A stretch of 64,000 nt of DNA from a virus. This document shows, piece by piece, positions 1 to 64,000 of this stretch. The stretch lies in IMG/VR virus record IMGVR_UViG_3300032287_003808, positions 67,435 to 131,434 of that record; one strand, written 5' to 3'. Position 1 is the stretch's first letter. Each line of letters begins with the position of its first letter. The notes under the pieces were generated by a model. The model did no database searches, was not told the origin of the DNA, and was given only the letters and a program-made list of their open reading frames with translations. Made by a program: the position numbers and the translations under genes.

Positions 1-290
1 ATAGTAGCAATATCTATATCTATGGGGTTAGTATTTTTATCTGTTACACCCAACTCATCTAATGATGGGTAAAATTGTTGAGTAATTGTACTAAAGAAAC
101 CAAGCGTTTGGGCTTTAAATTTTAATTCTGCTTCAATTCCTTTCTTTGGTTTTCCTGTATAATCTATCCCATCAATAAAAGCCACATAATCTGAAGCGTA
201 TGTTATCTGTTCTATTAATTCTTTATTATAGTATACTTCAGCTACCCAGAGCCCATCAGATTTTTTAATATCAAATTTATATGGACCCAT
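1..290 (-). CDS. hypothetical protein, partial (runs off window)
   Basis: ATG at 290 overlaps the upstream stop; open frame MGPYKFDIKKSDGLWVAEVYY... to the window edge. Confidence 0.7.
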   Translation of the reverse strand, partial: MGPYKFDIKKSDGLWVAEVYYNKELIEQITYASDYVAFIDGIDYTGKPKKGIEAELKFKAQTLGFFSTITQQFYPSLDELGVTDKNTNPIDIDIAT

Positions 291-1549
291 TATTGAACTT
301 TTGTAGTTTTAGATTTAAGACTATTATCATTTAATTGAGAAACAATATCTCCTAGTACTATTAAAACATTACCTGCTACAGCATTATACCCGGTTTGTAA
401 AGCTCCTCCAGGCCAATTTTTTTCAACTTCTAATATTGTAGCTAAATCCTTAACTGCTTTAGTTAATTGTTTTAATAGCTCAATTGTAGTATCACCTTTT
501 AAGACAGGTTCCGTAGCATTTTTAGATCCTAATTTTATATCATTTGAACTAACATAAAAGGATTTTGAATCCATATTTACACTACCATTAGTAGACATTC
601 CTATAGATTGTTGAGAACTTAATAAAATACTATCTGTTTTAGCATTAATAACAACTCTATTAGAATTTAATACTATTTGAGGTTGAGTGAATAAACTAGG
701 TGTTACTGGAGGTGTAGTGTATGAATTATATAATTCACTAGCTACTTTAAAATCTTTTAAACGTTGGAATGAAGTTAGATAAATTGATGATAAGTCATTT
801 CTTATATCTTCAGTAACCGGTAGCCATCCTTCAGATGAAGCCCTTGGAGATTGGCCGTTTCTAATAATCATAATAGGGTCACCATTACTACCATTATCAG
901 ACCAATTATTTTTATATATACTTTTAGATTTAGCAGTATTACCTATTCTAATACTGTTTCCAAATCTTCCTTCATATATAGTATCTCCAGCAAATGGTAA
1001 TAAAGGATGTATATTAGATTTTTCAACAAAAGTATCTTGACTAGGACTTAAAGGACTATTTAAATTAATTGTTATTTCTTCATCTTGAACTCTTTTTTCA
1101 AAACCGGCTGATACTTGATCGTATGATAAGTTTTGAGATGGGGCTTGTTGGGTGTATAAAGATGATGGGAGAGCATTATGGTGTGGGTGCCTCCAAGTAT
1201 TTATAGAATTTAAATAATAATATTCATTTTTTTCTCCCCCTTTTGATATAACAGGGGCAGGTAATTGAAAACAAACTACTACTTCATTTATTAAAGGAAA
1301 TGATTTTATATTAGGAAATAAAGGTTTAGCAATTTTAGTAGTGCCTGAATTTCCTTTTTCTATAAGGATAAAAAATATAGTTCCTAAAGAGTCCCATTCT
1401 CCTAATCTAGGGAATTGAGGGTGGTTTTCATCTAATATGATATCTGTGACTCTACCAGCTACATAAGCTAGATTTTTAGGTACTACACTTTTATTATTAG
1501 TAGGTTGGAGATTTTGTATAGCCCCGGTAAGTCCTAATCTATTAATCAT
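290..1549 (-). CDS. putative baseplate hub/spike protein (gp5/gpV-like)
   Basis: N-terminal OB-like region (AKPLFPNIKSFPLINEVV), EGRFGNSIRIG motif, beta-rich C-terminus ending in LGSKNATEPVLKGD. Confidence 0.5.
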   Translation of the reverse strand: MINRLGLTGAIQNLQPTNNKSVVPKNLAYVAGRVTDIILDENHPQFPRLGEWDSLGTIFFILIEKGNSGTTKIAKPLFPNIKSFPLINEVVVCFQLPAPVISKGGEKNEYYYLNSINTWRHPHHNALPSSLYTQQAPSQNLSYDQVSAGFEKRVQDEEITINLNSPLSPSQDTFVEKSNIHPLLPFAGDTIYEGRFGNSIRIGNTAKSKSIYKNNWSDNGSNGDPIMIIRNGQSPRASSEGWLPVTEDIRNDLSSIYLTSFQRLKDFKVASELYNSYTTPPVTPSLFTQPQIVLNSNRVVINAKTDSILLSSQQSIGMSTNGSVNMDSKSFYVSSNDIKLGSKNATEPVLKGDTTIELLKQLTKAVKDLATILEVEKNWPGGALQTGYNAVAGNVLIVLGDIVSQLNDNSLKSKTTKVQ

Positions 1550-1886
1550 CTTTAGAAGAATTAAAGTTTTTGACTTCAGCTAATAATTGAGCTTTTTCTT
1601 CTTCAGTCATTCCAAAATTACTATCATCAGAAGTTTCAGAGTTTAAAGCTCTTTGAACAATAGTAGCCATTTTAATAAGCTGCTCATCATTTTTAATACC
1701 TAACTCCATGTATTCCTTAATTAAAGGAACTATTAATGTAGCATCACCTATATCATTAATAAGTGGTTTAAGCTCACTTATAAGAGCAGATATTTGTTCT
1801 TCTTTCTTTTTTTGGTTTTGATATATCTCTTGAAATATATCTGAAAGTTTTTTCTTTCCGAATATGTTTTTGTCTAAACTACCCAT
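1542..1886 (-). CDS. helical hypothetical protein
   Basis: 114-aa ORF preceded by TATTTATA motif. Confidence 0.75.
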   Translation of the reverse strand: MGSLDKNIFGKKKLSDIFQEIYQNQKKKEEQISALISELKPLINDIGDATLIVPLIKEYMELGIKNDEQLIKMATIVQRALNSETSDDSNFGMTEEEKAQLLAEVKNFNSSKDD

Positions 1887-1922
1887 AGGATATTTTGTTA
1901 TAAATATTAAGTGGTAGTTTTT

Positions 1923-2618
1923 TTAAAAATCAATATAGTCATTTTCTAAATAGAAAACATAATGCTCCTTAAATATTTTTTGAAGTACCGTTACAATTTT
2001 AGTTATTTTAGGAGTTTTAACATCTATCATCTCATGTATGTAGATATAAAGAGCTTTTTTATTAAATAAATCTATATTATCTCTTTTTCTAAAAATTTCT
2101 AACACAGCATCAGCTATCTGAGCATCATTTCCTTTAGGGAATATTTTATAAAGATTAAGCGATACATGATCTACATATGAATCTATAAAACTAGATAATC
2201 TATCTTTTTGAGGATTACTTTCAAGGACATAAGAATGTTTTTCATCATGAATTATATCCTCTACAGGGGACGAAGATATTTTTTTATTATAATTCTTATC
2301 ATTATAAAGAATCAACCAACGTTTAACTATAGTACCAAAATATGAATACGCTTTGGCTCCATTGTGTGGGTTAAAAAGATGAATTTTAGAGAGCAAGAAG
2401 ATAATAATCTCATGTTGAAGATGCTCCAAATTTTCTACTTCAGTATGATAGAACTTAAATGTATGAATTATATTTTGAGTTAATTTGAAGAAAGCATAAT
2501 GTATTTCTTCCTCATATATCTTATTTCGCTCTATCACATCAGAAGTGCTATTGTATCTAACAATAGCATCTTCCGTTTCTTGAGTAAAATATCTTCTTTT
2601 TTCTCGTTTTTTTTTCAT
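1923..2618 (-). CDS. phage sigma factor, T4 gp55-like late sigma
   Basis: Region-2-like FNPHNGAKAYSYFGTIVKRWLI; located next to structural genes. Confidence 0.65.
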   Translation of the reverse strand: MKKKREKRRYFTQETEDAIVRYNSTSDVIERNKIYEEEIHYAFFKLTQNIIHTFKFYHTEVENLEHLQHEIIIFLLSKIHLFNPHNGAKAYSYFGTIVKRWLILYNDKNYNKKISSSPVEDIIHDEKHSYVLESNPQKDRLSSFIDSYVDHVSLNLYKIFPKGNDAQIADAVLEIFRKRDNIDLFNKKALYIYIHEMIDVKTPKITKIVTVLQKIFKEHYVFYLENDYIDF

Positions 2619-2902
2619 TCTTGCTTTATTCGAATTACTTTGAATTCATTTAATATATCTTGTATTTGTTGGACTGATTTGAAAAAGAAGCCTATCTCAT
2701 CATCGGATTTAAAAGTTCCTTTATTATCAATTTCTTTAAGTTTTTGATCTGATGCTTCTACTACTCTAGATAGTCTATCTAAGTATGCGAGGTATTCCAT
2801 TAAAACATCTTCTGCTTTTTCTTGTTTCCTCAAAAGGTTAAAAGTTGAAAACCCTAGAATTACAACTAATACCGACAATATACATATTACAACTACTAAC
2901 AT
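2615..2902 (-). CDS. membrane-anchored coiled-coil protein
   Basis: N-terminal hydrophobic helix. Confidence 0.75.
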   Translation of the reverse strand: MLVVVICILSVLVVILGFSTFNLLRKQEKAEDVLMEYLAYLDRLSRVVEASDQKLKEIDNKGTFKSDDEIGFFFKSVQQIQDILNEFKVIRIKQE

Positions 2903-2904
2903 AA

Positions 2905-3699
2905 TTACAAACTATTTAACATATTTTTTAAACTATCACTCTTAATTGAACTTAACGCTTTGGTTTTAGTTGGAGTTTTCTTTGGAGTGTCTTGTTGTGT
3001 CCCCAATGTAAAATTTCCTTTTTTACTATCCACGGATTTCTTACCTTCTTTTAACTTAGGTAGCCATTCACGTTCAAACTCAATACGTGACGCCATTAAA
3101 TCGGCTTGATGTAGAATATAAGGTAAACTAGTTCTTGGTTTTTGTCCTGGGGTAAATGAGATAAAGTATTTTTTATTAGCTTCATCATACAAGCCATCAT
3201 GAGTTTGGATAGCAATCATCTCATTAAATGTATATTGAATACCATGAGATTGAAGTAAATATAAGCCTCTATCTGGTACTGAAGCAAATGGTACGCGCTC
3301 ATTAAACATATAATCCTCTCCTAGTTTATCTCGGCGCCATTGATCTGTTTGAGGTAAATATGACTCTTCATCTTCTGAGCCTAGTTTACCTAAATCATGA
3401 TTTAAAGCTGAGAATACTAATTCTTCAAGAGTAAAAGTAGATGTATCGCATCCTTCTTCATCCCATAATTCAGCTTGCTTAATAGCACATCTAATAACTC
3501 GTAAAACATGTTCTACATACCCTCCAGGGAAAGCATTATGATACTCTTTTTTATGTGATGCAGGCATCAACATTAAACGATCAGAATACTGTTCATAAAA
3601 TTCTAATAATTTTTCTTTACGAGGAGATGAAATATGCTTATCAATGTAAGACATCAAGTCACCCCAATTTGCTTGGATTTGTTCTGCTGTTAGATTCAT
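2905..3699 (-). CDS. HD-domain phosphohydrolase (YhaM-like)
   Basis: PAS..YHNAFPGGYVEH, HDLGK, HDG and LHQAD motifs. Confidence 0.85.
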   Translation of the reverse strand: MNLTAEQIQANWGDLMSYIDKHISSPRKEKLLEFYEQYSDRLMLMPASHKKEYHNAFPGGYVEHVLRVIRCAIKQAELWDEEGCDTSTFTLEELVFSALNHDLGKLGSEDEESYLPQTDQWRRDKLGEDYMFNERVPFASVPDRGLYLLQSHGIQYTFNEMIAIQTHDGLYDEANKKYFISFTPGQKPRTSLPYILHQADLMASRIEFEREWLPKLKEGKKSVDSKKGNFTLGTQQDTPKKTPTKTKALSSIKSDSLKNMLNSL

Positions 3700-3717
3700 A
3701 ACTTATTTGGTTTTTGA

Positions 3718-3885
3718 TTAATTTTCTCTTTCAACAATATTTTGAAGATCATCTAATAACTCATGAAGTTGTTTCATAGCATCAGAAATTTCTTCTTTTG
3801 TTCCGGTGCCCATAGTCTGTCTTAAAACTCTAAGGCGTGCTTGTAAGGATTGAATCCTTCTCAAAGCTAATTCTTTATTTCTCAT
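3718..3885 (-). CDS. small coiled-coil hypothetical protein
   Basis: Likely start MRNKEL; promoter-like motif at ~3997. Confidence 0.65.
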   Translation of the reverse strand: MRNKELALRRIQSLQARLRVLRQTMGTGTKEEISDAMKQLHELLDDLQNIVEREN

Positions 3886-4006
3886 ATGATTATTTATTAT
3901 AACAGGGATGTTCATTACCCCACTTTCTACTAACTGTCTTTCTTTCTGTCTATTTTATGTCTTACTACTTGTCTTTCTTTTAACCCGTATAGCCAACATA
4001 CGTAAC

Positions 4007-4444
4007 TTAATCTTCAATAGCCAAGCAATTTTGAACAAAATCTTGAATCTTTTTTAAAAAGGCGCACTTTTCATATTCTTCTTGTTCTTCAAAATAATGC
4101 ATACATAATTTAACAGCGGTTAAAAGGTTTTCATTAGACGCTATTTCTAAATCTTTTACCCATTGTCCATCATTCCAATCTACCTGGCTAATCCAAAACC
4201 ATGCTCTATTATACATCATAAACTCTCCAGCTAAATCAACTTGGATCATATCTAGGCTTTCATCAGCTTGGCTAAAGAAGTTTATAATAGACTTTTTAAA
4301 AAGTAAACCATTAAGGATAAGTCTTTCAAAAACCTTAATTTTATAAATAGGGCTTTCTTTAAAACTCTCTAAGTTCTTACTAAGCACCTCACCATCATCA
4401 TCAGAGGTGGGGTTAAAGTAGTTAAAAAATTTATTTAAATCCAT
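4007..4444 (-). CDS. hypothetical protein with C-terminal UVR-like motif
   Basis: EEQEEYEKCAFLK. Confidence 0.7.
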   Translation of the reverse strand: MDLNKFFNYFNPTSDDDGEVLSKNLESFKESPIYKIKVFERLILNGLLFKKSIINFFSQADESLDMIQVDLAGEFMMYNRAWFWISQVDWNDGQWVKDLEIASNENLLTAVKLCMHYFEEQEEYEKCAFLKKIQDFVQNCLAIED

Positions 4445-4577
4445 TATATTAAAATTAGTTTAAAGAACTTAATCTATATCTTATTTACTTGATTTCGCCA
4501 TAAAATAGCCTATAACCCTAATCTAAATCCTAATATCCGTATATACGACCTAGTATGTGTAGGTTTGTTGATAAATA

Positions 4578-5042
4578 TTATAAGTACCTTTGTCCCAACA
4601 ATGTAATGGCTGTTTTGGCTTCCTCCACGGATATTTGAAAAAACTCTCTATCGTTATTTATCCTATAACCTTTTAAATACCTATGAAGCTCAATTTCTAA
4701 AGCGTGTGCATTAAAGCATCTAAACGCATATACAACACTAAACTCCAAAGGCACGCCAGTTGATCGAGAAATTTGTTTAGCACGTTTATCCGGCGTCTTA
4801 TCAGTAAATCCTATTTTAACCAAATTAGGCATAGTCTTATTTGTCAAAATGTAGATCCATGAGTCACCTTCACCTTCCCTATTTTGATACAGATCTTTTT
4901 TTCTAGCTGTATAATAAGTTACGTTATCCCATTCTGGGTCTTCTTCATTTGGTGTTAGGGTAAAGAATGCTGGTTCTGATCCTGTGAAGTCTTCTGATAC
5001 TGGGATATAATTGTGTGCTTCGGATTCACTAATACGTTTCAT
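4578..5042 (-). CDS. T5orf172/GIY-YIG family protein
   Basis: IYILTNKTMPNLVKIGFT, R...STGVP, E..LH, REFF; likely start MKRISE. Confidence 0.85.
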   Translation of the reverse strand: MKRISESEAHNYIPVSEDFTGSEPAFFTLTPNEEDPEWDNVTYYTARKKDLYQNREGEGDSWIYILTNKTMPNLVKIGFTDKTPDKRAKQISRSTGVPLEFSVVYAFRCFNAHALEIELHRYLKGYRINNDREFFQISVEEAKTAITLLGQRYL

Positions 5043-5043
5043 A

Positions 5044-5316
5044 CTAGTTTGGGTATTTTTCATAATACTCCTCTTCCGTCATATAAATTGCTTCGTTAAC
5101 TCGTTTTGTAAGTTCCTTAATGCTACGTTTTCTAGCGTTGACAAAAGTTAGAAACAAACTAGCTGAAATTATTAAGAACGAAATAATGTCCATGTCTACA
5201 ATTTCTATTACGGCTAGTATTGATTCTACTACACCTGTAAACATTAATGTGATGATTACGAAATCAATTACTCGGATTTCTTTTTCTAGTTGCTGTGCTT
5301 TTTCCTTGTTACTCAT
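5044..5316 (-). CDS. small membrane protein
   Basis: Two hydrophobic segments; own promoter motif at ~5350. Confidence 0.7.
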   Translation of the reverse strand: MSNKEKAQQLEKEIRVIDFVIITLMFTGVVESILAVIEIVDMDIISFLIISASLFLTFVNARKRSIKELTKRVNEAIYMTEEEYYEKYPN

Positions 5317-5654
5317 GACCTTTATTTTTTAATTATTAATTTCTTTGAATATATGAAACTAATTTAGTATATACAAATATACTTGGTCAAAAGGTGAAAT
5401 TTTTTTAAAGATCTCTTTTTGTGGGTTTTTGGGTTTTATCCATTTTTGCAATTTTGGAATCATGGGGTATATTCTTTGGGTGGTATATAATTATATATTT
5501 ATCGATGGGTAAAAGTTGTTTTCGCTCTATAAATCCATCACATTCCTTCCCGTATACCCATACCCCGTACATTGACCGTAACGCGTACGGGGGATATACA
5601 TACCTAGTACGTACCATATATGTACCATATACCGTATGCGGTGAGACTACGGAA

Positions 5655-5674
5655 GTGGGTCCTTGCGGACCCAC
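5655..5674 (-). terminator. hairpin after the last gene of the 5.7-10.5 kb block
   Basis: GTGGGTCC-N4-GGACCCAC 8-bp stem; weak U-tract. Confidence 0.5.
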
Positions 5675-5693
5675 CTTTATTAGAAGCGCTAAA

Positions 5694-5918
5694 CTACCAT
5701 CTCGTCACTTGGTCATCATTGTTTTTGGTTGTCATGTATTCCGCATACGGGTCTTCACAGTTCTCAATCGCTCTAACTATGTCACTTTTCAAATACGCAG
5801 CGTCCATCACGCTTAACTTACTTGTGTCGTAACCCATCGCCTTCAAGAAATCCATTACTGCGATGAACTGATCCATTACGTTCACATCTACACCATCAAG
5901 TTTTTTCAAATTTTTCAT
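5694..5918 (-). CDS. early hypothetical protein
   Basis: Own promoter motif, CGGTTATG start. Confidence 0.75.
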   Translation of the reverse strand: MKNLKKLDGVDVNVMDQFIAVMDFLKAMGYDTSKLSVMDAAYLKSDIVRAIENCEDPYAEYMTTKNNDDQVTRW

Positions 5919-5960
5919 AACCGCTATTTTTAATTATACTTTAATATACGTAATTCAATT

Positions 5961-6173
5961 TCAGAGTCTGTATCCCAACATATAATTGCCAATGTAACTA
6001 TCTAAACTTGTTCCGCGGCAAATGTCATACCCTGTTTCCGCCTTGTCGTTATCACGTTTCGCATACTCTTCTAACGCGGTGTACACTTCAGGTATCAATA
6101 TTTTCTTCCACCCTGACAACTGTTCTGCTTGGATTCTCATTCCGTCCACTACTGTAAAAACTTTTCTTTCCAT
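5961..6173 (-). CDS. early hypothetical protein
   Basis: Own promoter, AAAGAAACGGTTATG start. Confidence 0.75.
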   Translation of the reverse strand: MERKVFTVVDGMRIQAEQLSGWKKILIPEVYTALEEYAKRDNDKAETGYDICRGTSLDSYIGNYMLGYRL

Positions 6174-6213
6174 AACCGTTTCTTTAAATATACTTTAATA
6201 TACGTAACTGTCT

Positions 6214-6348
6214 TTAGTCATTAGTGTCCTTAGCTAACTCTTCAAACTGTAATATCAACAACGGAACCAATCCGATTAAACCCCAATCGTTCCCGAACGC
6301 CAATAATATCGTTCCAAATACTCCTACTGTAATACCAAATGTTCTCAT
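6214..6348 (-). CDS. 44-aa membrane peptide (not in ORF track)
   Basis: MRTFGITVGVFGTILLAFGNDWGLIGLVPLLILQFEELAKDTND; own promoter. Confidence 0.7.
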   Translation of the reverse strand: MRTFGITVGVFGTILLAFGNDWGLIGLVPLLILQFEELAKDTND

Positions 6349-6395
6349 AACCGTTTCTTTAAATATACTGAAATATACGTAATGTCATTTGCGAC

Positions 6396-6701
6396 TTATA
6401 CTCCCGTCTTTGCTCTCAATATGTCATCTAACATGTCGATTAGGTCTCCTAGGTAGCCATTACGAGCTAAGTCATCTAAATCGTATGTCTGGTCTTCATA
6501 ATACCCACCACAACAATCACATCCGAAATCAATATACTCACCTAACACTACTGTTCCGTTTTCGAAATCGAAACCTCGCAACTCCAATTTACCCACTTTG
6601 TCAAGTCGATCACACCATAACTCCATTTCGAAATCGATGTCTTTAATTTTTCCGAATTGTGTAAACGTGTTACACGCGTCCATAAACTCTCTTGCTGTCA
6701 T
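6396..6701 (-). CDS. acidic early hypothetical protein
   Basis: Likely start MTAREF (AGGTTATG); GCDCCGG motif. Confidence 0.75.
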   Translation of the reverse strand: MTAREFMDACNTFTQFGKIKDIDFEMELWCDRLDKVGKLELRGFDFENGTVVLGEYIDFGCDCCGGYYEDQTYDLDDLARNGYLGDLIDMLDDILRAKTGV

Positions 6702-6706
6702 AACCT

Positions 6707-6784
6707 TCAATTTAGAATATACAATAAAGCAAATTTAACACCTACTACTCCCACTGCCAATAATAAACATACTAAAACTTCCAT
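6707..6784 (-). CDS. 25-aa hydrophobic peptide
   Basis: MEVLVCLLLAVGVVGVKFALLYILN; own promoter. Confidence 0.6.
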   Translation of the reverse strand: MEVLVCLLLAVGVVGVKFALLYILN

Positions 6785-6834
6785 AACCGTTATTTTTAAT
6801 TATACTTTAATATACGTAACAATGTTTGGTGTTA

Positions 6835-6993
6835 TTACTCCTTTATAACGTGTTTAATATACTCTCCCTCATCGAACCAATAAAACGCTAGTCGTCCGTC
6901 TTCAAGTCGTAACGTTATCACCGCTTGGTCTAAATTGCCATCCATACTCAAAATGTCGGCTCCGTGTTTCTGTAAAAATGTTTGCGTTCTCAT
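6835..6993 (-). CDS. 52-aa hypothetical protein
   Basis: MRTQTFLQKHGADILSMDG...KHVIKE. Confidence 0.6.
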   Translation of the reverse strand: MRTQTFLQKHGADILSMDGNLDQAVITLRLEDGRLAFYWFDEGEYIKHVIKE

Positions 6994-7048
6994 GTACCCC
7001 GAAAGCCCGATTACTCGGGCTCACAAGGTGTATATTTAAGATAACCGG

Positions 7049-7471
7049 TTATGAAGCGGTGTCGTTAATTACTACTTTTGGTCTTCCAAGTGGCATCACA
7101 CCACCATTAGCGGCTTTCTTGGCTTCCATTTCCGCCAATCGTTTCTGGCGCGCACTTTCCCCATTCACCGGGCGACCTTTTTTCAACTCACCATTTGCTC
7201 GTTTCGTCTCTAACTCCACTAACCGCATTTGGCGGGCACTGTCTGCCTTAATTGGTCGACCCTTTTTCAACTCACCATTCGCTCGTTTCTCAGCCAACTC
7301 GGCAATTCGTATTTGGCGGGCACTATCTGCCTTAACTGGTCGGCCTCGTTTCCCTGTTGTCTCTGGCTTGGCCATGTTTGCCAACATCTCTTCCAATACT
7401 ACGCTCTTCATTGTATGAGCTCCTTTAATTCCTGCTGCAATCGCTGTTGCTACTAATTCATTTCTTTTCAT
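7049..7471 (-). CDS. AT-hook (GRP) repeat DNA-binding protein, Ala-rich copy
   Basis: Three ~29-aa repeats KGRPxxxxSARQxRxxELxxKRANGEL plus a fourth GRP. Confidence 0.8.
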   Translation of the reverse strand: MKRNELVATAIAAGIKGAHTMKSVVLEEMLANMAKPETTGKRGRPVKADSARQIRIAELAEKRANGELKKGRPIKADSARQMRLVELETKRANGELKKGRPVNGESARQKRLAEMEAKKAANGGVMPLGRPKVVINDTAS

Positions 7472-7521
7472 AACTGTTATTTTTAATTATACTTTAATAT
7501 ACGTAACTGATTTAACTTAAC

Positions 7522-7662
7522 TTACTCCCCACTTAAACTGATGTAATTAAATTGGTTGTAATCCATCTCACCAATAATCATAGATGCTACTACCGTTACT
7601 AATCCTACTACCGCAATGGTTCCCATTGCTCCTAATACTAATGTTTCAATCCAATTTTTCAT
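7522..7662 (-). CDS. 46-aa membrane peptide
   Basis: MKNWIETLVLGAMGTIAVVGLVTVVASMII...; own promoter. Confidence 0.65.
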   Translation of the reverse strand: MKNWIETLVLGAMGTIAVVGLVTVVASMIIGEMDYNQFNYISLSGE

Positions 7663-7703
7663 AACCTTTTTTTATTTAATATACGTAACCAATCTAACTA
7701 AAC

Positions 7704-7772
7704 TTACTCCTCATTATATTCAGAGTACCATTCAATCTTTTCCCAGCTAATTAGTCCATCAAAATTCTCCAT
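7704..7772 (-). CDS. 22-aa acidic peptide
   Basis: MENFDGLISWEKIEWYSEYNEE; own promoter and AGGTTATG start. Confidence 0.55.
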   Translation of the reverse strand: MENFDGLISWEKIEWYSEYNEE

Positions 7773-7822
7773 AACCTTTATCTTAAAATATAATTAAATA
7801 TAAGTAATTTACTTTAATTCAT

Positions 7823-8014
7823 TTACTCCTTACTTAACCATTTTAACCCATTAACATCTTTAACTTCAATAATCTCATACTCATTTTTATCCCTATCACA
7901 CAATTCTTCAAACTCAATCTCACCCACCTCATAACCTAAACTCTCAATCAATTCTTCCTTACTATTACTAATAAAACTAAAATTTAAACAATAATCAATC
8001 ACTAAATACTTCAT
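7823..8014 (-). CDS. acidic early protein encoded by a cytosine-free gene
   Basis: No G on the plus strand from 7805 to 8045; protein has no A, P, T, Q or H; own promoter. Confidence 0.8.
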   Translation of the reverse strand: MKYLVIDYCLNFSFISNSKEELIESLGYEVGEIEFEELCDRDKNEYEIIEVKDVNGLKWLSKE

Positions 8015-8050
8015 AACTTTATCTTTTTAATTTATATAAATATAAGTAAC

Positions 8051-8075
8051 AAAAATGGGGGCTCTTACACCCCCA
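8051..8075 (-). terminator. intrinsic terminator embedded in the next promoter
   Basis: TGGGGG-N8-CCCCCA followed by TTTTT. Confidence 0.7.
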
Positions 8076-8079
8076 CTAA

Positions 8080-8301
8080 TTAAATATAATCATATTCATC
8101 ATTCCAATTACACTCAATAAATCCTATCTCACTCAAATCATCTATATAATTATAACAAAAATCTAAATAATCTTTATAAATTATATCCTCACCCACCTTA
8201 AACTCATTTAAAAAGTTATTTAACATCTCATCATCCTCATAAGATTCAATCACTTCTTTAACATAGTCATAATCTCTAGTCTTAAATTTAATTTTTCCCA
8301 T
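8080..8301 (-). CDS. acidic early protein, nearly C-free gene
   Basis: Only 4 C in 222 coding nt; 20 D/E in 73 aa. Confidence 0.8.
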   Translation of the reverse strand: MGKIKFKTRDYDYVKEVIESYEDDEMLNNFLNEFKVGEDIIYKDYLDFCYNYIDDLSEIGFIECNWNDEYDYI

Positions 8302-8360
8302 AATCTTTATTTTTTAATTTATATAAATATAAGTAATAAAATTAAATAATTATGTTCCTG

Positions 8361-8549
8361 TTAATTAAATGTTACCATCCTGTGAGCTAATAAAGCCAAC
8401 TCCGTGTCATTAAAGGGCTCTTCTCCCTCGTTAATATATTTTCTCAATTGGTAGGCCACTATGGCCTTTATATCCTGGCCTGATATCTCCCCTTCATTAG
8501 CCCTCTTCATGGCCAGTTTGAACCTGTTTATTACTTTAATCTCATTCAT
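8361..8549 (-). CDS. early hypothetical protein
   Basis: Own promoter. Confidence 0.75.
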   Translation of the reverse strand: MNEIKVINRFKLAMKRANEGEISGQDIKAIVAYQLRKYINEGEEPFNDTELALLAHRMVTFN

Positions 8550-8595
8550 AACCTTTATCTTTTTAATTTATCTTAATATACGTAATTTGTTGGGG

Positions 8596-8826
8596 CTATT
8601 TTATTCCTAGCCCCTCATATTTCAATAAACTATTTGCAATATACCTATGTACGGCATTTATATTTTTGAATTGGGACACATTATCAACAATTATTTTCTT
8701 GTCTGTGTCCTTAATATTTTTAGTTTCAATAAAACTTAGAATTACTCCTTTTGCCTCATTCAAATCTCTAATCTGGAATACTTGTGGTGCCACCTCTTCC
8801 AATACGCTTTTAATTTTGATCTTCAT
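8596..8826 (-). CDS. early hypothetical protein
   Basis: Own promoter. Confidence 0.75.
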   Translation of the reverse strand: MKIKIKSVLEEVAPQVFQIRDLNEAKGVILSFIETKNIKDTDKKIIVDNVSQFKNINAVHRYIANSLLKYEGLGIK

Positions 8827-8885
8827 AACTTTATCTTTTTAATTTATTTAAATATATGTAACTAAATTAGGGGGTCTTATTCCCC

Positions 8886-9146
8886 CTAAATCCAATCCAT
8901 ACTATATCCCATTTCAACTAACTTATCCATAATATACTCTGGTAATTCAAATACACCATCATAATCTCTTAGGTAAGTTGTGTCTCCTTCCTTATCAAAC
9001 CATAGGCCTCCTTCGGCATAAACCCTTTCACCCCCTGTTTCAACATCATACAATTCAAACCAACCGTAGCCTTCATTCTTGATTCCTACTGTCACTTCTA
9101 ATTCTGTTCCTCGTGGTGATACCACCTTAAATGTTTCTTCTTTCAT
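8886..9146 (-). CDS. acidic early hypothetical protein
   Basis: Own promoter; YAEGGLWF..LRDYDGVFELP. Confidence 0.75.
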   Translation of the reverse strand: MKEETFKVVSPRGTELEVTVGIKNEGYGWFELYDVETGGERVYAEGGLWFDKEGDTTYLRDYDGVFELPEYIMDKLVEMGYSMDWI

Positions 9147-9195
9147 AACCTTTTTTTCTTTTAATATACGTAACTATTTCTAATGATTTTACTCC

Positions 9196-9342
9196 CTAAA
9201 AATCACTTTTCATTAGTTCCTCTATCTTTTCTTTTAATTCTCCTAGTAATTCAGATGTTAGCTTTTCCTCATCAGCTAGTCCATTGTTCATTACATTAAC
9301 TAATTCCTGTAGTACTAGTTGCTTTTCTTCCTTTAAACTCAT
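9196..9342 (-). CDS. 48-aa helical protein
   Basis: MSLKEEKQLVLQELVNVM...; own promoter. Confidence 0.65.
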   Translation of the reverse strand: MSLKEEKQLVLQELVNVMNNGLADEEKLTSELLGELKEKIEELMKSDF

Positions 9343-9372
9343 ATCTCTTTTTTTCTTAAATATATGTAATTA

Positions 9373-9398
9373 AAATAGGGGCTTTTACACCCCTATTA
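9373..9398 (-). terminator. terminator embedded in promoter
   Basis: AATAGGGG-N8-CCCCTATT followed by TT. Confidence 0.65.
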
Positions 9399-9406
9399 TT
9401 TTATTT

Positions 9407-9727
9407 TTATTCTTCACTTTTAATCATTTTTGGTCTCCCTAACTTAAAAGTTCCATTTAATTTTCTTTCTTCTATTTCCTTCAACCTCATCTGTCTTTTA
9501 CTCTCTCCATTAACAGGTCTTCCTTTCTTTAACTCCCCATTACTTCTCTTCTCTTCTAATTCTTTTAGCCTTACCTGTCTAACACTATCTTCTTTAATGG
9601 GTCTTCCTTTTTTAATCTCCCCATTCTTTCTTCTTTCTTCTAATTCCTTTAGTCTTAATTGTCTTACACTTTCAGGATTAACTGGGCGTCCCAATTGTTT
9701 TACTTCAATAATCTCTACTTTTTTCAT
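9407..9727 (-). CDS. AT-hook repeat protein, Ala-free/C-poor paralog of 7049..7471
   Basis: Same 29-aa GRP repeat architecture. Confidence 0.8.
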   Translation of the reverse strand: MKKVEIIEVKQLGRPVNPESVRQLRLKELEERRKNGEIKKGRPIKEDSVRQVRLKELEEKRSNGELKKGRPVNGESKRQMRLKEIEERKLNGTFKLGRPKMIKSEE

Positions 9728-9773
9728 AACACTTATCTTTTTAATTTACTTAAATATACGTAACAAATTTAAC

Positions 9774-9968
9774 TTAAAACATTCCCCCGTCAATAATAAA
9801 TACTTTAGTCTTTTTATTATCATCTTCACTCAGGTATACTTTTTCAGTTCCTATGTACTCAACATCATTATAGTAAATATAATTTGTTGGGTCGGTTCCT
9901 TGAACAATCACTTCTAGATCTTTGTCCTTAACCTTTTCTAATTTTTTAATTAACTCCTTTACTGTCAT
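9774..9968 (-). CDS. early hypothetical protein
   Basis: MTVKELIKKL-type start; own promoter. Confidence 0.75.
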   Translation of the reverse strand: MTVKELIKKLEKVKDKDLEVIVQGTDPTNYIYYNDVEYIGTEKVYLSEDDNKKTKVFIIDGGMF

Positions 9969-10021
9969 AACCTTTTATATTTTTAATTATGTTGAAATAT
10001 ACGTAACAATTTCTAATAATT

Positions 10022-10333
10022 TTATTCCTCACTATCTATCATTTCTTTTAATTCTAGGAAAAAATCATAGGCATCTGTTTTTCCTCCTATATGGAACTCA
10101 TCCAATTCATTCATGGTGTATTCCTCATCATAAGTCTTCCAATCATAAACTGTAAATATCTCTCCATTATACTCTACAATCCATTCCTTCTGAACCTTAT
10201 CATCTCCTGATGCTTCTGGGTGTGTTGGTTCCCCTAGTACCCTAACTAGGTCCTGGTAGGTACAGTTAATGTATCCTTTAAATCCAGACCCTGATGTCTT
10301 CCCTTTTAATTCATTTTCTTTTAATACTTTCAT
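10022..10333 (-). CDS. early hypothetical protein
   Basis: Own promoter; LGEP..DDKVQKEW..TVYDWK..FHIGG. Confidence 0.75.
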   Translation of the reverse strand: MKVLKENELKGKTSGSGFKGYINCTYQDLVRVLGEPTHPEASGDDKVQKEWIVEYNGEIFTVYDWKTYDEEYTMNELDEFHIGGKTDAYDFFLELKEMIDSEE

Positions 10334-10364
10334 AACCTTTTTTCTTTTAATATACGTAACTCTT

Positions 10365-10517
10365 TTAATCTAAGCTTATCCCCTTATGTTTATCTTTACG
10401 GGTGTATTTCTTTTTTGATTCCATCGCCCTCGCAACAAATCTTCCATCAAAGTACCCCTGTTGTTTCTGTGATTCCCTTGTGGCTCCTATGTTCATTTTA
10501 ATTGTCTCCTTTTTCAT
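10365..10517 (-). CDS. 50-aa basic peptide, possibly ArfA-like
   Basis: ...FDGRFVARAMESKKKYTRKDKHKG; own promoter. Confidence 0.55.
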   Translation of the reverse strand: MKKETIKMNIGATRESQKQQGYFDGRFVARAMESKKKYTRKDKHKGISLD

Positions 10518-10881
10518 TTCTTTTATTTTTAATAAATATACGAAACAATTTTAATAATTTTTAGTCCCTTTTAATCATTCTCCCCCCTGTTCCCCCGTGG
10601 GGGTGTGGGGGTTGTATATACTTTCGTTCTCTACCCAAAGGGTCGTGTTCGCACCATGTAAGGGTCCGATACGACATTCCTCTATTCCACACTTATCATC
10701 TCCTGTTTTCCACCTACTCACAATCACTTCTAATCTCATTACCCCCTTATATTCCTGTTTGTCACCCATTGGTAAATATCCTTAATAAATTAAACGCGTA
10801 TAAAACACTCAAATAACACTTATGATACATTTTATATTTTAATGGTGTTCTCATTTATATCACATTTATTTCATTTCTTAT

Positions 10882-11064
10882 TTAATTATCTCCAAGGTAT
10901 GTTTCATAAATTTCTAGTAATTCCTCTCCATCTACAATAAACGGATCTGTTTCCTCAAGAAATCCAAACTTACCATTGTCGGTCACTTCAAATTTATCCA
11001 CTTCAAGTTGGAGAATATCAAATCCATTCTCAACTAATTCCTTAAATGCTGTTTTTACTTCCAT
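10882..11064 (-). CDS. acidic hypothetical protein
   Basis: Own promoter. Confidence 0.7.
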   Translation of the reverse strand: MEVKTAFKELVENGFDILQLEVDKFEVTDNGKFGFLEETDPFIVDGEELLEIYETYLGDN

Positions 11065-11119
11065 AACTTTTTATTTTAATATACGTAAGTGATTTTTATT
11101 ATTTTACTCCTCTATAATC

Positions 11120-11194
11120 TCATTCCACCCAATAACCTCTAATCACTAACATAACAATCAATACACTAATGAATACTCCTATAAACAATTCCAT
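11120..11194 (-). CDS. 24-aa hydrophobic peptide
   Basis: MELFIGVFISVLIVMLVIRGYWVE; only 1 C in the coding strand. Confidence 0.5.
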   Translation of the reverse strand: MELFIGVFISVLIVMLVIRGYWVE

Positions 11195-11195
11195 A

Positions 11196-11351
11196 TCAAA
11201 ACACTATAAAATCCTCTAAATACTCACCTGTTCCTTTTCCGTTCTTAGTTATTTCATAACTCGGATCCATTCCACTATACATTACACGATCAATTAACTC
11301 TTGTAATGAATTAAATTCTTCCTTAAAGTAACTACAATCTAAACTATACAT
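11196..11351 (-). CDS. 51-aa hypothetical protein
   Basis: MYSLDCSYFKEEFNSLQELIDRVMYSGMDPSYEI...; own promoter. Confidence 0.7.
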   Translation of the reverse strand: MYSLDCSYFKEEFNSLQELIDRVMYSGMDPSYEITKNGKGTGEYLEDFIVF

Positions 11352-11395
11352 AACTTTCTTATTTTTTATTTATACTGAAATATACGTTCTCTCTT

Positions 11396-11596
11396 TTATA
11401 TCTCTTCTTCCTTTATGGTTTGTCTTGTAAATTCTATTGTTACAGAACTCTCATAAATCGTTTCTGTAGTTGTCTCACATGAATCTGCTTCCCGGTTCAT
11501 GATCATTTCCATTGCTGTTTCTTCATCCTTAGCAATTATTTCATAAGTGTAAGTGACCATAGCAGGTACTTGTTCCTCAATTATATATCTTTTCAT
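11396..11596 (-). CDS. acidic hypothetical protein
   Basis: ORF with A-rich leader. Confidence 0.7.
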   Translation of the reverse strand: MKRYIIEEQVPAMVTYTYEIIAKDEETAMEMIMNREADSCETTTETIYESSVTIEFTRQTIKEEEI

Positions 11597-11608
11597 AATT
11601 TCTTTCTT

Positions 11609-11776
11609 TTAATCCTCAATTTTCACTCCTAATAGTTGACACATATGTTCTAAATCAATTTGGATGTCTCCTTTATTCCGTAACACTACTTTTAATGAAT
11701 TAACCATTTGTACTACATTAGGATGATTTGAAGCCATTTCTGCTTTCTTAATGAACTTACTTAATTTTATTTTCAT
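11609..11776 (-). CDS. 55-aa hypothetical protein
   Basis: MKIKLSKFIKKAEMASNHP...; own promoter. Confidence 0.65.
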   Translation of the reverse strand: MKIKLSKFIKKAEMASNHPNVVQMVNSLKVVLRNKGDIQIDLEHMCQLLGVKIED

Positions 11777-11921
11777 AACTTTTTTATTTGAATATATGAA
11801 ACTAAATTTATATTTTTTATTCCCCTCTTTTTATGGTACTAATTATTTTTTAAAGTCATTACTTATCTCTCCTATGCTTATTACAACTAGCAATACTAAT
11901 ATAACACCCACTACTCCCATG

Positions 11922-12134
11922 TTAATCTTGTATTAGTTCTATTTCATCCTCAGTGTGCCAATTTGCGGTATTTTCTGTTCCAACGTGTGTTCGTCCTTCT
12001 ACAAGTACTCTATAATCTAGTCTATCATTTTCATCTAAATCATATTCAACAATGGTTCCTACATCATCTACTTTATTGATTGATCCGTTTTCTGATGATA
12101 CAATTTTTACTTTATCTCCTACTTTATATTTCAT
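11922..12134 (-). CDS. SH3-like small protein
   Basis: MKYKVGDKVKIV...VGTIV. Confidence 0.7.
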   Translation of the reverse strand: MKYKVGDKVKIVSSENGSINKVDDVGTIVEYDLDENDRLDYRVLVEGRTHVGTENTANWHTEDEIELIQD

Positions 12135-12174
12135 CTTTTTTTTATTTTAATATACGTTCTTTATTTTATATCTC

Positions 12175-12399
12175 TTAATCCTCACTTATTTCTACACCAC
12201 CATTCCCTTTATCGATAAAGCTTACGGATCCATCTGCAAACTGTACTTCAATAATGTCCTCGTCCATAGTATCAATAATCTCAACATCGTTGAATACTTC
12301 CCCAGCGGTTATTTCTTCTTCCTCCATAATGGGATCCTCTTCTTCATCAAATCCTACACAAACTTCGATGCACTGGTCTTTTAAAAATTTAATTTTCAT
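12175..12399 (-). CDS. very acidic hypothetical protein
   Basis: Own promoter. Confidence 0.75.
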   Translation of the reverse strand: MKIKFLKDQCIEVCVGFDEEEDPIMEEEEITAGEVFNDVEIIDTMDEDIIEVQFADGSVSFIDKGNGGVEISED

Positions 12400-12452
12400 A
12401 ATTTCTCTTTTTTATTTTAATATACGAAACTTATTTTTAATCTTTTATTCCT

Positions 12453-12749
12453 TTATCTACTTTTTACTTCTGATATAACTGATGTTCCTGAATTGATCAT
12501 TGCTATGACTCCACCCCATTCATTCTCATCTGCTTCCCATTCAACATCATGTTTTGGATGTTTTATTTGGAAATTGGAATAAGCGAATCCGTTACAATGC
12601 ATTTTGAAATCACCATCATCATTCTTCTTAAATGTCATGTAATGGATGTTATCACACATACATGATACTGTTGTAAACACTACCTCTCTAGCTCCTTCTT
12701 TAATAGTTAGTTTAGGTGGGTTTCTTCTTAATTCTACATACTTACTCAT
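12453..12749 (-). CDS. hypothetical protein
   Basis: Own promoter. Confidence 0.75.
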   Translation of the reverse strand: MSKYVELRRNPPKLTIKEGAREVVFTTVSCMCDNIHYMTFKKNDDGDFKMHCNGFAYSNFQIKHPKHDVEWEADENEWGGVIAMINSGTSVISEVKSR

Positions 12750-12794
12750 AACTTTTCTTTTTTATTTTAATATATGTAACAAATTTTACTAAGT

Positions 12795-13010
12795 TTATTC
12801 CCCAATTACTTTATCAATAAATTCTAATACTTCAGCTACCAGTTCTGGTTCATCAATATGGTGTCCATCTTTACTTCGTAGTGAATAATCAAGTACTTTT
12901 TTACTATCCCCATCAACTAATTCAACATAGATCATAACCCCTTCTGTTGGGTGTTGAATTTTGATTAGGCGTTCTACAACTGTGTTCTCTGAGCGTGTTA
13001 AAACTTCCAT
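12795..13010 (-). CDS. hypothetical protein
   Basis: Own promoter. Confidence 0.75.
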   Translation of the reverse strand: MEVLTRSENTVVERLIKIQHPTEGVMIYVELVDGDSKKVLDYSLRSKDGHHIDEPELVAEVLEFIDKVIGE

Positions 13011-13053
13011 AACTTTTTTTTTATTTTAATATACGAAACTTATTTTAATTATT

Positions 13054-13518
13054 TTAATCCTCTACTTTAATGGCAAATAATACCTTTGCTTTGAGTCGGT
13101 TACCATCATTATCATTTCCTACTACAACTCCATCAATAATTGAAAATGCATGTCCCTTAACTATTATTAAATATCTTCCTTTAGGAAACCGTTCTAGAAA
13201 TAAACGTAACGGTACATTAACTGGCTCACCACCTTTTTTCTGGTGTATATCTGATCCGGGGTATAATAGGTTTTCTTTATGTACTAATTTGTATTTGACT
13301 CCTAATATGTTATCTCTAGCTCTTAGTTTCAATGTGGTTCCAAATGTGCCCTTTCGTGGTTCCCGTCCAAATTCATTCGCTACAAACTTATGAGCAACAT
13401 CATACTTCAATCCAAACGTTGATGCAACTGCTCTAACTACACAATCGTTACGTTCACCTTTGGCTATCGCACTCTCGTTATAGCCAATAATGTGGTCTGC
13501 CGATTTAATACTTTTCAT
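13054..13518 (-). CDS. papain-like (C39-like) fold protein
   Basis: NDCVVRA ... GHAF putative Cys/His dyad. Confidence 0.55.
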   Translation of the reverse strand: MKSIKSADHIIGYNESAIAKGERNDCVVRAVASTFGLKYDVAHKFVANEFGREPRKGTFGTTLKLRARDNILGVKYKLVHKENLLYPGSDIHQKKGGEPVNVPLRLFLERFPKGRYLIIVKGHAFSIIDGVVVGNDNDGNRLKAKVLFAIKVED

Positions 13519-13560
13519 AACCTTTTTTATTTGAATATACGAAACAAATTTTATTGATGG

Positions 13561-13752
13561 CTATCCCTTCTTAACTAATTTTTTATGTAGCCGTTTTAAT
13601 TTGGCTTTTAAACGTTTAACTTCTAATCGTCTTAAGTATGGGCCATGGTTGTAAGTGCTTCCTTCCCAAGCCATGGTCCATACTGTTTTGTCTGTTTGAA
13701 GAAACTCAATTCGCTTTTGAATCTGCTCTATTGATTGTTCTGTTGTTACCAT
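13561..13752 (-). CDS. hypothetical protein
   Basis: Overlaps upstream stop. Confidence 0.65.
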   Translation of the reverse strand: MVTTEQSIEQIQKRIEFLQTDKTVWTMAWEGSTYNHGPYLRRLEVKRLKAKLKRLHKKLVKKG

Positions 13753-14084
13753 TTTACAGAATATTTATCAAGTATTTCTTTTGAATATAGGTGTGAATTG
13801 TCATTATATGATACAACATCCTCCCACCAACGGATACCTACTTGTAATCGTGGTATTGCAAATGAAGTAATATCATCATCATGAACATAAAATAACAAAT
13901 CAGTTCTACCACCTGTGTCTTTTATTTCATTTCCATTCTTATCCAAATCAGGATTGGTAATTACTTCCTGTTCAAATTGGATCCTAGTGTTAAATTCTTG
14001 TTGGAAAAAATTAACTAGTTCCTGTGGTTTGCTGTCTCCTAATGTTGTTGCAGGCCAAACACATAATTGATTAAATTTACTCAT
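13746..14084 (-). CDS. hypothetical protein
   Basis: Own promoter. Confidence 0.75.
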   Translation of the reverse strand: MSKFNQLCVWPATTLGDSKPQELVNFFQQEFNTRIQFEQEVITNPDLDKNGNEIKDTGGRTDLLFYVHDDDITSFAIPRLQVGIRWWEDVVSYNDNSHLYSKEILDKYSVKW

Positions 14085-14120
14085 AACTTTTCTTTTTTTA
14101 ATTTACTTTAATATACGAAA

Positions 14121-14348
14121 CTAATCTTCATCTCCATCATCCTCTTCATCTAACCTATCAATGTACTGTTGAATACCCATATTGTAAGTACCCTCAGCAT
14201 CAACCCAGCTGCGTAGATGTCCTATAATATAAGCGTCAGCATGTCCTTTCATTGATGTTCCTCTCAACGCTGTTTCAATGTTTCTAATCGCTGTGTTTAA
14301 TTGTTCCATTGCCTCATATAGCAATTGTTCTCTGTCTCTTTTTTCCAT
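14121..14348 (-). CDS. hypothetical protein
   Basis: Own promoter. Confidence 0.75.
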   Translation of the reverse strand: MEKRDREQLLYEAMEQLNTAIRNIETALRGTSMKGHADAYIIGHLRSWVDAEGTYNMGIQQYIDRLDEEDDGDED

Positions 14349-14370
14349 AACTTTTTTATTTGAATATACG

Positions 14371-14393
14371 AAAGGCTCTCTAATGAGAGCCTT
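14371..14393 (-). terminator. terminator embedded in promoter
   Basis: AAGGCTCTC-N4-GAGAGCCTT. Confidence 0.65.
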
Positions 14394-14415
14394 CCTTTAT
14401 TAAACTTTATTTTAT

Positions 14416-14826
14416 TTATTCTGCTTCTCTTTGAGCTTCAATAAACCCATCTACTTGTTCTGTTGAGTTCTCATTGTATGTCTCTACTTGTAGATCTTCC
14501 TCTTCTGGTTCTTCAATTATATACTCACTCAGTACAGCCCCTACATGTTCCATTATTTCATAAACATTCACATCCACACTACGCAACTCAATCCGATTAT
14601 CATAAGTCAATTCAAGCTCAGCGCTATCCAAATCAATCAGATCCTCACTATTATGATCTAATACCCTTTCAATTCTGTTTGCTACCTCATCAGCTAATGC
14701 TTGGGTAATTCCTATTTTTGCTTCTGATTCAATTTGTTCAATCAGTACAATCACTTTGTCAATATCAACCTGTGATGATAATGTTTTTGCTGCTTCTAGC
14801 TGCTTAATCAATTCTACTTTTTTCAT
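14416..14826 (-). CDS. acidic hypothetical protein
   Basis: Own promoter. Confidence 0.75.
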   Translation of the reverse strand: MKKVELIKQLEAAKTLSSQVDIDKVIVLIEQIESEAKIGITQALADEVANRIERVLDHNSEDLIDLDSAELELTYDNRIELRSVDVNVYEIMEHVGAVLSEYIIEEPEEEDLQVETYNENSTEQVDGFIEAQREAE

Positions 14827-14886
14827 AACTTTTCTTTTTTTAATTTAATTGAATATACGTAATTTACTTTGTTAAAAATATTCCTC

Positions 14887-15123
14887 TTACATTTTATTTA
14901 TAAACTCATCACGAACCAAAGCGGCCGTTTCAAATTCCTCAGTCTCAATTAGGAACATCATAAAATTAGTAATGAATGATTTTATGTCACCCTCAAATTC
15001 TGTTTCCAATATGAAATGCATTTTTAACTTTTCAGGAAAATCAGCTGAGCATTGTCTGATTATTGGGTGCATGTTGACTGCTTCAGCAATCACTTGTTCG
15101 ATGTTAAACTCATTTACTTCCAT
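14887..15123 (-). CDS. hypothetical protein with UVR-like motif
   Basis: ETEEFETAALVRD. Confidence 0.7.
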   Translation of the reverse strand: MEVNEFNIEQVIAEAVNMHPIIRQCSADFPEKLKMHFILETEFEGDIKSFITNFMMFLIETEEFETAALVRDEFINKM

Positions 15124-15164
15124 AACCTTTATTTTTTAATTTACTTTAATATACGAAATTTATT

Positions 15165-15380
15165 TTAAGCTTCTTCATCCTTTTCATCAAAATATTCTAA
15201 TTGGGCAAGGACTTCTTTTAACTCCCTTAGAGCAAACTCAATTGTATGAATAGAACGGTTTTTCATTTCAGTAGAGATAGACTCATTCTCCATAGTATTT
15301 TTAATACCATTCTCGAACCCTTTAATTTTTCCTGTTAGTGTCGCTCTAACACTTTCTAGTTGAATGTTGTACTTTTTCAT
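15165..15380 (-). CDS. hypothetical protein
   Basis: Own promoter. Confidence 0.75.
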   Translation of the reverse strand: MKKYNIQLESVRATLTGKIKGFENGIKNTMENESISTEMKNRSIHTIEFALRELKEVLAQLEYFDEKDEEA

Positions 15381-15414
15381 AACCTTTTTTTTTATTTAAT
15401 ATACGAAACCTATT

Positions 15415-15741
15415 TTAATAATCTTCATCCTCATCATACTCATAACCATTATATTCATCATACAACTCTTGTGTAATGATTTCTTCTAATGTTGCCCAGT
15501 TGTTATCTATATGTTTTTCTATTATATCATTCTGTTTATCTGTGAATTGTGTTTTATCCCATTTCAATTCATCTAAGACTAAATAATTAGTACCAGCATC
15601 ATAATAAGATGAACCCCAAAATTCATATGAACCAATACCATCATTTTCAGGATGTAGTTCACAATCAAATTCTATTTCTAGATACTCCTCACCACATTCA
15701 ATTTCATGATGGAATGTTGATGTTACTGTGTTTTTCTTCAT
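15415..15741 (-). CDS. very acidic hypothetical protein
   Basis: Own promoter; ENDGIGSYEFWG. Confidence 0.75.
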   Translation of the reverse strand: MKKNTVTSTFHHEIECGEEYLEIEFDCELHPENDGIGSYEFWGSSYYDAGTNYLVLDELKWDKTQFTDKQNDIIEKHIDNNWATLEEIITQELYDEYNGYEYDEDEDY

Positions 15742-15794
15742 AACTTTTTTTATTTAAATATACGAAATCAATCTTATGAATTTTATTCCCTTAA

Positions 15795-16088
15795 TCAATA
15801 AACCCAATTTTCTAATTTATTCTTTAAATCCTCAGGTGTTTTGAATGAAAACTTTCTACCAACTTTACCACTACCACAAAATTTCCCGATCAAACCAAAA
15901 GCCATAATTGTAGTTGGTTTCATTCCTCTTAATGCCGCTACACGGTTTGGTTTAGTTTCATCCAAATATATGTGAAAACTATTACCATTTGATGCCTTAT
16001 ATTGCACTAGTGTGTAATCATTGAATGGATATGAATTTTCAAATCCATTTTTGATTAGTTGCTCTTTAACTTCTTTTAAACTTTTCAT
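15795..16088 (-). CDS. hypothetical protein
   Basis: Own promoter. Confidence 0.75.
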   Translation of the reverse strand: MKSLKEVKEQLIKNGFENSYPFNDYTLVQYKASNGNSFHIYLDETKPNRVAALRGMKPTTIMAFGLIGKFCGSGKVGRKFSFKTPEDLKNKLENWVY

Positions 16089-16115
16089 AACCTTTTTTTC
16101 TTTTAATATACGAAA

Positions 16116-16493
16116 CTAATCTTCATCATCTTCTTCCCTTGTAAATCTTTTCACTGAAAGTTCAAAATCTAAAATATCTAGTTCCTCTTTTAGACGTTCT
16201 AAAAATGATTCATTCCCATCATCACCGGCTAACAACCAATCCATACGTTGAGCATATATTTCTGCTTTGCGGAGTATTTCATAGCCTCTTTTGAACTCAG
16301 TCATAACCTCATCTGGGAGTGTGTAATGGTTTAAATCTTCAGGATATTTTTTATACCAATCATCATTACGCCATGATTCTTCTTTTAATTCACGTTCTGT
16401 TTTAGGCGCTCCACTTAAAGCTATTTCATGTTCAACACGGTCAGCTATTTCTCTAATACGTCGTTGGTTGTAATCAAATGTTCCTCCACTCAT
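16116..16493 (-). CDS. phage hypothetical protein
   Basis: MSGGxFDY N-terminus, DWLLAGDDG. Confidence 0.75.
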   Translation of the reverse strand: MSGGTFDYNQRRIREIADRVEHEIALSGAPKTERELKEESWRNDDWYKKYPEDLNHYTLPDEVMTEFKRGYEILRKAEIYAQRMDWLLAGDDGNESFLERLKEELDILDFELSVKRFTREEDDED

Positions 16494-16498
16494 AATTT

Positions 16499-16825
16499 TT
16501 AATCTATAGTTATTGATTCAAGTCCAAATAATTCATTCAATACTGTTTCTTCCATTCCTTCAAATCCTGTATCATCCATTGCTTCTATTACTTCTATAAT
16601 ACTTGTAGCTGATTTTACTTTTGATATAGCATTTTTACACGCGTTAAAATTGAGTCGAATACTTTGAATGATGTCCTCAATTTCATCAACTGTTTTATCT
16701 TTATCTCTATTTACTACTATTCCAATGTCTTGAAACATCTCATTAGTGAAACTATCAACATGTTCTTCTAACATAGTAATTACTCGCTGTTTTCCTTCTT
16801 CGAAATTAAATCTTAAATTTTTCAT
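16499..16825 (-). CDS. hypothetical protein
   Basis: Own promoter. Confidence 0.75.
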   Translation of the reverse strand: MKNLRFNFEEGKQRVITMLEEHVDSFTNEMFQDIGIVVNRDKDKTVDEIEDIIQSIRLNFNACKNAISKVKSATSIIEVIEAMDDTGFEGMEETVLNELFGLESITID

Positions 16826-16860
16826 AACTCTTATTTTTATTTTAATATACGAAACTATTT

Positions 16861-17151
16861 TTAGAGAACCTCTTCCTTTATTTTTTCAAATTGATATTCA
16901 AAATAACCACCATTGTCTTGACTGCCTGATAGATCATCTCTGATCCATTCTACTTTGACATATTCTTCATCTCCGGCTCCAACATAGTATCCTTGAAATA
17001 CAGCTGTTGCTCCTTCTTGGGCTTCATAGTTTTCAGCTCCTTTGAATTCTAAAATGTCCCCTTCTTTAAATTTCATAGTCTTTTCTTTTTTAATAGGCAT
17101 GTCTCCATCTGATAACTGTGGGTCGTCCCATGATGTATCTCTTTTAGTCAT
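16861..17151 (-). CDS. hypothetical protein (SH3-like)
   Basis: MKFKEGDILEF segment. Confidence 0.7.
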   Translation of the reverse strand: MTKRDTSWDDPQLSDGDMPIKKEKTMKFKEGDILEFKGAENYEAQEGATAVFQGYYVGAGDEEYVKVEWIRDDLSGSQDNGGYFEYQFEKIKEEVL

Positions 17152-17152
17152 A

Positions 17153-17374
17153 TTATTTTAGTGTGACTGCGATTATAGCTACAATTACAGCTACAATAGC
17201 CGCAATTGCTACTATTGCTATAACTAACGCTAATGGAATCCATAACGGGCTTGTTACCCACCACCATGACCAATTTGCTACTGGTCCTATTTCTGCTAAT
17301 TTAAGGGTTAAGAATATCAGAAACAATACTGTTCCAATACCAATTCCGCTTGTTGTTGTTTTTTTATCACTCAT
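17153..17374 (-). CDS. small membrane protein
   Basis: LFLIFLTLKL..WSWWWVTSPLW. Confidence 0.8.
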   Translation of the reverse strand: MSDKKTTTSGIGIGTVLFLIFLTLKLAEIGPVANWSWWWVTSPLWIPLALVIAIVAIAAIVAVIVAIIAVTLK

Positions 17375-17416
17375 TATATCACTTTTAATTTATTTTAATA
17401 TACGAAACTAATTTTA

Positions 17417-18478
17417 TTATTCAAAATCCCTTATTGCTATTACTTTAGGGAATCGTGGAACGCCATCTGTGGTTAATTCAAAGTATTTAACAGTTGCTTT
17501 TTTACCTATTAAATCACCTCGTTTAAATAACATTTCTAAATACTCATGGTCTCCATTCACTGCTGAATCAAATCCATCAAATACTAGTTTGCCTATTTTA
17601 CCTGTTAGTTTTCCTTTACCTTCAACTACGCCTTTAATTTCAAACTCATCATCCATGAATGATTTATGTTTAAGTAAGTGTTTTGAACGCTTATTCTCAT
17701 ACTCACTACTTAACACTCTAACCATTTGACCTTCATACCCATCAGCCATATAAACACGATACATATCCATTAAATCTTCTTCATTATGTATAATAGTTGT
17801 ATCAACTACAATACAGCATCCAGGTAAATCTAAATCATTTATAGCAAAACTTCGTTCATGGAATTGACCTGTATGTGATGGCAAGTCATAGATCCAATAT
17901 TGGATGTATTGTTTGCTTTCAATTATATCATTCGGAGTTGGTTTTGTTTTTCTAACACACGAGATAATCTTATTAAAATCAACCCCATCACTCTTATGAG
18001 CATACAACTCACCATCAAATACTAAATCAGGATATTTTTCAAATAGTGGTTTTAATGCTTCATGAATGTGGGGGGCAGATATAAGTTCTTTCCCGTTGCG
18101 ACTTCTCATTCCATCAATATCAATAATACATCTTACACCATCTAATTTAGGTTGAGTTGCTACTGGATATTTGATTTTGTCTTTATAGTCATTGTAATCA
18201 TGAGCCAACATTGGTTTGAAGAATATAGGTTTATCAATGTCATTGATGTCTTCAAATGCTCCTAAATCCATTTTCTTTTTATGTAACGCTTTAGCTTGCT
18301 TTTGTGCTTGTTCTTCTGCTGTACAATATGATTTAGCCTCACATACAGTCCATTCAGATATAACTTTTTGACCATCAGTGAACCCTGACATTGTTCTGAA
18401 TTTATTTGTTTCAGTTTCAATTGTCCATTCACTGATTTTTCCTGTCGTGGAACGTTTATACAATGTTTTAAATATCAT
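17417..18478 (-). CDS. lig: ATP-dependent DNA ligase
   Basis: PMLA, QPKLDGVR, DGELY, YEGQMVR, YENKRS..LLKHK, GVPRFP. Confidence 0.95.
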   Translation of the reverse strand: MIFKTLYKRSTTGKISEWTIETETNKFRTMSGFTDGQKVISEWTVCEAKSYCTAEEQAQKQAKALHKKKMDLGAFEDINDIDKPIFFKPMLAHDYNDYKDKIKYPVATQPKLDGVRCIIDIDGMRSRNGKELISAPHIHEALKPLFEKYPDLVFDGELYAHKSDGVDFNKIISCVRKTKPTPNDIIESKQYIQYWIYDLPSHTGQFHERSFAINDLDLPGCCIVVDTTIIHNEEDLMDMYRVYMADGYEGQMVRVLSSEYENKRSKHLLKHKSFMDDEFEIKGVVEGKGKLTGKIGKLVFDGFDSAVNGDHEYLEMLFKRGDLIGKKATVKYFELTTDGVPRFPKVIAIRDFE

Positions 18479-18506
18479 AACTCTTATTTTTATTTAATAT
18501 ATGAAA

Positions 18507-19031
18507 TTATCTTTTAATACCTAATTCCTCTAATGTTTTTGGAGTATAATCAACCCGCTCACATGAAACACAAATGTAACGTTCATCTATTAATTGAGTT
18601 ATTTTGTATGTACCAAGGTGATAAACATCTCTCATTACTTGTTTGTCATGGATGTGACCATGAATGTTATAGTTGAAACGATAATCAAGTTCCATTGGAT
18701 GAATTGGACAATGTGTTAACATAACACCTTTGTATTGTATCATACCAGCTACACTTTCAACATATTCAAGTAATTTTTTAACGTCTTGTCGTCGGTCATG
18801 ATTACCTAATACAACATGTTTTATACCATTTAAACGATCAAGCAATGGGTATGGAGCTGATTTCTCCATTGTCACATCACCTAAAATATATGTAACGTCT
18901 CGTTTTGAAACAACACTATTATATTTTTCAATAATATATTCATCATGTTCTTCTACTGTTGAGAAGCCCCGATGTAAAGCCATGTTAATATGACCTAAAT
19001 GTAAGTCTGCTATAAATCGTACTATTGCCAT
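18507..19031 (-). CDS. calcineurin-like metallophosphoesterase
   Basis: DLHLGH, LGD, GNHD, HGHIH. Confidence 0.9.
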   Translation of the reverse strand: MAIVRFIADLHLGHINMALHRGFSTVEEHDEYIIEKYNSVVSKRDVTYILGDVTMEKSAPYPLLDRLNGIKHVVLGNHDRRQDVKKLLEYVESVAGMIQYKGVMLTHCPIHPMELDYRFNYNIHGHIHDKQVMRDVYHLGTYKITQLIDERYICVSCERVDYTPKTLEELGIKR

Positions 19032-19032
19032 C

Positions 19033-19239
19033 TTATTTTAAGTATTTAACTCTTCTAGTTTTAATTTCATCTTTATTATGTCCATCTCTAGTAAGTTGAA
19101 CTATGAGTTGCCGTTTTGAATGATATGCTACATTGTGAAAAGCAATTCCACCTTCAATATAAATATCATAACCAATATTAGTCCAACTTTCATCATAATA
19201 ATAACCCATGAACATAGTTCCATAATTTCTTCCAGCCAT
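19033..19239 (-). CDS. hypothetical protein
   Basis: Own promoter. Confidence 0.7.
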   Translation of the reverse strand: MAGRNYGTMFMGYYYDESWTNIGYDIYIEGGIAFHNVAYHSKRQLIVQLTRDGHNKDEIKTRRVKYLK

Positions 19240-19287
19240 AATTTTCTTTTTAATTTATTTTAATATACGAAACTTATTTTAATAAAT

Positions 19288-19497
19288 TTATTCCCCTATT
19301 TTTTCTTTAATGTCACCAATTGTGAATATACCTTGTGGTGAATTATCCATTGCTTCTACTTCTGTATCATCAGGTAACAATTCAGCAATTTCATTAGTAA
19401 AATAAACACTTACTTTTCCGTTTCCCACTCCTACACGTCGTGCTATAGGTTCTATTTCTCCTGTTGATGGTATTTTAACTCCAAATGTTGTACTCAT
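19288..19497 (-). CDS. hypothetical protein
   Basis: A-rich GAGTTATG start. Confidence 0.7.
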   Translation of the reverse strand: MSTTFGVKIPSTGEIEPIARRVGVGNGKVSVYFTNEIAELLPDDTEVEAMDNSPQGIFTIGDIKEKIGE

Positions 19498-19509
19498 AAC
19501 TCTTATTTT

Positions 19510-20007
19510 TTAATTGAAAAAGTCCCCTTCATCATCATTATTTCCACAGTCTCTTTCTCCACCTGCTTCACTTTCAAATCGGTCTTCAATTGAAAATCCT
19601 GCTGAGTCATATTTAGGACCATTATCAATTACAATTTCAACTTTAATTTCACCATCTACAAAACGACTAATTGTAAAGTATTCTACTTCAACTCCTACAT
19701 GAATTGATTCTTCTAGTTGTTGCTTCAATTCATTTAATTGTTCTTCATTTTCTAAAGCACCACAAGCAAATCCTTTTGAACCATAACCACTAATTCGGTA
19801 TGCGCCATATGGATTCTTTAGTTCTTTAATTTCCCAATCATCATCAGTCAATTCACTTAGTTTTTTATCCCGATTCTTAATTGTTGCTGAGTAGTGGTAG
19901 CCACAATGACTACAATTCACATACTCTTCTCCTGTCTTGTAATAAAAGTCATCATATGCTTCTTGATTACAATTTGGACATTCAATATCACTAATTACAC
20001 TTCCCAT
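19510..20007 (-). CDS. zinc-ribbon protein
   Basis: CPNC...CSHC. Confidence 0.75.
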   Translation of the reverse strand: MGSVISDIECPNCNQEAYDDFYYKTGEEYVNCSHCGYHYSATIKNRDKKLSELTDDDWEIKELKNPYGAYRISGYGSKGFACGALENEEQLNELKQQLEESIHVGVEVEYFTISRFVDGEIKVEIVIDNGPKYDSAGFSIEDRFESEAGGERDCGNNDDEGDFFN

Positions 20008-20069
20008 AATTTTCTTTTTTTTAATTTATATAAATATAAGTAAGACCCCCTAATGGGGGTCGTCCTTTA

Positions 20070-20879
20070 TTATTCTTCTTTACCTGTAACTAATCCATAA
20101 ACAATCTTATTATGAGCCAACTCATATGTTAGTTCTTGTTCTACATTCCCGTTTCGGTTCTTTTGAAATGACATATATGTTCCACCTCCATCTCGTTCTG
20201 ATCTACGTCTCATTTCTAGGAGCGCATCAGTCATATGTTTCAATTTATTTGAACCTACAAACTCTCCTGATTTAGTTACTTGTTGTATTAGTAGGAATGC
20301 TGTGAATTTATTTTCTTTATTCTCACCTTTGTTATGTCTAACACAAACATCAACTAACCATGATTCAGCTGTTTTACGATCCCATCCATTATCATCTCTA
20401 ACACCGTCTAGTACTTCCGCAATTGAATCTATCAAAATACAATCATATCCTAAGTCAAATGCTTGTTCCATAACATCCTTAGTATTGTATTGAGTATAAT
20501 CACTCACAAATAATGTATCTACAACACCAAACTGTTTAAATCGTTCAGTGTATTTAAACATCTGTTTGCGACCCATTTCACCCGACACAAACAAACATTT
20601 TGAGCCTTTGTTTTGAACCGCCGATAGGATGTCTAACATTACTGTTGTTTTTCCAACACCTGGATCTCCGATAATCATAACATTAGAAGCACATGGTATG
20701 CCTTGTTCGTGGGAAAAGAACCCATCAATAGTTTTAATTCCACTTGGCATTGCTTCTAACATTCTTGGATTAACATCTAGTTGATCCAACTTAGTGATTT
20801 GTGAAAAATCAATCAGTGAAGGCACTGCTGCTACATTACTGTACTTTGCGGGGCGACCGCGTCTTTTCATTTCTTCCAT
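20070..20879 (-). CDS. RadA/Sms-like RecA-family ATPase with N-terminal AT-hook
   Basis: GDPGVGKT, SGE, LIDSI, LKHMTD, KNR; N-terminal RRGRP. Confidence 0.85.
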   Translation of the reverse strand: MEEMKRRGRPAKYSNVAAVPSLIDFSQITKLDQLDVNPRMLEAMPSGIKTIDGFFSHEQGIPCASNVMIIGDPGVGKTTVMLDILSAVQNKGSKCLFVSGEMGRKQMFKYTERFKQFGVVDTLFVSDYTQYNTKDVMEQAFDLGYDCILIDSIAEVLDGVRDDNGWDRKTAESWLVDVCVRHNKGENKENKFTAFLLIQQVTKSGEFVGSNKLKHMTDALLEMRRRSERDGGGTYMSFQKNRNGNVEQELTYELAHNKIVYGLVTGKEE

Positions 20880-20923
20880 AACCTTTTTTATTTTTTAATT
20901 TATCTAAATATACGAAACTTATT

Positions 20924-21469
20924 TTAAATAAAATCTTCCTCTACTAATTTATCTTTAAGAAGATCTCTTAATTTAGCTTTTGCTTTGAATAGATTTGATT
21001 TAGAAGTCCCTTCATTTATACCTAATATTTCAGCTACTTCTTTATGTGGGTGTTCTTCTAACACATATAATTTAAAAACTTTCCTATATGAATCAGGTAG
21101 TTTCTCTATTGTTAATAGTATTGTATCTAAAAAATCCTCACTATACTTTTTTTCCTCAGATTTAAGATGAGTAGTATTAACATCAACAGTATTGTTTTTG
21201 AATTTATCTTTTCTTATTTCATCAATAGCTGTATTAATTACAATTCTACGCATCCACCCCTCTATTGAGTTGTTATATGAGTATTGAGATATTCTGTTAA
21301 ATATTTTAATAAAACTGAGTTGTACTATGTCTTGTGCTTGGTGTTCGTTTTGAGTGTATTTAAGGCTCACATGCAACATTTTACTGTAGAACATATTGAA
21401 CAGTGTTGTTTGACTCGCTTGTTTGTTTTGAACGCATCCATCAATGATATGTTTAAGATTATTTTCCAT
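20924..21469 (-). CDS. ECF-type RNA polymerase sigma factor
   Basis: AQDIVQLSFIKIF, GWMRRIVINTAID, LPDSYRKVF, EVAEILGINEGTSKSNLFKAK; likely start MENNLK. Confidence 0.9.
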   Translation of the reverse strand: MENNLKHIIDGCVQNKQASQTTLFNMFYSKMLHVSLKYTQNEHQAQDIVQLSFIKIFNRISQYSYNNSIEGWMRRIVINTAIDEIRKDKFKNNTVDVNTTHLKSEEKKYSEDFLDTILLTIEKLPDSYRKVFKLYVLEEHPHKEVAEILGINEGTSKSNLFKAKAKLRDLLKDKLVEEDFI

Positions 21470-21665
21470 CAATATACTCATCTGTAAGGCATACATTACA
21501 TTTTTGCTTTGGGGCAAAATTATAAGTGTATATTCCTAATAATAATAGACCCCAAGTATAAAACCAATATTTAGGGTGGAATAATGCTTTGAAGAATAAA
21601 CTCACAGCCATTATAACAAAACTAATCATCAACACTCCACTAATAACATTCCAAAACCCTTTCAT
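21459..21665 (-). CDS. small membrane protein (possible anti-sigma partner)
   Basis: Two TM segments, CxxC, translationally coupled to the ECF sigma. Confidence 0.6.
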   Translation of the reverse strand: MKGFWNVISGVLMISFVIMAVSLFFKALFHPKYWFYTWGLLLLGIYTYNFAPKQKCNVCLTDEYIDGK

Positions 21666-21712
21666 AATTTTTTTATTTAAATATAAGTAAAATATCTTAT
21701 TTAAAATATTCC

Positions 21713-22231
21713 TTATTCAAATACAATTGTATCTCCTCTTAATGAGTATTGAAATGATCTTCCAATTTCATATTGTCTATATTGAGATGTTTTAAGGTAC
21801 TTTCTAATTGTGTCTTTAGCTTTGGTAAGTGGCTTTCTAGTATCTTCTTTTTTATCACCTTCTTCTAATACTACTTTTTTCACTTTCATTCCATATACAA
21901 ACAAAGTCCCTTTCTCATTATGTACTTTCAAACCAGCACCTAAATGAGTATAAGCATTCTTAATCCCTTCAGAACGATTTTTAGATGGTGTTTGAAAGCT
22001 ACTTAACAATTCCACTCTAGCTTCTTCTAATAATTCAACATCTACAGAACTATTTAGAGTAGATACATCTAATCCTTTTAGATACTCTATATCTTTCAGT
22101 TTAGCTTTTTCATAATCAACTCCAACATTGAATAATGTTTGATGTTTCTCATTCTGTTGATTAACATATGTAACCGATACAAACGATACACCTGTAATTT
22201 CTTTTAGCTTTTCAATCAATTTTTCTGTCAT
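21713..22231 (-). CDS. hypothetical protein
   Basis: Own promoter. Confidence 0.75.
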   Translation of the reverse strand: MTEKLIEKLKEITGVSFVSVTYVNQQNEKHQTLFNVGVDYEKAKLKDIEYLKGLDVSTLNSSVDVELLEEARVELLSSFQTPSKNRSEGIKNAYTHLGAGLKVHNEKGTLFVYGMKVKKVVLEEGDKKEDTRKPLTKAKDTIRKYLKTSQYRQYEIGRSFQYSLRGDTIVFE

Positions 22232-22279
22232 AACTTTTTTATTTTAATATACGAAACTCATTTGGGGTAACCTATTCCT

Positions 22280-22633
22280 TTACTTCTGGCAGCAGTAACA
22301 GAAGCTTTCTTCATAATCATAATTGTCAGCTATTTCTCTTAGCTGTTCAACTGTAACTGTGTTATAAAATTCTTCACCCCGGCCAACTACATCATAAACT
22401 AAATCACTCCAACTATCATCACTCACATCAATTCCAGGTCCACCATCTCGTCCTAACCAAGCATCTTGATATGTTCTTGATAATAATCCTGCTTTACTAT
22501 GAATAAATTCTTTTAGTGTTTTAAAATCATCATCTGATAGTTCTGACCATTCGTTTGATATTCTTTTGTAACTATGGTCTAGTTTCCATCGGGCTGCTTC
22601 AATTAGTTGCCAACATTTTTTCTCGTTCATCAT
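22280..22633 (-). CDS. DUF4240-like protein
   Basis: MNEKKCWQLIE...SDDSWSDLVYDVVGRGEEFY...EESFCY. Confidence 0.6.
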   Translation of the reverse strand: MMNEKKCWQLIEAARWKLDHSYKRISNEWSELSDDDFKTLKEFIHSKAGLLSRTYQDAWLGRDGGPGIDVSDDSWSDLVYDVVGRGEEFYNTVTVEQLREIADNYDYEESFCYCCQK

Positions 22634-22683
22634 AACCTTTATTTTTTAATTTACTTTAATATACGAAACCTATTTTATAAAAT

Positions 22684-22920
22684 CTATTCCTCCTCAAACT
22701 CCATACATACAACCATATGTTCAGGTAAGTATTCTACTTGGCCAGCGCTTTCATTGTATTTTGTATACTCCGGGTTTTCAATTATTTCAAAGTAACATTT
22801 ATCTTTTTGAATATAAAGCAAACGGCCTCGTAATGTTGAGAATAAATTACTAGTTAATACCCGCCCAATCATTTCATTGAGTTTAGGTGTTTGTGGTGTA
22901 CGGAGTGTAACTCGTTTCAT
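22684..22920 (-). CDS. hypothetical protein
   Basis: Coupled ORF. Confidence 0.7.
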   Translation of the reverse strand: MKRVTLRTPQTPKLNEMIGRVLTSNLFSTLRGRLLYIQKDKCYFEIIENPEYTKYNESAGQVEYLPEHMVVCMEFEEE

Positions 22921-23150
22921 CTTACAATATCTATTGCTTGTTTAACTTTACCTAACAACGCTTCTAAATCTTCAGGTCCATCTATAGCCCATTGCTCTGT
23001 TTTTAAAACATAAAATGCTCCTTCTGAATCTGAGATGCCCATATCTGACATACATTCGATTGTTAGTAGTTCATACCCACCCATGTCATTTGAACAACAA
23101 TTTTCTTCTTGGATGAATTCAAATGTAACTTTATCTAATTTAATTTCCAT
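22917..23150 (-). CDS. hypothetical protein
   Basis: ORF in operon. Confidence 0.7.
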   Translation of the reverse strand: MEIKLDKVTFEFIQEENCCSNDMGGYELLTIECMSDMGISDSEGAFYVLKTEQWAIDGPEDLEALLGKVKQAIDIVR

Positions 23151-23156
23151 AATCTT

Positions 23157-23507
23157 TTATTTAACAAATAATTGTACTAATAATATTCCAAAGGCTAATA
23201 TTAAGCAAATGATAGTTTTCATTGTTAACGGTTCATTAAATACAGACCAACTCAACCAACTAAACACCATCGCACCAATTGAAAATCCAATTAAACGTGA
23301 TGGCCACATTTGACCATCAAATGCTGTTATCATATTTTTAACCGAGTACATAAACAACATTGATATTGGAATACCCATTAATACTGTTAACCAATAATGG
23401 GTTTTAAACCATTCATACTTCATAGGGCCTTGTAGTTGAAAAAATGTAGCTATTTGAGCTAATAATCCAAAAATCATTCCTAATAATAATGCTCCAATAT
23501 TTACCAT
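23157..23507 (-). CDS. DMT/EamA-like 4-TM membrane protein
   Basis: 4 TM segments; LSWSVFNEPLTMKTIICL. Confidence 0.7.
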   Translation of the reverse strand: MVNIGALLLGMIFGLLAQIATFFQLQGPMKYEWFKTHYWLTVLMGIPISMLFMYSVKNMITAFDGQMWPSRLIGFSIGAMVFSWLSWSVFNEPLTMKTIICLILAFGILLVQLFVK

Positions 23508-23510
23508 ATT

Positions 23511-23612
23511 TTATACTATACAACCACAATTACTGCATTTAACTATTGTTAGACCATTCATGTGGCGTACTGCTACATAAGTCTTTTTGTGTTCACATTT
23601 AACTGTTTCCAT
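23511..23612 (-). CDS. 33-aa zinc-ribbon peptide
   Basis: CEH...CSNC; own promoter. Confidence 0.6.
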   Translation of the reverse strand: METVKCEHKKTYVAVRHMNGLTIVKCSNCGCIV

Positions 23613-23664
23613 AACTTTTTATTTTAATATACGAAATTTCTTTTGCTTAAACAATTCCTTTAAT

Positions 23665-23702
23665 AAAAAAACCTGCCGTGCGTTCGTATCCACACGGCAG
23701 GT
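23665..23702 (-). terminator. intrinsic terminator
   Basis: ACCTGCCGTG-N12-CACGGCAGGT followed by TTTTTT. Confidence 0.85.
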
Positions 23703-23728
23703 AAAAGAAACGGTTATGAAGCGTTTTG

Positions 23729-23787
23729 TAGTCAGGACAGGATTCGAACCTGTGGGTGCCTACCAGCGTATAATTGCTTACCTGACT
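23729..23787 (-). ncRNA. 59-nt tRNA-like RNA with rudimentary anticodon arm
   Basis: Acceptor AGTCAGG/CCTGACT-A, T-arm ACAGG-TTCGAAT-CCTGT, D-like AGC/GCT, only a GGT-AGGC-ACC mini-hairpin. Confidence 0.7.
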
Positions 23788-23853
23788 TACCCCGAATCTT
23801 ATAGTAGCGGCACCTTTACGCGGCCGTCGGTTCTACTTGCGACGATTTGTTGC

Positions 23854-24657
23854 TTAGGCTGCTATATATTTAGCAGCCACTGCAAACAATTCTTTATTAA
23901 CTTTCAAGTCTTGATTGAAGTTCTTGATTCTACGAGCCTTTCTACTTCTATTTCCCGCTACGTAGTTAAAGTCTCCATCCAAAATCTTCTCTTGAACCAC
24001 ATTAAATATTGACCACAAGTCACTTCCTTCATCTTCCTTACGAACTGGTTTCAATAGTTCCTTAGCGTCAACTGTAATCCGTTTCATTTCATCTTCATTG
24101 AATCGTGTTGCTAATGCTTTCAAAGCAAACTCAACTGCTTGTTTCTCATCCAGTTGTATACTCTTCATTTTATTCATTGACTCAACAGTCAATGGTAGAC
24201 GTTCAACCATTTCCCGGATCTTTACTTGTAGTTCTTCAAATGTATACCCTAAGTGTCTCATCTTGACATCTTCAAACTGTTCAGTTGAAATTACTAGTCC
24301 GTTCTCACATACCATTCTAAACAAACCAGCTGTAAATGTAAATGCATTTTTACCATCATGGCTATTTGTTAATAGAATCTGTGGAAAAACATCATCACCA
24401 TCTGTACCATTAATTACTACTTCTGGGTTTCTAAATACAATCAGATGTTTCTGGAATCCTACACCTTTACGTGCTTTAACTTCCTTGGCATCTACTACTT
24501 GCCATCCTAATTGTTTCATGTCATCCACAATTACTGATGTTGGGATGTGAGTGTAATGTTGTGATACATTACTAGCCGCTGTGGCTGTGAATACGCTCGG
24601 AGCGATTCTTTTGATTTGCTCATTTGTCAAAAATGAGTCTTTGCTTAGATCTAACAT
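23854..24657 (-). CDS. DUF932/DUF945 family protein
   Basis: LLTNSHDG, AGLFRMVCENGL, DLWSIFNVVQE. Confidence 0.9.
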   Translation of the reverse strand: MLDLSKDSFLTNEQIKRIAPSVFTATAASNVSQHYTHIPTSVIVDDMKQLGWQVVDAKEVKARKGVGFQKHLIVFRNPEVVINGTDGDDVFPQILLTNSHDGKNAFTFTAGLFRMVCENGLVISTEQFEDVKMRHLGYTFEELQVKIREMVERLPLTVESMNKMKSIQLDEKQAVEFALKALATRFNEDEMKRITVDAKELLKPVRKEDEGSDLWSIFNVVQEKILDGDFNYVAGNRSRKARRIKNFNQDLKVNKELFAVAAKYIAA

Positions 24658-24727
24658 AACTTTTCTTTTTTAATTAAACACTTATCTTTTTAATTTATTT
24701 TAATATACGAAAGATAATTTTAAAAAT

Positions 24728-25306
24728 TTAATCCCTTTCAAAGTTTATATAACCTTCATTAAGGTACTTATTCACATACACTTCAGGGTGTTGAAGAAAT
24801 GATTCAATTTTCTGTTGCTTATCAATAGCCTTCTCAGTGAATTCTCTTTTTAGTCTTTCCTTACCCATCTCAACTAATTCAGGTAGTTCATAAGCACAAT
24901 CGCCCCATCTAGCAACTAATACTTTTTCAGTGTTCCAGGTATAACCATTTTCTCTATCACTTTGAGTTCGATATCTTTCTCCCACAATCAAAGGATCAGG
25001 ATTTTTATTATCGAACCATACTTTAATAAAGTCAAACATTTCGTTGTCTTTAATAAACTTAATGGCGCGTAATACTTCAACTGGTACTGTGCTTCGATTA
25101 TATTCTTCTAGACTAGTTTTAGCAGGGCATAACGCTTCTAATGCTCTAATTTGTACTTGGTTTAATGTTTGATAGACACTAGGTGTTTTACCTTGTTTTA
25201 CCTCAGGGATACCTAATTCCTCTGCTAATTTTTGATACTCTGCTAGCTCATTTTCGTCTAGCAACAAACCTACATTTTCAGGTTCGCGATAAATTTTAAC
25301 TTCCAT
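24728..25306 (-). CDS. hypothetical protein
   Basis: Own promoter; PDPLIVG..VARWGD. Confidence 0.8.
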   Translation of the reverse strand: MEVKIYREPENVGLLLDENELAEYQKLAEELGIPEVKQGKTPSVYQTLNQVQIRALEALCPAKTSLEEYNRSTVPVEVLRAIKFIKDNEMFDFIKVWFDNKNPDPLIVGERYRTQSDRENGYTWNTEKVLVARWGDCAYELPELVEMGKERLKREFTEKAIDKQQKIESFLQHPEVYVNKYLNEGYINFERD

Positions 25307-25365
25307 AACTGTTATTTTTTAATTTATTTAAATATAAGTAACCTATTTTTAAAAGCCTATTCCTT

Positions 25366-25482
25366 TTACCCCGCCAGACAATAAAGTACAATCATTATGA
25401 TTATTAATAATGATACAGCCGCACCCATAGCATCTTCTGGTTCTGGTTCTGTATTTGGGTTGTCGAAATCTATTTTTATCAT
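25366..25482 (-). CDS. 38-aa membrane peptide
   Basis: MIKIDFDNPNTEPEPEDAMGAAVSLLIIIMIVLYCLAG. Confidence 0.5.
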   Translation of the reverse strand: MIKIDFDNPNTEPEPEDAMGAAVSLLIIIMIVLYCLAG

Positions 25483-25492
25483 ATGTTGTTTA

Positions 25493-26062
25493 TTAATCCC
25501 ACCAGTTTTTTATTTGTTGTTCTAGTATTTTGAATAATAATTCATGTGAGCGTTTTTGATTGTTATATGCGATACACATTGCTATTTCTTTTCTATCAGT
25601 CCCATCTGTTGGTTTTCCATACCAAGCGATTTTCCCTTCTAAAGCAAGTTTATATTGACGAGGATATAAAGCAAAATATTCATCTAAATTATCTTCAACA
25701 GTGATAAACTCCATTGTGTACCATTTATTAGTTTCATCCGTTGGAATAAATTCATGTTCCTGGTGTAGATAATCTAAGTATTCAGTTTCATATGCATCTT
25801 CTTGTTGAATATAACATAAGCGAGCACACAATAACATCATTTCAGCATCGCGTTGAGCAGTAGTGTGACGATCATTACCTCCTATACAACATGCTTGCTG
25901 TTCAAGTTTAAACTGGAGGATTTTATAGATATAATTACTATCCCAGTTTCTATCTTTCCAAATTGTAGGGAACCATTCCCATAGATTTTTCATACCTTGA
26001 ATGAAGTCTTTATGGTAATATCTACCTTCATACTTCCACCATAATCTTATTTTATAAAACAT
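25493..26062 (-). CDS. phage hypothetical protein
   Basis: WFPTIWKDRNWD ... NWWD. Confidence 0.8.
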   Translation of the reverse strand: MFYKIRLWWKYEGRYYHKDFIQGMKNLWEWFPTIWKDRNWDSNYIYKILQFKLEQQACCIGGNDRHTTAQRDAEMMLLCARLCYIQQEDAYETEYLDYLHQEHEFIPTDETNKWYTMEFITVEDNLDEYFALYPRQYKLALEGKIAWYGKPTDGTDRKEIAMCIAYNNQKRSHELLFKILEQQIKNWWD

Positions 26063-26065
26063 ATC

Positions 26066-26338
26066 TTATTTTTCACATCCTTTATAAGCAAAATCATCAA
26101 CAGATGATATTCCACATTTGCAAGTATTTGTATCTGTGTTAAACATACACCCTTTTAATGCTTTCTTTTTGTTCTCTACCCATACTGCTCGTTCAGCGTC
26201 TATAGATGATACTCTATTTTCAGGGTATATTGTACGGGCTACTCTTAGTCGTTTTTTAGGCTCAACTGGCTTTTTACAAAGCATACCTAAGTTTCTTAGG
26301 AAACTAAACAACCGATACTTTAATCTTTTCTTTGTCAT
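26066..26338 (-). CDS. hypothetical protein
   Basis: Own promoter. Confidence 0.7.
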   Translation of the reverse strand: MTKKRLKYRLFSFLRNLGMLCKKPVEPKKRLRVARTIYPENRVSSIDAERAVWVENKKKALKGCMFNTDTNTCKCGISSVDDFAYKGCEK

Positions 26339-26382
26339 AACTTTTATTTTTATTTGAATATACGAAACTTATTTTTAAAGAT

Positions 26383-26679
26383 CTATTCCTCTACTTTAGG
26401 AAAATCACTAAATTTTAAACCCCACATTAAGCCAGCCCAATTCATTTCTTTTTCTGCTTGTTTAGCATACATGTTAAGTTTCTTTTGAAAATATTTTTTA
26501 CCCCATTCCTGCCACTCACCATATTGTGCTTCAGTTATTGTCCATTCATTGAACCAACTGTCTTTACGATCTTTTATGTCTTCGTAAGTGACATCATGAC
26601 CAGCAATTTTAAACATTTTATTAATGATGTCAATTATTGCTTGGTCAATTTTTTCTTGTCTGCTTAATCTTTTTGCCAT
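26383..26679 (-). CDS. hypothetical protein
   Basis: ORF in operon. Confidence 0.75.
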   Translation of the reverse strand: MAKRLSRQEKIDQAIIDIINKMFKIAGHDVTYEDIKDRKDSWFNEWTITEAQYGEWQEWGKKYFQKKLNMYAKQAEKEMNWAGLMWGLKFSDFPKVEE

Positions 26680-26680
26680 A

Positions 26681-26881
26681 TTATTTTTCTATTGATTTCA
26701 TATTTTTCCAATCCGAAATAACATTATTTACTCTTACTCTATATTTGAATACAGACAATGGATGACATTCAACAATAAATTCTCCTTCATACCATTGATC
26801 TGGTTTGTATTGTTTATGAAATTCAGGTAAGAATATATTGCTTACTAGTACTTTATCTCCTTTGGTTGTTTTCATAACCAT
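26681..26881 (-). CDS. hypothetical protein
   Basis: ORF in operon. Confidence 0.65.
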   Translation of the reverse strand: MVMKTTKGDKVLVSNIFLPEFHKQYKPDQWYEGEFIVECHPLSVFKYRVRVNNVISDWKNMKSIEK

Positions 26882-27624
26882 ATTATTTCATTTGTAATAT
26901 TATCCCATTCAAAATTAAATGGTAAATTTGCATACATATACTGTTCATTCAAAACGGCTGCATTAAAGAAATGTGTATGCCCATCAAAATAGTATCCATA
27001 TCCTTGATGTATATGTCCACAAACATGAATTTTTGGACGAATCTCATTTATTCGTTGTCGTAACATTTCACAACCAACATTGACTCCATTGTATCGAACA
27101 AAATCCAAATGTCCATATGCTGGTCCATGTGTAACTAGAATGTCTGTATTGTCTGGGATTGCATCCCACCGTGCTCTCATTTCCTCTCCGTTGCGAGGCA
27201 AGTTAAATGCCCAATTACAAAATTCAGGTTGCCAAGGTGAACCATATATGCGAACATTTTCTTCAGGCATATCTCCGTTTGGTCCATCAAAATATAGAGC
27301 AAGCTCTCCATCTTGTAGATATTCTATTGTTTTATATCCTGTTAAATAACCTTGAGCCCACGTTGGATCATCTTCCATTATACGGTCATGATTACCAGCA
27401 ATGAATATTTTTGTATCATAGTTGGTGATTGCTTCAAACCAATTAAAAAATTCAATTGCTTCTGTTTTATAGTAACCTGAATTCATAAAATCACCAGCAT
27501 GTATCAAAATGTCACCTCCAGGTAAATCTAGCGGTTGATCCATCTTGCGTAACGACTTTGTTGTTGAAAGTTGGTTATGCTTTGTATGGGTATCTGATAT
27601 TAAAGTAATTTTAAATTTTCCCAT
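26872..27624 (-). CDS. metallophosphoesterase (MPPED-like)
   Basis: SDTH, HAGD, AGNHD, THGP, CGHIH. Confidence 0.9.
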   Translation of the reverse strand: MGKFKITLISDTHTKHNQLSTTKSLRKMDQPLDLPGGDILIHAGDFMNSGYYKTEAIEFFNWFEAITNYDTKIFIAGNHDRIMEDDPTWAQGYLTGYKTIEYLQDGELALYFDGPNGDMPEENVRIYGSPWQPEFCNWAFNLPRNGEEMRARWDAIPDNTDILVTHGPAYGHLDFVRYNGVNVGCEMLRQRINEIRPKIHVCGHIHQGYGYYFDGHTHFFNAAVLNEQYMYANLPFNFEWDNITNEIIWL

Positions 27625-27625
27625 T

Positions 27626-27967
27626 TTATAAATCTTCTAAACCATCCATCAAAGTAACATCCCAAACTGACATATCATCTTCATCTTGTTCAAAGTCACC
27701 ATTCATGTATGCATTATATAATTCAAGTGAAGTGTATGTTGTTCCACTACCATCTGCTAGAACCCAACATGCAGATCCATCTTCATCATATCCATTTACA
27801 AGATTATGCTTTAAAATCCAATCACCAAATTCAATTGCAGAAGATCTTTTTGCACTGAATATGTTTGATGCATTGAATGCCTTTTTAGAATCAGCACGTA
27901 ATCGTAACTCATTCCATTCGGTATCACTTATAGCATCAATGAGTATATCTAAAGTTTCTTTATTCAT
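27626..27967 (-). CDS. hypothetical protein
   Basis: C-terminal WDVTLMDGLED. Confidence 0.7.
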   Translation of the reverse strand: MNKETLDILIDAISDTEWNELRLRADSKKAFNASNIFSAKRSSAIEFGDWILKHNLVNGYDEDGSACWVLADGSGTTYTSLELYNAYMNGDFEQDEDDMSVWDVTLMDGLEDL

Positions 27968-28130
27968 CTTCTGTATGTGTTTTTATAGCATCAAGTAACG
28001 TTTGTAACGGGAAACGGATTGGACCATATTCTTCATCTGAACAATCAAATTCAACCATATCGTCTTCAAGTGTTAGGACTGCCTTTCTACTCCAGTTAGC
28101 TTTGCCTTCATATACTACTGTTTGTTTCAT
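27960..28130 (-). CDS. hypothetical protein
   Basis: Likely start MKQTVV. Confidence 0.6.
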   Translation of the reverse strand: MKQTVVYEGKANWSRKAVLTLEDDMVEFDCSDEEYGPIRFPLQTLLDAIKTHTEDE

Positions 28131-28524
28131 CTTCTTCATATAATCCTGATTCTTCATCTTGTTGCATCATGTCTATGATTGCTTGTTCATTTGGTTTGAT
28201 TTTAAATAGTTCATATCTGCTATTTTTTGTATCAAAGCAAATATAGTCTTCTCTTTGCTCTTGTATGCCTGTAATTGTGGTTGTTTGCCATGTAAAAAAA
28301 GCATTGAATGGAGACATTATCAATGATCGTCCTATATCTGGGGTGTCATGTTTTGCTTTAAAAAAACCATTTTCATCAAACTCAATCCATATTACCTCAG
28401 CTGATTGTTTAATTAAACCATCTCGTTCCCTTACTAGTCTCCATTTAGGTTGTTCTGGTGGTGGTAATATTTCAATTAGATCATCTAATGTTATTGGAAT
28501 TTTAACTTGATTTAACTTGCTCAT
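28108..28524 (-). CDS. hypothetical protein
   Basis: FTWQTT..F.TKNSRYEL. Confidence 0.75.
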   Translation of the reverse strand: MSKLNQVKIPITLDDLIEILPPPEQPKWRLVRERDGLIKQSAEVIWIEFDENGFFKAKHDTPDIGRSLIMSPFNAFFTWQTTTITGIQEQREDYICFDTKNSRYELFKIKPNEQAIIDMMQQDEESGLYEEDETNSSI

Positions 28525-28560
28525 AATTTCCTTTTTATAACCTTAATATATTAAAGATTT

Positions 28561-29646
28561 TTAGTTCTTCCAAACTTTTTTCATAGTACCATCATCATAA
28601 ACTTCAATATACATTCCTTGTTGAGTGTTTGGAGTACATTCTTGACCCATCATGTTAATAGTTTTAACAACTGTCTTTTGTTTTACTGAGTTGTCTACCA
28701 GAATTGGGCTATATACTTTAAATTTTCCATCGTTGTCAACCTGAGTGAGTCTATAATAATTAAATGTTGGTTCAAAATCATTATCAATAAATGTATATGT
28801 CATTATTGTTGTACTATTACCTGCAGCTGGTTTTTGCCCAACAATAGAATTCTCAGTAAAATATCCAGTTGTTGATTTTTCAACCCAATAATAAGCTGAA
28901 TTATGTTCTGAGGCTGTTTCCCAAACTAATAAGTTTCCTTTTTCAGTTGGCATTCCTTCAAATGATATTAATTCAACAGGTAAAGGGTCAATTTGGATTA
29001 ATTCAATATTATCTAACCACCATTCTTCTCCTGCGGAGTTAATACGGCAATAAAAATCTATAGCAACTGAATTCAAGTTAGCTGCTAAGTTTAAAGTATA
29101 AGTTGAAGGAGTTGATGTTGATGCTCCAGTGTTAGCTGCATAAACATCTCCTGCTGGTGCTGCTGAGTTTGTAAAGGAGCCGTTTGCTGTATGGATGACT
29201 AAGTTAGTGTTAGTGAAAGGCCACGTTGCATTTGAATTCCCAGTTATACGCATTTCAGTCACATACGTCCCACCATTTGATGATACTTGAACACTTAAAT
29301 AATCAGCTGCATCTAATCCACGTGTAGCCGCTGATGGGGAAGAGAATGTATATGATGCTACACGAAATCTAATTTGATATAATTTGTTTGGATCTAAAGT
29401 TACAGTTGGCATTGAATACCAATCTTGTTCTAATCCTGATGAGCCATTTCCTGCTCCATAAATTACTGCTGATACCGTTGGGGATACTGAGGCGTTATTA
29501 AACCATCCTGCTGTTGTCGCAGGTATAAACCATCCTGCTGTAAGGTAAGTGGGTGAAGATGTTTCCATGTTATCAAATTCGATAACTGTTTGGCTGTTTA
29601 CTATTCCCGTAAGAGCCAAAAATAAAGATAAAATTAGTTTTTTCAT
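28561..29646 (-). CDS. secreted Bacteroidota-type beta protein with PLPVEL Ig-like module
   Basis: Signal peptide MKKLILSLFLAL; PLPVELISF..W.TASEHNS..YYRLTQVDNDG; T9SS-CTD-like tail. Confidence 0.75.
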   Translation of the reverse strand: MKKLILSLFLALTGIVNSQTVIEFDNMETSSPTYLTAGWFIPATTAGWFNNASVSPTVSAVIYGAGNGSSGLEQDWYSMPTVTLDPNKLYQIRFRVASYTFSSPSAATRGLDAADYLSVQVSSNGGTYVTEMRITGNSNATWPFTNTNLVIHTANGSFTNSAAPAGDVYAANTGASTSTPSTYTLNLAANLNSVAIDFYCRINSAGEEWWLDNIELIQIDPLPVELISFEGMPTEKGNLLVWETASEHNSAYYWVEKSTTGYFTENSIVGQKPAAGNSTTIMTYTFIDNDFEPTFNYYRLTQVDNDGKFKVYSPILVDNSVKQKTVVKTINMMGQECTPNTQQGMYIEVYDDGTMKKVWKN

Positions 29647-29673
29647 AGCATTTTGTTATAAATACTATAAAGA

Positions 29674-30217
29674 TGTAGGAGTTCTTGTGACGGTTATTTT
29701 TATCCGTTAATTACTTGTTTTTTTGAACCTTCTATAGTTCCTTTTGCTACTACTTTATCAATTCGAGAATCAATATAGCTTCTTGTATCCTCGATTTCAC
29801 TTTGAAGGACTTTATAGATCTCATTTTCATGTTGATGGATATGTTCCACATCATGTTGGATTTGACGATAGATTTCTTCTTCATGTTTGTTATGTTCTTC
29901 ATTGACTTGATCAATTCGGTTTATAATGGTTCGTTCAACCATTGTAATATCACGATTTGTATCTTCAATGATACGTCGGAGATTTTCATCTTTACGATCC
30001 ATTTCTCGACATACGTCTTCGATTACTTTTCGAAGGTCAGATTCAATTGTAACACACAATTGTGTTAAAATTTCTGTTTTGCTTGTTAGTTGATTAATCT
30101 TAACCATACCTACAACAATAGCGGTTACTATTAGTAATGCTATAATCGTAAGCATACCTAAAACAAATGATGTTATTTCCATGTTTTCTAATTTTAATAT
30201 GTCAAAGAACTCCTACA
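29674..30217. repeat. inverted repeat flanking gene 29700..30182
   Basis: tgtaggagttctt-g-tgac (29674-29691) versus gtca-aagaactcctaca (30201-30217). Confidence 0.7.
29700..30182 (-). CDS. membrane-anchored coiled-coil protein
   Basis: N-terminal TM helix, heptad-rich body. Confidence 0.8.
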   Translation of the reverse strand: MEITSFVLGMLTIIALLIVTAIVVGMVKINQLTSKTEILTQLCVTIESDLRKVIEDVCREMDRKDENLRRIIEDTNRDITMVERTIINRIDQVNEEHNKHEEEIYRQIQHDVEHIHQHENEIYKVLQSEIEDTRSYIDSRIDKVVAKGTIEGSKKQVING

Positions 30218-30232
30218 CTTTTATTTTAATAT

Positions 30233-30545
30233 AAAAAACCCCTAGTAGTACTCCAAGCGTCCTTGGCACTTTCTAGGGGGTGATAGTTGGTTATAGGGTT
30301 GAGCAGTTATGATCCGTCGATCAGGTGCTGCAGCAGATCCCATTTCCCAATATCGAAAAAGACCAATAAGGCAGATCTTACGGGATGCACCACTGGTTCT
30401 TGACCTGCAAATTCTATTTACAGGGGTGGTATTCCGTAGCAAACGTATCGCTATGGGGTTCCGTTATTTTCATAACGGTGGGGTAAAAGACCTACCCTGG
30501 TACGCTCGATCGGGGACACCCCAGTCCAGAAGCGTGGTAGGTACT
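30233..30545 (-). ncRNA. ~310-nt GC-rich structured RNA of unknown class
   Basis: TATTTAT motif at 30550; hairpins with GAAA and TACG tetraloops; ends in CCCCTAG..CTAGGGG-TTTTTT. Confidence 0.6.
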
Positions 30546-30561
30546 TGTTGATAAATATCTA

Positions 30562-30589
30562 AAAAGTAGGTCACCGATGCCACCTACTG
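30562..30589 (-). terminator. terminator of the tRNA cluster
   Basis: AGTAGGT-N10-ACCTACT followed by TTTT. Confidence 0.7.
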
Positions 30590-30674
30590 TGGAGAGTTAT
30601 TTAATGTCATTTTTTCGTATCTTTCAACGTTCACGATCTCTCTTAACTGACAAACGCGAGTCGGTATTAAGGTG

Positions 30675-30748
30675 TGGACCAGCCTGGGTTCGAACCAGGG
30701 ACTTCAACATTATGAGTGTTGCACTCTAACCAACTGAGTTACAGGTCC
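30675..30748 (-). tRNA. tRNA-CAT, probably Ile2 (lysidine) rather than Met
   Basis: Cloverleaf, anticodon loop CTCATAA, C4-G69/C5-G68 TilS-type pairs. Confidence 0.85.
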
Positions 30749-30912
30749 AAATTGGTGGAGATTTGCTGGCTAACGCATGATCACCCATGCGAGCGTTTCT
30801 AATGTTTTCGGCACTCCACCGTTGCAAGTATCTCTTACCTTGCGCCACCATTCGTGCACTGCCCTACATGCCAATGGTTGTTACTGTACTACAGGACGTC
30901 AAGTAACTGCTG

Positions 30913-31035
30913 TAGTCAGGACAGGATTCGAACCTGTAATGGTTGTTAGCGGCTTTGTTGACGGGCGGTACAGCTTCCACACTGCATCTCCCAATACCAA
31001 TTCTAACTCAGCGTTTACCATTCCGCCACCTGACT
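30913..31035 (-). ncRNA. 123-nt tRNA-like RNA with expanded anticodon region
   Basis: Acceptor AGTCAGG/CCTGACT-A, D-arm GCGGAATGGTAAACGC, T-arm ACAGG-TTCGAAT-CCTGT, ~70-nt middle. Confidence 0.7.
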
Positions 31036-31039
31036 ATTT

Positions 31040-31133
31040 GAGGATGAGAAGTCCTCTGTGTTGTAAGTCGTCTATTGTAAACAATATCCTTTAGCATCTA
31101 CTCAAACAATTCCTTTCTCAAGGGAACAACACA
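31040..31133 (-). ncRNA. ~94-nt structured RNA with possible kissing loops
   Basis: TGTGTTGT/ACAACACA stem; loops TGAGAA and TTCTCA are complementary. Confidence 0.55.
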
Positions 31134-31142
31134 TTTTAAAAA

Positions 31143-31340
31143 TTAATACTCTCGGCCTTCAAATAACTTCACCAATCTGAAACTCCAACTATCAGGGAAA
31201 TCTGCTAGTCTAGAGGTAGATGGTGCTAATTTTGTTGCCTCTCTCCTTGTTTTAGCCTCTACAAACCTGTAGGGTGCTTGGTATCCATTTCTATGGATCC
31301 ATTCCACTCTCCAAAGTGGATATTGTGCTTGCGCTTTCAT
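31143..31340 (-). CDS. hypothetical protein within the RNA island
   Basis: 65-aa ORF. Confidence 0.65.
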   Translation of the reverse strand: MKAQAQYPLWRVEWIHRNGYQAPYRFVEAKTRREATKLAPSTSRLADFPDSWSFRLVKLFEGREY

Positions 31341-31399
31341 ATTGATAAATCAATATGTCAGCCGGGAGATTTGTTTTTACACATTTGTTTTAATTTTAG

Positions 31400-31483
31400 T
31401 ACTCGGGGTGGGACTCGAACCCACACAACCAGCTGGTCAACAGATCTTAAGTCTGTCGTGTCTACCAATTTCACCACCCAAGC
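31400..31483 (-). tRNA. tRNA-Leu(TAA)
   Basis: GCTTGGG acceptor, ACAGA-CTTAAGA-TCTGT, long variable arm, GGTTCGAGTCC. Confidence 0.9.
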
Positions 31484-31487
31484 AAAT

Positions 31488-31685
31488 TTACCTGTCCCCA
31501 AGCGGAATGAATACCTAATCTTGTTTTAAATGTGATTAGAGTACACAAGTAACTCAAGGAATCTTCACCATCCAATAGACATAACACGTTACTTGGTTTG
31601 TGTTAGTAAATCTCAACTCTCCCCTTGCATATAACTGTTGAGTTTATTTAATCAGGGGAATTACTTGTCTATCTTCAGCAGGTAA
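31488..31685 (-). ncRNA. ~200-nt structured RNA of unknown class
   Basis: Closing stem TTACCTG/CAGGTAA and several internal complementary pairs. Confidence 0.5.
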
Positions 31686-31688
31686 TAT

Positions 31689-31700
31689 TTTCAAAGAACG
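31689..31700 (-). promoter_or_regulatory. boxA-like antitermination element
   Basis: CGTTCTTTGAAA near the 5' end of the RNA cluster. Confidence 0.4.
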
Positions 31701-31706
31701 TTTTTG

Positions 31707-31831
31707 TAGCTCCAATGGGAATCGAACCCATCTTAATATATTTACTAAATCTACTTATGCGCACACTAAGTTTATCTTTCCAATACATATCCACTCACTG
31801 CTTTCGGAGCGACCTAAACAACTATGGAGCT
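31707..31831 (-). ncRNA. 125-nt tRNA-like RNA with non-canonical middle
   Basis: Acceptor AGCTCCA/TGGAGCT-A, T-arm ATGGG-TTCGATT-CCCAT. Confidence 0.65.
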
Positions 31832-31837
31832 ATATTT

Positions 31838-31948
31838 TTAATCTTCTAGAGGTCTACGAACTTTTGGTTTTGTTTTTTTCCCTCTGTTAATTTGAAGTAA
31901 CCAACCTTGTAATACTTCAATTTTTTGCCTATTTGATGTTTTACTCAT
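31838..31948 (-). CDS. 36-aa basic peptide
   Basis: MSKTSNRQKIEVLQGWLLQ...; promoter at ~31966. Confidence 0.55.
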   Translation of the reverse strand: MSKTSNRQKIEVLQGWLLQINRGKKTKPKVRRPLED

Positions 31949-31983
31949 AATCTTTAATTTATTTTAATATACGAAAAAATAAT

Positions 31984-32406
31984 TTATTTTCCAAGCTCCC
32001 CTTTAGATTTTTCAATCAAAAGATTATTCACTCTACCTCTTGCTTTTTCACCTAATGGTATTGGATGTCCTTCTTCATCAATATGAACAAACTTAATATG
32101 TGTTTTTAAAACAATAGCTTGATTTCCTGTATAAACGTTGTGTGCTCTTGCTTCCATATACAAGTTAATAGAGGTGTTTCCAATAGTTTGAGGCCAACCA
32201 TAAATTTTAACCAATTGGCCTTCACGAGCTGGTCTTTCAAAATTACATTGTTCAATTGATACTGTTACCATACGAGGTGTATCACATAATTGCATCGCGT
32301 AACCTGCAGCTGATGCGTCGATCCAAGCCAGGAGTTTACCTCCAAATAGATTGCCGTGAAAACCTAGATCTGATTTTTTAATCGGGTGTGAGTTAAGTAG
32401 TTCCAT
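31984..32406 (-). CDS. acyl-CoA thioesterase (HotDog fold)
   Basis: DLGFHGNLFGGKLLAWID, MVTV, FVHIDEEG.P. Confidence 0.9.
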   Translation of the reverse strand: MELLNSHPIKKSDLGFHGNLFGGKLLAWIDASAAGYAMQLCDTPRMVTVSIEQCNFERPAREGQLVKIYGWPQTIGNTSINLYMEARAHNVYTGNQAIVLKTHIKFVHIDEEGHPIPLGEKARGRVNNLLIEKSKGELGK

Positions 32407-32642
32407 TATTTAATGTTTCTAATTGAAGAAATTTTAGTTGAGCTAAATGGGTAGTAACTTAATACATAGATTTGGTTGTTGATTGTGTCTTCAACCATAA
32501 TTTCATATCCTTCTCGAGCTAATAGGCTAGTTGAAGGTTGCACAATACATTTAGGGTATTTCTTTTGAGCGTCCTTTAGACGATCCATTTGATTAACACA
32601 ACTTGTTAGTGCTAATACTGCTATTAATAATATTTTTTTCAT
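32406..32642 (-). CDS. putative lipoprotein
   Basis: MKKILLIAVLALTSC lipobox. Confidence 0.75.
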   Translation of the reverse strand: MKKILLIAVLALTSCVNQMDRLKDAQKKYPKCIVQPSTSLLAREGYEIMVEDTINNQIYVLSYYPFSSTKISSIRNIK

Positions 32643-32646
32643 AATC

Positions 32647-33270
32647 TTAATTTGATAGGGGTGCTTTAATATGTGGATGCGCTTGTATGTAATGAGTATA
32701 TATTTTGTTTATCCATTCTTTAAATTCAGAAATATTCATATTATTTTTAGCGTTATTACATTTCCAACAGCATGGAACACAATTATTTAACTCATATCCT
32801 TTACTATTATCAAATCTATCAACTCCGTTATATTTATAACTCCCTCCTTTAAAAATTTTACTACCATTTCCTTTTATCTCTTTTGATGGTTCTATCCCAC
32901 AGTAGTGACAATTGCTACTAGTTAATTTTCTAAATTCATCTTCATTTAATTTAAATTCTCTATTCATTTTTAATGCTTCTCTTTTATATCCATTATATAA
33001 ATGTTTAAAAGATGATTTATCACTTATTTTAGCTTGCCCAACTGATTTTATATGCTCTACTAACATACATCCACATGATTTTGTTGCTTTACTATTTAGG
33101 TTAGAATTTCTAACTTCAATTGTATTACCACATTCACATTGACATAACCATAGAGCAGTTCTTGTTTTAACTCCTGGGTTGTCTATATATCTACTAAATT
33201 TAAGTACTGTTAATCTCCCTGATTTCCATCCTGTTTTATCTGTTGATGGTTTTAATAATTTTGGTTTCAT
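32647..33270 (-). mobile_element. HNH homing endonuclease gene at the thyA 3' end
   Basis: GRLTV..WLCQCECG..SCGC; CHYCG..NGVDRFDNSKGY..NCVPCC..CN; ends in a ThyA-like tail. Confidence 0.85.
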
Positions 33271-33314
33271 ATTTAATATAATTTATCTGGTTATAAATAT
33301 GTACCATTTATAGA

Positions 33315-34442
33315 TTAGTTACTCAAAGTAGCACTTATTTTTGAATGAGATTGGTAGTTTTCCATTATAAAATCTTCAGGAAGCCAATACTCAGGACAAA
33401 ATTGTCCTTCAAACATATCAAAATCAGGCATTTTTAATTTAGGTAATGGATATGGTTCTCTACTAATCTGTTCTTTAGCTGCTTCTATATGGTCTGAAAG
33501 ATATAAGTGGCAATCACCCAAATTACCAATCAATTCATCCGGAACCATATTAACTTCTTTTGCAATTATTTCTAATAACAATCCGTAAGATGCAATATTG
33601 AATGGTAAACCTAAGAATGTATCCACTGAACGTTGATTCCACATTAAAGAGATTGCTCTGGTTGGAATTTTTATACCTTGAGTTGATTCAATACCTTCAT
33701 ATTGTTCTTCAATGTATTTTTCCCATTCTTGTCCATAAATGATTCTATCAGTTTCAATATCATTTATATAATTAGTTTTTTCCAATTGCCACTCTTTTTC
33801 TTCTAAACTCAACTCTCTTGTATAAACTTGAAATCCATAATGACAAGGTGGAAGTGTCATTTGATCTAATTCTCCAACATTCCAAGCATTAACCATTAAA
33901 CGTCTTGAGTCTGGATTTGTTTTAAGGTCTTTGATTAGGTTTGCGATTTGGTCTGTTACTTTAACTGCAACTTTACAATTTTCTTCTGTTACATCGTATG
34001 GTATGAATTGTTTCCATTCTCTCCATTGTTTACCATATATTGGACCTAATTCACCAAACTGATCAGCATGCCATTTATCGAGACTAATCGACTTAATCAA
34101 CTCTTCCTGTGTAAACTTTTTAGGTACATCAAACGGTGTGGTTTTGCTCATATGTTCATACCATTTTTCATATGCTTTATAGGCATCGCCATCCCAAATG
34201 TGACAATCATTATCAACAAGGAATTTAATGTTTGTATCACCACGCAGGAACCACAACAACTCTGTTGCTATAACACGGAATGGCATCTTCTTTGTTGTAA
34301 GTAAAGGAAACCCTTCTGACATCTTGTGTCGGATCTGTCTGCCAAATACTGAAAGTACTTCTCCATTTCTGGTTTGTTTTGTTACTCCGTTGTCTAAAAT
34401 ATCTTGGAGTAGGTCTGTGTATTGTTTATCTAGGTTGTTCAT
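33315..34442 (-). CDS. thyA: thymidylate synthase
   Basis: FPLLTTKK, ELLWFL, LGPIYGKQW, DSRR, LPPCH, QRSVDTFLGLPFN, DCHLY. Confidence 0.97.
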   Translation of the reverse strand: MNNLDKQYTDLLQDILDNGVTKQTRNGEVLSVFGRQIRHKMSEGFPLLTTKKMPFRVIATELLWFLRGDTNIKFLVDNDCHIWDGDAYKAYEKWYEHMSKTTPFDVPKKFTQEELIKSISLDKWHADQFGELGPIYGKQWREWKQFIPYDVTEENCKVAVKVTDQIANLIKDLKTNPDSRRLMVNAWNVGELDQMTLPPCHYGFQVYTRELSLEEKEWQLEKTNYINDIETDRIIYGQEWEKYIEEQYEGIESTQGIKIPTRAISLMWNQRSVDTFLGLPFNIASYGLLLEIIAKEVNMVPDELIGNLGDCHLYLSDHIEAAKEQISREPYPLPKLKMPDFDMFEGQFCPEYWLPEDFIMENYQSHSKISATLSN

Positions 34443-34675
34443 ATTTTTCTAAAACGATTTGCAGTGTATCTTTCTCCGTTAGGTCCACTATCTACTTTTA
34501 TAGTATCATGCCACTCACTATATGGTCGAGCATGCCATCCTCCAAATGAAAGTGATTTATAGATTACAAGTATTTCATTTGTATCTGTGTGGTTGCACAT
34601 ACAAACAATTTCGTATTGGCCACCTTTGTAGTGTTGCCATTTTTCTCCTGGTTGTGGGTAGTGTCTATTTTCCAT
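34439..34675 (-). CDS. DUF1653 family protein
   Basis: WQHYKGGQY..HTDT..VIYKSL..ARP. Confidence 0.85.
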   Translation of the reverse strand: MENRHYPQPGEKWQHYKGGQYEIVCMCNHTDTNEILVIYKSLSFGGWHARPYSEWHDTIKVDSGPNGERYTANRFRKI

Positions 34676-34770
34676 ATCTTATCCAAACATTAGCCATCCT
34701 AAAGTAATCCCTGCAAGTATTCCTACCATAGTACCAATAAGGTACCATTTTTCATTAAAGTCTTTAAATT

Positions 34771-35004
34771 TCATTTAAAATATATTGTGTCAATAATTAC
34801 GTTTTTAATAGTTGCACTTTCAGAGCATTGATTGTCATAATTGACATGTTCTGTTACAATTGTGACTGTGTCTTTTCCTGTAATGTATCCATATGCGTCA
34901 CAATCTGTTTTAGATGATTTGCAGCTAGTTAATACTAAAAAATAACATATAATTAAAATAAGTGTTAAAAGTAAAATAAGTAAGTCGTGTGTTTTATTTT
35001 CCAT
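34771..35004 (-). CDS. putative lipoprotein
   Basis: LVLTSC lipobox; CDAY. Confidence 0.65.
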   Translation of the reverse strand: MENKTHDLLILLLTLILIICYFLVLTSCKSSKTDCDAYGYITGKDTVTIVTEHVNYDNQCSESATIKNVIIDTIYFK

Positions 35005-35019
35005 GATTTTAAATTTATA

Positions 35020-35334
35020 TTATTGTTCTAAAAATATTACGGCGCTGGTTCCTAAAATCATCCCTACAATTTGGGTTGTAGTTAGGGGTTCTTTATAGTA
35101 TAACCAACTTACCAAGGTTAAAAATATTACATTTGAAAGAGAAAATATTAGACTTGCTATTGCTATATTTTTTGTTTTAAAACTAAAAGCTAAACAAACT
35201 AAACCTATAATCCATACTCCCATTCCTATAAGAAATGTAGATCCATCATTGTTTAGAGACCATTGTTTCATAAAAATATCTCCAATAGTTAAAATTAGAC
35301 CTCCAATTAAAACTAGAATTAACCCTATATTCAT
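35020..35334 (-). CDS. SMR/DMT family membrane protein
   Basis: 4 TM segments, YYKEPLT..QIVG. Confidence 0.75.
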   Translation of the reverse strand: MNIGLILVLIGGLILTIGDIFMKQWSLNNDGSTFLIGMGVWIIGLVCLAFSFKTKNIAIASLIFSLSNVIFLTLVSWLYYKEPLTTTQIVGMILGTSAVIFLEQ

Positions 35335-35579
35335 TTGATTAAATGTTTCTCTAATATGTTAAGAAGATTTTGGACTTCCTCAAACTTGTAAAAACGGATT
35401 GGTTCTTGTGTGTTAAACACATCTACATACCATTGTCCATCTTCACCAAGCTCATCACTTCCGCTTGAGATAAAAGACATTCCATTTGTAATTTCATAAG
35501 AATAATAATGATGATCTCCATCCCAATCACTATACTCTTCTCGTTCAAAATTCAATAACTGTACTTCTTTTTCTGTCAT
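35331..35579 (-). CDS. hypothetical protein
   Basis: Own promoter. Confidence 0.75.
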   Translation of the reverse strand: MTEKEVQLLNFEREEYSDWDGDHHYYSYEITNGMSFISSGSDELGEDGQWYVDVFNTQEPIRFYKFEEVQNLLNILEKHLIK

Positions 35580-35618
35580 AACTTTTTTTTTAAATATATA
35601 AAACTATTTCTAAAATAT

Positions 35619-36338
35619 CTAACTTTTTTTTATTTGCTTTACTAAAGCTGGTGCTAAGAAACTTCTAGCAGCCGCTTCATCTCCTGCAAATAATGTTATA
35701 ATTTTTTGTCTAAGATCTTGTTTTGTGTCCTCATTGTTAGCCTCAATGTATTGACTTAACAATTGGGTAATTGCAGCTTCTTTATCCCTATTTAATTTTA
35801 ATTTATAATCTACAATATCATATAATGTCATAAAATAATGACCACCAACAGGTTTCCTATTACTAGTTCTTAAAATAACTTGAGTTGGAGTAAATTTAGT
35901 GTCTTTATATTTTTCAGGGTCTGCTTTAGCAGGATCCCATTCTCTAAAAGCTTCAATTGGCCCTTCTTTCCCTTCAGGGCGAAAAATACCTTGAGCTACT
36001 TCTTCTTTATTATATGGAATTTTATTATGATCTAAATACTTTACTAAATAATCCCACTCTGCTTGTCCTGGTATAACAATATCTAAGTCTCCTGGTTTAT
36101 CATTCAGTAATGATGAGATTTCTGGGTATAAATGTAAGCGGGCTGAACCTCCGATAAAGTATTTATTTTTATCTGTAGGTTTAATTCCAAACCTAGGAAA
36201 TATAATCTCATCAGCTTTTTGAAGTAGGCCTGTTAAAGTAGAACTACCATCACTTTCTGATAGTTGGAGACTTTCTTCTAAATCTTCACAAAACTTTTTA
36301 AGGTAAACCTCTCTAAGGTATATTTCTGATATATTCAT
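35619..36338 (-). CDS. putative Pol-beta-fold nucleotidyltransferase
   Basis: FIGGSA..PGDLDIVI signature. Confidence 0.6.
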   Translation of the reverse strand: MNISEIYLREVYLKKFCEDLEESLQLSESDGSSTLTGLLQKADEIIFPRFGIKPTDKNKYFIGGSARLHLYPEISSLLNDKPGDLDIVIPGQAEWDYLVKYLDHNKIPYNKEEVAQGIFRPEGKEGPIEAFREWDPAKADPEKYKDTKFTPTQVILRTSNRKPVGGHYFMTLYDIVDYKLKLNRDKEAAITQLLSQYIEANNEDTKQDLRQKIITLFAGDEAAARSFLAPALVKQIKKS

Positions 36339-36703
36339 TTATTTTCTTTTAAATCTTTTTCAAATTCGTAGTCTTCAAACACATAATAGTCAATGAATTT
36401 TCTAACAGTTGATTCTCCATATTGTCCTTCAATAGTTAATGGTTTAAATAAAAACGCCATCAAATATGGGTTAGGACCTTTAAAGAAAACCCACTGGTAA
36501 GCTGACCATTCTGCTGTTAGGTGATAATCTTTTTGCATAAAATCTAGAACTAATTGAATGTTTTCATCACTATGTTCATTCATATAATTCCTATCATAAA
36601 TATTGCAAAGTTTACTAACTAACTTAAGAAACGTATATGTTTGGATGATTCGTGTAACAATTATTGCTATTGTTAATACTACTAAACTAATTACTACTAT
36701 CAT
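36335..36703 (-). CDS. membrane-anchored hypothetical protein
   Basis: N-terminal TM segment. Confidence 0.7.
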   Translation of the reverse strand: MIVVISLVVLTIAIIVTRIIQTYTFLKLVSKLCNIYDRNYMNEHSDENIQLVLDFMQKDYHLTAEWSAYQWVFFKGPNPYLMAFLFKPLTIEGQYGESTVRKFIDYYVFEDYEFEKDLKENK

Positions 36704-36738
36704 GACCTTTATTTTTATGTTAATATATTAAATCATTC

Positions 36739-36951
36739 CTATTCTTCCAAATCCTCCCATTCAATATCTTGAATTGTTTCACAAAACAAAAAATGGGTTT
36801 GGTCTCTTAAAACATGATCTGCTCCAACCCAATCTCTATACATTTTAACCCGTTCCATATTTTCAGGATGACGGTCAATTTCAAATTTTCCTATAAGTAC
36901 TTTCCTTATAATAAGGTATGCTTTATCACTATGAATATATAACTGTTTCAT
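36739..36951 (-). CDS. hypothetical protein
   Basis: ORF in operon. Confidence 0.7.
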   Translation of the reverse strand: MKQLYIHSDKAYLIIRKVLIGKFEIDRHPENMERVKMYRDWVGADHVLRDQTHFLFCETIQDIEWEDLEE

Positions 36952-37212
36952 TTAAAAACGAGCTAAAGGATCTGTCTTCTGTGTTCCACCATCTTTTTCA
37001 CCTCTAGATGTTAAGATAGTTTCAGGGGGAACTGTATTGATGACAACACCATTAATTCTGAATTTGCCTCCTTGTTTAATCATTTTCTTAAATAAGATTT
37101 CTTGTTTTTCATCCCAAGATTTACTTACTTCTAAAATGTACTCTTTACTTACAATTACACCATCAAATGTTATGGTGATATTTTTTCTAATTGATTGTGG
37201 TGATATTGCCAT
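36952..37212 (-). CDS. hypothetical protein
   Basis: ORF in operon. Confidence 0.7.
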   Translation of the reverse strand: MAISPQSIRKNITITFDGVIVSKEYILEVSKSWDEKQEILFKKMIKQGGKFRINGVVINTVPPETILTSRGEKDGGTQKTDPLARF

Positions 37213-37311
37213 ATTTATTTGAGTTTATTATTAAAATAATCTATTAATATCATTACTATTGCCCCTAACATTATAGTTAAAGAAAACATCCAACCTACAC
37301 CATTTATTATT

Positions 37312-37521
37312 TCAGACATAGACGATTTCAAGCTTATAAGAGGTACCATATTGTACTTTTTTAAATTGTTCTATATTAGTTAGAGGTCTAGCCTTATCTA
37401 AATCATCACTAAATGATGGGTATCCTCTTCTTAATCCTGAGAAACACTGGCAAAACTCATTTAATATGATGAACTCTGGTTCTTTAGGTTTCTTTAGTTT
37501 TCTATCTAAGAGTAACTCCAT
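37312..37521 (-). CDS. hypothetical protein
   Basis: Likely start MELLLD. Confidence 0.65.
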   Translation of the reverse strand: MELLLDRKLKKPKEPEFIILNEFCQCFSGLRRGYPSFSDDLDKARPLTNIEQFKKVQYGTSYKLEIVYV

Positions 37522-37522
37522 A

Positions 37523-37822
37523 TTAGTCTTCTTCATCATACCATGTGTCAACTATTTCTTCTAGTATATAATCATCTTCACCTCTATACTCAGGTAACAG
37601 CCCAGCATTTTCAATTAGATTCCATACTCTGTCCTTCCATTTTTCAATAGATATTCCTTCAATTTCAGTCATATCTCTCATAGTACATTCACCCAAAAGA
37701 GTAATCATACTTGTAGACATTTCGTCAAATAACTCAATGTTAAAATCTTTACTCTTATACATTTGTTTAAGAGCCTCAAACTTATTTGTAAATGGGAATT
37801 TTGTTAAACTTTTCTTTATCAT
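37523..37822 (-). CDS. hypothetical protein
   Basis: Own promoter. Confidence 0.75.
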   Translation of the reverse strand: MIKKSLTKFPFTNKFEALKQMYKSKDFNIELFDEMSTSMITLLGECTMRDMTEIEGISIEKWKDRVWNLIENAGLLPEYRGEDDYILEEIVDTWYDEED

Positions 37823-37892
37823 AACTCTTATTTTTTTATTTACTTAAATATAAGTAAAATTTTTTTAAAAACCTATCCTTAATTTAAGGATT

Positions 37893-38234
37893 TTAAGATA
37901 TCACTAAAGAATACATTCCGGTACCTTTTAAACGGTATGTCGTACCTGTTACAGCTGCTGTTGGTGTAAATGTGAATGAAGACACTCCTGGTTGTACAAC
38001 AACAGAGGCTACATATGATGATGTCACTAACCCCATAGAAGAAGATACATTATATGTTCCTATAAAGTTTTTAGGTGATGTTGTATCGAACCATCCTTTA
38101 CTAACAACAGGTATAGTTTCCATTGTAAAATAAGAAGAAGCTGATGGGTTAGTGAAGACAAAAGTTTTAAGTCCTGCTAAGTTTTCTCCTATTGATCCTG
38201 TTCCGTATAGTTGGGTGTATGTGTATGATGCCAT
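37893..38234 (-). CDS. Ser/Thr-rich beta protein, possible virion component
   Basis: Composition typical of structural proteins. Confidence 0.6.
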   Translation of the reverse strand: MASYTYTQLYGTGSIGENLAGLKTFVFTNPSASSYFTMETIPVVSKGWFDTTSPKNFIGTYNVSSSMGLVTSSYVASVVVQPGVSSFTFTPTAAVTGTTYRLKGTGMYSLVIS

Positions 38235-38549
38235 TTATTTTTTCTTTTTCTTTAAGAACTCTAATGCTTTAACTATTTCAGCACATTTTTCATATAATTC
38301 ATGAGCTTCATATTTAGGCAAATTAGTCTCTAATACATATGCGAAGTCCTCACGGTCTACAGTAACATCAAGGATTAATTCTTCATCTTTTAAAAATACA
38401 GACATAGCTGGGATATGTCGTTTTCTACCTTTAAGGTTTTTTAGAATAGTTTCTACTAAAGCTTGGGCAACTCGTATATCACCATGCTCTATCATACTTT
38501 CAAATTCCTCACTATTATTTACATCGAATGATTCCATTTTTGTTGCCAT
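38235..38549 (-). CDS. hypothetical protein with UVR-like motif
   Basis: ELYEKCAEI. Confidence 0.7.
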   Translation of the reverse strand: MATKMESFDVNNSEEFESMIEHGDIRVAQALVETILKNLKGRKRHIPAMSVFLKDEELILDVTVDREDFAYVLETNLPKYEAHELYEKCAEIVKALEFLKKKKK

Positions 38550-38550
38550 A

Positions 38551-38706
38551 TTAAAATAAATCTAAAAAACCAGGGTTAATATTTTTTCCTTTTAATCGTT
38601 GTGATTTTTCATCTTTGTCTAGAATTTTAGATGCTAGTTTTTCAAGATGCTTCTCTTTTTGTTTGTCGTAATCTTTAACTATTTTTGTATGTTTTTTCTT
38701 CTTCAT
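38551..38706 (-). CDS. 51-aa basic protein
   Basis: MKKKKHTKIVKDYDKQKEKHLEKLA...; TATTTATA upstream. Confidence 0.6.
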   Translation of the reverse strand: MKKKKHTKIVKDYDKQKEKHLEKLASKILDKDEKSQRLKGKNINPGFLDLF

Positions 38707-38720
38707 TCTGGTTATAAATA

Positions 38721-39371
38721 TTACTTATAGGATACTAATGAATAAGGATCTTCATTGTCGTCTTTATCTTGTAATCCTAATTCACGTAATATTTTCATTT
38801 GGTACTCATCCAAATGTAATTTTTCTTCTTCTGTTTTCATAGTAACTGCCCCATGCCCTTCAAGTTTCTCTATTTCTCTTTCAGTAAACACTTGGCCGTA
38901 ATAAATAAAATAACAATTATAACAGAGTAATTGAACATTACCTAGGCTGTAATGTTTTGTATTGCCGTCTTTAAAATGCAGTATTAAAGGCATTTTATAG
39001 TCAGTTACACGTCTTTCATTAAAGCCACAGTCATAACATTGCTCCTCTAACAACCCAGCTTCAACCATTCTGTATTTAAGTTTTTCAGGGCTCCAATGAG
39101 AAGCATCTACTCTGCCTTCAACTATATCTAGTATAGCAGGTTCTTTTTTATTAAAGTTTGATTGAGTTACAAATTTAGGAATACCTTTACCACATTGGTT
39201 TTTATGGAGCTCAAATAAAGACAAACCAGAAGCTTCATCTTTATAATGTTTCATCCAAGGTTTTAAATGTTGGTAAGAACAATTCAAATACCTAGCTGCG
39301 GCCTTAACTGATTTAGTCTTAGCCATAGCGTTTAGAATTTCAGTTTTAGATAACGGGCGAGCTTTCGGCAT
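38721..39371 (-). CDS. HTH + HNH protein
   Basis: SVKAAARYLNCSY; CYDCG..LHFKDGN..N.QLLCYNC. Confidence 0.8.
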   Translation of the reverse strand: MPKARPLSKTEILNAMAKTKSVKAAARYLNCSYQHLKPWMKHYKDEASGLSLFELHKNQCGKGIPKFVTQSNFNKKEPAILDIVEGRVDASHWSPEKLKYRMVEAGLLEEQCYDCGFNERRVTDYKMPLILHFKDGNTKHYSLGNVQLLCYNCYFIYYGQVFTEREIEKLEGHGAVTMKTEEEKLHLDEYQMKILRELGLQDKDDNEDPYSLVSYK

Positions 39372-39639
39372 CTTTATCTTCTAAATTATCCGTTTCCTCA
39401 TCTTCATCTTCGTCTTTTACTTCATCAAAACTAGTTGCTTGTTGAGATTTTAGATATTTTTCATACTGGTTATCATCTTCTAAGAACACAACTTCATTAC
39501 AAGTGTGATCTTTTTCTCCTAGAGTTACTATAATTCCTCTTTTAGCTCCTGTTGTTGAACAATTAACACATGTTACAGTTCTTGGTAATGCTTTTAGTCT
39601 TAGAGGATTTATTTCTTCTTTACAATGAATACATTCCAT
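39346..39639 (-). CDS. DksA/TraR-type C4 zinc-finger protein
   Basis: CIHCKEEINPLRLKALP..TCVNC. Confidence 0.8.
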   Translation of the reverse strand: MECIHCKEEINPLRLKALPRTVTCVNCSTTGAKRGIIVTLGEKDHTCNEVVFLEDDNQYEKYLKSQQATSFDEVKDEDEDEETDNLEDKDAESSPVI

Positions 39640-40016
39640 TATTTTAGTTTATTTAAATAATTATACAATTGGTTAATATTTGATATCATAGTGGCATTTC
39701 CATCTTCATCTATCATATTATATTTGTCTACATCTAGTAGTTTTCTTTCCCCACACCACCATAATATAATCCCACCTTTTAAAGCACCATACGATTTTAT
39801 AATTAACCCTTCTATTATTTGGAAGTATGGGTCTTCATATTTTACTATGTCAATTCCTAATTCCATTAACATTTGGGTACGGTCATCAAATCTAGATAAT
39901 GCTTCAACCATACCCATAAAGAACTTCTTATCTCGTTTGGCTACTGATTTAGGACTCTCAGTTATGCTTGCTCCACTGCCTGCTAGATTTTTTAAGTGCC
40001 TTATGTGTACATCCAT
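39639..40016 (-). CDS. hypothetical protein
   Basis: ORF in operon. Confidence 0.75.
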   Translation of the reverse strand: MDVHIRHLKNLAGSGASITESPKSVAKRDKKFFMGMVEALSRFDDRTQMLMELGIDIVKYEDPYFQIIEGLIIKSYGALKGGIILWWCGERKLLDVDKYNMIDEDGNATMISNINQLYNYLNKLK

Positions 40017-40018
40017 GT

Positions 40019-40180
40019 TTATTTTTTTTCTTCTACTTCAAATATCTTTAAGAAGTCATCTATAGCCATTTGTTTAATATGTGATGCTATCAAAATTGCA
40101 TCCTCTAAATCAATTGCTTCAAATTTACCATATGGCTCCTTAGAAGGGTCTAATTTGTTGTAATAAATAAATACCTTCAT
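40019..40180 (-). CDS. 53-aa hypothetical protein
   Basis: MKVFIYYNKLDPSKEP...; promoter at ~40190. Confidence 0.65.
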   Translation of the reverse strand: MKVFIYYNKLDPSKEPYGKFEAIDLEDAILIASHIKQMAIDDFLKIFEVEEKK

Positions 40181-40240
40181 ATTTTATTGAATATAAGAAA
40201 AAATAATTAAAAAACCAAATTTACTATAAATATTTAATTT

Positions 40241-41038
40241 TTATAAAATAAATTTTTGGTTTGTTTCAGGGTGTGAGTGAATATAACTCCCCCATTTATA
40301 TTTAGCATATTGGTGACAACTTGTTTCTTCTTGTTTAGATTGATTAATTTGTTCCGGAGATTTATTACTTAGAGCAACAAAATGATAGAAGTGGCAATTC
40401 CAAGTTCTAAGCATTTTTAAACCGCTTAATTGGCATTTCATAAAGAACTCCCAATCTGTAACAAAACCCGCCTGTGATGGATAATCTTCAGCAAAACCAC
40501 CAACCTTTAAATAATCATACTTGTTTATAAGAATAGGAAATGTTGATCCGTTTTCTTCTATTTTATCTCCAGAAGCGTAATGATAATCAAACAACCAAAA
40601 CTTTTCTAAATCAAATGTATTTGGGTCACGTCCTAAATCTTCAATCATAAATTGTTTAAACATTGAAGGAAAAGGTTCAACTTGATTAGGTGTTAGAACA
40701 AATCCATTTGGATATTGTTTAGTACATTCACTCCAATCTTCTTCTAATGTAGTATCCCAAAAACGAGGAAACACATTATCATCATTTACAATTAATACTT
40801 TATCATATTGAGCATTGTATACTCCTAAGTTTAATGCTTTGCAAGCACCTACATTTTGCTCTAAATTTAAAACATCAATATGTTTAGAGTATTTTTTAAG
40901 TACTTCTTCATTTAAGTCATAATGACCATCTACAACTACAATGATTTGATTTTCATTCTGTTGTCCTTCAATAGCTGATTTTAAGCATAAATCTAAAGCA
41001 TGAGTTGTTTTGTAAGTGGGGATAATTACTGTTATCAT
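40241..41038 (-). CDS. glycosyltransferase family 2
   Basis: ITVIIPTY, VVVDG, NDD. Confidence 0.9.
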   Translation of the reverse strand: MITVIIPTYKTTHALDLCLKSAIEGQQNENQIIVVVDGHYDLNEEVLKKYSKHIDVLNLEQNVGACKALNLGVYNAQYDKVLIVNDDNVFPRFWDTTLEEDWSECTKQYPNGFVLTPNQVEPFPSMFKQFMIEDLGRDPNTFDLEKFWLFDYHYASGDKIEENGSTFPILINKYDYLKVGGFAEDYPSQAGFVTDWEFFMKCQLSGLKMLRTWNCHFYHFVALSNKSPEQINQSKQEETSCHQYAKYKWGSYIHSHPETNQKFIL

Positions 41039-41727
41039 ATAGTTTTATTGTTTATACATTCCCAATCAATTGTAGGTGACATTAATTGTTCCATACAATG
41101 AGTTGATAATCCTGGTATTGGTGTCATTACGAATCTGCCTCTATGTTCATTAAGGTGCATAAATGTGTTATGGTCTCCTACTGTTGTTGACCAAACGTCA
41201 TAGTCTTTATCAAATAAATCCCTTGTTATAATGAAACTGCCACAAGTTGAACCTATAGTTCTCCAATGGTGAGTACTAGTGGTATAAACTCTTGAAATCA
41301 TATTATTAACATGCTCCGGGAAGTACTTGTCATTATGGTCATACAACGAGATATAATGTAAGTCTGCGTATGTAGAGAATAAATTCATAGTTTCATCTAC
41401 CCAATTATCAGTATGTAAATAATCGTTCTCTAAAAAATAAATTAACTCATTAGGTTCCATAGGTTGCTCTTTAATATGTTCTAAAAGAGCTCTATAAGAT
41501 AATAAACTTGATTTATAATCAGTAGGAAATAAAGTAAATTTATCTTGATAGTTTTTAGTAAAGTCTTGATTTATATCTCCATCTAAAGCTAAAGTTAGAT
41601 CAATATTATCATACCCTTCTATAGTTTTAAGAAGATTTTTAAAACAGTTTTCATAACTAAACCATGACGGTCTCCATCTCCCAGGACTGTTAGTTACAGC
41701 GTGGCGATAATAGATATGGATTTTCAT
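41035..41727 (-). CDS. GT-A-like glycosyltransferase
   Basis: IYFLENDYLH, SLYDH.DKY. Confidence 0.7.
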   Translation of the reverse strand: MKIHIYYRHAVTNSPGRWRPSWFSYENCFKNLLKTIEGYDNIDLTLALDGDINQDFTKNYQDKFTLFPTDYKSSLLSYRALLEHIKEQPMEPNELIYFLENDYLHTDNWVDETMNLFSTYADLHYISLYDHNDKYFPEHVNNMISRVYTTSTHHWRTIGSTCGSFIITRDLFDKDYDVWSTTVGDHNTFMHLNEHRGRFVMTPIPGLSTHCMEQLMSPTIDWECINNKTI

Positions 41728-41728
41728 A

Positions 41729-42895
41729 TTAGTGTTTTTTACAAATTAACATTATACTTGAACATAAATCAGGGTATTGATGACCTAGTTGAAAACAACC
41801 ATCTAAATATTCTTTTGAAATAATATCAGTATTGAGCAATTGGTCCCATTGAAAATTAGCTAATGCTTTAAAGAATATTCCAGAGCGATTAATAACATTT
41901 AACCCTCCGTTTCTAGCATCTCTTTCTAAAGTATCTAAAGTATAAGTAATCCTATGGCCATGTTCTGCTTCAGCTGGAGTAATTGCTGCATTATGAGTAA
42001 TTAGTCCCATTTTAACTGCTATTTGTCTTGAAGGAGCATTAGCATTAGGGCATACTAAAAACAATTTCCCATCTTCAGACAACCATTCATTTTTAATTCT
42101 AGATAACAATCCTACAGGATCATCAATATGCTCTAAAACATGAGTTAAGATAATATTATCATATTTTTTAGGAAGTTGAACATTTTCAAATAATGAATTA
42201 AAATACTCAATATCATGATTTAAATTTTGTTTAGCTGTCTTAATCGCTTCATCAGATGCTTCTACACATGTAATATCATTAAAATAAGGAATAAGACGTT
42301 TTGTAAAATCACCTTTAAAACTTCCTAATTCAAGACAATTACCTTCAACAAAATGATGTTTAAATGATTCTATCATATAGTGATGTATTACATCAAAATC
42401 AAAGTTGTAAGCGTACTTATGGTCTGGGGTGTCTTTTAATTCTTTATTGTAGTTTCTGTTCATGTTGTTCCATTTTAATATTAAAACATTATCTTTAGTT
42501 TCATGTAATATAAAATCATTTTTTTCATAGAAATTTATAGCTGGTTTGTTATTTTTAAAAACTTCTAAAGTTATGTTATTGTATTGCAAATCAGTACATC
42601 TAGACTTACAAGTATCTAATAATATTTGAGCTACACCTTGATTATGATACTCAGGTACTACACTGATATTTGTTATGTATAAATTTTTCTGGTCAGAATT
42701 GTTATAGAAGGCTATTAAACCTATCAAAATATCATCTACTATTAATTCTATTCGTCTAGAATTTTCATATAATTTTTTAGAGTATCCCTTAATATCAACA
42801 TACGATGATAACTCAGGAGTAAATGATTTAGAACAAGATATTAAATGATTATATATCTGTTCTTGAGTGCTGTTGTTTATAGTTATTTTATTCAT
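41729..42895 (-). CDS. GNAT acetyltransferase / class I SAM methyltransferase fusion
   Basis: V.PEYHNQGVA..AINFYEK; LELGSFKG, HVLEHIDDP. Confidence 0.85.
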   Translation of the reverse strand: MNKITINNSTQEQIYNHLISCSKSFTPELSSYVDIKGYSKKLYENSRRIELIVDDILIGLIAFYNNSDQKNLYITNISVVPEYHNQGVAQILLDTCKSRCTDLQYNNITLEVFKNNKPAINFYEKNDFILHETKDNVLILKWNNMNRNYNKELKDTPDHKYAYNFDFDVIHHYMIESFKHHFVEGNCLELGSFKGDFTKRLIPYFNDITCVEASDEAIKTAKQNLNHDIEYFNSLFENVQLPKKYDNIILTHVLEHIDDPVGLLSRIKNEWLSEDGKLFLVCPNANAPSRQIAVKMGLITHNAAITPAEAEHGHRITYTLDTLERDARNGGLNVINRSGIFFKALANFQWDQLLNTDIISKEYLDGCFQLGHQYPDLCSSIMLICKKH

Positions 42896-43853
42896 TTTCT
42901 AATATTGCTAATCCAAATCCATATTTACCAAAATCATTTCCATTATAAGTCATATAATGTTGCCCATCAACTTCAAAGACGTGTGGATAATGTTGCATAG
43001 TGCTGTCCCATCCCGTTTCAGAGTATCTAATCCCTGCTTCTTTATCTTTACGTTCCCAATTAATTAAGTCAATTGATGTTGCGTACCCTATTTTATACCC
43101 TCTTCCAGGTGTAGTTCTAAAATCTAAGCCTTCTCTATAAACAAAATACATATGATATAATCCATCTTTATAAAATACATCTGGTCCTGCTTGACATTCG
43201 TTTTCATCTAATATATCAGGGATAATATTCACATTTAGGCGAACCCATTTGATCCCATCTTTAGAAATAGCCATCCTATTCTTATAGATTATTTCAGGTT
43301 TGCCATTATGATTAATCCATTTGGTCCCAGCTAAATAAAACATATACCAGGTATTGTTAAATTTTCTAATTTTAGGACCACTTAGAACAAATGGCTCAAA
43401 TGCATCTGCTGATAATATAGGGCCGGGTCCTATTCTGCTGAATGTTTCTCCATTATCTTCACTATATGCTAAACCAATAGAAGTATTAAATGGTACTGAT
43501 TGGCAACGAGTCCACCCAGCGTAGTAAAATAATATTTTATCATTGAGTCTAATATTACTAGAAGGATAAACAGCAAACTCATCAAACGTACCTAGTTCCC
43601 CTAAAGGCATTATAGGTTTATCTGAGACTCTAATTATTTTAGTAAGGTCGTTTTTGTCTAAATCTAAAAATGTTGTATAAGATTTTGCAAACCCATCCTC
43701 ATCATTTTCAGGTCTACAAGAAAAATATACTCTAACAACATCATCTAAAACTAAAGTATGAGTGCATTGTGAATGAGTTTTCATCCATGGTCTGTCAATA
43801 CCGTCATCCCATACTGTTGGGTCAAAAATATGTCCTAATTTATTCCATTTCAT
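42888..43853 (-). CDS. five-bladed beta-propeller glycosidase-like protein (GH32/43/130-like)
   Basis: IGLAYSEDNG, AISKDGIKW, GYATSIDLINW repeats. Confidence 0.75.
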   Translation of the reverse strand: MKWNKLGHIFDPTVWDDGIDRPWMKTHSQCTHTLVLDDVVRVYFSCRPENDEDGFAKSYTTFLDLDKNDLTKIIRVSDKPIMPLGELGTFDEFAVYPSSNIRLNDKILFYYAGWTRCQSVPFNTSIGLAYSEDNGETFSRIGPGPILSADAFEPFVLSGPKIRKFNNTWYMFYLAGTKWINHNGKPEIIYKNRMAISKDGIKWVRLNVNIIPDILDENECQAGPDVFYKDGLYHMYFVYREGLDFRTTPGRGYKIGYATSIDLINWERKDKEAGIRYSETGWDSTMQHYPHVFEVDGQHYMTYNGNDFGKYGFGLAILENE

Positions 43854-44551
43854 ATTAAAGTATATTCATTTAAATATTCTTGTATTTGTTCTTTTGAATT
43901 AAACATCATAACATCTATAATTGAGAGCCAAGAAACAAATTCATTATTGAATTGTTTATATTTAATTGGGTTTGATTTAATAAAGTTAAGTTTAATCTTG
44001 TTTTGTTTAAATGTTTCTTTATCATACAACTCTACTCCCCCTATAGAATTTATATAAACATCAGCATTTTGAGCTTTACATAAAGATAAGACTTTATCTT
44101 GGGATTTCAAAGTATGATCTGCATTTATTGAAGAAGAAATTATAATAGGTGTTTTAATTTCTAAATAAGAATTTATTAAAACAATACTATCATATATAAA
44201 TTTAAATAAATTTTCTTCTGGGTTGTTTAAACATTTTGATATTAATTTAAATGTTTCTTCAAAATAAGGAGCTTTATTATATGATGATTTAATTATGTTA
44301 ATCATTTTATTTTTATCTTTCTCCCACGACTCAGATAACTCTCTTTCTACTACATCTAAATAATCAGAATCTTTTTTTATCGGAAGAGTAATAAGTTGGT
44401 CTTTTCCATTTGCTAAAATACGATTTCTATTTATCCATCCTTTTTTAGTATATTGGATATTATCGTATATAACAAATTGATCAACAGAATTTATTAATTG
44501 AAAATACCCTATATAAGGCATGAAATACGGCTGCATTATAGCTAATTTCAT
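43850..44551 (-). CDS. WbqC-like protein
   Basis: AIMQPYFMPYIGYFQLI, WINRNRI, LSIIDVMMFN. Confidence 0.92.
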   Translation of the reverse strand: MKLAIMQPYFMPYIGYFQLINSVDQFVIYDNIQYTKKGWINRNRILANGKDQLITLPIKKDSDYLDVVERELSESWEKDKNKMINIIKSSYNKAPYFEETFKLISKCLNNPEENLFKFIYDSIVLINSYLEIKTPIIISSSINADHTLKSQDKVLSLCKAQNADVYINSIGGVELYDKETFKQNKIKLNFIKSNPIKYKQFNNEFVSWLSIIDVMMFNSKEQIQEYLNEYTLI

Positions 44552-45186
44552 TTAGTATAGATTTCAAATTTAGATAAATCTGGGTATGGCATCTCTAAGT
44601 CTGCATTATGTTTTGGTGTCTCACCATTATAAAATTGGTTCATAAGAAGCAAACCACGAGCAGCTAATTCAGGCATCATATAAAAATTCCACCCTAACAT
44701 ATCAAAATTATCATCATGGTAAGAACACTCACGTCTCCCACTATATCTTGCTCTTTTAAACCATAAATAAGCTTCATGACTATCAGTTAATATAGCTCCT
44801 CCTTTAGATAATTTAAAATGTTTATAAGGACCAGTAAATGAAATACACATATGCGTTTCAGGTCGGTACATGTCTGATGTAAAAGATAAGGCTGCATCCC
44901 AGACATTACTTCCTTCAAGTGGGTAAGCTCCTTTTAATGTCTTACCTTTAACCTTCTTAAAATTTACTTTCAACCCAGCATGAATAATTTCACATGGTAC
45001 TGATGGGTATGTTCTAGAAGGGATTGTAATATATTCTGATGTGATGCTCTTATTTATATGGTATTCGTAATAAAGAGCTAAAAATAAACCGTTTGATTGG
45101 TTATCTACAGTCACTACATAAGGTGCTCCTGTATATTCTGCTAAACGTCTTTCAAACTCATTTGTAATATCATAAACATTTTTCAT
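44548..45186 (-). CDS. short DegT/DnrJ-family PLP aminotransferase
   Basis: FERRLAEYTG, DAA, SFTGPYKH..GGAILTD. Confidence 0.8.
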   Translation of the reverse strand: MKNVYDITNEFERRLAEYTGAPYVVTVDNQSNGLFLALYYEYHINKSITSEYITIPSRTYPSVPCEIIHAGLKVNFKKVKGKTLKGAYPLEGSNVWDAALSFTSDMYRPETHMCISFTGPYKHFKLSKGGAILTDSHEAYLWFKRARYSGRRECSYHDDNFDMLGWNFYMMPELAARGLLLMNQFYNGETPKHNADLEMPYPDLSKFEIYTK

Positions 45187-45562
45187 AACTATAAAAATTT
45201 TGCTTTTTAAAACCTAATTTCTCAAATACTTTACTACTTGCTATATTTTGAGGAAATACAAATGCTGTTAAAGCATCATGTTGTTCCATAAATTCAGAAA
45301 CCATAAATGTGCCTATACCTTTTCCTTTAAAATTAGGGTCAACACAATAAGTAATTTCATTTTCTTTAATAACTCCTATATAACCTACAGGTTCTTCACC
45401 TAATAAACATATTTTATATCTATTAGAATTTTTACTCATGTATTCTGCCTGTTGTTCAGGAGTTATTTTAATTTGAGTAAAAAACCAGTTTTCATTTTCA
45501 GGATGCGTCCTTAACAAACGAACAAACTCCCAATATTTAGAAGTACAATCTACTAATATCAT
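45170..45562 (-). CDS. GNAT acetyltransferase (PseH-like)
   Basis: FKGKGIG, NIASSKVFEKLGF. Confidence 0.85.
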   Translation of the reverse strand: MILVDCTSKYWEFVRLLRTHPENENWFFTQIKITPEQQAEYMSKNSNRYKICLLGEEPVGYIGVIKENEITYCVDPNFKGKGIGTFMVSEFMEQHDALTAFVFPQNIASSKVFEKLGFKKQNFYSYEKCL

Positions 45563-46725
45563 GCTTTAATAATATTATTTACTGTTTTAATTATAAATTT
45601 AATATCTTTTTCTGTCAAAAACAAATGAAGAGGTAAAGAAATTAATTCATCACTTGCTTTATGAGCATTAGGGCATGTACCAAAACCATAAGAATACATT
45701 TCATATTGAGTATTATCTTTATAATGTACTCCTGGGAATATACTATGGTTATTGAGATGTTCTAATACATTATCTCTGTTATTTACTCGTATTTGGTATA
45801 AATGTCTTGAAGATTGGCAATTTAGATTGTGACGGACTATTTTTATTTTAGAGTTATTCTTGAATCCTTCATCATACATCTCACATATTTCTCTTCTACG
45901 CTCATTATCTTCATCTAAGTATTTTAAACTAACTAACCCCATAGAAGCCATAATAGAATTACTATGTGCTTTAAACCCACAGTCTACAACATCATAATCC
46001 CACTTATAATTTCCTTTTTCATTAGTACGTTTAAAAGTATCTTTATCAATACCTAACCAAGATAATTTACGAGCTAAAGCATCATAATCACCGTTTTGAA
46101 AGCATATCATTCCTGAATCTGCTGTTGGTAGATTCTTTACCGCTTGGAAACTATAAACTGTTACATCTGCATCCCATCCTATTTGGATTTTGGAAGAACC
46201 CATACCATCAAAGATTTGGTCTACTTTTGTGCCAGCCATGTGAGCTGCGTCAAGAATAAACTTTAAGCCATTTTCTCTACAAAATTCTAATATTTCAAAA
46301 TATTGCCCTATGTTTCCTCCTATACCTACAAATAATACTGCTTTAGTTTTCTTAGTAATTTTAGATTTAACACTTTCTAGATCTAAACATAATTGATCAT
46401 CTACATCAGCAAATACTGGTTTTAGGTTATTATATACTATAGAATGATTTGAAGAAACAAATGTTAATGGAGTTGTAATTATTTCATCTCCATTTTTCCA
46501 TTTATTAGTGTCTTTTAAAATTTTAATAGCAATTTGTAAACCAACAGTATTTGAAGCTACATAATGAGCGTATGGTACATGAGCATATTTTTTAAATGCT
46601 TCCTCAAACTTATTAGTTTTAAACCCTAACCCAGTCCACCCTAAATCAAGACATTCTTCTATTTCTTGTAGTATTTCTTCTTTACGGTATTTAGGTTTAA
46701 ATAATTGAATAGGAGTATTTTCCAT
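45559..46725 (-). CDS. DegT/DnrJ/EryC1/StrS aminotransferase
   Basis: DAAH, SFQAVKNLPTADSG, SLPLH. Confidence 0.95.
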   Translation of the reverse strand: MENTPIQLFKPKYRKEEILQEIEECLDLGWTGLGFKTNKFEEAFKKYAHVPYAHYVASNTVGLQIAIKILKDTNKWKNGDEIITTPLTFVSSNHSIVYNNLKPVFADVDDQLCLDLESVKSKITKKTKAVLFVGIGGNIGQYFEILEFCRENGLKFILDAAHMAGTKVDQIFDGMGSSKIQIGWDADVTVYSFQAVKNLPTADSGMICFQNGDYDALARKLSWLGIDKDTFKRTNEKGNYKWDYDVVDCGFKAHSNSIMASMGLVSLKYLDEDNERRREICEMYDEGFKNNSKIKIVRHNLNCQSSRHLYQIRVNNRDNVLEHLNNHSIFPGVHYKDNTQYEMYSYGFGTCPNAHKASDELISLPLHLFLTEKDIKFIIKTVNNIIKA

Positions 46726-46727
46726 AA

Positions 46728-47375
46728 TTAAATAGTATCGTAATAACTGTTTTGTTTTTCTTGTTTATCAATTGTTTTAGGATGATATAGGGAAAATTCC
46801 TCTATAGCGGGTAATTGAGTCCAAGTTTTAAATCCATCTAAACGCTCATGAACTTTATTTACCCATTTTATCTCCGGTTTATTTCTCCAAATACGCCATT
46901 GGTAATCAGGCCAATTAACCCATTCTTCTTCACTTAATCTCCATCCCCATTTTTGGATATGTTCTTGAGTCAAGCCTTCTACTGTATTAACTCTCGGCAC
47001 TTGAAGCACCTCACATTCAGGATTGTCTTCTAACATTAAGTGTAGTATCTTAATTAAATTTTCATTTGGTACCTCATCAGCATCAATTTGAAAAATATAA
47101 TCACCAGTACATGCTTTGGTTAGATGGTTTTTAAACGCTCCAAAATCATTATTTAATGGATAAAATACAACTCGAATATTACCTTGTGTATTATGTTTCA
47201 TAAGGTAAACATGTACTTGACTTTTATCCTCAGGATGATTTTTCATATCATCCACAGTCAAATCCATTTGAACTACAATCTCATCTTGAGGTCGTTTATG
47301 TTTAAGTAAAAAATTTAACAGTCGTTGAATCTCTATAAATTCATTACAGACTGTAACCGCGTAACTAATTTTCAT
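46728..47375 (-). CDS. glycosyltransferase family 2
   Basis: IDADE, PDYQWR, KVHE. Confidence 0.88.
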   Translation of the reverse strand: MKISYAVTVCNEFIEIQRLLNFLLKHKRPQDEIVVQMDLTVDDMKNHPEDKSQVHVYLMKHNTQGNIRVVFYPLNNDFGAFKNHLTKACTGDYIFQIDADEVPNENLIKILHLMLEDNPECEVLQVPRVNTVEGLTQEHIQKWGWRLSEEEWVNWPDYQWRIWRNKPEIKWVNKVHERLDGFKTWTQLPAIEEFSLYHPKTIDKQEKQNSYYDTI

Positions 47376-47413
47376 ATAACTTTAATATATTAAGGATTTT
47401 TTTAAAGGACAAG

Positions 47414-47863
47414 TTATTCTGGGAGTACTCCTATATAACTTAAAGCTTCAATATAGTCACGCTCAGGGAATATTTTCATATTAGGCATATCCATTTTATG
47501 AGTTTGTAATTTGCCCATAACTTCTTTTCTATCTTCTTCAGGCACTTCAACAGCTTTAACAGCTCCCCACCCCCAGTTTTGAGCATTTTGACCATATGCA
47601 AATACCATACCTTGCTCAGGATGATTGATGGTGTTTGGAATCCAAATTAAACCAGTTTCAGAATCAGTCCAAGCTAAATCTTTATACAACTCAGGCAACG
47701 TTTCCATCTGTTGTTGAAAAAATTCATGTTCTTCTGTCATTAATGAATTAGTCCAAAAACCACAAGATAGACTCATGTAATTATAAATCTCAGGAGCAAC
47801 TTGTACTTTATAACACAAGTCACCTCCTGATTTAGGGCAGTTAATTATTTCTTCGTTTTGCAT
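47414..47863 (-). CDS. hypothetical protein
   Basis: Own promoter. Confidence 0.75.
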   Translation of the reverse strand: MQNEEIINCPKSGGDLCYKVQVAPEIYNYMSLSCGFWTNSLMTEEHEFFQQQMETLPELYKDLAWTDSETGLIWIPNTINHPEQGMVFAYGQNAQNWGWGAVKAVEVPEEDRKEVMGKLQTHKMDMPNMKIFPERDYIEALSYIGVLPE

Positions 47864-49125
47864 TATGCTTCTACTTTTTTAAGTGTTGGTAATTTTAATT
47901 CAACTTGTTTAGGAAATTCAGGTATACGTTCAGTTAAAACAACATCTAATTTTTCTTTCATCGCTTCAAATGAAAAATTAGTTCTTGAATGATACCCTTG
48001 ACGTTTTGCTTTCTCAAAATATGGTTTATAATTTTCAAACATATCTTTCAAATAATGTCCTACATGACCATAATCAACACTAAACCATTGTGCTTCTTTT
48101 AACAACATATTGTTAGCAGCTGATGGATGTATGTTTGTCATTTGACCTTGTAACAATGTTGTAAACTCTGGGTTTAGATAATCTGTATGGCCGCTCCAGT
48201 TTGTTGTAATAATTGGTTTATTCGTGAGTGAAAATTCAAGTAATGGGCGACCAAATCCTTCCCCTTTAGTTAAATTAATCATTGCTTTAACTTTAGAATG
48301 ATTATAAATCTCATTCATTTCAACATCTGTAAATTCACCATGCAGCAAATAAACATTTGGTAAGTTGTTTGATTTAACAGTGGATTTAATAATTGATATT
48401 TTCTTTAAGATCTCATCTCTATCCATATATGAAGCACCTACTTGAGTAGTCTTCAAAATTAAAGCAGGTTTTTTACTTTTATTTTTAAACGTTTCATAAA
48501 ACGCTTTAATTAATAAACCTACATTCTTTCTATCCTCACCCATTTGACCTTGCATCCAATGACCTACAAACAAATAAGCAAAATCTTCTTTAATATTAGA
48601 TAAATCAAATTCTGATTTTACGGGTTTATATACTTCAGTGTTTGCACCTTCAAACATAACCTCACTATCACCTTTCCATTCAATATGCCCTACTACTTGG
48701 TTAGTATTTTGATCACGTTTCTCAAATTTACTTTCCTTTAATACCTTAATAGTATGTTCAGAAGAACCTAAAATTAAATTCATCCTACTGCAACCTTCAA
48801 TCCATTCAGCAGGCGCAATTGTTGATTCAATACCTGCTGTACATCCAATATTATATTTTCCTACTGGTTGGAATTCATTTGGTACTGTAATTTGCATCCA
48901 AATTTCAGGTTGTGCTGTTAATTGTTGGGTAAAATGTTTATTTAAAAACTCCCACTCAGTATTCTCTTTAATAAAACCAAATGGAGTATTTCCCCACCGT
49001 TGTGGTATTATCTTTACATCATATTTATCTAATTCAATAATTGCTTTAACAATATCTCGTGATCGTGCTCCGTACCCACTATAAGTGTCAATTGGGCAAC
49101 TAATTACAAATGTTGGTTTACTCAT
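47863..49125 (-). CDS. glycosyltransferase family 4 (GT-B)
   Basis: SGYG, RKN, GEGFGRPLLE, NWSGH. Confidence 0.9.
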   Translation of the reverse strand: MSKPTFVISCPIDTYSGYGARSRDIVKAIIELDKYDVKIIPQRWGNTPFGFIKENTEWEFLNKHFTQQLTAQPEIWMQITVPNEFQPVGKYNIGCTAGIESTIAPAEWIEGCSRMNLILGSSEHTIKVLKESKFEKRDQNTNQVVGHIEWKGDSEVMFEGANTEVYKPVKSEFDLSNIKEDFAYLFVGHWMQGQMGEDRKNVGLLIKAFYETFKNKSKKPALILKTTQVGASYMDRDEILKKISIIKSTVKSNNLPNVYLLHGEFTDVEMNEIYNHSKVKAMINLTKGEGFGRPLLEFSLTNKPIITTNWSGHTDYLNPEFTTLLQGQMTNIHPSAANNMLLKEAQWFSVDYGHVGHYLKDMFENYKPYFEKAKRQGYHSRTNFSFEAMKEKLDVVLTERIPEFPKQVELKLPTLKKVEA

Positions 49126-49376
49126 ATAACTTGTTTTAATTTAATTTCAGGTATAAATTCAGTTGGATTTTGTACATATTCATATTGATCAAGTTCATCT
49201 TCATGTAAACATATAAGTTCAATAGTATCTTGTCCATTTTTTATAAAGGCAAATAAAATAATTTCTCCCGGTCTAATATTTCTCCCAGAAGTATATGTTT
49301 TAAGAGTTACTTTTTTAAGTGCTTCTTGGGTAACTATTTTATTCTCTGTAAGTTGTTGTGTAAAATACTCTCTCAT
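49122..49376 (-). CDS. hypothetical protein
   Basis: ORF in operon. Confidence 0.65.
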   Translation of the reverse strand: MREYFTQQLTENKIVTQEALKKVTLKTYTSGRNIRPGEIILFAFIKNGQDTIELICLHEDELDQYEYVQNPTEFIPEIKLKQVI

Positions 49377-49377
49377 C

Positions 49378-50820
49378 TTAATATAACAATTCGTGTTTAA
49401 TAGTATCTTCTTTTACCTCATTACAGTTGATTAACTCATATTTTTCGCGTGGAGTCCACGTGTTAAATAATTTATCTATCGCGTTAATCGCTCTATTTCC
49501 CATAGCCTCTCCTGTAAATCCTGCCTCATTCAAAGCCCACTCTCTGCCTTTCTCACCACACTCTTTTCTCTCTTCACGAGTAAAATTTGTATATAACTCA
49601 ATCAAATGCTCAGTAGCATCCTCAGGTCGACATCTGTCATCAAAAATATAAGGTGTTTTAGGCGAACCTTGAATCGAGCGATTAGTTGGATAAACCGGAA
49701 ACGCCCATTGACCATGTTTTGTATACTTACCAGTATGGTTAGAAGGAATCTCAGGTGTTGGATTATACCAATTACCATCTTCATCTTCAAAACGCATTTG
49801 ATCTTGCATTCCACCTGTTACATTTGCAATAATAACAGTTCCTGCCAAAATCGCTTCCGTTAACGATAGACCCCATCCTTCATTTGATGTTAACAAAATT
49901 TGGGCATCAGCAATATTATACAACATATTTAACTGTTGTGATGAAAGTTTATTTACTGAAAAATAAATTGCATCTGGGTAGTCTTGGAATAATATTTTTC
50001 TTACTGCTTCTAAATCAGTTCCATGATCACTTACTACTTCTGTATGAAGTACTAAAGCACATTTATCAGCTTTTTCTTTTGGTAAACGATCTAAAAAGTA
50101 ACGAAACGCAAGCATTGTATCCGGAATTTGTTTTCTACGAATGTTTCTTGAATTAAAAAACACTACAAAATCCTTCTCATCATTTCCAAACAAATTAGCT
50201 CTAAATTGCTCTAATTCTTTTAACTCATTTTCCTCTTTAATCGGATAAAAATGTTGCTCATTCAATCCATGAGGTACATACTCAATAACTTTATTTTTTG
50301 CTTTCTCACCCAAAACCAACTCATTAATAAGTTTCGTTTGTTTCGAAATTGCTAATAACGCATCACATGATTCGTAAAACGCTTTGTTATACAACGGCGC
50401 CGGATAATCATCCCAAATATTCAAATAAATAATTGGACATTGTTTTCTAATTTCATTTTCAATTGAAAACAACCACTCAAAATATCTTGGATCCGTAATC
50501 AACATAATAGCATCTGGTTTTTCCAGTTGCATCATATGTCTAATTAACTCAGGTGATCCATAACCATCAGTTGGATACATAAATACAGATGAATCTTCAA
50601 TCCCTGCATTTGCATTAGTGTCTGCTGATAAATCAAGGTGTTTACCTTTTTCTGGGTGTTGAATTGCTCCTGCAATGTTTACCCAATTAAAATGATGACA
50701 TGTGTTGATTACTAGTTCACGTGCTACTGTTGCTACACCTGAATGTACTCTAATGTCGTCACAAATTAATAGGATTTTCTTTCTTTGTTCTTTGGGTAGA
50801 TAACTAAATTTTTCTTTCAT
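49378..50820 (-). CDS. glycosyltransferase family 4 (GT-B)
   Basis: VPHG, RNIRRK, EGWGLSLTEA, TGG. Confidence 0.9.
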   Translation of the reverse strand: MKEKFSYLPKEQRKKILLICDDIRVHSGVATVARELVINTCHHFNWVNIAGAIQHPEKGKHLDLSADTNANAGIEDSSVFMYPTDGYGSPELIRHMMQLEKPDAIMLITDPRYFEWLFSIENEIRKQCPIIYLNIWDDYPAPLYNKAFYESCDALLAISKQTKLINELVLGEKAKNKVIEYVPHGLNEQHFYPIKEENELKELEQFRANLFGNDEKDFVVFFNSRNIRRKQIPDTMLAFRYFLDRLPKEKADKCALVLHTEVVSDHGTDLEAVRKILFQDYPDAIYFSVNKLSSQQLNMLYNIADAQILLTSNEGWGLSLTEAILAGTVIIANVTGGMQDQMRFEDEDGNWYNPTPEIPSNHTGKYTKHGQWAFPVYPTNRSIQGSPKTPYIFDDRCRPEDATEHLIELYTNFTREERKECGEKGREWALNEAGFTGEAMGNRAINAIDKLFNTWTPREKYELINCNEVKEDTIKHELLY

Positions 50821-50854
50821 AATTAATTTTCAATAACTTGTTCAATATAATGTT

Positions 50855-51052
50855 TTAATCTTCGGACTCCAAACTTAAGTCACTATGATTGTGAACTTTT
50901 TTTCTAAAGTCTTCATCTGTTAGATACAAATGGATTGCTCGCTCCGATAATTTTTGGAATGAGAACTTGCGTTTAATACATTCAATTTTAAAATTTTCAA
51001 ATAACTCGTTGTCTATTTTGACACTTGTTAATGTTTGGTTTTTTTCACTCAT
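50855..51052 (-). CDS. small ribbon-helix-helix-like regulator
   Basis: LTSVKIDNELFENFKIEC; likely start MSEKNQ. Confidence 0.6.
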   Translation of the reverse strand: MSEKNQTLTSVKIDNELFENFKIECIKRKFSFQKLSERAIHLYLTDEDFRKKVHNHSDLSLESED

Positions 51053-51092
51053 AATATTTAATTTAGTATTATCGTATATACGTATGTAGGGA

Positions 51093-52037
51093 TTATGGGT
51101 AGGTCGCAGAGCAAAGATGAGTTTTAAAAAATAGACACCATTTGCAATTATCATTTATTTTAGGTTGATGCTCTATTTTTTTATAACCATTCTCATCAAA
51201 CGCGTCTTCTATGAATTTATTCATTGCTTCTGCTGCTTTCTTTATTTTAATTTTCCCGGCCGCAGGTTTAAAGATTTGGATTCGTTTGATTACAAAATCT
51301 TCACTTTCATATAATTTTCTTTTTACAATAAAGAATTCTACGTTGATATTTTCTTCGGGGAAGTTAAAATATTGGGAAAAATATTTTTTATAAAATATAA
51401 GTTGGAATTGTTTGATTTCGTCTTTCTTTTGTTTATCATTCCATCCTCTAGTAGATGTTTTTAAATCTAAGATTTTAATCGTGTTTGTAGGTTCATGGTA
51501 CATTACTATATCTAAGTACCCTTGATAAACTACATTTTGTAATTTAGAATGTGGAGAAAGTACAATAGGTACTTCTACTCCTACTAAATACCAACCTCGT
51601 TTAGAAAAATGTTTTGTTTTATTCTTTGCAAAATCTCTTATGATTTCAATCCCATCATCATAAAATTCTCTTAACTCATCTGGTGAACTAAAATGCTGCT
51701 TATTATTAGCAGCGTATTGTTTAGTGTATTCTCCTCGTAATACGTCTTCAAACATTTCAGATGTATTGATTTGATCTGCTTTAGTTCCACTTTGCTCATA
51801 CATTACAGTTAAATAATGTTGTATTACTTCATGGAGTGCGGTTCCGAATACTGTATGGATAGTTGATGTGAATTGTTTATGTCCTTCAACATATTGTAGA
51901 GACCATTTTTTAGGGCATTCACTATACATTGAGAATTGAGAATACGAAACAGATTTTTCACTTGCCCAATCTATGTCACGTTTAATTTTATTGCGAATAT
52001 CTTTCACAATTTGAGGAATAACCTTTTTCTTTGCCAT
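51093..52037 (-). CDS. PD-(D/E)XK nuclease (RecB/Cas4-like)
   Basis: SYSQ..CP, FGTALH, GYLD, LDLKT, QL..Y, CKWC..C. Confidence 0.88.
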   Translation of the reverse strand: MAKKKVIPQIVKDIRNKIKRDIDWASEKSVSYSQFSMYSECPKKWSLQYVEGHKQFTSTIHTVFGTALHEVIQHYLTVMYEQSGTKADQINTSEMFEDVLRGEYTKQYAANNKQHFSSPDELREFYDDGIEIIRDFAKNKTKHFSKRGWYLVGVEVPIVLSPHSKLQNVVYQGYLDIVMYHEPTNTIKILDLKTSTRGWNDKQKKDEIKQFQLIFYKKYFSQYFNFPEENINVEFFIVKRKLYESEDFVIKRIQIFKPAAGKIKIKKAAEAMNKFIEDAFDENGYKKIEHQPKINDNCKWCLFFKTHLCSATYP

Positions 52038-52075
52038 AACCTTAATATATGAAAATCTTATTAATTTTCCAAGGA

Positions 52076-52138
52076 AAAAGAAACCCCCACGATAGCGACG
52101 TTGGGGGCTTCGCCGTTACAGTTTTGTAACGGTCCTAA
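52076..52138 (-). terminator. double hairpin plus terminator
   Basis: CCGTTACA-AAAC-TGTAACGG, then CCCCCA..TGGGGG-TTTCTTTT. Confidence 0.75.
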
Positions 52139-52144
52139 ATATTC

Positions 52145-52450
52145 TTAAATGTTTTGAAGCATTTGTTCTAATTTCATTGCCTCTTCTTGAGAAAGACCAG
52201 GGTAAGCAGACATTAAATCTTCTACATCATATCCACGTCTATCACCTAATAAATCTTCATCTTTAAACATTTGAAATAATTCTTCAGCTGTTTCAGCTTC
52301 ACCTGGTTCAGCATAGTCATTTGGGTCGATTGGTTCTTGGTAACCATAATAATCTTCAGGGTCGCCTTCCATTTCTTTTAGTTTAACAGCATATTGACTT
52401 TCAGTAATAATACCTGCTAACATTTGCATTCTAAGAGTTTCTTTATCCAT
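52145..52450 (-). CDS. acidic protein with N-terminal RMQMLAGIITE tag
   Basis: Motif shared with 52699 and 59905. Confidence 0.75.
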   Translation of the reverse strand: MDKETLRMQMLAGIITESQYAVKLKEMEGDPEDYYGYQEPIDPNDYAEPGEAETAEELFQMFKDEDLLGDRRGYDVEDLMSAYPGLSQEEAMKLEQMLQNI

Positions 52451-52456
52451 TTTAAT

Positions 52457-52693
52457 TTATTTTATGATTCCTGCTCGAACTAACATTATTCTACGCTCAG
52501 CTAACTCTTCTTGTGTGCTTCCGATTATAGCGTTATAATCGTCCATAGTTAATATTTTACCAGATGTTGATAATGATATAATGTTTTCTGCTATGTCATG
52601 TAGATCCATATCACCAGTTGCGTCTTCTCTAGCATATTCTAGAAGGCGAATAAATAAAGGGACGTCTACGGTGATTATGTCTTTTGGGTTCAT
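52457..52693 (-). CDS. protein with C-terminal RAGIIK tag
   Basis: DVPLFIRLLEYAREDA; ERRIMLVRAGIIK. Confidence 0.75.
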   Translation of the reverse strand: MNPKDIITVDVPLFIRLLEYAREDATGDMDLHDIAENIISLSTSGKILTMDDYNAIIGSTQEELAERRIMLVRAGIIK

Positions 52694-52698
52694 TATTT

Positions 52699-53436
52699 TT
52701 ATCTTAATTTGCTTAAGAAAGCTTGTAATTTTTCTGGGTTGCTAGTGAAGTATTTTTCTCCGCCTTCTCCTTTAAGTCTGCTTTTAATAGACATAGCAAT
52801 ATTCTTTGGACCCTCAGGTGAAAGTAAATACTCACCAAATTCAATCATTTCATCATTTCCTTTTTGGGAGAATTCAAATGTTTGGAGTATTTTATCTACA
52901 GTAGTTCCTACTGTATTTTCATCTAACGGAGTCTTTTCTAATGCTATTTCTTCTAAATCTTTTTCATCTTCCATTTCTTCAGTTAATGAAGTACCTTTTG
53001 CATAATGTTCAAATGCAAGCTCATAATCTGATTTTTCACGGTCAAAGATATTTCCAACCATTCCCATACCAACGAAATTTTCGTTTAGTGGTTTTTTAGT
53101 AATTTCTTCTAATTTCGCCTTGTATTCGCTTTCTGTGATTACGCCGGAAAGCATTTGCATGCGTAAAGTTTCTTTGTTCATTTTGTTTTCTTTTATTGAG
53201 TTAGTTTTTTCAAAATATTGCATATCAAAAGGGACATCATTTCCTTCTTCATCTACAAATGAATTGCCTTCTTTATCTCCTATAGTTCCTTGAGGAATAT
53301 AAAGTTCTGCCCCTTCATAGTTGCCTGGGTTATCATATCCTTCAGCATCCGGGACTACTCTTCCTTTTAGGCCTGGGTAGTCGCTCCAATCTTGGATATA
53401 GTACCAATCTACTAATGATTTGTATGTTTCGTTCAT
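52699..53436 (-). CDS. acidic protein with internal RMQMLSGVITE tag
   Basis: TATTTATA upstream; internal Met at 53181. Confidence 0.75.
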   Translation of the reverse strand: MNETYKSLVDWYYIQDWSDYPGLKGRVVPDAEGYDNPGNYEGAELYIPQGTIGDKEGNSFVDEEGNDVPFDMQYFEKTNSIKENKMNKETLRMQMLSGVITESEYKAKLEEITKKPLNENFVGMGMVGNIFDREKSDYELAFEHYAKGTSLTEEMEDEKDLEEIALEKTPLDENTVGTTVDKILQTFEFSQKGNDEMIEFGEYLLSPEGPKNIAMSIKSRLKGEGGEKYFTSNPEKLQAFLSKLR

Positions 53437-53457
53437 TTTAGTGTTTTATTATAAATA

Positions 53458-53709
53458 TTATATTCCTTTTGTCTCTATAATTTTCTTTAATTTTTCCAAG
53501 TATAATATAGCGTCCATATGTTCTTGTTTAGCATGTTCGATCCATTCTAAAACGCTTAAATCTTCACGGTCTAAATCTACTCCATATTTTGTTTTGCCAA
53601 ATGATGCTCTTTCAACAAATTGGTCAATAATTGAATCTACAACTGAGTCTGTTTTTTGGATGTGCCTGTACTCTGTTAGTACAGTTCTTTGAGCATTATC
53701 GTGTTCCAT
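53458..53709 (-). CDS. helical MazG-like/NTP pyrophosphatase-like protein
   Basis: GKTKYG..DL..EW.EHA.QE..DAILYL. Confidence 0.55.
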   Translation of the reverse strand: MEHDNAQRTVLTEYRHIQKTDSVVDSIIDQFVERASFGKTKYGVDLDREDLSVLEWIEHAKQEHMDAILYLEKLKKIIETKGI

Positions 53710-54137
53710 TATTTCAATAACTTTTTAATTTCTTTTTCTTCTATCCCCATATCGTATAGTACTCTTCTTGTACCTACTTCTCTTAAAATGTCAATATATT
53801 CTTCTGCTTCACCTAAACCACATTCAAAATGTTTAGCTACATATTCTACTAAAGCGGTTGGTTTTTTGTCTTTTTTACTTTTAAGATACTTTAAAAAGGT
53901 TTTAGTTTTAGGAATCATCTCTCTATAAATTTGATATAGTTGTTGTTTGTTATCGTATGGGGTAGTTTGGACATAATTTACAAGCTCAATATAACGTATA
54001 TCCATCGATACGTATCGATTTATTATATAAGAGTTCCATTTATCCCACGATTCTTCCGAGATGTCTTCAATAGGGGTTTTATGGAGGGTGATTTCATTTA
54101 ACCACCCCCATAAATCCTTTATTTGTTTTTTATTCAC
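53709..54137 (-). CDS. clamp loader small subunit (gp62-like)
   Basis: YIINRYVSM motif; near the gp44-like gene. Confidence 0.65.
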   Translation of the reverse strand: MNKKQIKDLWGWLNEITLHKTPIEDISEESWDKWNSYIINRYVSMDIRYIELVNYVQTTPYDNKQQLYQIYREMIPKTKTFLKYLKSKKDKKPTALVEYVAKHFECGLGEAEEYIDILREVGTRRVLYDMGIEEKEIKKLLK

Positions 54138-54370
54138 AGAGCAATATCTTTATATTCTTCTCTTAATTCCGGTGGAAGCGAGTCGATCAAGATTTTCTTT
54201 GTTTCCAAATCATAAAATACAGGGATTGGAATCATAGCATCTTCTTCAGCTCCAACTAGAAACTTAGAAATTTTACGAATTAGGACTGCTTGTCCAAACA
54301 AATGATTCCCATCAAATCCTACAACCGGAGTTGTTTGAGTGAAATCGATACTTAATTGTGGTTTTTCCAT
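54134..54370 (-). CDS. hypothetical protein
   Basis: LIRKISKFL..IPIPVF. Confidence 0.75.
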   Translation of the reverse strand: MEKPQLSIDFTQTTPVVGFDGNHLFGQAVLIRKISKFLVGAEEDAMIPIPVFYDLETKKILIDSLPPELREEYKDIAL

Positions 54371-54380
54371 TGTTTATTTA

Positions 54381-54584
54381 TTATTTATTTGTTTTCTCTT
54401 TTTTATATTCTATAAAATCATGTATAAATCCTGCTGCAACTATTAAATTCATTCCAACTGAGGCTAATATTTCATATATATCTTCATACACATTTGTGCT
54501 TAGGTGGATATGTCCTACCATCCAAAATGGTATAGATAAATTCTGTGATACCCAAGATAATGTATATTTTAAGAAATATTTCAT
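54381..54584 (-). CDS. small membrane protein
   Basis: Coupled ORF. Confidence 0.65.
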   Translation of the reverse strand: MKYFLKYTLSWVSQNLSIPFWMVGHIHLSTNVYEDIYEILASVGMNLIVAAGFIHDFIEYKKEKTNK

Positions 54585-55489
54585 ATTGCATCTATAATCT
54601 TTGCTATTGCAGACATTATATTAATTTCTTTATCAATTCTAAAATTTGCTTGGTATAAATGTTCGTTCAATATAATTGCAACTATACCTTCTTTTCCAGG
54701 TGCATATTTTGAACTATGTTCAAATAATGAGCGATACAATTCTTCAAAATCTTTTGTATTTGAGTCTGCTATAATTTGTCGAATAGTAAGCCATTTTTTA
54801 TTACCCATCAACTCCTTTAATACTTCTTTAATATAATTATTTGATATTAAAACTGTTTTATCTAGTTGAACATAATCATCTTTTACAGACATTTGTATCA
54901 CATTCAACATTTTTCTCATATCGGGATAATGTTGTACAATTAATGTTTTAATATCTTCAGGTGTGTAAGATAATTCTAATTGGTTTGTTAAAATCCAAGT
55001 TAAATGATGATATACATCTGTTTTAGTTGGAGGAACAATTTTAAGTACCTGGCATCTAGATTGTAAAGGATCAATAATTCGCTCTATGAAATTGCAAGTT
55101 AAAATAAAGCGTGTTGAGCGAGAAAATGTTTCAATTACGTTTCGTAGAGCTGCTTGTCCTTGAATTGTAATAAAATCTGCTTCATCTAATATTACTACTT
55201 TGATACCTTTCCAAGATGCAGCACTTGCAAATCCCTTTACTTTCTCTCTAATAGTATCAATTCCGTTTTCATCAGATGCGTTAATATAAAGATAATCACA
55301 ATCAAGATTTTTAACGATAATTTTTGCTAATGTAGTTTTACCTGTGCCTGCGGGGCCGTAAAAGATAAAGTTTTGAATATCACCTTGATCAAGGTATTTT
55401 TGGATTGTGTCTTTAACGTTTTCGTTTCCAACATAATATTTAAGTTCAGTAGGGCGAAAACGCTCTACATATAACGTATTTTCTTTCAT
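54581..55489 (-). CDS. clamp loader AAA+ subunit (RFC/gp44-like)
   Basis: ERFRP, GPAGTGKT, NASD, LDEAD, SRC. Confidence 0.95.
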   Translation of the reverse strand: MKENTLYVERFRPTELKYYVGNENVKDTIQKYLDQGDIQNFIFYGPAGTGKTTLAKIIVKNLDCDYLYINASDENGIDTIREKVKGFASAASWKGIKVVILDEADFITIQGQAALRNVIETFSRSTRFILTCNFIERIIDPLQSRCQVLKIVPPTKTDVYHHLTWILTNQLELSYTPEDIKTLIVQHYPDMRKMLNVIQMSVKDDYVQLDKTVLISNNYIKEVLKELMGNKKWLTIRQIIADSNTKDFEELYRSLFEHSSKYAPGKEGIVAIILNEHLYQANFRIDKEINIMSAIAKIIDAI

Positions 55490-55502
55490 AACCTTAATAT
55501 AA

Positions 55503-55530
55503 GAAAAAAGCTTGTCATAGACAAGCTTCT
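55503..55530 (-). terminator. terminator embedded in promoter
   Basis: AAGCTTGTC-N3-GACAAGCTT followed by TTTT; same stem at 59859-59880. Confidence 0.75.
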
Positions 55531-55534
55531 TAAT

Positions 55535-56464
55535 TTATTTTATAATTCCTGCTAATCTAAGCATTTTCTTTCTTTCGAATTCTATTTCATTTAACTCTTC
55601 TTCACTTTGGCCTTTATTCTTATCTTTAGGTTTAGGTCTATTTTTAAGATAATTAACAATATTTGCTTTTTGAGTTAAAGTTATACCTGTTATAGATAAT
55701 GAAAAACCATCTTCACCTTCTTTAATTTTATATCCAGCAGATGGTATTACAAATTTATCTTGAAGTTCTCTTCTTAGTATTGCTGCTGCGGCTTTAGACT
55801 CAACAGGTACTTGCAATTGGGTGGTTTTAGAAATACTTGATACTTCGCCTGTATCTTTTTCTAATTGCGGTTTAGCATCTGTTATACCTGCATTATCCAT
55901 TACAGTTTTAATGATGTTCATTACAGCATTACCCCCAGCCATATTTTCATTTTTATCTTTAGGGAAGATTAAAGCACCATTATCTTCATACCAATATAAA
56001 ATATCAGCATTACCTGCCATAGATGCTATCAAAGCATCAAGTTTATCTTTAGTATAAGGAGAAATAAAATATACTCGTGGGTCTCTAATTTCTTCTGGCA
56101 ATTTATTGAATGATGAGTTTTCTAGTCCGGTAATGTCTACTTCTGGGTGTCTAGATTTAATATCTTCAAGTTTGAATTTTCTCCAAGCTGCATCTGCTGC
56201 GTCCCAAATTTCTCTTGTAACTTTATTTTTAGCTTTAGGGCCCATACCGCTAGGGCCAAAATACGCATCTTTTATTTTTCTAACATCAGAACTAGTATTT
56301 TGTTTATTAGAGGCATATTTACCATAGTTGCGTATATCATTTAGGGCAGCTTCTACATCTGCTATTGGTGTTGTTTTAGGTCTTAAAACAATCTCTCTAG
56401 CTTCTTTATAATCAGAAGAACCACTTTGGTCATCAATTTCGTATAGTATATCTGTTAACTTCAT
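55535..56464 (-). CDS. protein with MKLTDILYE N-terminus and RLAGIIK C-terminus
   Basis: Tag motifs; TATGTATA upstream. Confidence 0.75.
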   Translation of the reverse strand: MKLTDILYEIDDQSGSSDYKEAREIVLRPKTTPIADVEAALNDIRNYGKYASNKQNTSSDVRKIKDAYFGPSGMGPKAKNKVTREIWDAADAAWRKFKLEDIKSRHPEVDITGLENSSFNKLPEEIRDPRVYFISPYTKDKLDALIASMAGNADILYWYEDNGALIFPKDKNENMAGGNAVMNIIKTVMDNAGITDAKPQLEKDTGEVSSISKTTQLQVPVESKAAAAILRRELQDKFVIPSAGYKIKEGEDGFSLSITGITLTQKANIVNYLKNRPKPKDKNKGQSEEELNEIEFERKKMLRLAGIIK

Positions 56465-56475
56465 GTTTATACATA

Positions 56476-56739
56476 TTAATAATCCCCATAGATATTAAAA
56501 CGTTTAGGAGGCTCAGGGCGCACTTCTTCAACTTCTTTTTTAATAGCAAACAATTTAGAATTTAAAGGTTCAAGTCTAAAATGACATGGTTCCCCAGCTA
56601 CTTGAAAATATGCTTCTAAAGTATCTGTTAAAGACTCATATACTGTTTTATCTTTAAACTCAGAAACAAGTCTCCACCTGTCACCAGGTGGAACTCGTTC
56701 TGCGATTAGATGGTTATATTCTATCTCTTGTGTTTCCAT
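56476..56739 (-). CDS. hypothetical protein
   Basis: IAERVPPGDRW. Confidence 0.75.
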   Translation of the reverse strand: METQEIEYNHLIAERVPPGDRWRLVSEFKDKTVYESLTDTLEAYFQVAGEPCHFRLEPLNSKLFAIKKEVEEVRPEPPKRFNIYGDY

Positions 56740-56740
56740 A

Positions 56741-58681
<1,941 letters not shown>

Positions 58682-58685
<4 letters not shown>

Positions 58686-59038
58686 ATTTTGACTTTATTT
58701 AACATTGATTCAATTCCTTCTTTGACTGTATTCCAAGTGTTGATGTACTCCTTAATGGAATGGTATTCATTTTGATTTTGATAAAACTTTTCTTTTGCAA
58801 TACGATTTAAAGCATTTTTAAAACTTGTGTAATACCCAAGAGTAATTTCCCTTTCTTTACCAGATGCTTCAGCTCCTCTAAATCCTTTTTCAGCGATTTT
58901 CATTTCCATCACTGTAAAGTTAGATGAATCTTTTACAATGTAAAAAGGTTCCATCAAAGGATCTTTAATTGTACAATAATTGGATTGTGTGTCATTTTCG
59001 TCCTTAGCAGGACGACCTTTGCTTTTTGTTTCTGCCAT
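58682..59038 (-). CDS. hypothetical protein
   Basis: N-terminal KGRP; own promoter. Confidence 0.75.
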
Positions 59039-59106
59039 AACTTACTTTAAATTTATAACTATAATATACGAAAACTATTTTGAATTCCCAAATTCCTTAA
59101 TACATA

Positions 59107-59841
59107 TTAGAAAGCACTTTCTTCTTTACGAACAACATAATAAGTACTAACAGTGTCTTCAGATTTAAACTCAAGTTTCATTAAACCTTGGTAACTCAAA
59201 AATATAAAACCTTCTCCTAAATCTTTATTTTCTTTAAGAATGTTCCTAAACATATCTGAGTTAAACGGTATATTTACTTTTTGTTGTTTGATTTTGCCAT
59301 ACATCTGATATGTGATTTTGTTGTTATGGCCTTGTTCATCTCCAAATGTAAATACACACATATCGTCTCCATTTAAGTCTTTATCAGTAGAAACTGTTAA
59401 TAAACCAACTCCTGCTAAAGCAGATTTTGCTTTAACTAAATTATCAACGTGTTCTTTTTCTAAATGTAAACATACATCCCATTCAGGTTCTGTTACTGTG
59501 GCTACTTTAGATATAAGTAGTGGGTCTGCGAGTGCGTAGGTTAAATTAAATGAAGCATCAGCAAAATGCAGTTTTGTATAAACACTTTTACCTTTTTCTA
59601 AAGTAAAGATCAAATCACCTTGTGTAATACTTAACAGGTTCAAAAATTTCTTTGTATCAAAAATAGCTAACTCACTATCTTCCATATCAAAGTTTGTGTG
59701 TGTGATGTTTCCAATCACTTCTTTTGAAACCGACATAAAGTCAATTGTAAGTGTTTTGTCTTTGATTTTCCACTTGACGGATTCGTTTTCGCCCAAGTAG
59801 TATTTGTTTATAACCGATTGTAGAACTAATTTATTTACCAT
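59107..59841 (-). CDS. sliding clamp (gp45/PCNA-like)
   Basis: Size, LAIFDTKKFL, YALAD, context near PolB and clamp loader. Confidence 0.75.
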   Translation of the reverse strand: MVNKLVLQSVINKYYLGENESVKWKIKDKTLTIDFMSVSKEVIGNITHTNFDMEDSELAIFDTKKFLNLLSITQGDLIFTLEKGKSVYTKLHFADASFNLTYALADPLLISKVATVTEPEWDVCLHLEKEHVDNLVKAKSALAGVGLLTVSTDKDLNGDDMCVFTFGDEQGHNNKITYQMYGKIKQQKVNIPFNSDMFRNILKENKDLGEGFIFLSYQGLMKLEFKSEDTVSTYYVVRKEESAF

Positions 59842-59851
59842 GTTTTAAATA

Positions 59852-59885
59852 TAAAAAAAAGCTTGTCGGTAGACAAGCTTTTCTT
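59852..59885 (-). terminator. intrinsic terminator
   Basis: AAAAGCTTGTC-TACC-GACAAGCTTTT followed by T-run. Confidence 0.8.
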
Positions 59886-59904
59886 TTAAAGTTTATATTT
59901 TTAA

Positions 59905-60570
59905 TTAAAGTTGAGAATCAATATAATTTTCAACTTCTTGACTTAAATCAAGAGCATTTGGAAATGGGTCCATAAATTTTGTTAATATATTATCTGCTAA
60001 ATCAGTATCAAAAAAACCAGCATTAAGTAAATTTTCAATTTCACCATCATTTTTAGCATCTTGAATAACTTCATCTATATATTTTTTGACTCTCGGAGTT
60101 AAAGGAATTTTATCAGATGAAGAATTTTTTTCCTTATATGCTGTAATAATGTCTCTAATTTTATCAACTAACATAATTGTTCTCCTTCCAAAATATCCTT
60201 CTTCTTCATTATCTTTTTCTCGGTCTATATCTTGAAATTCACTAAAATCATTTGCTTCTATTCCAGGTTTACCTTTTAATTCATTGTCAAAAATAGGATC
60301 ATAGAAATAATCTACTAAATCACCATCCCATTCATCATCAAAAGCTTCCCAATTAAATGATTTAGGAAGTCTTTCTTCATCCATGAACCAATCAGATTCT
60401 TCATCAGCTATTGGAAAATACTTTTCATTAGGGATACTATTCATAAATTTTTGGAAAGCTTCAGGAGATGAAAGATCTTCAGCTTCATTTAATTTTGCTT
60501 TATATTTGCTTTCAGTAATGATACCAGCCAACATTTGCATTCTAAGGATTTCTTTGTTTACTTTTTTCAT
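59905..60570 (-). CDS. acidic protein with N-terminal RMQMLAGIITE tag
   Basis: EILRMQMLAGIITESKYKAKLNE. Confidence 0.75.
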   Translation of the reverse strand: MKKVNKEILRMQMLAGIITESKYKAKLNEAEDLSSPEAFQKFMNSIPNEKYFPIADEESDWFMDEERLPKSFNWEAFDDEWDGDLVDYFYDPIFDNELKGKPGIEANDFSEFQDIDREKDNEEEGYFGRRTIMLVDKIRDIITAYKEKNSSSDKIPLTPRVKKYIDEVIQDAKNDGEIENLLNAGFFDTDLADNILTKFMDPFPNALDLSQEVENYIDSQL

Positions 60571-60621
60571 TTTTTTTTATATTAATAAATATATGAAGAA
60601 ATAGTAAGGTTGCAAAATTTC

Positions 60622-63351
60622 CTAGCCAAAGCTAAAAAACTTTGATATATGTTCATTTAAAGTTAATTCCCAACCTATGTCATTATATAATGTCTCTAAT
60701 TTGTTTCGCATAATACTATCAAATAACCCCTCTCTATCAATATATTTTTCTACAATTTCAATAATTTCAGGTGAATCATTATATCCGTTTAATCCAACAA
60801 CTGTAAGTTGATATGGGTTTGGTTTTAAAATTGCTACATACATTTTATCTCCAATTGTAAACTCTGTATATTTTTTAGTTAAACCTTTAAAACGTAATAT
60901 ATCGTTTGTTGCAATTGCTGCTTTTGTGTTTACAGGACATTTTAATTTGAGTTTCGAGAATATTTCTCCAGCCATTGGTTTACGCTCAATATATTCGCCT
61001 ATTTTCTTTAAACCAGTTGGTTTGAGTAATTTGATCCAATCTATTGTATTTACCATTTTCTTGAACTCCATTACGTCTTTGTCTATTTCAGTTTTAGATT
61101 TTCCAAATAGGATATTTTTGATCAAATCTTCTCCAAAGTTTCTAAACAAATCGGGGAAATTTGATTTCATGATATCCAAACCTTTCATCTCTAGCTCTTC
61201 AATTTCAACACCTTCTTTGTTTACAATATACATTGCGTAACGACGTTTACCAGACCAATATGCTTTCTCAGCGATCACTTCTTGCTTTAATTCAAAATAA
61301 TGTTTTCCATTCATATTGAATAAATCTTTAGTAATACTGTTTAAGTTATTATTTGCTACAGTTTGTAATTCACTTGTTAAACTTAATAACCGTTTAATTT
61401 TTTCTTTACGGTCATTATAATCTAAATCGGGATTACGATGTTTAAGTAGATCTGTTAATTCCATATATAAGGAATCTGTGTCTGAGGCGATTACAAATTG
61501 TCTTGGATCTATATCTAATTGATCTGAGATGTATTGGTTTACGTATGTAATAGATTCTTTGGTTAATCGTTGCCCACTGTTTGTAATAGCGGATGAACAA
61601 ATTTTAAATCCATCTGTAAAACGCCATGAGTTGATAGCGTATGTACCATATAATGCGTTTTGTAAGATCTTAAATGCCATTTGGTACAAATCATACAACT
61701 TATAATTTGCCCAATCTTCTTGTTTACCTGCTGTTTTCTTTAATGCTCGATAATGTTCTCGTTTATCAAACCAATCCTCTAATACCTCACAAGCAATACT
61801 TTTAGTGTCGGTTCTAAAAAATGCTCCACTAGCAGAAATTGACCATTCATTTTTTTCAATAAGTTTAATAAGTTGACCAACAGGTATTTCTGCATCTTTC
61901 AACTTATATGTTTTACGATTTAATTTTTGTATATGGATATTTTGTTCTGGGTCAAGTTTCTTAAGTTGTTCTAATGAGTTATATTGTTCGTAATTATTCT
62001 TTGTAACAATTCTACCCATTAGTGTTTCAATACCTAAATTAAGTGATTTAATAATTGAAGGATATAGTGAGGTAAAATCCAAGTCACTTACATCTGAGTA
62101 TAATCCGGGTATAGGATCTAGTAGGTATCCTCCAGCGTAACTATCTTTTTTCTTTATCGTTTTAGGATTACGTTGAATATATTTTCCAGCTGCTGTTTTA
62201 ACTATGACTTGATTATCTTCAAAACTATAAATGATACCTTCAATTGTTGGTGTACCTCGTTGATGTTGAACTGGGTCGCCTAATTCTAGTTCTCTAATTG
62301 AGGGGTTTGTTGTAGTTGGTTTATTTGGTGCTATAATACCTTTACGTTTTAGGTAAGTTAAAATAGCGCCTTCATTTAATGCTGTATTGTAGTAAATAGA
62401 TTCATATGGGGTATGGCATAAGTGGGAAATTAAGACTGTTAATTCAATAAACTTTAGTTTTTCCTCTAATGCCTCTATAATCTCAACATCTCGAATGTTA
62501 TAATCTATAAATTTGATTGGGTCTTCTCTAAATAAAGTATCTAGATTACCGTTGTATTCAATTTTACCTAACTTAGCATATTTAGTTCCAATATCACCTA
62601 GTTTATATGATGATTCCTCCTTCATGATGTACTTGCGAAGTAAATGCATAAAGTCGAGACAATTAACTAACCCGATACGAATCGGCGAATTTGGTTGAGA
62701 TGGTATTTCCTCAACTTTACCCACAGGAGACAAACGATTTACCTCGTCTCCTAAACGTTTTTTAATTCTGTAGTATAAGTATGGGATATCAAAGAAATCA
62801 CTGTTATATCCTACAACAATTGTAGGATCCATTTGTTCCCATTTGTTTAAGAATTTACGTAACAAAGTATTTTCATCAGGACAAGGTACAACTACTTTAC
62901 CATCTTGATTTATTTCCTCAATTTTACCTGCTTTATCTAAGATAAAACATATTTTTTCTTTAGTTGTAGTGTCAATTAAAGCAATGGCGGTTATTTCTGC
63001 GTTTGCCTCTTTAATAGTTTGTGGTGTAAGTGCTCCTAAAATCTCAATCTCAATATCTAAATAAATTGTATTATGATAAGAGGGCATTTCATCTGTTTGG
63101 TAATATAAATCCCTTAGAATTACTAATTCACGGTCAATATCTTTTTCGTATATTGTAGGATCTTTTTTATCTACTTTACCAGAAACAGGAGAACATCTTT
63201 CACCAAAGAGTGTCGTATGTTCTCCTTCGTTGTCTAGTTTATATAGAGTAGGCCAATATTGGAATTTATGTATTCCTTTTTTATCGTCCCTAAGATAGTA
63301 ATGCCATTGATCTTCTCCAGGTAATCTATTATAAAAAACTGATTGATACAT
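60622..63351 (-). CDS. polB: family B DNA polymerase
   Basis: DIE, YNSDFFD, YNIRD exonuclease motifs; DFTSLYPS, KILQNALYG, DTDS. Confidence 0.97.
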   Translation of the reverse strand: MYQSVFYNRLPGEDQWHYYLRDDKKGIHKFQYWPTLYKLDNEGEHTTLFGERCSPVSGKVDKKDPTIYEKDIDRELVILRDLYYQTDEMPSYHNTIYLDIEIEILGALTPQTIKEANAEITAIALIDTTTKEKICFILDKAGKIEEINQDGKVVVPCPDENTLLRKFLNKWEQMDPTIVVGYNSDFFDIPYLYYRIKKRLGDEVNRLSPVGKVEEIPSQPNSPIRIGLVNCLDFMHLLRKYIMKEESSYKLGDIGTKYAKLGKIEYNGNLDTLFREDPIKFIDYNIRDVEIIEALEEKLKFIELTVLISHLCHTPYESIYYNTALNEGAILTYLKRKGIIAPNKPTTTNPSIRELELGDPVQHQRGTPTIEGIIYSFEDNQVIVKTAAGKYIQRNPKTIKKKDSYAGGYLLDPIPGLYSDVSDLDFTSLYPSIIKSLNLGIETLMGRIVTKNNYEQYNSLEQLKKLDPEQNIHIQKLNRKTYKLKDAEIPVGQLIKLIEKNEWSISASGAFFRTDTKSIACEVLEDWFDKREHYRALKKTAGKQEDWANYKLYDLYQMAFKILQNALYGTYAINSWRFTDGFKICSSAITNSGQRLTKESITYVNQYISDQLDIDPRQFVIASDTDSLYMELTDLLKHRNPDLDYNDRKEKIKRLLSLTSELQTVANNNLNSITKDLFNMNGKHYFELKQEVIAEKAYWSGKRRYAMYIVNKEGVEIEELEMKGLDIMKSNFPDLFRNFGEDLIKNILFGKSKTEIDKDVMEFKKMVNTIDWIKLLKPTGLKKIGEYIERKPMAGEIFSKLKLKCPVNTKAAIATNDILRFKGLTKKYTEFTIGDKMYVAILKPNPYQLTVVGLNGYNDSPEIIEIVEKYIDREGLFDSIMRNKLETLYNDIGWELTLNEHISKFFSFG

Positions 63352-63368
63352 AACTTTTATTTAATTTA

Positions 63369-63983
63369 TTAGAAAAATTTACTTAAGTCAGGTCTGAAGT
63401 AATTAATATTTTTCATCACTTTTTTATCACGTGTTCTATAGACGATATAATATGACCCAATCTTCTCATAGTGACATGGTTCGCCTTGTTCTTTGGAGCG
63501 TACTTCAACTGTAGTTTGTGCGTCCTCTTCACTTGTACAAGCTTTGCTAAGATTCGAGGCTTGAACTTCTTGATACGCCGGCCATACTTTATCCTTAAGA
63601 CCATGTAACATAGCACCGTTCCCAAGGGAAACATACGTGATGTCACATAAAGCATCAAGAACTTCAACAATATTTCCTGTTTCACACGCATGTTTATATT
63701 CCTCCAATTCTTCTAAAATGAAATTATAAACGAACATCCACTCCTTCTCATCAGGGATGGCCGGGTTATAATTATTAGGTTTTCCCATTACAGCATTAAA
63801 CTCTTCAACCTCTGATACGAATGGTACGTAATTTTGTTTTAGGTCACTAATTTCTTTATTTAGTTTATTCCATTTCTTAATCACATCATCTCCAAATTCA
63901 ATTTTAGACATCATAGAGAGATCTATTGCTTGGAATTTTAATAATTCAATTAATTCTTCTTGTTTTTGTTCTAATTGTGTCAT
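63369..63983 (-). CDS. NTP pyrophosphohydrolase (MazG/PRA-PH-like)
   Basis: EELEEY..EVLDALCDITYV..EVQASNLSK. Confidence 0.85.
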   Translation of the reverse strand: MTQLEQKQEELIELLKFQAIDLSMMSKIEFGDDVIKKWNKLNKEISDLKQNYVPFVSEVEEFNAVMGKPNNYNPAIPDEKEWMFVYNFILEELEEYKHACETGNIVEVLDALCDITYVSLGNGAMLHGLKDKVWPAYQEVQASNLSKACTSEEDAQTTVEVRSKEQGEPCHYEKIGSYYIVYRTRDKKVMKNINYFRPDLSKFF

Positions 63984-64000
63984 ATAACTTATTTTAAATA

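Follow-up and report, generated by a model that had tools for sequence, protein, structure and literature searches.

Why would a virus keep whole genes free of a single nucleotide? The question is raised by two adjacent minus-strand genes, encoding acidic proteins of 63 and 73 amino acids, in an uncultured freshwater (lake) myovirus (record IMGVR_UViG_3300032287_003808, 131,434 bp, 82% complete), of which we examined 64,000 nt; this whole stretch of analysed DNA is called the window below. The nearest cultured relative is Flavobacterium phage immuto, whose TerL, GroEL and ThyA are 59.7%, 59% and 53% identical to those of the present phage. An archaeal virus, suggested by a TATA-like promoter motif, was rejected in view of a bacterial-type GroEL (670 bits), a sigma-like protein encoded by the phage and the Flavobacterium phage as nearest relative. 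The terminal repeats of two related records (127 bp in G005 and 137 bp in G002) resemble circular assemblies, so no first-injected genome end was inferred. The features of the locus are collected in Table 1.

Table 1. Features of the low-cytosine locus, in window coordinates.
Feature	Position	Strand	Remarks
Promoter-like repeat TTACTTATAT	8327..8336	-	Before the 73-aa gene; only C at 8333
Acidic protein gene, 73 aa	8080..8301	-	4 C in 222 nt
Second C-free stretch, 153 nt	8062..8214	-	Spans the 3' 60% of the 73-aa gene
Terminator-like G5/C5 hairpin, then T run	8054..8077	-	Directly upstream of the promoter copy at 8049
Promoter-like repeat TTACTTATAT	8040..8049	-	Before the 63-aa gene; only C at 8046
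C-free coding-strand stretch, 241 nt	7805..8045	-	Leader, ORF and 3' tail up to the next promoter's C
Acidic protein gene, 63 aa	7823..8014	-	C=0, G=53 of 192 nt
Gain/loss cassette, 242 nt (63-aa gene and one promoter copy)	7795..8036	.	Absent from another run's contig
Promoter-like repeat	7798..7807	-	Before the 46-aa ORF
Membrane-type ORF, 46 aa	7522..7662		C 9.2%, third positions 11%; ordinary

A first-pass annotation had described a 241-nt stretch without G on the plus strand, enclosing an ORF without C, together with a neighbouring gene that has only four C's and a 153-nt C-free run, and a recount bore out each of these statements. Over 7805..8045 the plus strand holds A 90, C 57, T 94 and no G, which makes this the longest G-free run in the whole 131,434-bp record; the 153-nt run beside it is the second, and the third-longest measures 79 nt within the window, or 82 nt if the entire record is considered. 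The long run is bounded by single promoter C's, as it starts just past 8046 and ends at 7804. The four C's of the 73-aa gene lie in the codons ACT, GAC, TCT and AAC, and a further stretch singled out earlier, 11120..11194, indeed has one coding-strand C (a single G on the plus strand). Among the 184 minus-strand ORFs of the record, the two genes have the lowest C fractions (0.000 and 0.018), followed by 0.058 for the third, with a median of 0.136. If codons were drawn at the frequencies seen in the early-type genes around it, 63 of them would all lack C with a probability of about 10^-11.4, and even given its own amino-acid sequence the 63-aa gene would be C-free with a probability of only about 10^-7. 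Because the flanking ORFs have ordinary third-position C (0.11 and 0.17), the loss of C is gene-specific and not regional. Both proteins are acidic, as had been claimed (D+E fractions 0.25 and 0.27), and similar acidity is common to many neighbours. An advantage from unstructured messages was considered and set aside: the predicted folding energies of the two messages (-10.1 and -15.4 kcal per 100 nt) are unexceptional beside those of 42 neighbouring genes, which span -9.3 to -25.7.

That both ORFs are protein-coding is indicated by distant family members with normal C and by confident predicted folds, a small alpha/beta domain for the 63-aa protein (pLDDT 88.0) and a four-helix domain for the 73-aa protein (pLDDT 85.4). 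The 73-aa protein has 37 homologues at 66-95% identity, and protein conservation extends to 28 invariant columns across 19 sequences. The distant members of both families have 8-12% C and use Ala, Pro, Thr, Gln and His, and their conserved Pro, Ala, Gln and Thr sites are occupied by Glu, Lys, Cys, Ser or Asn in the C-free versions (Ala to Cys, Ser or Asn; Pro to Lys or Glu; Gln to Glu or Lys; Thr to Glu), Glu and Asp being the most enriched residues. Searches for function were negative within their scope. Ten local proteins gave nothing significant against Pfam and PHROGs (best E=0.03 and E=0.005), none of 21 other low-C proteins matched a Pfam or PHROG family at E<=0.001, and a profile search against PDB sequences reached E 0.28 at best. 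Foldseek found no PDB match at E<=0.001 for either predicted model, so no likeness to a known DNA mimic (Ocr, ArdA) was seen, and the Atlas gave no usable lead on protein function. The phage collection contained no match to the 73-aa protein, nor any DNA match to window positions 7000-12000; the homologue DNA used below was obtained from related loci, and a metagenome scan gave at least four loci.

The two genes are arranged as transcription units. The promoter-like motif TTACNTATAT has 24 exact copies in the record, all on the minus strand and within window positions 5953-37857, and it sits 20-30 nt upstream of the ATG of each of the two genes; a looser pattern has 55 minus-strand copies, 49 of them within 70-100 kb of the record. 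From this promoter array we infer that the units are transcribed early. A consensus scan of 7400-8700 found no sigma-70-type site at the motif copies. The first-pass annotation had credited the 63-aa gene with its own promoter and an upstream terminator, and both have counterparts here in a copy of the promoter-like motif and in a terminator-like hairpin of 9 pairs, 5 of them G-C (8077..8054; 1 found against 0.2 expected in shuffles); no hairpin follows the 63-aa gene. In a 465-nt contig of another run (X2; side 140, both 13), 7794 is followed immediately by 8037, so that 242 nt are missing, and a 13-nt repeat marks the place where the two sides meet. This lake variant thus lacks exactly the 63-aa unit, which, in view of the repeat, is a gain/loss cassette. 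An assembly artefact, which had been named in advance as a reason to discard the observation, does not account for the C-free stretch, because contigs of other studies' runs cover both genes; their 15 listed variant places in 7805-8301 include no coding-strand C, that is, no G is added on the plus strand.

Does the composition persist in relatives? The comparison of homologues that the first-pass annotation had proposed gave a clear answer: close homologues stay C-free at 19-28% nucleotide divergence, whereas distant ones have normal C, which indicates selection on base composition as such. For the 73-aa gene, the orthologues of three loci (L010, L031 and L032) have 0 C and those of two others (L009 and L033) have 3 C, and low-C orthologues of 60-73% identity differ at 27-59 nucleotides in 198-216 aligned sites, a range that omits L010/L031, which are almost the same sequence (1 difference). 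Low-C orthologue pairs show synonymous A<->G changes as often (98/434, n=21) as ordinary pairs of the same loci do (184/753, n=23), whereas synonymous T<->C changes are about 8 times rarer in them (19/515 against 205/648); 12 'mixed' pairs were assigned to neither class. In the related loci, C-free ORFs alternate with ordinary ones. One orthologue (L038, 5319..5525) has kept the C-free amino-acid alphabet and regained 9 third-position C's. In a wider survey, which dropped ORFs shorter than 38-40 aa and those overlapping a longer one by more than 20-30 nt and counted identical ORFs of duplicate loci once, 39 of 282 distinct ORFs in 13 loci had less than 3% C, with 121 C in 8,946 nt. Most of these remaining C's (94/121) occupy codon positions 1-2, where codons for Thr, Gln and His predominate, and third-position C amounts to 0.9% (27 of 2,982 codons), as against about 10% in neighbours. 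The richest low-C arrays are L043 (11), L040 (6) and G001 (4), fragments outside the known DpdA carriers, and immuto has one low-C gene (gp143; 5 C in 357 nt, 1.4%) inside its own small-gene block. It is probably nucleotide-level selection, rather than mutational bias, that keeps certain mobile promoter cassettes of Flavobacterium-type myoviruses C-free.

What might such selection protect? Our leading reading, which we hold tentatively, is that transcription of these units never reads a template G nor needs CTP. Each unit is self-contained, with a small ORF behind a short leader and a copy of the promoter-like motif; one of the two adds a hairpin terminator, and both lie within a promoter-rich hyperplastic block. 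Purifying selection on nucleotides would keep C out of the coding strand and so G out of the template strand: amino acids that require C would have been replaced and synonymous T->C changes purged, and the surviving C's would be confined to those Thr, Gln and His codons, promoter bases and terminator stems that require them. RNA polymerase could then copy the units without meeting a template G or inserting a C, which would shield their expression from risks at G:C steps, and the units might be transcribed from incoming DNA whatever had befallen its guanine (for example, the phage's own bulky 7-deazaguanine) or the CTP pool (through a host chain terminator or depletion). The wider notion that the composition is an expression or counter-defence device, in which an aquatic phage lineage carries swappable small early genes written in an A/G/U alphabet, is also tentative.

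Two candidate risks can be named. The first, possible although on the doubtful side, is the 7-deazaguanine DNA of the clade, in which a G-free template would be the sole unmodified template offered to the host polymerase by incoming DNA. The first-pass annotation had left out that this phage clade replaces every G with 7-deazaguanine, which makes a G-free template strand a rival reason for the composition. In vitro, bacterial RNA polymerases tolerate small groups on 7-deazapurines. Immuto encodes FolE, QueC/D/E/F, DpdA and DpdN, and according to the available text of the study of its DNA, all G is replaced by fdPreQ1 (PMC10516641). A DpdA homologue occurs in all four related records that hold DpdA or the adjoining replication module, namely immuto, G002, G005 and G006; the replication module and Que genes were confirmed by tblastn in G002 and G005, G006 has DpdA only, and a DpdA match in a further record, G007, contains one in-frame TAA. 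Neither DpdA nor Que genes were found in the present record. However, the record is 82% complete and the whole adjoining replication module is also absent, so this absence neither supports nor refutes the link to G modification; a Pfam TGT search carries no weight here as a DpdA detector, as it misses immuto's own DpdA. By kinship, the present phage may also modify its G.

Full replacement of G would not be a sufficient cause by itself. Campylobacter phage CP220, which has a DpdA homologue (44% identical) and whose genome is completely modified according to the available text (PMC10516641), has no low-C gene: its lowest ORF has 6.4% C, and its C-free and G-free runs reach 78 and 111 nt at most. 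In addition, each relative in which DpdA is known has a single low-C ORF, and the richest arrays lie elsewhere, on the fragments named above. About 190 other genes with 9-17% template G need the same DNA as template, including neighbours behind the same promoter motif, and we counted these genes against the link. Modification of C in the DNA was set aside, as the PFNIAS motif of the thymidylate-synthase homologue retains its Asn, a mark of dUMP specificity, and no dCMP deaminase was found.

The second candidate risk, which we consider rather unlikely, is that the host attacks the CTP supply, for example with ddhCTP chain terminators or through a shortage of CTP. Flavobacteriia are among the bacteria that have prokaryotic viperins. 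The loss of promoter C, described next, is left unexplained by a risk that concerns CTP.

Instead of transcription, the finished RNA might be the target, if a host or phage factor, such as an endoribonuclease toxin that requires C or a cytidine deaminase acting on RNA, cuts, edits or modifies messages at C and C-less messages escape. C is avoided at every codon position and in leader and tail, which fits a per-site hazard to the message, and, since NNU and NNC codons are read by common tRNAs, the avoidance at third positions rules out explanations at the level of tRNAs or amino acids. However, no C context is specially avoided. The first-pass annotation had invoked MazF-type RNases that cut motifs such as ACA, but ACA is the commonest context among the 121 remaining C's of the 39 low-C ORFs (37 seen, 25.7 expected), followed by ACU (32), which makes ACA- or ACU-type MazF cutters unlikely. 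Moreover, the promoter C, which lies outside the unit's own message, is lost more often (TG for CG) in low-C cassettes (7/25) than in others (8/86; Fisher p=0.04), in a count restricted to CG, TG, CA and CT before TATAT (111 of 193 hits); this hints that the signal is not purely one of RNA but lies in the DNA, and we counted it towards the link to G modification. No bacterial RNase or RNA editor with specificity for C is known to us as a phage defence. An attack on RNA is an unlikely explanation, although it survives better than those that follow.

A strand already converted to T would be proof against deamination, whether an enzyme or long single-strand exposure deaminates the C of the displaced non-template strand of heavily transcribed units; such a strand would be left by selection together with the mutation pressure itself. 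This would account for a conserved pyrimidine content, as C+T is about 0.37-0.41 in the C-free genes and about 0.37-0.40 in most neighbours while T rises to 0.37-0.42, and for an effect that is confined to one strand and extends into the promoter. The amino-acid replacements, however, are not products of C->T change (they are the substitutions listed above, with Glu and Asp most enriched), and neighbouring units behind the same motif keep normal third-position C. No paper on an anti-phage deaminase that edits phage DNA was present among the matches listed, and we consider deamination quite improbable.

Avoidance of restriction sites, cassette by cassette, follows directly from the sequence: a strand without C cannot hold a palindrome with G/C, so the unit would stay uncut and transcribable irrespective of the restriction enzymes of the host, and the whole unit, promoter included, tends to be C-free. 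The remaining C's in low-C genes form 16 four-base G/C palindromes against 28.5 at random, and only 4 of 300 relocations were as low; ordinary genes have a similar deficit under the same control (622 against 819), however, so the test does not discriminate. A single uncut unit of 250 bp cannot rescue a genome that is cut elsewhere. In addition, many different enzymes whose sites contain G failed to cut immuto DNA, as the available text reports (PMC10516641), and the trait would be redundant if the present phage were modified in the same way. We regard this explanation as very doubtful.

Lower still in our estimate is the absence of any function, that is, a neutral gene-specific bias, for example transcription-associated C->T change, acting on weakly constrained ORFan genes. 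The genes are accessory and losable, and a strong C->T equilibrium also predicts few T<->C differences. To bring third-position C down to the observed level, however, the bias would have to be more than 10 times stronger than in adjacent units sharing the motif. The protein sequences are conserved at their invariant columns, yet the residues that require C have almost gone, and the L038 orthologue has regained normal third-position C. Spontaneous deamination of single-stranded DNA is also too slow for such a bias.

The least probable explanation, an extreme avoidance of Rho, which loads on C-rich, G-poor RNA, has a precedent in Bacillus subtilis, where the available text reports that Rho avoidance drives a coding-strand purine bias and that an excess of C over G marks targets (PMC13323073), but it is hardly credible here, as a C excess is remote even in the neighbours (C about 10%, G 20-29%), the C-free genes are no richer in purines (A+G 0.63 and 0.60 against about 0.58-0.66), C is replaced by T although T-richness is a second Rho-favouring feature in the same text, and messages of 200-250 nt with a promoter each give Rho little room.

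Whole genes that exclude one nucleotide, and are kept so across diverged relatives, indicate that selection on nucleic acid can override protein sequence, and the strength of the constraint is new, as five amino acids have been removed from folded proteins. The pattern may mark a strong risk or requirement at G:C steps in the first minutes of infection, and the hazard may be the cost of transcribing hypermodified phage DNA with the host machinery or a cytidine-directed host defence. If base composition does serve as an expression or counter-defence device, it would represent a new layer of phage-host conflict, written in nucleotide usage rather than in proteins, and nature would have tested whether 15 amino acids suffice to make folded proteins. 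For annotation, the pattern offers a simple way to flag one class of accessory, presumably early genes on metagenomic phage contigs, and the question is testable, as the cultured relative immuto carries one low-C gene.

Several known systems invite comparison. Laboratory 'C-less' and 'G-less' cassettes (for example PMC9303389) stall RNA polymerase when one NTP is left out, and the present unit would likewise be transcribable to its end without CTP; those cassettes are man-made, and no published description of natural cytosine-free genes, nor any natural, conserved, protein-coding example, was found among the matches listed. Messages without ACA resist MazF, and in both cases a target is removed through the choice of codons and residues, with the difference that a whole nucleotide is removed here and that the few C's left in the low-C genes stand most often in an ACA context. 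There is a likeness in architecture to the PeSL (promoter-early stem-loop) cassettes of the T4-type phages RB49 and phi1 (Arbiol et al. 2010, PMC2839356), in which, according to the available text, a repeated intergenic promoter motif, sometimes with a polyG/polyC stem-loop, precedes small ORFans in a hyperplastic block, and recombination between repeats adds or removes units, as is seen here in the contig that lacks the 63-aa unit and has a 13-nt repeat at the joint. In contrast, the motif of the present phage is not a sigma-70 consensus, and nucleotide exclusion is not reported for PeSL units, base composition going unmentioned in the available text (PMC2839356). Immuto belongs to the same phage lineage and has its own low-C gene, and if every G is modified, a G-free strand would be the sole unmodified strand; it differs in that the modification genes are absent from the incomplete record of the present phage, and the available text on immuto does not link modification to gene composition (PMC10516641). 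Finally, the purine bias attributed to Rho is likewise a compositional rule that concerns one strand and is connected with transcription, and it too leaves the coding strand with less C than G, but it is described in the available text as genome-wide, mild and a matter of purine versus pyrimidine (PMC13323073), whereas here single genes lose all of their C and T rises.

Our analysis confirmed that, in Flavobacterium-type myoviruses, mobile cassettes of small genes exclude C from their coding strand, gene by gene and in a conserved manner. Since every gene here is encoded on the minus strand, a plus strand without G is a coding strand without C. The window forms the final 64 kb of a 131,434-bp record, and in both of them the two longest G-free runs measure 241 and 153 nt and fall on two small genes encoding 63 and 73 aa. 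The third longest is 79 nt long within the window and 82 nt across the record, and runs lacking A, C or T are never longer than 62 nt. These runs and the C counts of the two ORFs bear out what the first-pass annotation had reported for the 63-aa gene and its neighbour. The record's 184 minus-strand ORFs have a median C content of 13.6%. If codons are drawn at the frequencies seen in nearby small genes, 63 C-free codons in a row have a probability near 10^-11.4, and the synonymous choices alone, given the amino-acid sequence, one near 10^-7. Because the flanking ORFs are ordinary in C, C exclusion is a property of single gene units rather than of the region.

Coordinates of the features discussed (window positions unless another sequence is named)
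Feature	Position	Strand	Remark
63-aa ORF	7823..8014	-	0 C in 192 nt
73-aa ORF	8080..8301	-	4 C in 222 nt
G-free run	7805 to 8045	+	241 nt
G-free run	8062 to 8214	+	153 nt
G-free run	11092..11170	+	79 nt; spacer after ORF 11196..11351
ORF	11196..11351		third lowest in C (5.8%)
Flanking ORF	7522..7662		third-position C 0.11
Flanking ORF	8361..8549		third-position C 0.17
Motif copies upstream of the two genes	8336; 8049	-	
G5/C5 hairpin with T tail	8077..8054		between the two genes
GRP(V/I)-repeat protein	7049..7471	-	Ala-rich
GRP(V/I)-repeat paralogue	9407..9727	-	no Ala
Sigma-like protein	20924..21517	-	Pfam Sigma70_r2, 43.6 bits
tRNA-Met(CAU)	30674..30748	-	
tRNA-Leu(UAA)	31399..31483	-	
Thymidylate synthase	33315..34442	-	375 aa
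Glycosyltransferase cluster	40241-50820	-	common to cultured relative
Bacterial-type GroEL	56741..58387	-	670 bits to GroEL model
GroES	about 58401-58679		just upstream of GroEL (tblastn)
Family B DNA polymerase	60622..63351	-	record ends just past it
immuto gp143	L046 18330..18686 = immuto record 68330..68686		small-gene block
Relaxed ORF	L038 5319..5525		C by codon position 1, 1, 9
Its orthologue	L043 5132..5377		C by codon position 0, 1, 1

Both ORFs are protein-coding genes under protein-level constraint, as indicated by families with distant members and by confident predicted folds. The 73-aa protein has 37 database homologues (66-95% identity), and its family extends over 17 viral loci and at least 4 metagenome loci; distant members (40-57% identity, in proteins of 89-420 aa) have IESYED, IDDMSE and NW in common, range from 5% to 12% C and use Pro, Ala, Gln and Thr at conserved positions. 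The 63-aa protein has 5 close and 9 distant homologues; at sites occupied by Glu, Ser, Cys and Asn in the window's protein, the distant ones carry Thr, Ala, Pro, His and Gln. Four helices are predicted for the 73-aa protein (pLDDT 85.4) and a beta-beta-alpha-alpha-beta-beta fold for the 63-aa protein (pLDDT 88.0); Pfam, PHROGs, the PDB sequence profile and Foldseek against the PDB assigned no function to either.

Close homologues stay C-free, or nearly so, despite divergence, the check that the first-pass annotation had proposed. In related loci, 73-aa orthologues contain no C (L010, L031 and L032) or 3 C (L009 and L033) at 27-59 differences in 198-216 aligned nt from one another and from the window, a range that leaves aside the near-identical pair L010/L031 (1 difference), and the few remaining Cs lie in different codons in different orthologues. 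The 63-aa homologues of seven loci hold 2-5 C, mostly in two conserved Thr codons. Low-C genes also form arrays in related loci: L043 contains 11 ORFs below 3% C, its C-free stretches measuring 343, 267 and 234 nt, and L010 has stretches of 337 and 311 nt with one C between them. Such low-C ORFs (<3% C) make up 39 of 282 distinct ORFs in 13 loci and retain 121 C in 8,946 nt. Third codon positions account for only 27 of these, and positions 1-2 for 94 (Thr 44, Gln 14, Ser 11, Ala 9, His 8, Pro 8). Synonymous T-C differences amount to 19/515 (3.7%) in 21 low-C orthologue pairs and 205/648 (31.6%) in 23 ordinary pairs from the same loci, with A-G differences at 98/434 (22.6%) and 184/753 (24.4%), respectively. 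None of the 15 differences listed between other studies' contigs and the window at 7805-8301 creates or removes a plus-strand G, and G is involved in 7 of the 25 listed in the flanks. One ORF, in L038, appears to have once been C-free and to have relaxed since: its amino-acid alphabet is almost C-free (2 C at positions 1-2) and 9 third-position Cs have been regained, which means that the local mutation supply does yield C. A cultured example is gp143 of the Flavobacterium phage immuto (118 aa; 5 C in 357 nt, 1.4%; a 158-nt C-free run), which provides an experimental handle on C-free genes.

The motif TTACNTATAT occurs in 24 copies, always on the minus strand, between window positions 5953 and 37857, and sits 20-30 nt upstream of the ATGs of small ORFs. 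The 241-nt C-free run is bounded by positions 8046 and 7804, each the lone C of a motif copy. The copy in front of the 63-aa gene and the hairpin preceding it agree with the earlier claim that this gene has its own promoter and an upstream terminator; downstream of the gene there is no hairpin. In a 465-nt contig from another study's run (X2), 7794 is joined to 8037 at a 13-nt repeat, and the 242 nt skipped are exactly the 63-aa unit plus one promoter copy. Gain and loss of units of this kind is behaviour reported, in the available text of PMC2839356, for the PeSL (promoter-early stem-loop) cassettes of T4-type phages. The phage-encoded sigma-like protein, whose gene lies inside the promoter-array block, may be the reader of the motif.

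Besides the GroEL, polymerase and sigma-like protein, genes of the record include those for two tail sheath proteins, a major head protein, portal, large terminase, clamp loader, ligase and thymidylate synthase, and a sugar-biosynthesis cluster. Of 2,768 phage records compared, immuto matches best, and the host is therefore probably a member of Flavobacteriia. Near-identical DNA turned up in 14 studies, in runs whose labels read lake water, freshwater or metagenome and which include no RNA run. The cultured relative has a family A polymerase in place of the family B enzyme, and the whole replication module is absent from the record. The thymidylate synthase has an insertion of about 100 aa and keeps the PFNIAS motif, which we take to mark dUMP specificity; the glycosyltransferase cluster includes a DegT-type aminotransferase and a fused acetyltransferase-methyltransferase. 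The two paralogous GRP(V/I)-repeat proteins carry AT-hook-like GRP(V/I)...S.RQ.R..EL units, and their homologues in related loci range from 5% to 14% C. On the coding strand, CT and TC occur at about half of expectation at 5666-7500 (CT 12/25, 10/21, 8/16) and CG is enriched at 5666-7000 (35/22, 29/18), which gives other cassettes their own compositional signatures.

C+T is roughly constant between C-free genes and others, which could suggest conversion of C to T. Sequence comparisons nonetheless argue for nucleotide-level selection, because the residues that stand in for Ala (Cys/Ser/Asn), Pro (Lys/Glu), Gln (Glu/Lys) and Thr (Glu) at conserved sites are not C-to-T products, because borders are sharp with ordinary neighbours behind the same motif, and because synonymous sites have relaxed in one orthologue. 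Glu and Asp show the greatest enrichment. A strong transcription-linked mutation bias could, formally, still lie behind the loss of C.

What would be selected is, tentatively and at somewhat less than even chances, transcription free of template G and CTP: a polymerase on C-free units would never meet template G and never require CTP. The hazard might be the phage's own modified G, a doubtful but serious possibility. Immuto encodes FolE, QueC/D/E/F, DpdA and a formyltransferase, and the available text of PMC10516641 reports fdPreQ1 in place of all G in its DNA; its one low-C gene lies in the small-gene block. DpdA homologues occur in three complete related virus records (G002, G005 and G006) and, with an in-frame TAA, in G007. 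Moreover, the promoter's C is lost in 7/25 low-C cassettes and 8/86 others (p=0.04), which hints at a DNA-level effect. The modification cluster is missing from this record, G001 and G003, but so are the replication-module markers (SSB, RecA, 5'-3' exonuclease, DnaB, NrdA/F and PolA here; SSB, RecA, DnaB and NrdA in G001 and G003); since tblastn places the cluster next to that module in all three genomes checked (immuto, G002 and G005), its absence is not a negative for G modification. Against modified G, CP220 carries a DpdA homologue and is fully modified according to the same partial source, yet has no low-C gene; known DpdA-bearing relatives have one low-C ORF each, and template G is at ordinary levels in most genes of these phages. 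Host attack on CTP, the idea of the first-pass annotation, is less probable still: a per-site hazard and short single-gene messages fit it, but the promoter effect is left unexplained.

The rest of the probability is shared by RNA attack, deamination-proofing, restriction avoidance, neutral bias, Rho and causes we have not thought of. The palindrome test did not set low-C genes apart from other genes. The survey of the 121 remaining Cs makes a MazF-type ACA nuclease, a hazard previously suggested, unlikely. Rho avoidance fits poorly: G already greatly outnumbers C in the neighbours, purine content is no higher in the C-free genes, and the place of C is taken by T, which the available text of a Rho study (PMC13323073) reports as favouring termination. 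An unstructured-message explanation was rejected, and tRNA or amino-acid supply is ruled out because C is avoided at third codon positions as well.

In the literature, we found no described system that matches this rule of C exclusion. The likeness to laboratory C-less templates is one of physical property only. The units described here differ from PeSL cassettes in the sigma-70 criterion, as TTACNTATAT is not the sigma-70 consensus, but they work alike.

Follow-up and report, generated by a model that had tools for sequence, protein, structure and literature searches.

A conserved hairpin behind a tRNA-like element of uncultured lake phages, with a loop complementary to the start context of an array of small genes

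In genomes of uncultured lake phages, a minimal tRNA-like element is followed by a short trailer that forms a hairpin, and the 9-nt loop of this hairpin is complementary to the start context of an array of small genes. The module was analysed in a window of 64,000 nucleotides (positions 67,435 to 131,434 of IMG/VR virus record IMGVR_UViG_3300032287_003808), where it lies on the minus strand. An earlier note on this DNA had described a 59-nt tRNA-like element, then a trailer, then a strong terminator, an arrangement that both the sequence and the fold bear out; what that note overlooked, and what is new here, is the folding of the trailer into a conserved hairpin that bears a 9-nt loop. The reading to which we lean, with a confidence that stops somewhat short of even, is that the locus gives rise to a tRNA-punctuated 3'-end small RNA, whose loop would pair with the starts of cassette genes and repress their translation.

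The tRNA-like element (23787-23729, minus strand, 59 nt) has a 7-bp acceptor stem, AGUCAGG/CCUGACU, evident both on direct reading and in the fold, a T arm ACAGG-UUCGAAU-CCUGU with GGUUCGAAUCC, and a discriminator A at 23729. Two 3-bp mini-arms complete it; the anticodon arm is absent, its place being taken in the fold by a 3-bp stem with a 4-nt loop, and CCA is not encoded, as is likewise the case for this phage's own tRNA genes. ARAGORN called only a tRNA-Met and a tRNA-Leu on the window and left 23729-23787 uncalled, and Rfam model RF00005 gave no match to the element even at E<=10. The element is thus a tRNA mimic, as had been proposed, with tRNA-type ends and no anticodon arm; its identity as a true tRNA was rejected, since it lacks a cloverleaf anticodon arm and is recognised neither by RF00005 nor by ARAGORN. 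Over its final 27 nt it matches exactly the 3' end of a paralogous 123-nt tRNA-like RNA in the tRNA cluster (30913-31035, minus strand), which shares its acceptor and T arm and carries ~65 nt in place of the anticodon arm; ARAGORN is silent on this RNA too, and Rfam scores it as a tRNA at 40.2 bits with the anticodon-arm positions of the model giving way to the insert. A 136-nt stretch here folds at -46.4 kcal/mol (z = -3.9), an energy that none of 200 shuffles attained, and a search for tRNA-like bodies acting as antisense RNAs found no complement of at least 12 nt in the genome. The SpF41 sRNA of Streptococcus (Rfam RF02435) has the same layout, an acceptor-like stem around a T arm followed by a terminator, but at 23.5 bits (E = 0.4) against a gathering score of 52 the module does not belong to it.

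The trailer, CAAAACGCUUCAUAACCGUUUCUUUU (26 nt, 23728-23703, minus strand), forms a hairpin at 23726-23708, in which a 5-bp stem AAACG/CGUUU (23726-23722 with 23712-23708) displays the 9-nt loop CUUCAUAAC (23721-23713), the complement of GUUAUGAAG. A pyrimidine tract, (C)UUUU (23707-23703), lies between hairpin and terminator, and every type-A module listed has a (U)UUCUUUU(UU) tract; here the tract and the 3' strand of the stem together form CGUUUCUUUU, which complements the A/G-rich leader of genes 6214-6348 and 5961-6173. The intrinsic terminator (23702-23664, minus strand) consists of a G+C-rich 12-bp stem (8 G-C pairs) with an 8-nt loop, the stem-loop spanning 23702-23671, and a run of seven U (tail TTTTTTT); terminator stems vary in sequence among relatives, and their pairing is always kept.

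The same layout, from tRNA-type 3' end through trailer to terminator, was found in 21 distinct trailer sequences (23 rows including the window). Across these IMG/VR sequences, most loop collections having used patterns that fix TTCATAAC, the loop is invariant apart from two variants, UUUCAUAAC in L128 and CUUCAUAAU in L306, both of which are C-to-U changes that still pair with GUUAUGAA(A/G). Three sets were unbiased for the loop, all of them small: a DUF932-anchored set, a pseudoknot-anchored set and a scan for a T arm followed by 16-34 nt and TTCTTTT, which returned 19 stretches, of which 12 were the module, with the same loop in all 12, and seven were unrelated. The stem exists in at least five versions (AAACG/CGUUU, AACUG/CAGUU, GCUG/CAGU, (A/G)CUGCU/AGUAGU and AAUAAGUG/CCCUUAUU), with a further AAUCG/CGAUU stem in L199, L244 and L245. 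Both sides have changed in six of six stem pairs, pairing is kept in 88.3% of cells, compared with 25-52% in slid controls, and the covariation score was reached by none of 500 shuffles; the G-U pairs of stem classes 3 and 4 are compatible with the minus strand only. The proposal that the RNA of interest resides in the 3' trailer is therefore upheld, in that the trailer is conserved and under selection, with a constant loop and a covarying stem, and to judge from the sequence it presents what appears to be the conserved, structurally exposed seed of a base-pairing small RNA.

On the RNA-sense strand YTTCATAAC is rare and falls within the hairpin, both of its occurrences in G000 having a stem of at least 4 bp, and the remaining occurrences are gene starts read in antisense. 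A second copy of the hairpin lies at 7060-7044 (minus strand), with a stem ACCG/CGGU around the same loop (7056-7048), and the 13-mer CGCTTCATAACCG does recur at 7046-7058, as first noticed. The loop of this copy takes in the UAA stop of the AT-hook ORF, and the copy is followed downstream by an inverted promoter-like stretch and a weak hairpin (7020-7005). The second copy in the relative G002 is preceded by another tRNA-like element; the hairpin is also found without a tRNA-like body, at the ends of AT-hook and DUF932 ORFs.

The element at 23729-23787 is one of a large family of phage elements in which acceptor and T arm are constant and the middle varies. This family is defined by 5' AGUCAGGU... 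and 3' ...ACAGGUUCGAAUCCUGUCCUGACUA(C) flanking a non-tRNA middle and is represented by at least 156 sites in at least 120 IMG/VR stretches. Ten members in six genomes measure 58-122 nt by regex, the 59-nt element of the window being counted as 58 because its discriminator A falls outside the regex; it is the shortest member seen, and the others are 72-122 nt long. Members often stand directly before gene starts (leader plus ATG), before tRNAs or before the hairpin. When the 3' ends of the family were screened for other hairpin-plus-terminator trailers, with a T-run rule that missed L117, only L005 proved to be of the present kind. Among GTDB representative genomes, no more than 18 stretches, all of them MAG contigs without the hairpin, contain the 22-nt constant end. 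Nine of the 18 bear the names of Bacteroidota lineages, a share that gives a weak hint of the host. This family of anticodon-less tRNA mimics of uncultured phages is apparently undescribed, although the supplementary tables of PMC10690425, which catalogues structured RNAs across IMG/VR, may list it; passages of that paper mention tRNA-like candidates in a general way only.

Separating the tRNA-like element from the DUF932 stop codon is a conserved pseudoknotted RNA motif (23837-23791, minus strand), with pairings P1 (23837-23833/23807-23803), P2 (23831-23827/23795-23791) and P3 (GGC/GCC around CGCGUAAAGGU). Over 27 distinct sequences nine of its 13 pairs have changed on both sides (four of five in P1, all five in P2, P3 being invariant because the search pattern fixed it), and 82.6% are paired against 26-54% when slid. 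The motif matched no Rfam model at E<=10, the HDV type included. Passages of PMC10879173 describe theta and minimal HDV-like ribozymes beside tRNAs of Caudoviricetes phages, with a proposed role in tRNA end processing, and both those ribozymes and the present motif have a nested P1-P2-P3 double pseudoknot and adjoin tRNA or tRNA-like genes. The HDV-like ribozymes in those passages possess P4 together with a catalytic cytosine as the first nucleotide of J4/2, whereas the motif at 23791-23837 has no P4, only 7 nt between P1' and P2', and no constant C in the junction before P2' (UAUAAGA in the window, CAAGAAA or UAGAAA in others); its conserved L3, CGYGUAAAGGU, is also unlike theta, and on this comparison with passages of text self-cleavage would be putative only.

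The association of the module with DUF932 is loose, because among 21 loci downstream of DUF932 homologues the module was present at only three (L253, L258 and L259); at four more a tRNA-like element preceded something else, and the remaining loci had neither. Searches of the module region against 50,697 phage records by megablast and blastn gave no match, and among sequencing runs none of RNA was listed for positions 20000-29999 of the window. The DUF932 protein is the only part with relatives in named phages, the best being that of Flavobacterium phage immuto at 42% identity, beside which no such RNA is annotated.

The trailer is complementary to the starts of gene 6214-6348 (16 nt), of gene 5961-6173 (15 nt) and of the genes starting at 5918 and 6784 (10 nt), just as the earlier note had listed, and its further claim that up to 9 nt are shared with many other starts, which it termed early, is correct as a statement about sequence. 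AAAGAAACGGTTATGA occurs exactly at 23704-23719 on the plus strand and at 6345-6360 on the minus strand, the latter being the leader and start codon of gene 6214-6348, and with one mismatch at 6170-6185 (minus strand), the leader and start of gene 5961-6173, where 15 of 16 nt are complementary to the trailer. Four matches with at most two mismatches were found against 0.13 expected, a number that none of 100 shuffles reached, and GGTTATGAA occurs 12 times, ten of them on the minus strand, against 1.05 expected. Prediction ranks the start of gene 6214-6348, which forms the strongest duplex (-24.0 kcal/mol), first among targets, a rank confined to this genome. Conservation of the long complementarity in relatives had been suggested as a check, and here the outcome was negative: the 16-nt match is peculiar to this genome, no 16- or 15-nt complementarity being present in six whole or partial relatives, G001-G005 among them, or in G006-G010 (the latter 28-52% complete, so that targets are possibly missing), in which exact copies are confined to the trailers.

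Complementarity of the loop to GUUAUG(A/G)A starts, in contrast to the extended 16-nt pairing, is found in all six genomes, and it is this conserved part of the trailer that complements the start context of the small-gene array, in agreement with the idea that the trailer matches a shared initiation sequence. Of the trailer it is the 9-nt loop that is conserved, and the stem flanks covary with each other and not with the targets; no covariation between regulator and target was seen because neither the loop nor the start context varies to any real extent within the group. Cassettes carrying C[GA]TATATT begin with GTTATG in 35 of 51 cases in this genome, and 26 of the 51 offer at least eight contiguous pairs to the loop. 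In five relatives the GTTATG starts number 12/37, 12/37, 7/13, 14/37 and 10/26, such that only about one-third of cassettes there are of this kind, and none of the 1 to 12 cassette motifs that each genome has on its opposite strand begins with GTTATG. The most frequent 9-mers at cassette starts are GTTATGAAA, GTTATGGAA and GTTATGACA; cassette starts include GUUAUGAAG, GUUAUGAAA and GUUAUGGAA. The loop-complementary start context is concentrated in one array of small genes (G000, 72-95 kb), where 31 of the 54 minus-strand ORFs with 60 aa or more have it, as against 12 of 137 elsewhere on the same strand.

Mean duplex energies between trailer and cassette starts were better for the real trailer than for all 50 shuffles in each of the six genomes, with a mean of -11.2 in G000 against -6.3 for its shuffles (best shuffle -9.4) and a near tie in G005, in which the best shuffled trailer reached -10.31 and the real one -10.40. 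Without the long match 6-9 AU-rich pairs remain, a weak basis for stoichiometric regulation of mRNAs by the dozen. Nor does pairing alone explain the constancy of the loop, because its first C pairs with a G at +6 and the commonest targets have an A there.

According to the reading that we favour, the 3' end of the DUF932 transcript would be a composite non-coding RNA, made up of the pseudoknot, the minimal tRNA-like element, the loop-displaying hairpin, a U-rich tract and the strong terminator. An acceptor-T minihelix is sufficient for RNase P, RNase Z and the CCA enzyme, and the tRNA-like element is such a minihelix, ending in a discriminator A with CCA missing. Its most likely role is that of a punctuation mark. 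Cleavage by host RNase P at 23787 and by RNase Z after 23729 would release a stable RNA of ~65 nt (23728-23664), which we infer to accumulate in the cell. Its loop, aided in this genome by CGUUUCUUUU, would pair in vivo with the start region GUUAUG(A/G)A(G), apparently common to most genes of the promoter-leader cassette array, and would thereby occlude the start codon and lower translation of the array genes. The array is presumed to be early from its architecture, and the RNA would be the counterpart of a class-wide translational repressor of early genes. The putative repressor would be made from inside the very array that is to be repressed, a point that counts against repression.

A more far-reaching version of this proposal we consider doubtful. 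It holds that in freshwater phages, probably of Bacteroidota, the invariant loop may be a master anti-start-codon directed against the GUUAUGAAG starts of dozens of cassette genes and responsible for their class-wide shut-off, with the tRNA mimics and the new pseudoknot as punctuation. The loop would then resemble an over-extended initiator anticodon loop, and mimics and pseudoknot would cut polycistronic transcripts into mRNAs and small RNAs, in the manner of mitochondrial tRNAs.

That all nine loop positions are constant, including a first C that the commonest targets do not explain, also speaks for a quite different role, in which a phage or host protein would read the loop as a signal for processing, stability, termination control or packaging, and the likeness to start sites would come only from an origin in an inverted cassette. 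Such an origin is shown by L128 and the type B copies, which retain the whole inverted promoter-like stretch, and in the window a TTCGTAT on the opposite strand precedes the ATG by exactly 26 nt, the spacing also seen in the promoters of genes 6214-6348 and 5961-6173; moreover, the hairpin always sits at a transcript end, just 5' of the terminator, and travels with other processing-like motifs, namely the tRNA-like family and the pseudoknot. We regard recognition by a protein as unlikely nevertheless, there being no known candidate protein, while the two loop variants are exactly those that preserve pairing with the start context, and it would be a striking coincidence for a mere relic that the complement of its loop is the commonest family of start 9-mers in the array. 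If instead the hairpin mimicked the anticodon arm of tRNA-Met or tRNA-fMet, to offer synthetases, modification enzymes or the anticodon nucleases of host defences a decoy or a place to bind, its loop should have 7 nt, not 9, and its stems range from 4 to 8 bp. Met tRNAs have the order U33-anticodon-A37-A38, that is U-CAU-AA, and the hairpin does share UCAUAA, with CAU central, with that anticodon loop, which in this phage's tRNA-Met (30674-30748) reads CUCAUAA. Synthetase-binding mimics of anticodon arms exist, as in the thrS operator, and hardly any copy of the hairpin stands apart from a tRNA-like body; but the position of the hairpin 3' of the acceptor end means that it is no part of a chargeable tRNA, and the copies at the AT-hook and DUF932 ORF ends have no such body, which leaves mimicry of a Met arm improbable.

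The readings that turn on the plus strand or on the absence of function fare worse. An inverted cassette promoter and leader could in principle direct an antisense transcript, or GUUAUGAAG could act as a start-site decoy, and a cassette-like promoter is indeed found on the opposite strand of the type B copies (window 7020-7058, G002 site 2, L128, L212, L213, L219, L236, L248 and L250), the variant TGTATATT also occurring in ordinary cassettes. However, most copies (type A) have no promoter motif there, the terminator is oriented for the minus strand, the G-U pairs of the stem turn into A-C mismatches on the plus strand, and no ORF is conserved, all of which makes a functional plus strand very improbable. 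It is scarcely credible that the hairpin is a functionless relic of an inverted promoter-leader cassette duplication: the cassettes are repeated ~50 times and recombine, and the 16-nt identity is confined to this genome, but a constant loop with compensatory stem changes, in at least five versions among 21 sequences, is not expected of neutral sequence. To the plus-strand ORF from ATG 23716 as the real gene we assign practically no probability. It has a leader-like context and 98 open codons in the window, yet at the 20 relatives the corresponding frame is open for 4 to 45 aa, and its N-terminus VRTGFEP is the antisense of the T arm. With lengths of 4 to 98 aa and three frames relative to the tRNA-like element over 21 loci, this ORF was rejected as the real feature.

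Several known systems resemble parts of the module. The C4 antisense RNA of phages P1 and P7, reportedly described by Hartmann et al. in 1995, is cut from a longer transcript by RNase P, and its exposed loops pair with a ribosome-binding region and block translation. It is mentioned briefly in PMC11143913. Like the proposed RNA, C4 is a small phage antisense RNA that depends on a tRNA-processing enzyme and places a loop on a translation start region. It acts on one specific target region, however, whereas the complement here is the start context of dozens of genes; here a separate tRNA-like body stands ahead of the regulator, with a cut expected on the 3' side, unlike C4; and C4 comes from temperate enterobacterial phages, the module from uncultured lake phages. 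No match to C4 was among the 11 Rfam matches at E<=10 in 23300-24200, and Rfam presumably includes a C4 model.

The 3'ETS-leuZ RNA of the E. coli glyW-cysT-leuZ transcript is a base-pairing trailer between a tRNA 3' end and a terminator, freed by tRNA processing, and thus occupies the same place as the hairpin, between a tRNA-type 3' end and a terminator; it is a sponge for other small RNAs that comes after a genuine tRNA and needs Hfq, whereas in the module a tRNA mimic takes the place of the tRNA, and pairing is predicted with mRNA starts. In murine gammaherpesvirus 68, microRNA precursors are linked to tRNAs, and cleavage by tRNase Z at the tRNA 3' end frees the regulatory hairpins. A viral tRNA-like element as a processing handle with hairpins downstream is common to both systems, but that virus is eukaryotic, has a pol III promoter inside the tRNA and passes its products to the microRNA pathway. 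RegA of phage T4 represses many early mRNAs class-wide through a shared sequence near the start codon; RegA is a protein, the repressor proposed here is an RNA loop, and there is no homology between the two. Searches of the literature by keyword or sequence string found nothing on the module, the matches listed appearing unrelated by title or abstract.

If the favoured reading is right, an RNA would do the job of T4 RegA, and we know of no earlier phage small RNA aimed at the start-site consensus of a whole temporal class of its own genes rather than at one gene. The hosts probably do not use Shine-Dalgarno pairing, so that the start-codon context would be what remains to mask. A function would follow for the family of anticodon-less tRNA mimics, as processing handles, a natural 'tRNA scaffold' or punctuation, and the pseudoknot beside them, a candidate new structured RNA, would gain context. 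With motifs this short and conserved, and so plentiful in lake metagenomes, the hypothesis lends itself to direct tests in a cultured member phage or in lake metatranscriptomes. As a minor observation, the differences listed for four DNA runs, compared as contigs only, include none inside 23705-23729, and these runs show a spike of depth over 23708-23775, which corresponds to the constant tRNA-like part common to many contigs.

The tRNA-like element (23787-23729, minus strand) folds into an acceptor stem of 7 bp, two arms of only 3 bp each and a canonical T arm, with A as the discriminator base at its 3' end. A trailer (23728-23703) comes next, and then a terminator with a 12-pair stem and a run of seven U residues. 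Neither ARAGORN nor Rfam called it as a tRNA. Over its final 27 nt it matches exactly the end of a paralogous 123-nt tRNA-like RNA on the same strand (30913-31035), in which about 65 nt stand in place of the anticodon arm and which matches the Rfam tRNA model at 40.2 bits through its ends only. When the fold, trailer, terminator, 16-mer match and repeat counts were re-examined, the sequence statements of the earlier note were all correct. The trailer 16-mer AAAGAAACGGTTATGA has an inverted copy at the start of gene 6348 (6214..6348) and, with one mismatch, at the start of gene 6173 (5961..6173); four matches with at most two mismatches were found against 0.13 expected, and GGTTATGAA occurs 12 times against 1.05 expected.

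An IMG/VR pattern scan for a tRNA-like 3' end plus TTCATAAC retrieved 10 stretches, and a looser pattern retrieved 46, divided between 21 true modules and 25 unrelated sequences. Both scans and the window together gave 21 distinct trailer sequences, which were aligned on the loop of the trailer hairpin. The nine-base loop, YUUCAUAAC, is constant among them, while its flanks always pair, in at least five versions (AAACG/CGUUU, AACUG/CAGUU, GCUG/CAGU, (A/G)CUGCU/AGUAGU and AAUAAGUG/CCCUUAUU). Changes on both sides occur at all six stem pairs, 88.3% of hairpin cells are paired as compared to 25-52% when the partner is slid, and the covariation score was matched by none of 500 shuffles. Because both scans had fixed eight loop bases, a further search put no constraint on the loop (T arm, 16-34 nt, TTCTTTT). 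It retrieved 19 stretches: 12 contained the module, every one with the identical loop, and the remaining seven had unrelated trailers. Two loop variants, UUUCAUAAC in locus L128 and CUUCAUAAU in L306, are C-to-U changes that still pair with GUUAUGAA(A/G). In one version of the module, in L130 (12668-12709), the 3' stem strand is separated from the U tract by an additional small hairpin, GGGCAUAGCCC, and the same insertion occurs in lake contigs.

The sequence complementary to this loop recurs in an array of about 50 minus-strand genes spanning ~5.9-26.9 kb of the window, with one cassette per small gene, composed of TT(A/T)CGTATATT, an A-rich leader and (G)GTTATG. By the strict motif, 35 of 51 cassettes in the window's own genome start with GTTATG, and the start context is class-specific, being found in 31 of 54 array ORFs of at least 60 aa versus 12 of 137 elsewhere on the same strand. 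All relatives examined carry the same cassette. A sigma-70 consensus scan of the cassette found no fit; a GGAAT block is frequent ~30 nt upstream of it.

What has to be explained is a selected hairpin at a transcript end, with a loop that is the complement of the array's start context, mostly joined to a tRNA mimic. The mimic keeps nothing beyond what RNase P, RNase Z and the CCA enzyme require, and an encoded CCA is also absent from the phage's true tRNAs. The most economical reading, which we hold tentatively, is that the mimic punctuates the transcript to free a small RNA, whose loop would pair with GUUAUG(A/G)A starts and so hinder initiation. In each of six genomes, the real trailer was predicted to bind cassette starts better than any of 50 shuffled versions did. 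Against a small RNA of this kind, the predicted duplexes are short and AU-rich, the start context is found in only about a third of relatives' cassettes, and nothing accounts for the constancy of the first loop base; covariation between regulator and target is absent because loop and start context are both invariant. A hairpin read by a protein is an unlikely alternative, and a mimic of an anticodon arm is more doubtful again. Less probable still, though ahead of a few minor rivals, is that the opposite strand is the functional one: cassette-like sequence can be read there, but internal G-U pairs in two stem versions are compatible with a minus-strand RNA only, and the plus-strand ORF that the earlier note had named as a possible refuter is without conservation, the reading frame from the same ATG varying from 4 to 98 aa in length and falling in any of three frames.

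A tRNA-punctuated small RNA acting on starts would have parallels in known systems. The C4 RNA of phages P1 and P7 is an antisense RNA freed by RNase P, whose exposed loops mask a ribosome-binding site. The module's proposed action resembles that of C4 and those of the 3'ETS-leuZ trailer RNA of E. coli and the tRNA-linked microRNA precursors of MHV68, and its proposed effect resembles that of T4 RegA, although it is a member of none of these systems. If true, the novelty would lie in targeting a start consensus common to a whole gene class, in a seed resembling an anticodon loop, and in a large family of anticodon-less tRNA mimics used as handles.

The earlier note had regarded the trailer as antisense to individual gene starts; that long complementarity is present in this genome and is not conserved in ten related phage genomes (G001-G010). 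In G001 (100% complete) and in G002-G005, same-strand matching of the trailer complement at gene starts reaches at most 10-11 nt, all of it generic leader or start sequence, and in G006-G010 no exact copy of AAAGAAACGGTTATG lies outside the trailers. Thus the 16-nt match is a feature of this genome: the leaders of one subfamily (genes 6784, 6348, 6173 and 5918) happen to be complementary to the 3' stem strand together with the U tract.

YTTCATAAC occurs only twice on the coding strand of the window's genome, with the hairpin in both cases. The second copy (7060-7044, minus strand; stem ACCG/CGGU) closes the AT-hook ORF, with the stop codon within the loop, and its G002 orthologue follows another tRNA-like element. 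It is followed, within 7005-7043 (minus strand), by a stretch that on the plus strand reads as a cassette promoter, GTGTATATTTAAGATAA...GGTTATG. The same arrangement of hairpin, opposite-strand promoter-like stretch and weaker hairpin (type B) recurs in L128, L212, L213, L219, L234, L236, L248 and L250. In the window copy with a terminator (type A), the terminator loop contains an opposite-strand TTCGTAT, separated from the ATG by exactly 26 nt; the promoters of gene 6348 and gene 6173 show the same spacing. The module thus has the appearance of an inverted promoter-leader-start cassette, co-opted as an RNA hairpin and retained under selection. After the promoter-like stretch that follows the second copy come a weak hairpin, GCCCGA-GUAA-UCGGGC, with UUUC only after it, and an ORF (ATG 6993) without its own cassette. 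In L199, L244 and L245, a DUF932-like ORF is ended directly by the hairpin (stem AAUCG/CGAUU).

The virus record comprises 131,434 bases at an estimated 82% completeness, the window being its right half, with nearly all genes on the minus strand; no named phage matched the region at the DNA level. Upstream of the module lies a DUF932 protein gene, with its closest named relative in Flavobacterium phage immuto (42% identity). Between its stop codon and the tRNA-like element is a conserved pseudoknot (23837-23791, minus strand) around GGCCGYGUAAAGGUGCC, a motif present in 40 IMG/VR stretches (including L280-L313), usually between tRNA or tRNA-like genes. P1 and P2 covary, with both-side changes at 9 of 13 pairs and 82.6% of cells paired versus 26-54% when slid, and the pseudoknot is possibly a processing element or ribozyme. 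P1, P2 and P3 are nested as in HDV-like ribozymes, whose theta subfamily adjoins phage tRNAs (PMC10879173). The pseudoknot had no Rfam match and was not assigned to the HDV-like class, as it lacks P4 and a constant cytosine at the expected place. Immediately downstream of the motif (L280, L289, L294, L299, L302, L304 and others), and also elsewhere in these phage tRNA clusters, a small hairpin of the type CUCG-GAAAGA-CGAG recurs; its stems covary, UUUG/CAAG being one example.

The tRNA-like element belongs to a family whose 22-nt constant 3' end turned up in at least 120 IMG/VR stretches, a single contig frequently bearing several copies. Members share the ends AGUCAGGUGGCGGAAU... and ...ACAGGUUCGAAUCCUGUCCUGACUA and constant acceptor, D and T parts around wholly different middles of ~25-90 nt (L004-L123), for which ARAGORN gives an odd, undetermined or no anticodon. 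Many are immediately followed by a tRNA or by an A-rich leader and ATG; in L012, L042, L330 and many others that ATG lies within 10-20 nt of the element, a likeness in arrangement to the tRNA punctuation of mitochondrial transcripts. Each of six genomes examined has one or two members, with lengths of 58-122 nt by regular expression; the window element is the shortest seen, its 59 nt counted as 58 as the discriminator A falls outside the pattern. One 117-118-nt body (G003 47546, G005 38959) stands before the hairpin in one of the two phages and has a different location in the other, which suggests recombination (shuffling) through the constant 3' end; it carries GUUCAUAAC just before the T arm. 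The stretch is present in DNA runs from freshwater and lake metagenomes, and in four such runs summed contig depth at window 23708-23775 exceeds the flanking depth 10- to 100-fold, so the constant tRNA-like end must be highly abundant there. Within genome collections, the constant end is found on 18 MAG contigs only, half of them named as Bacteroidota lineages.
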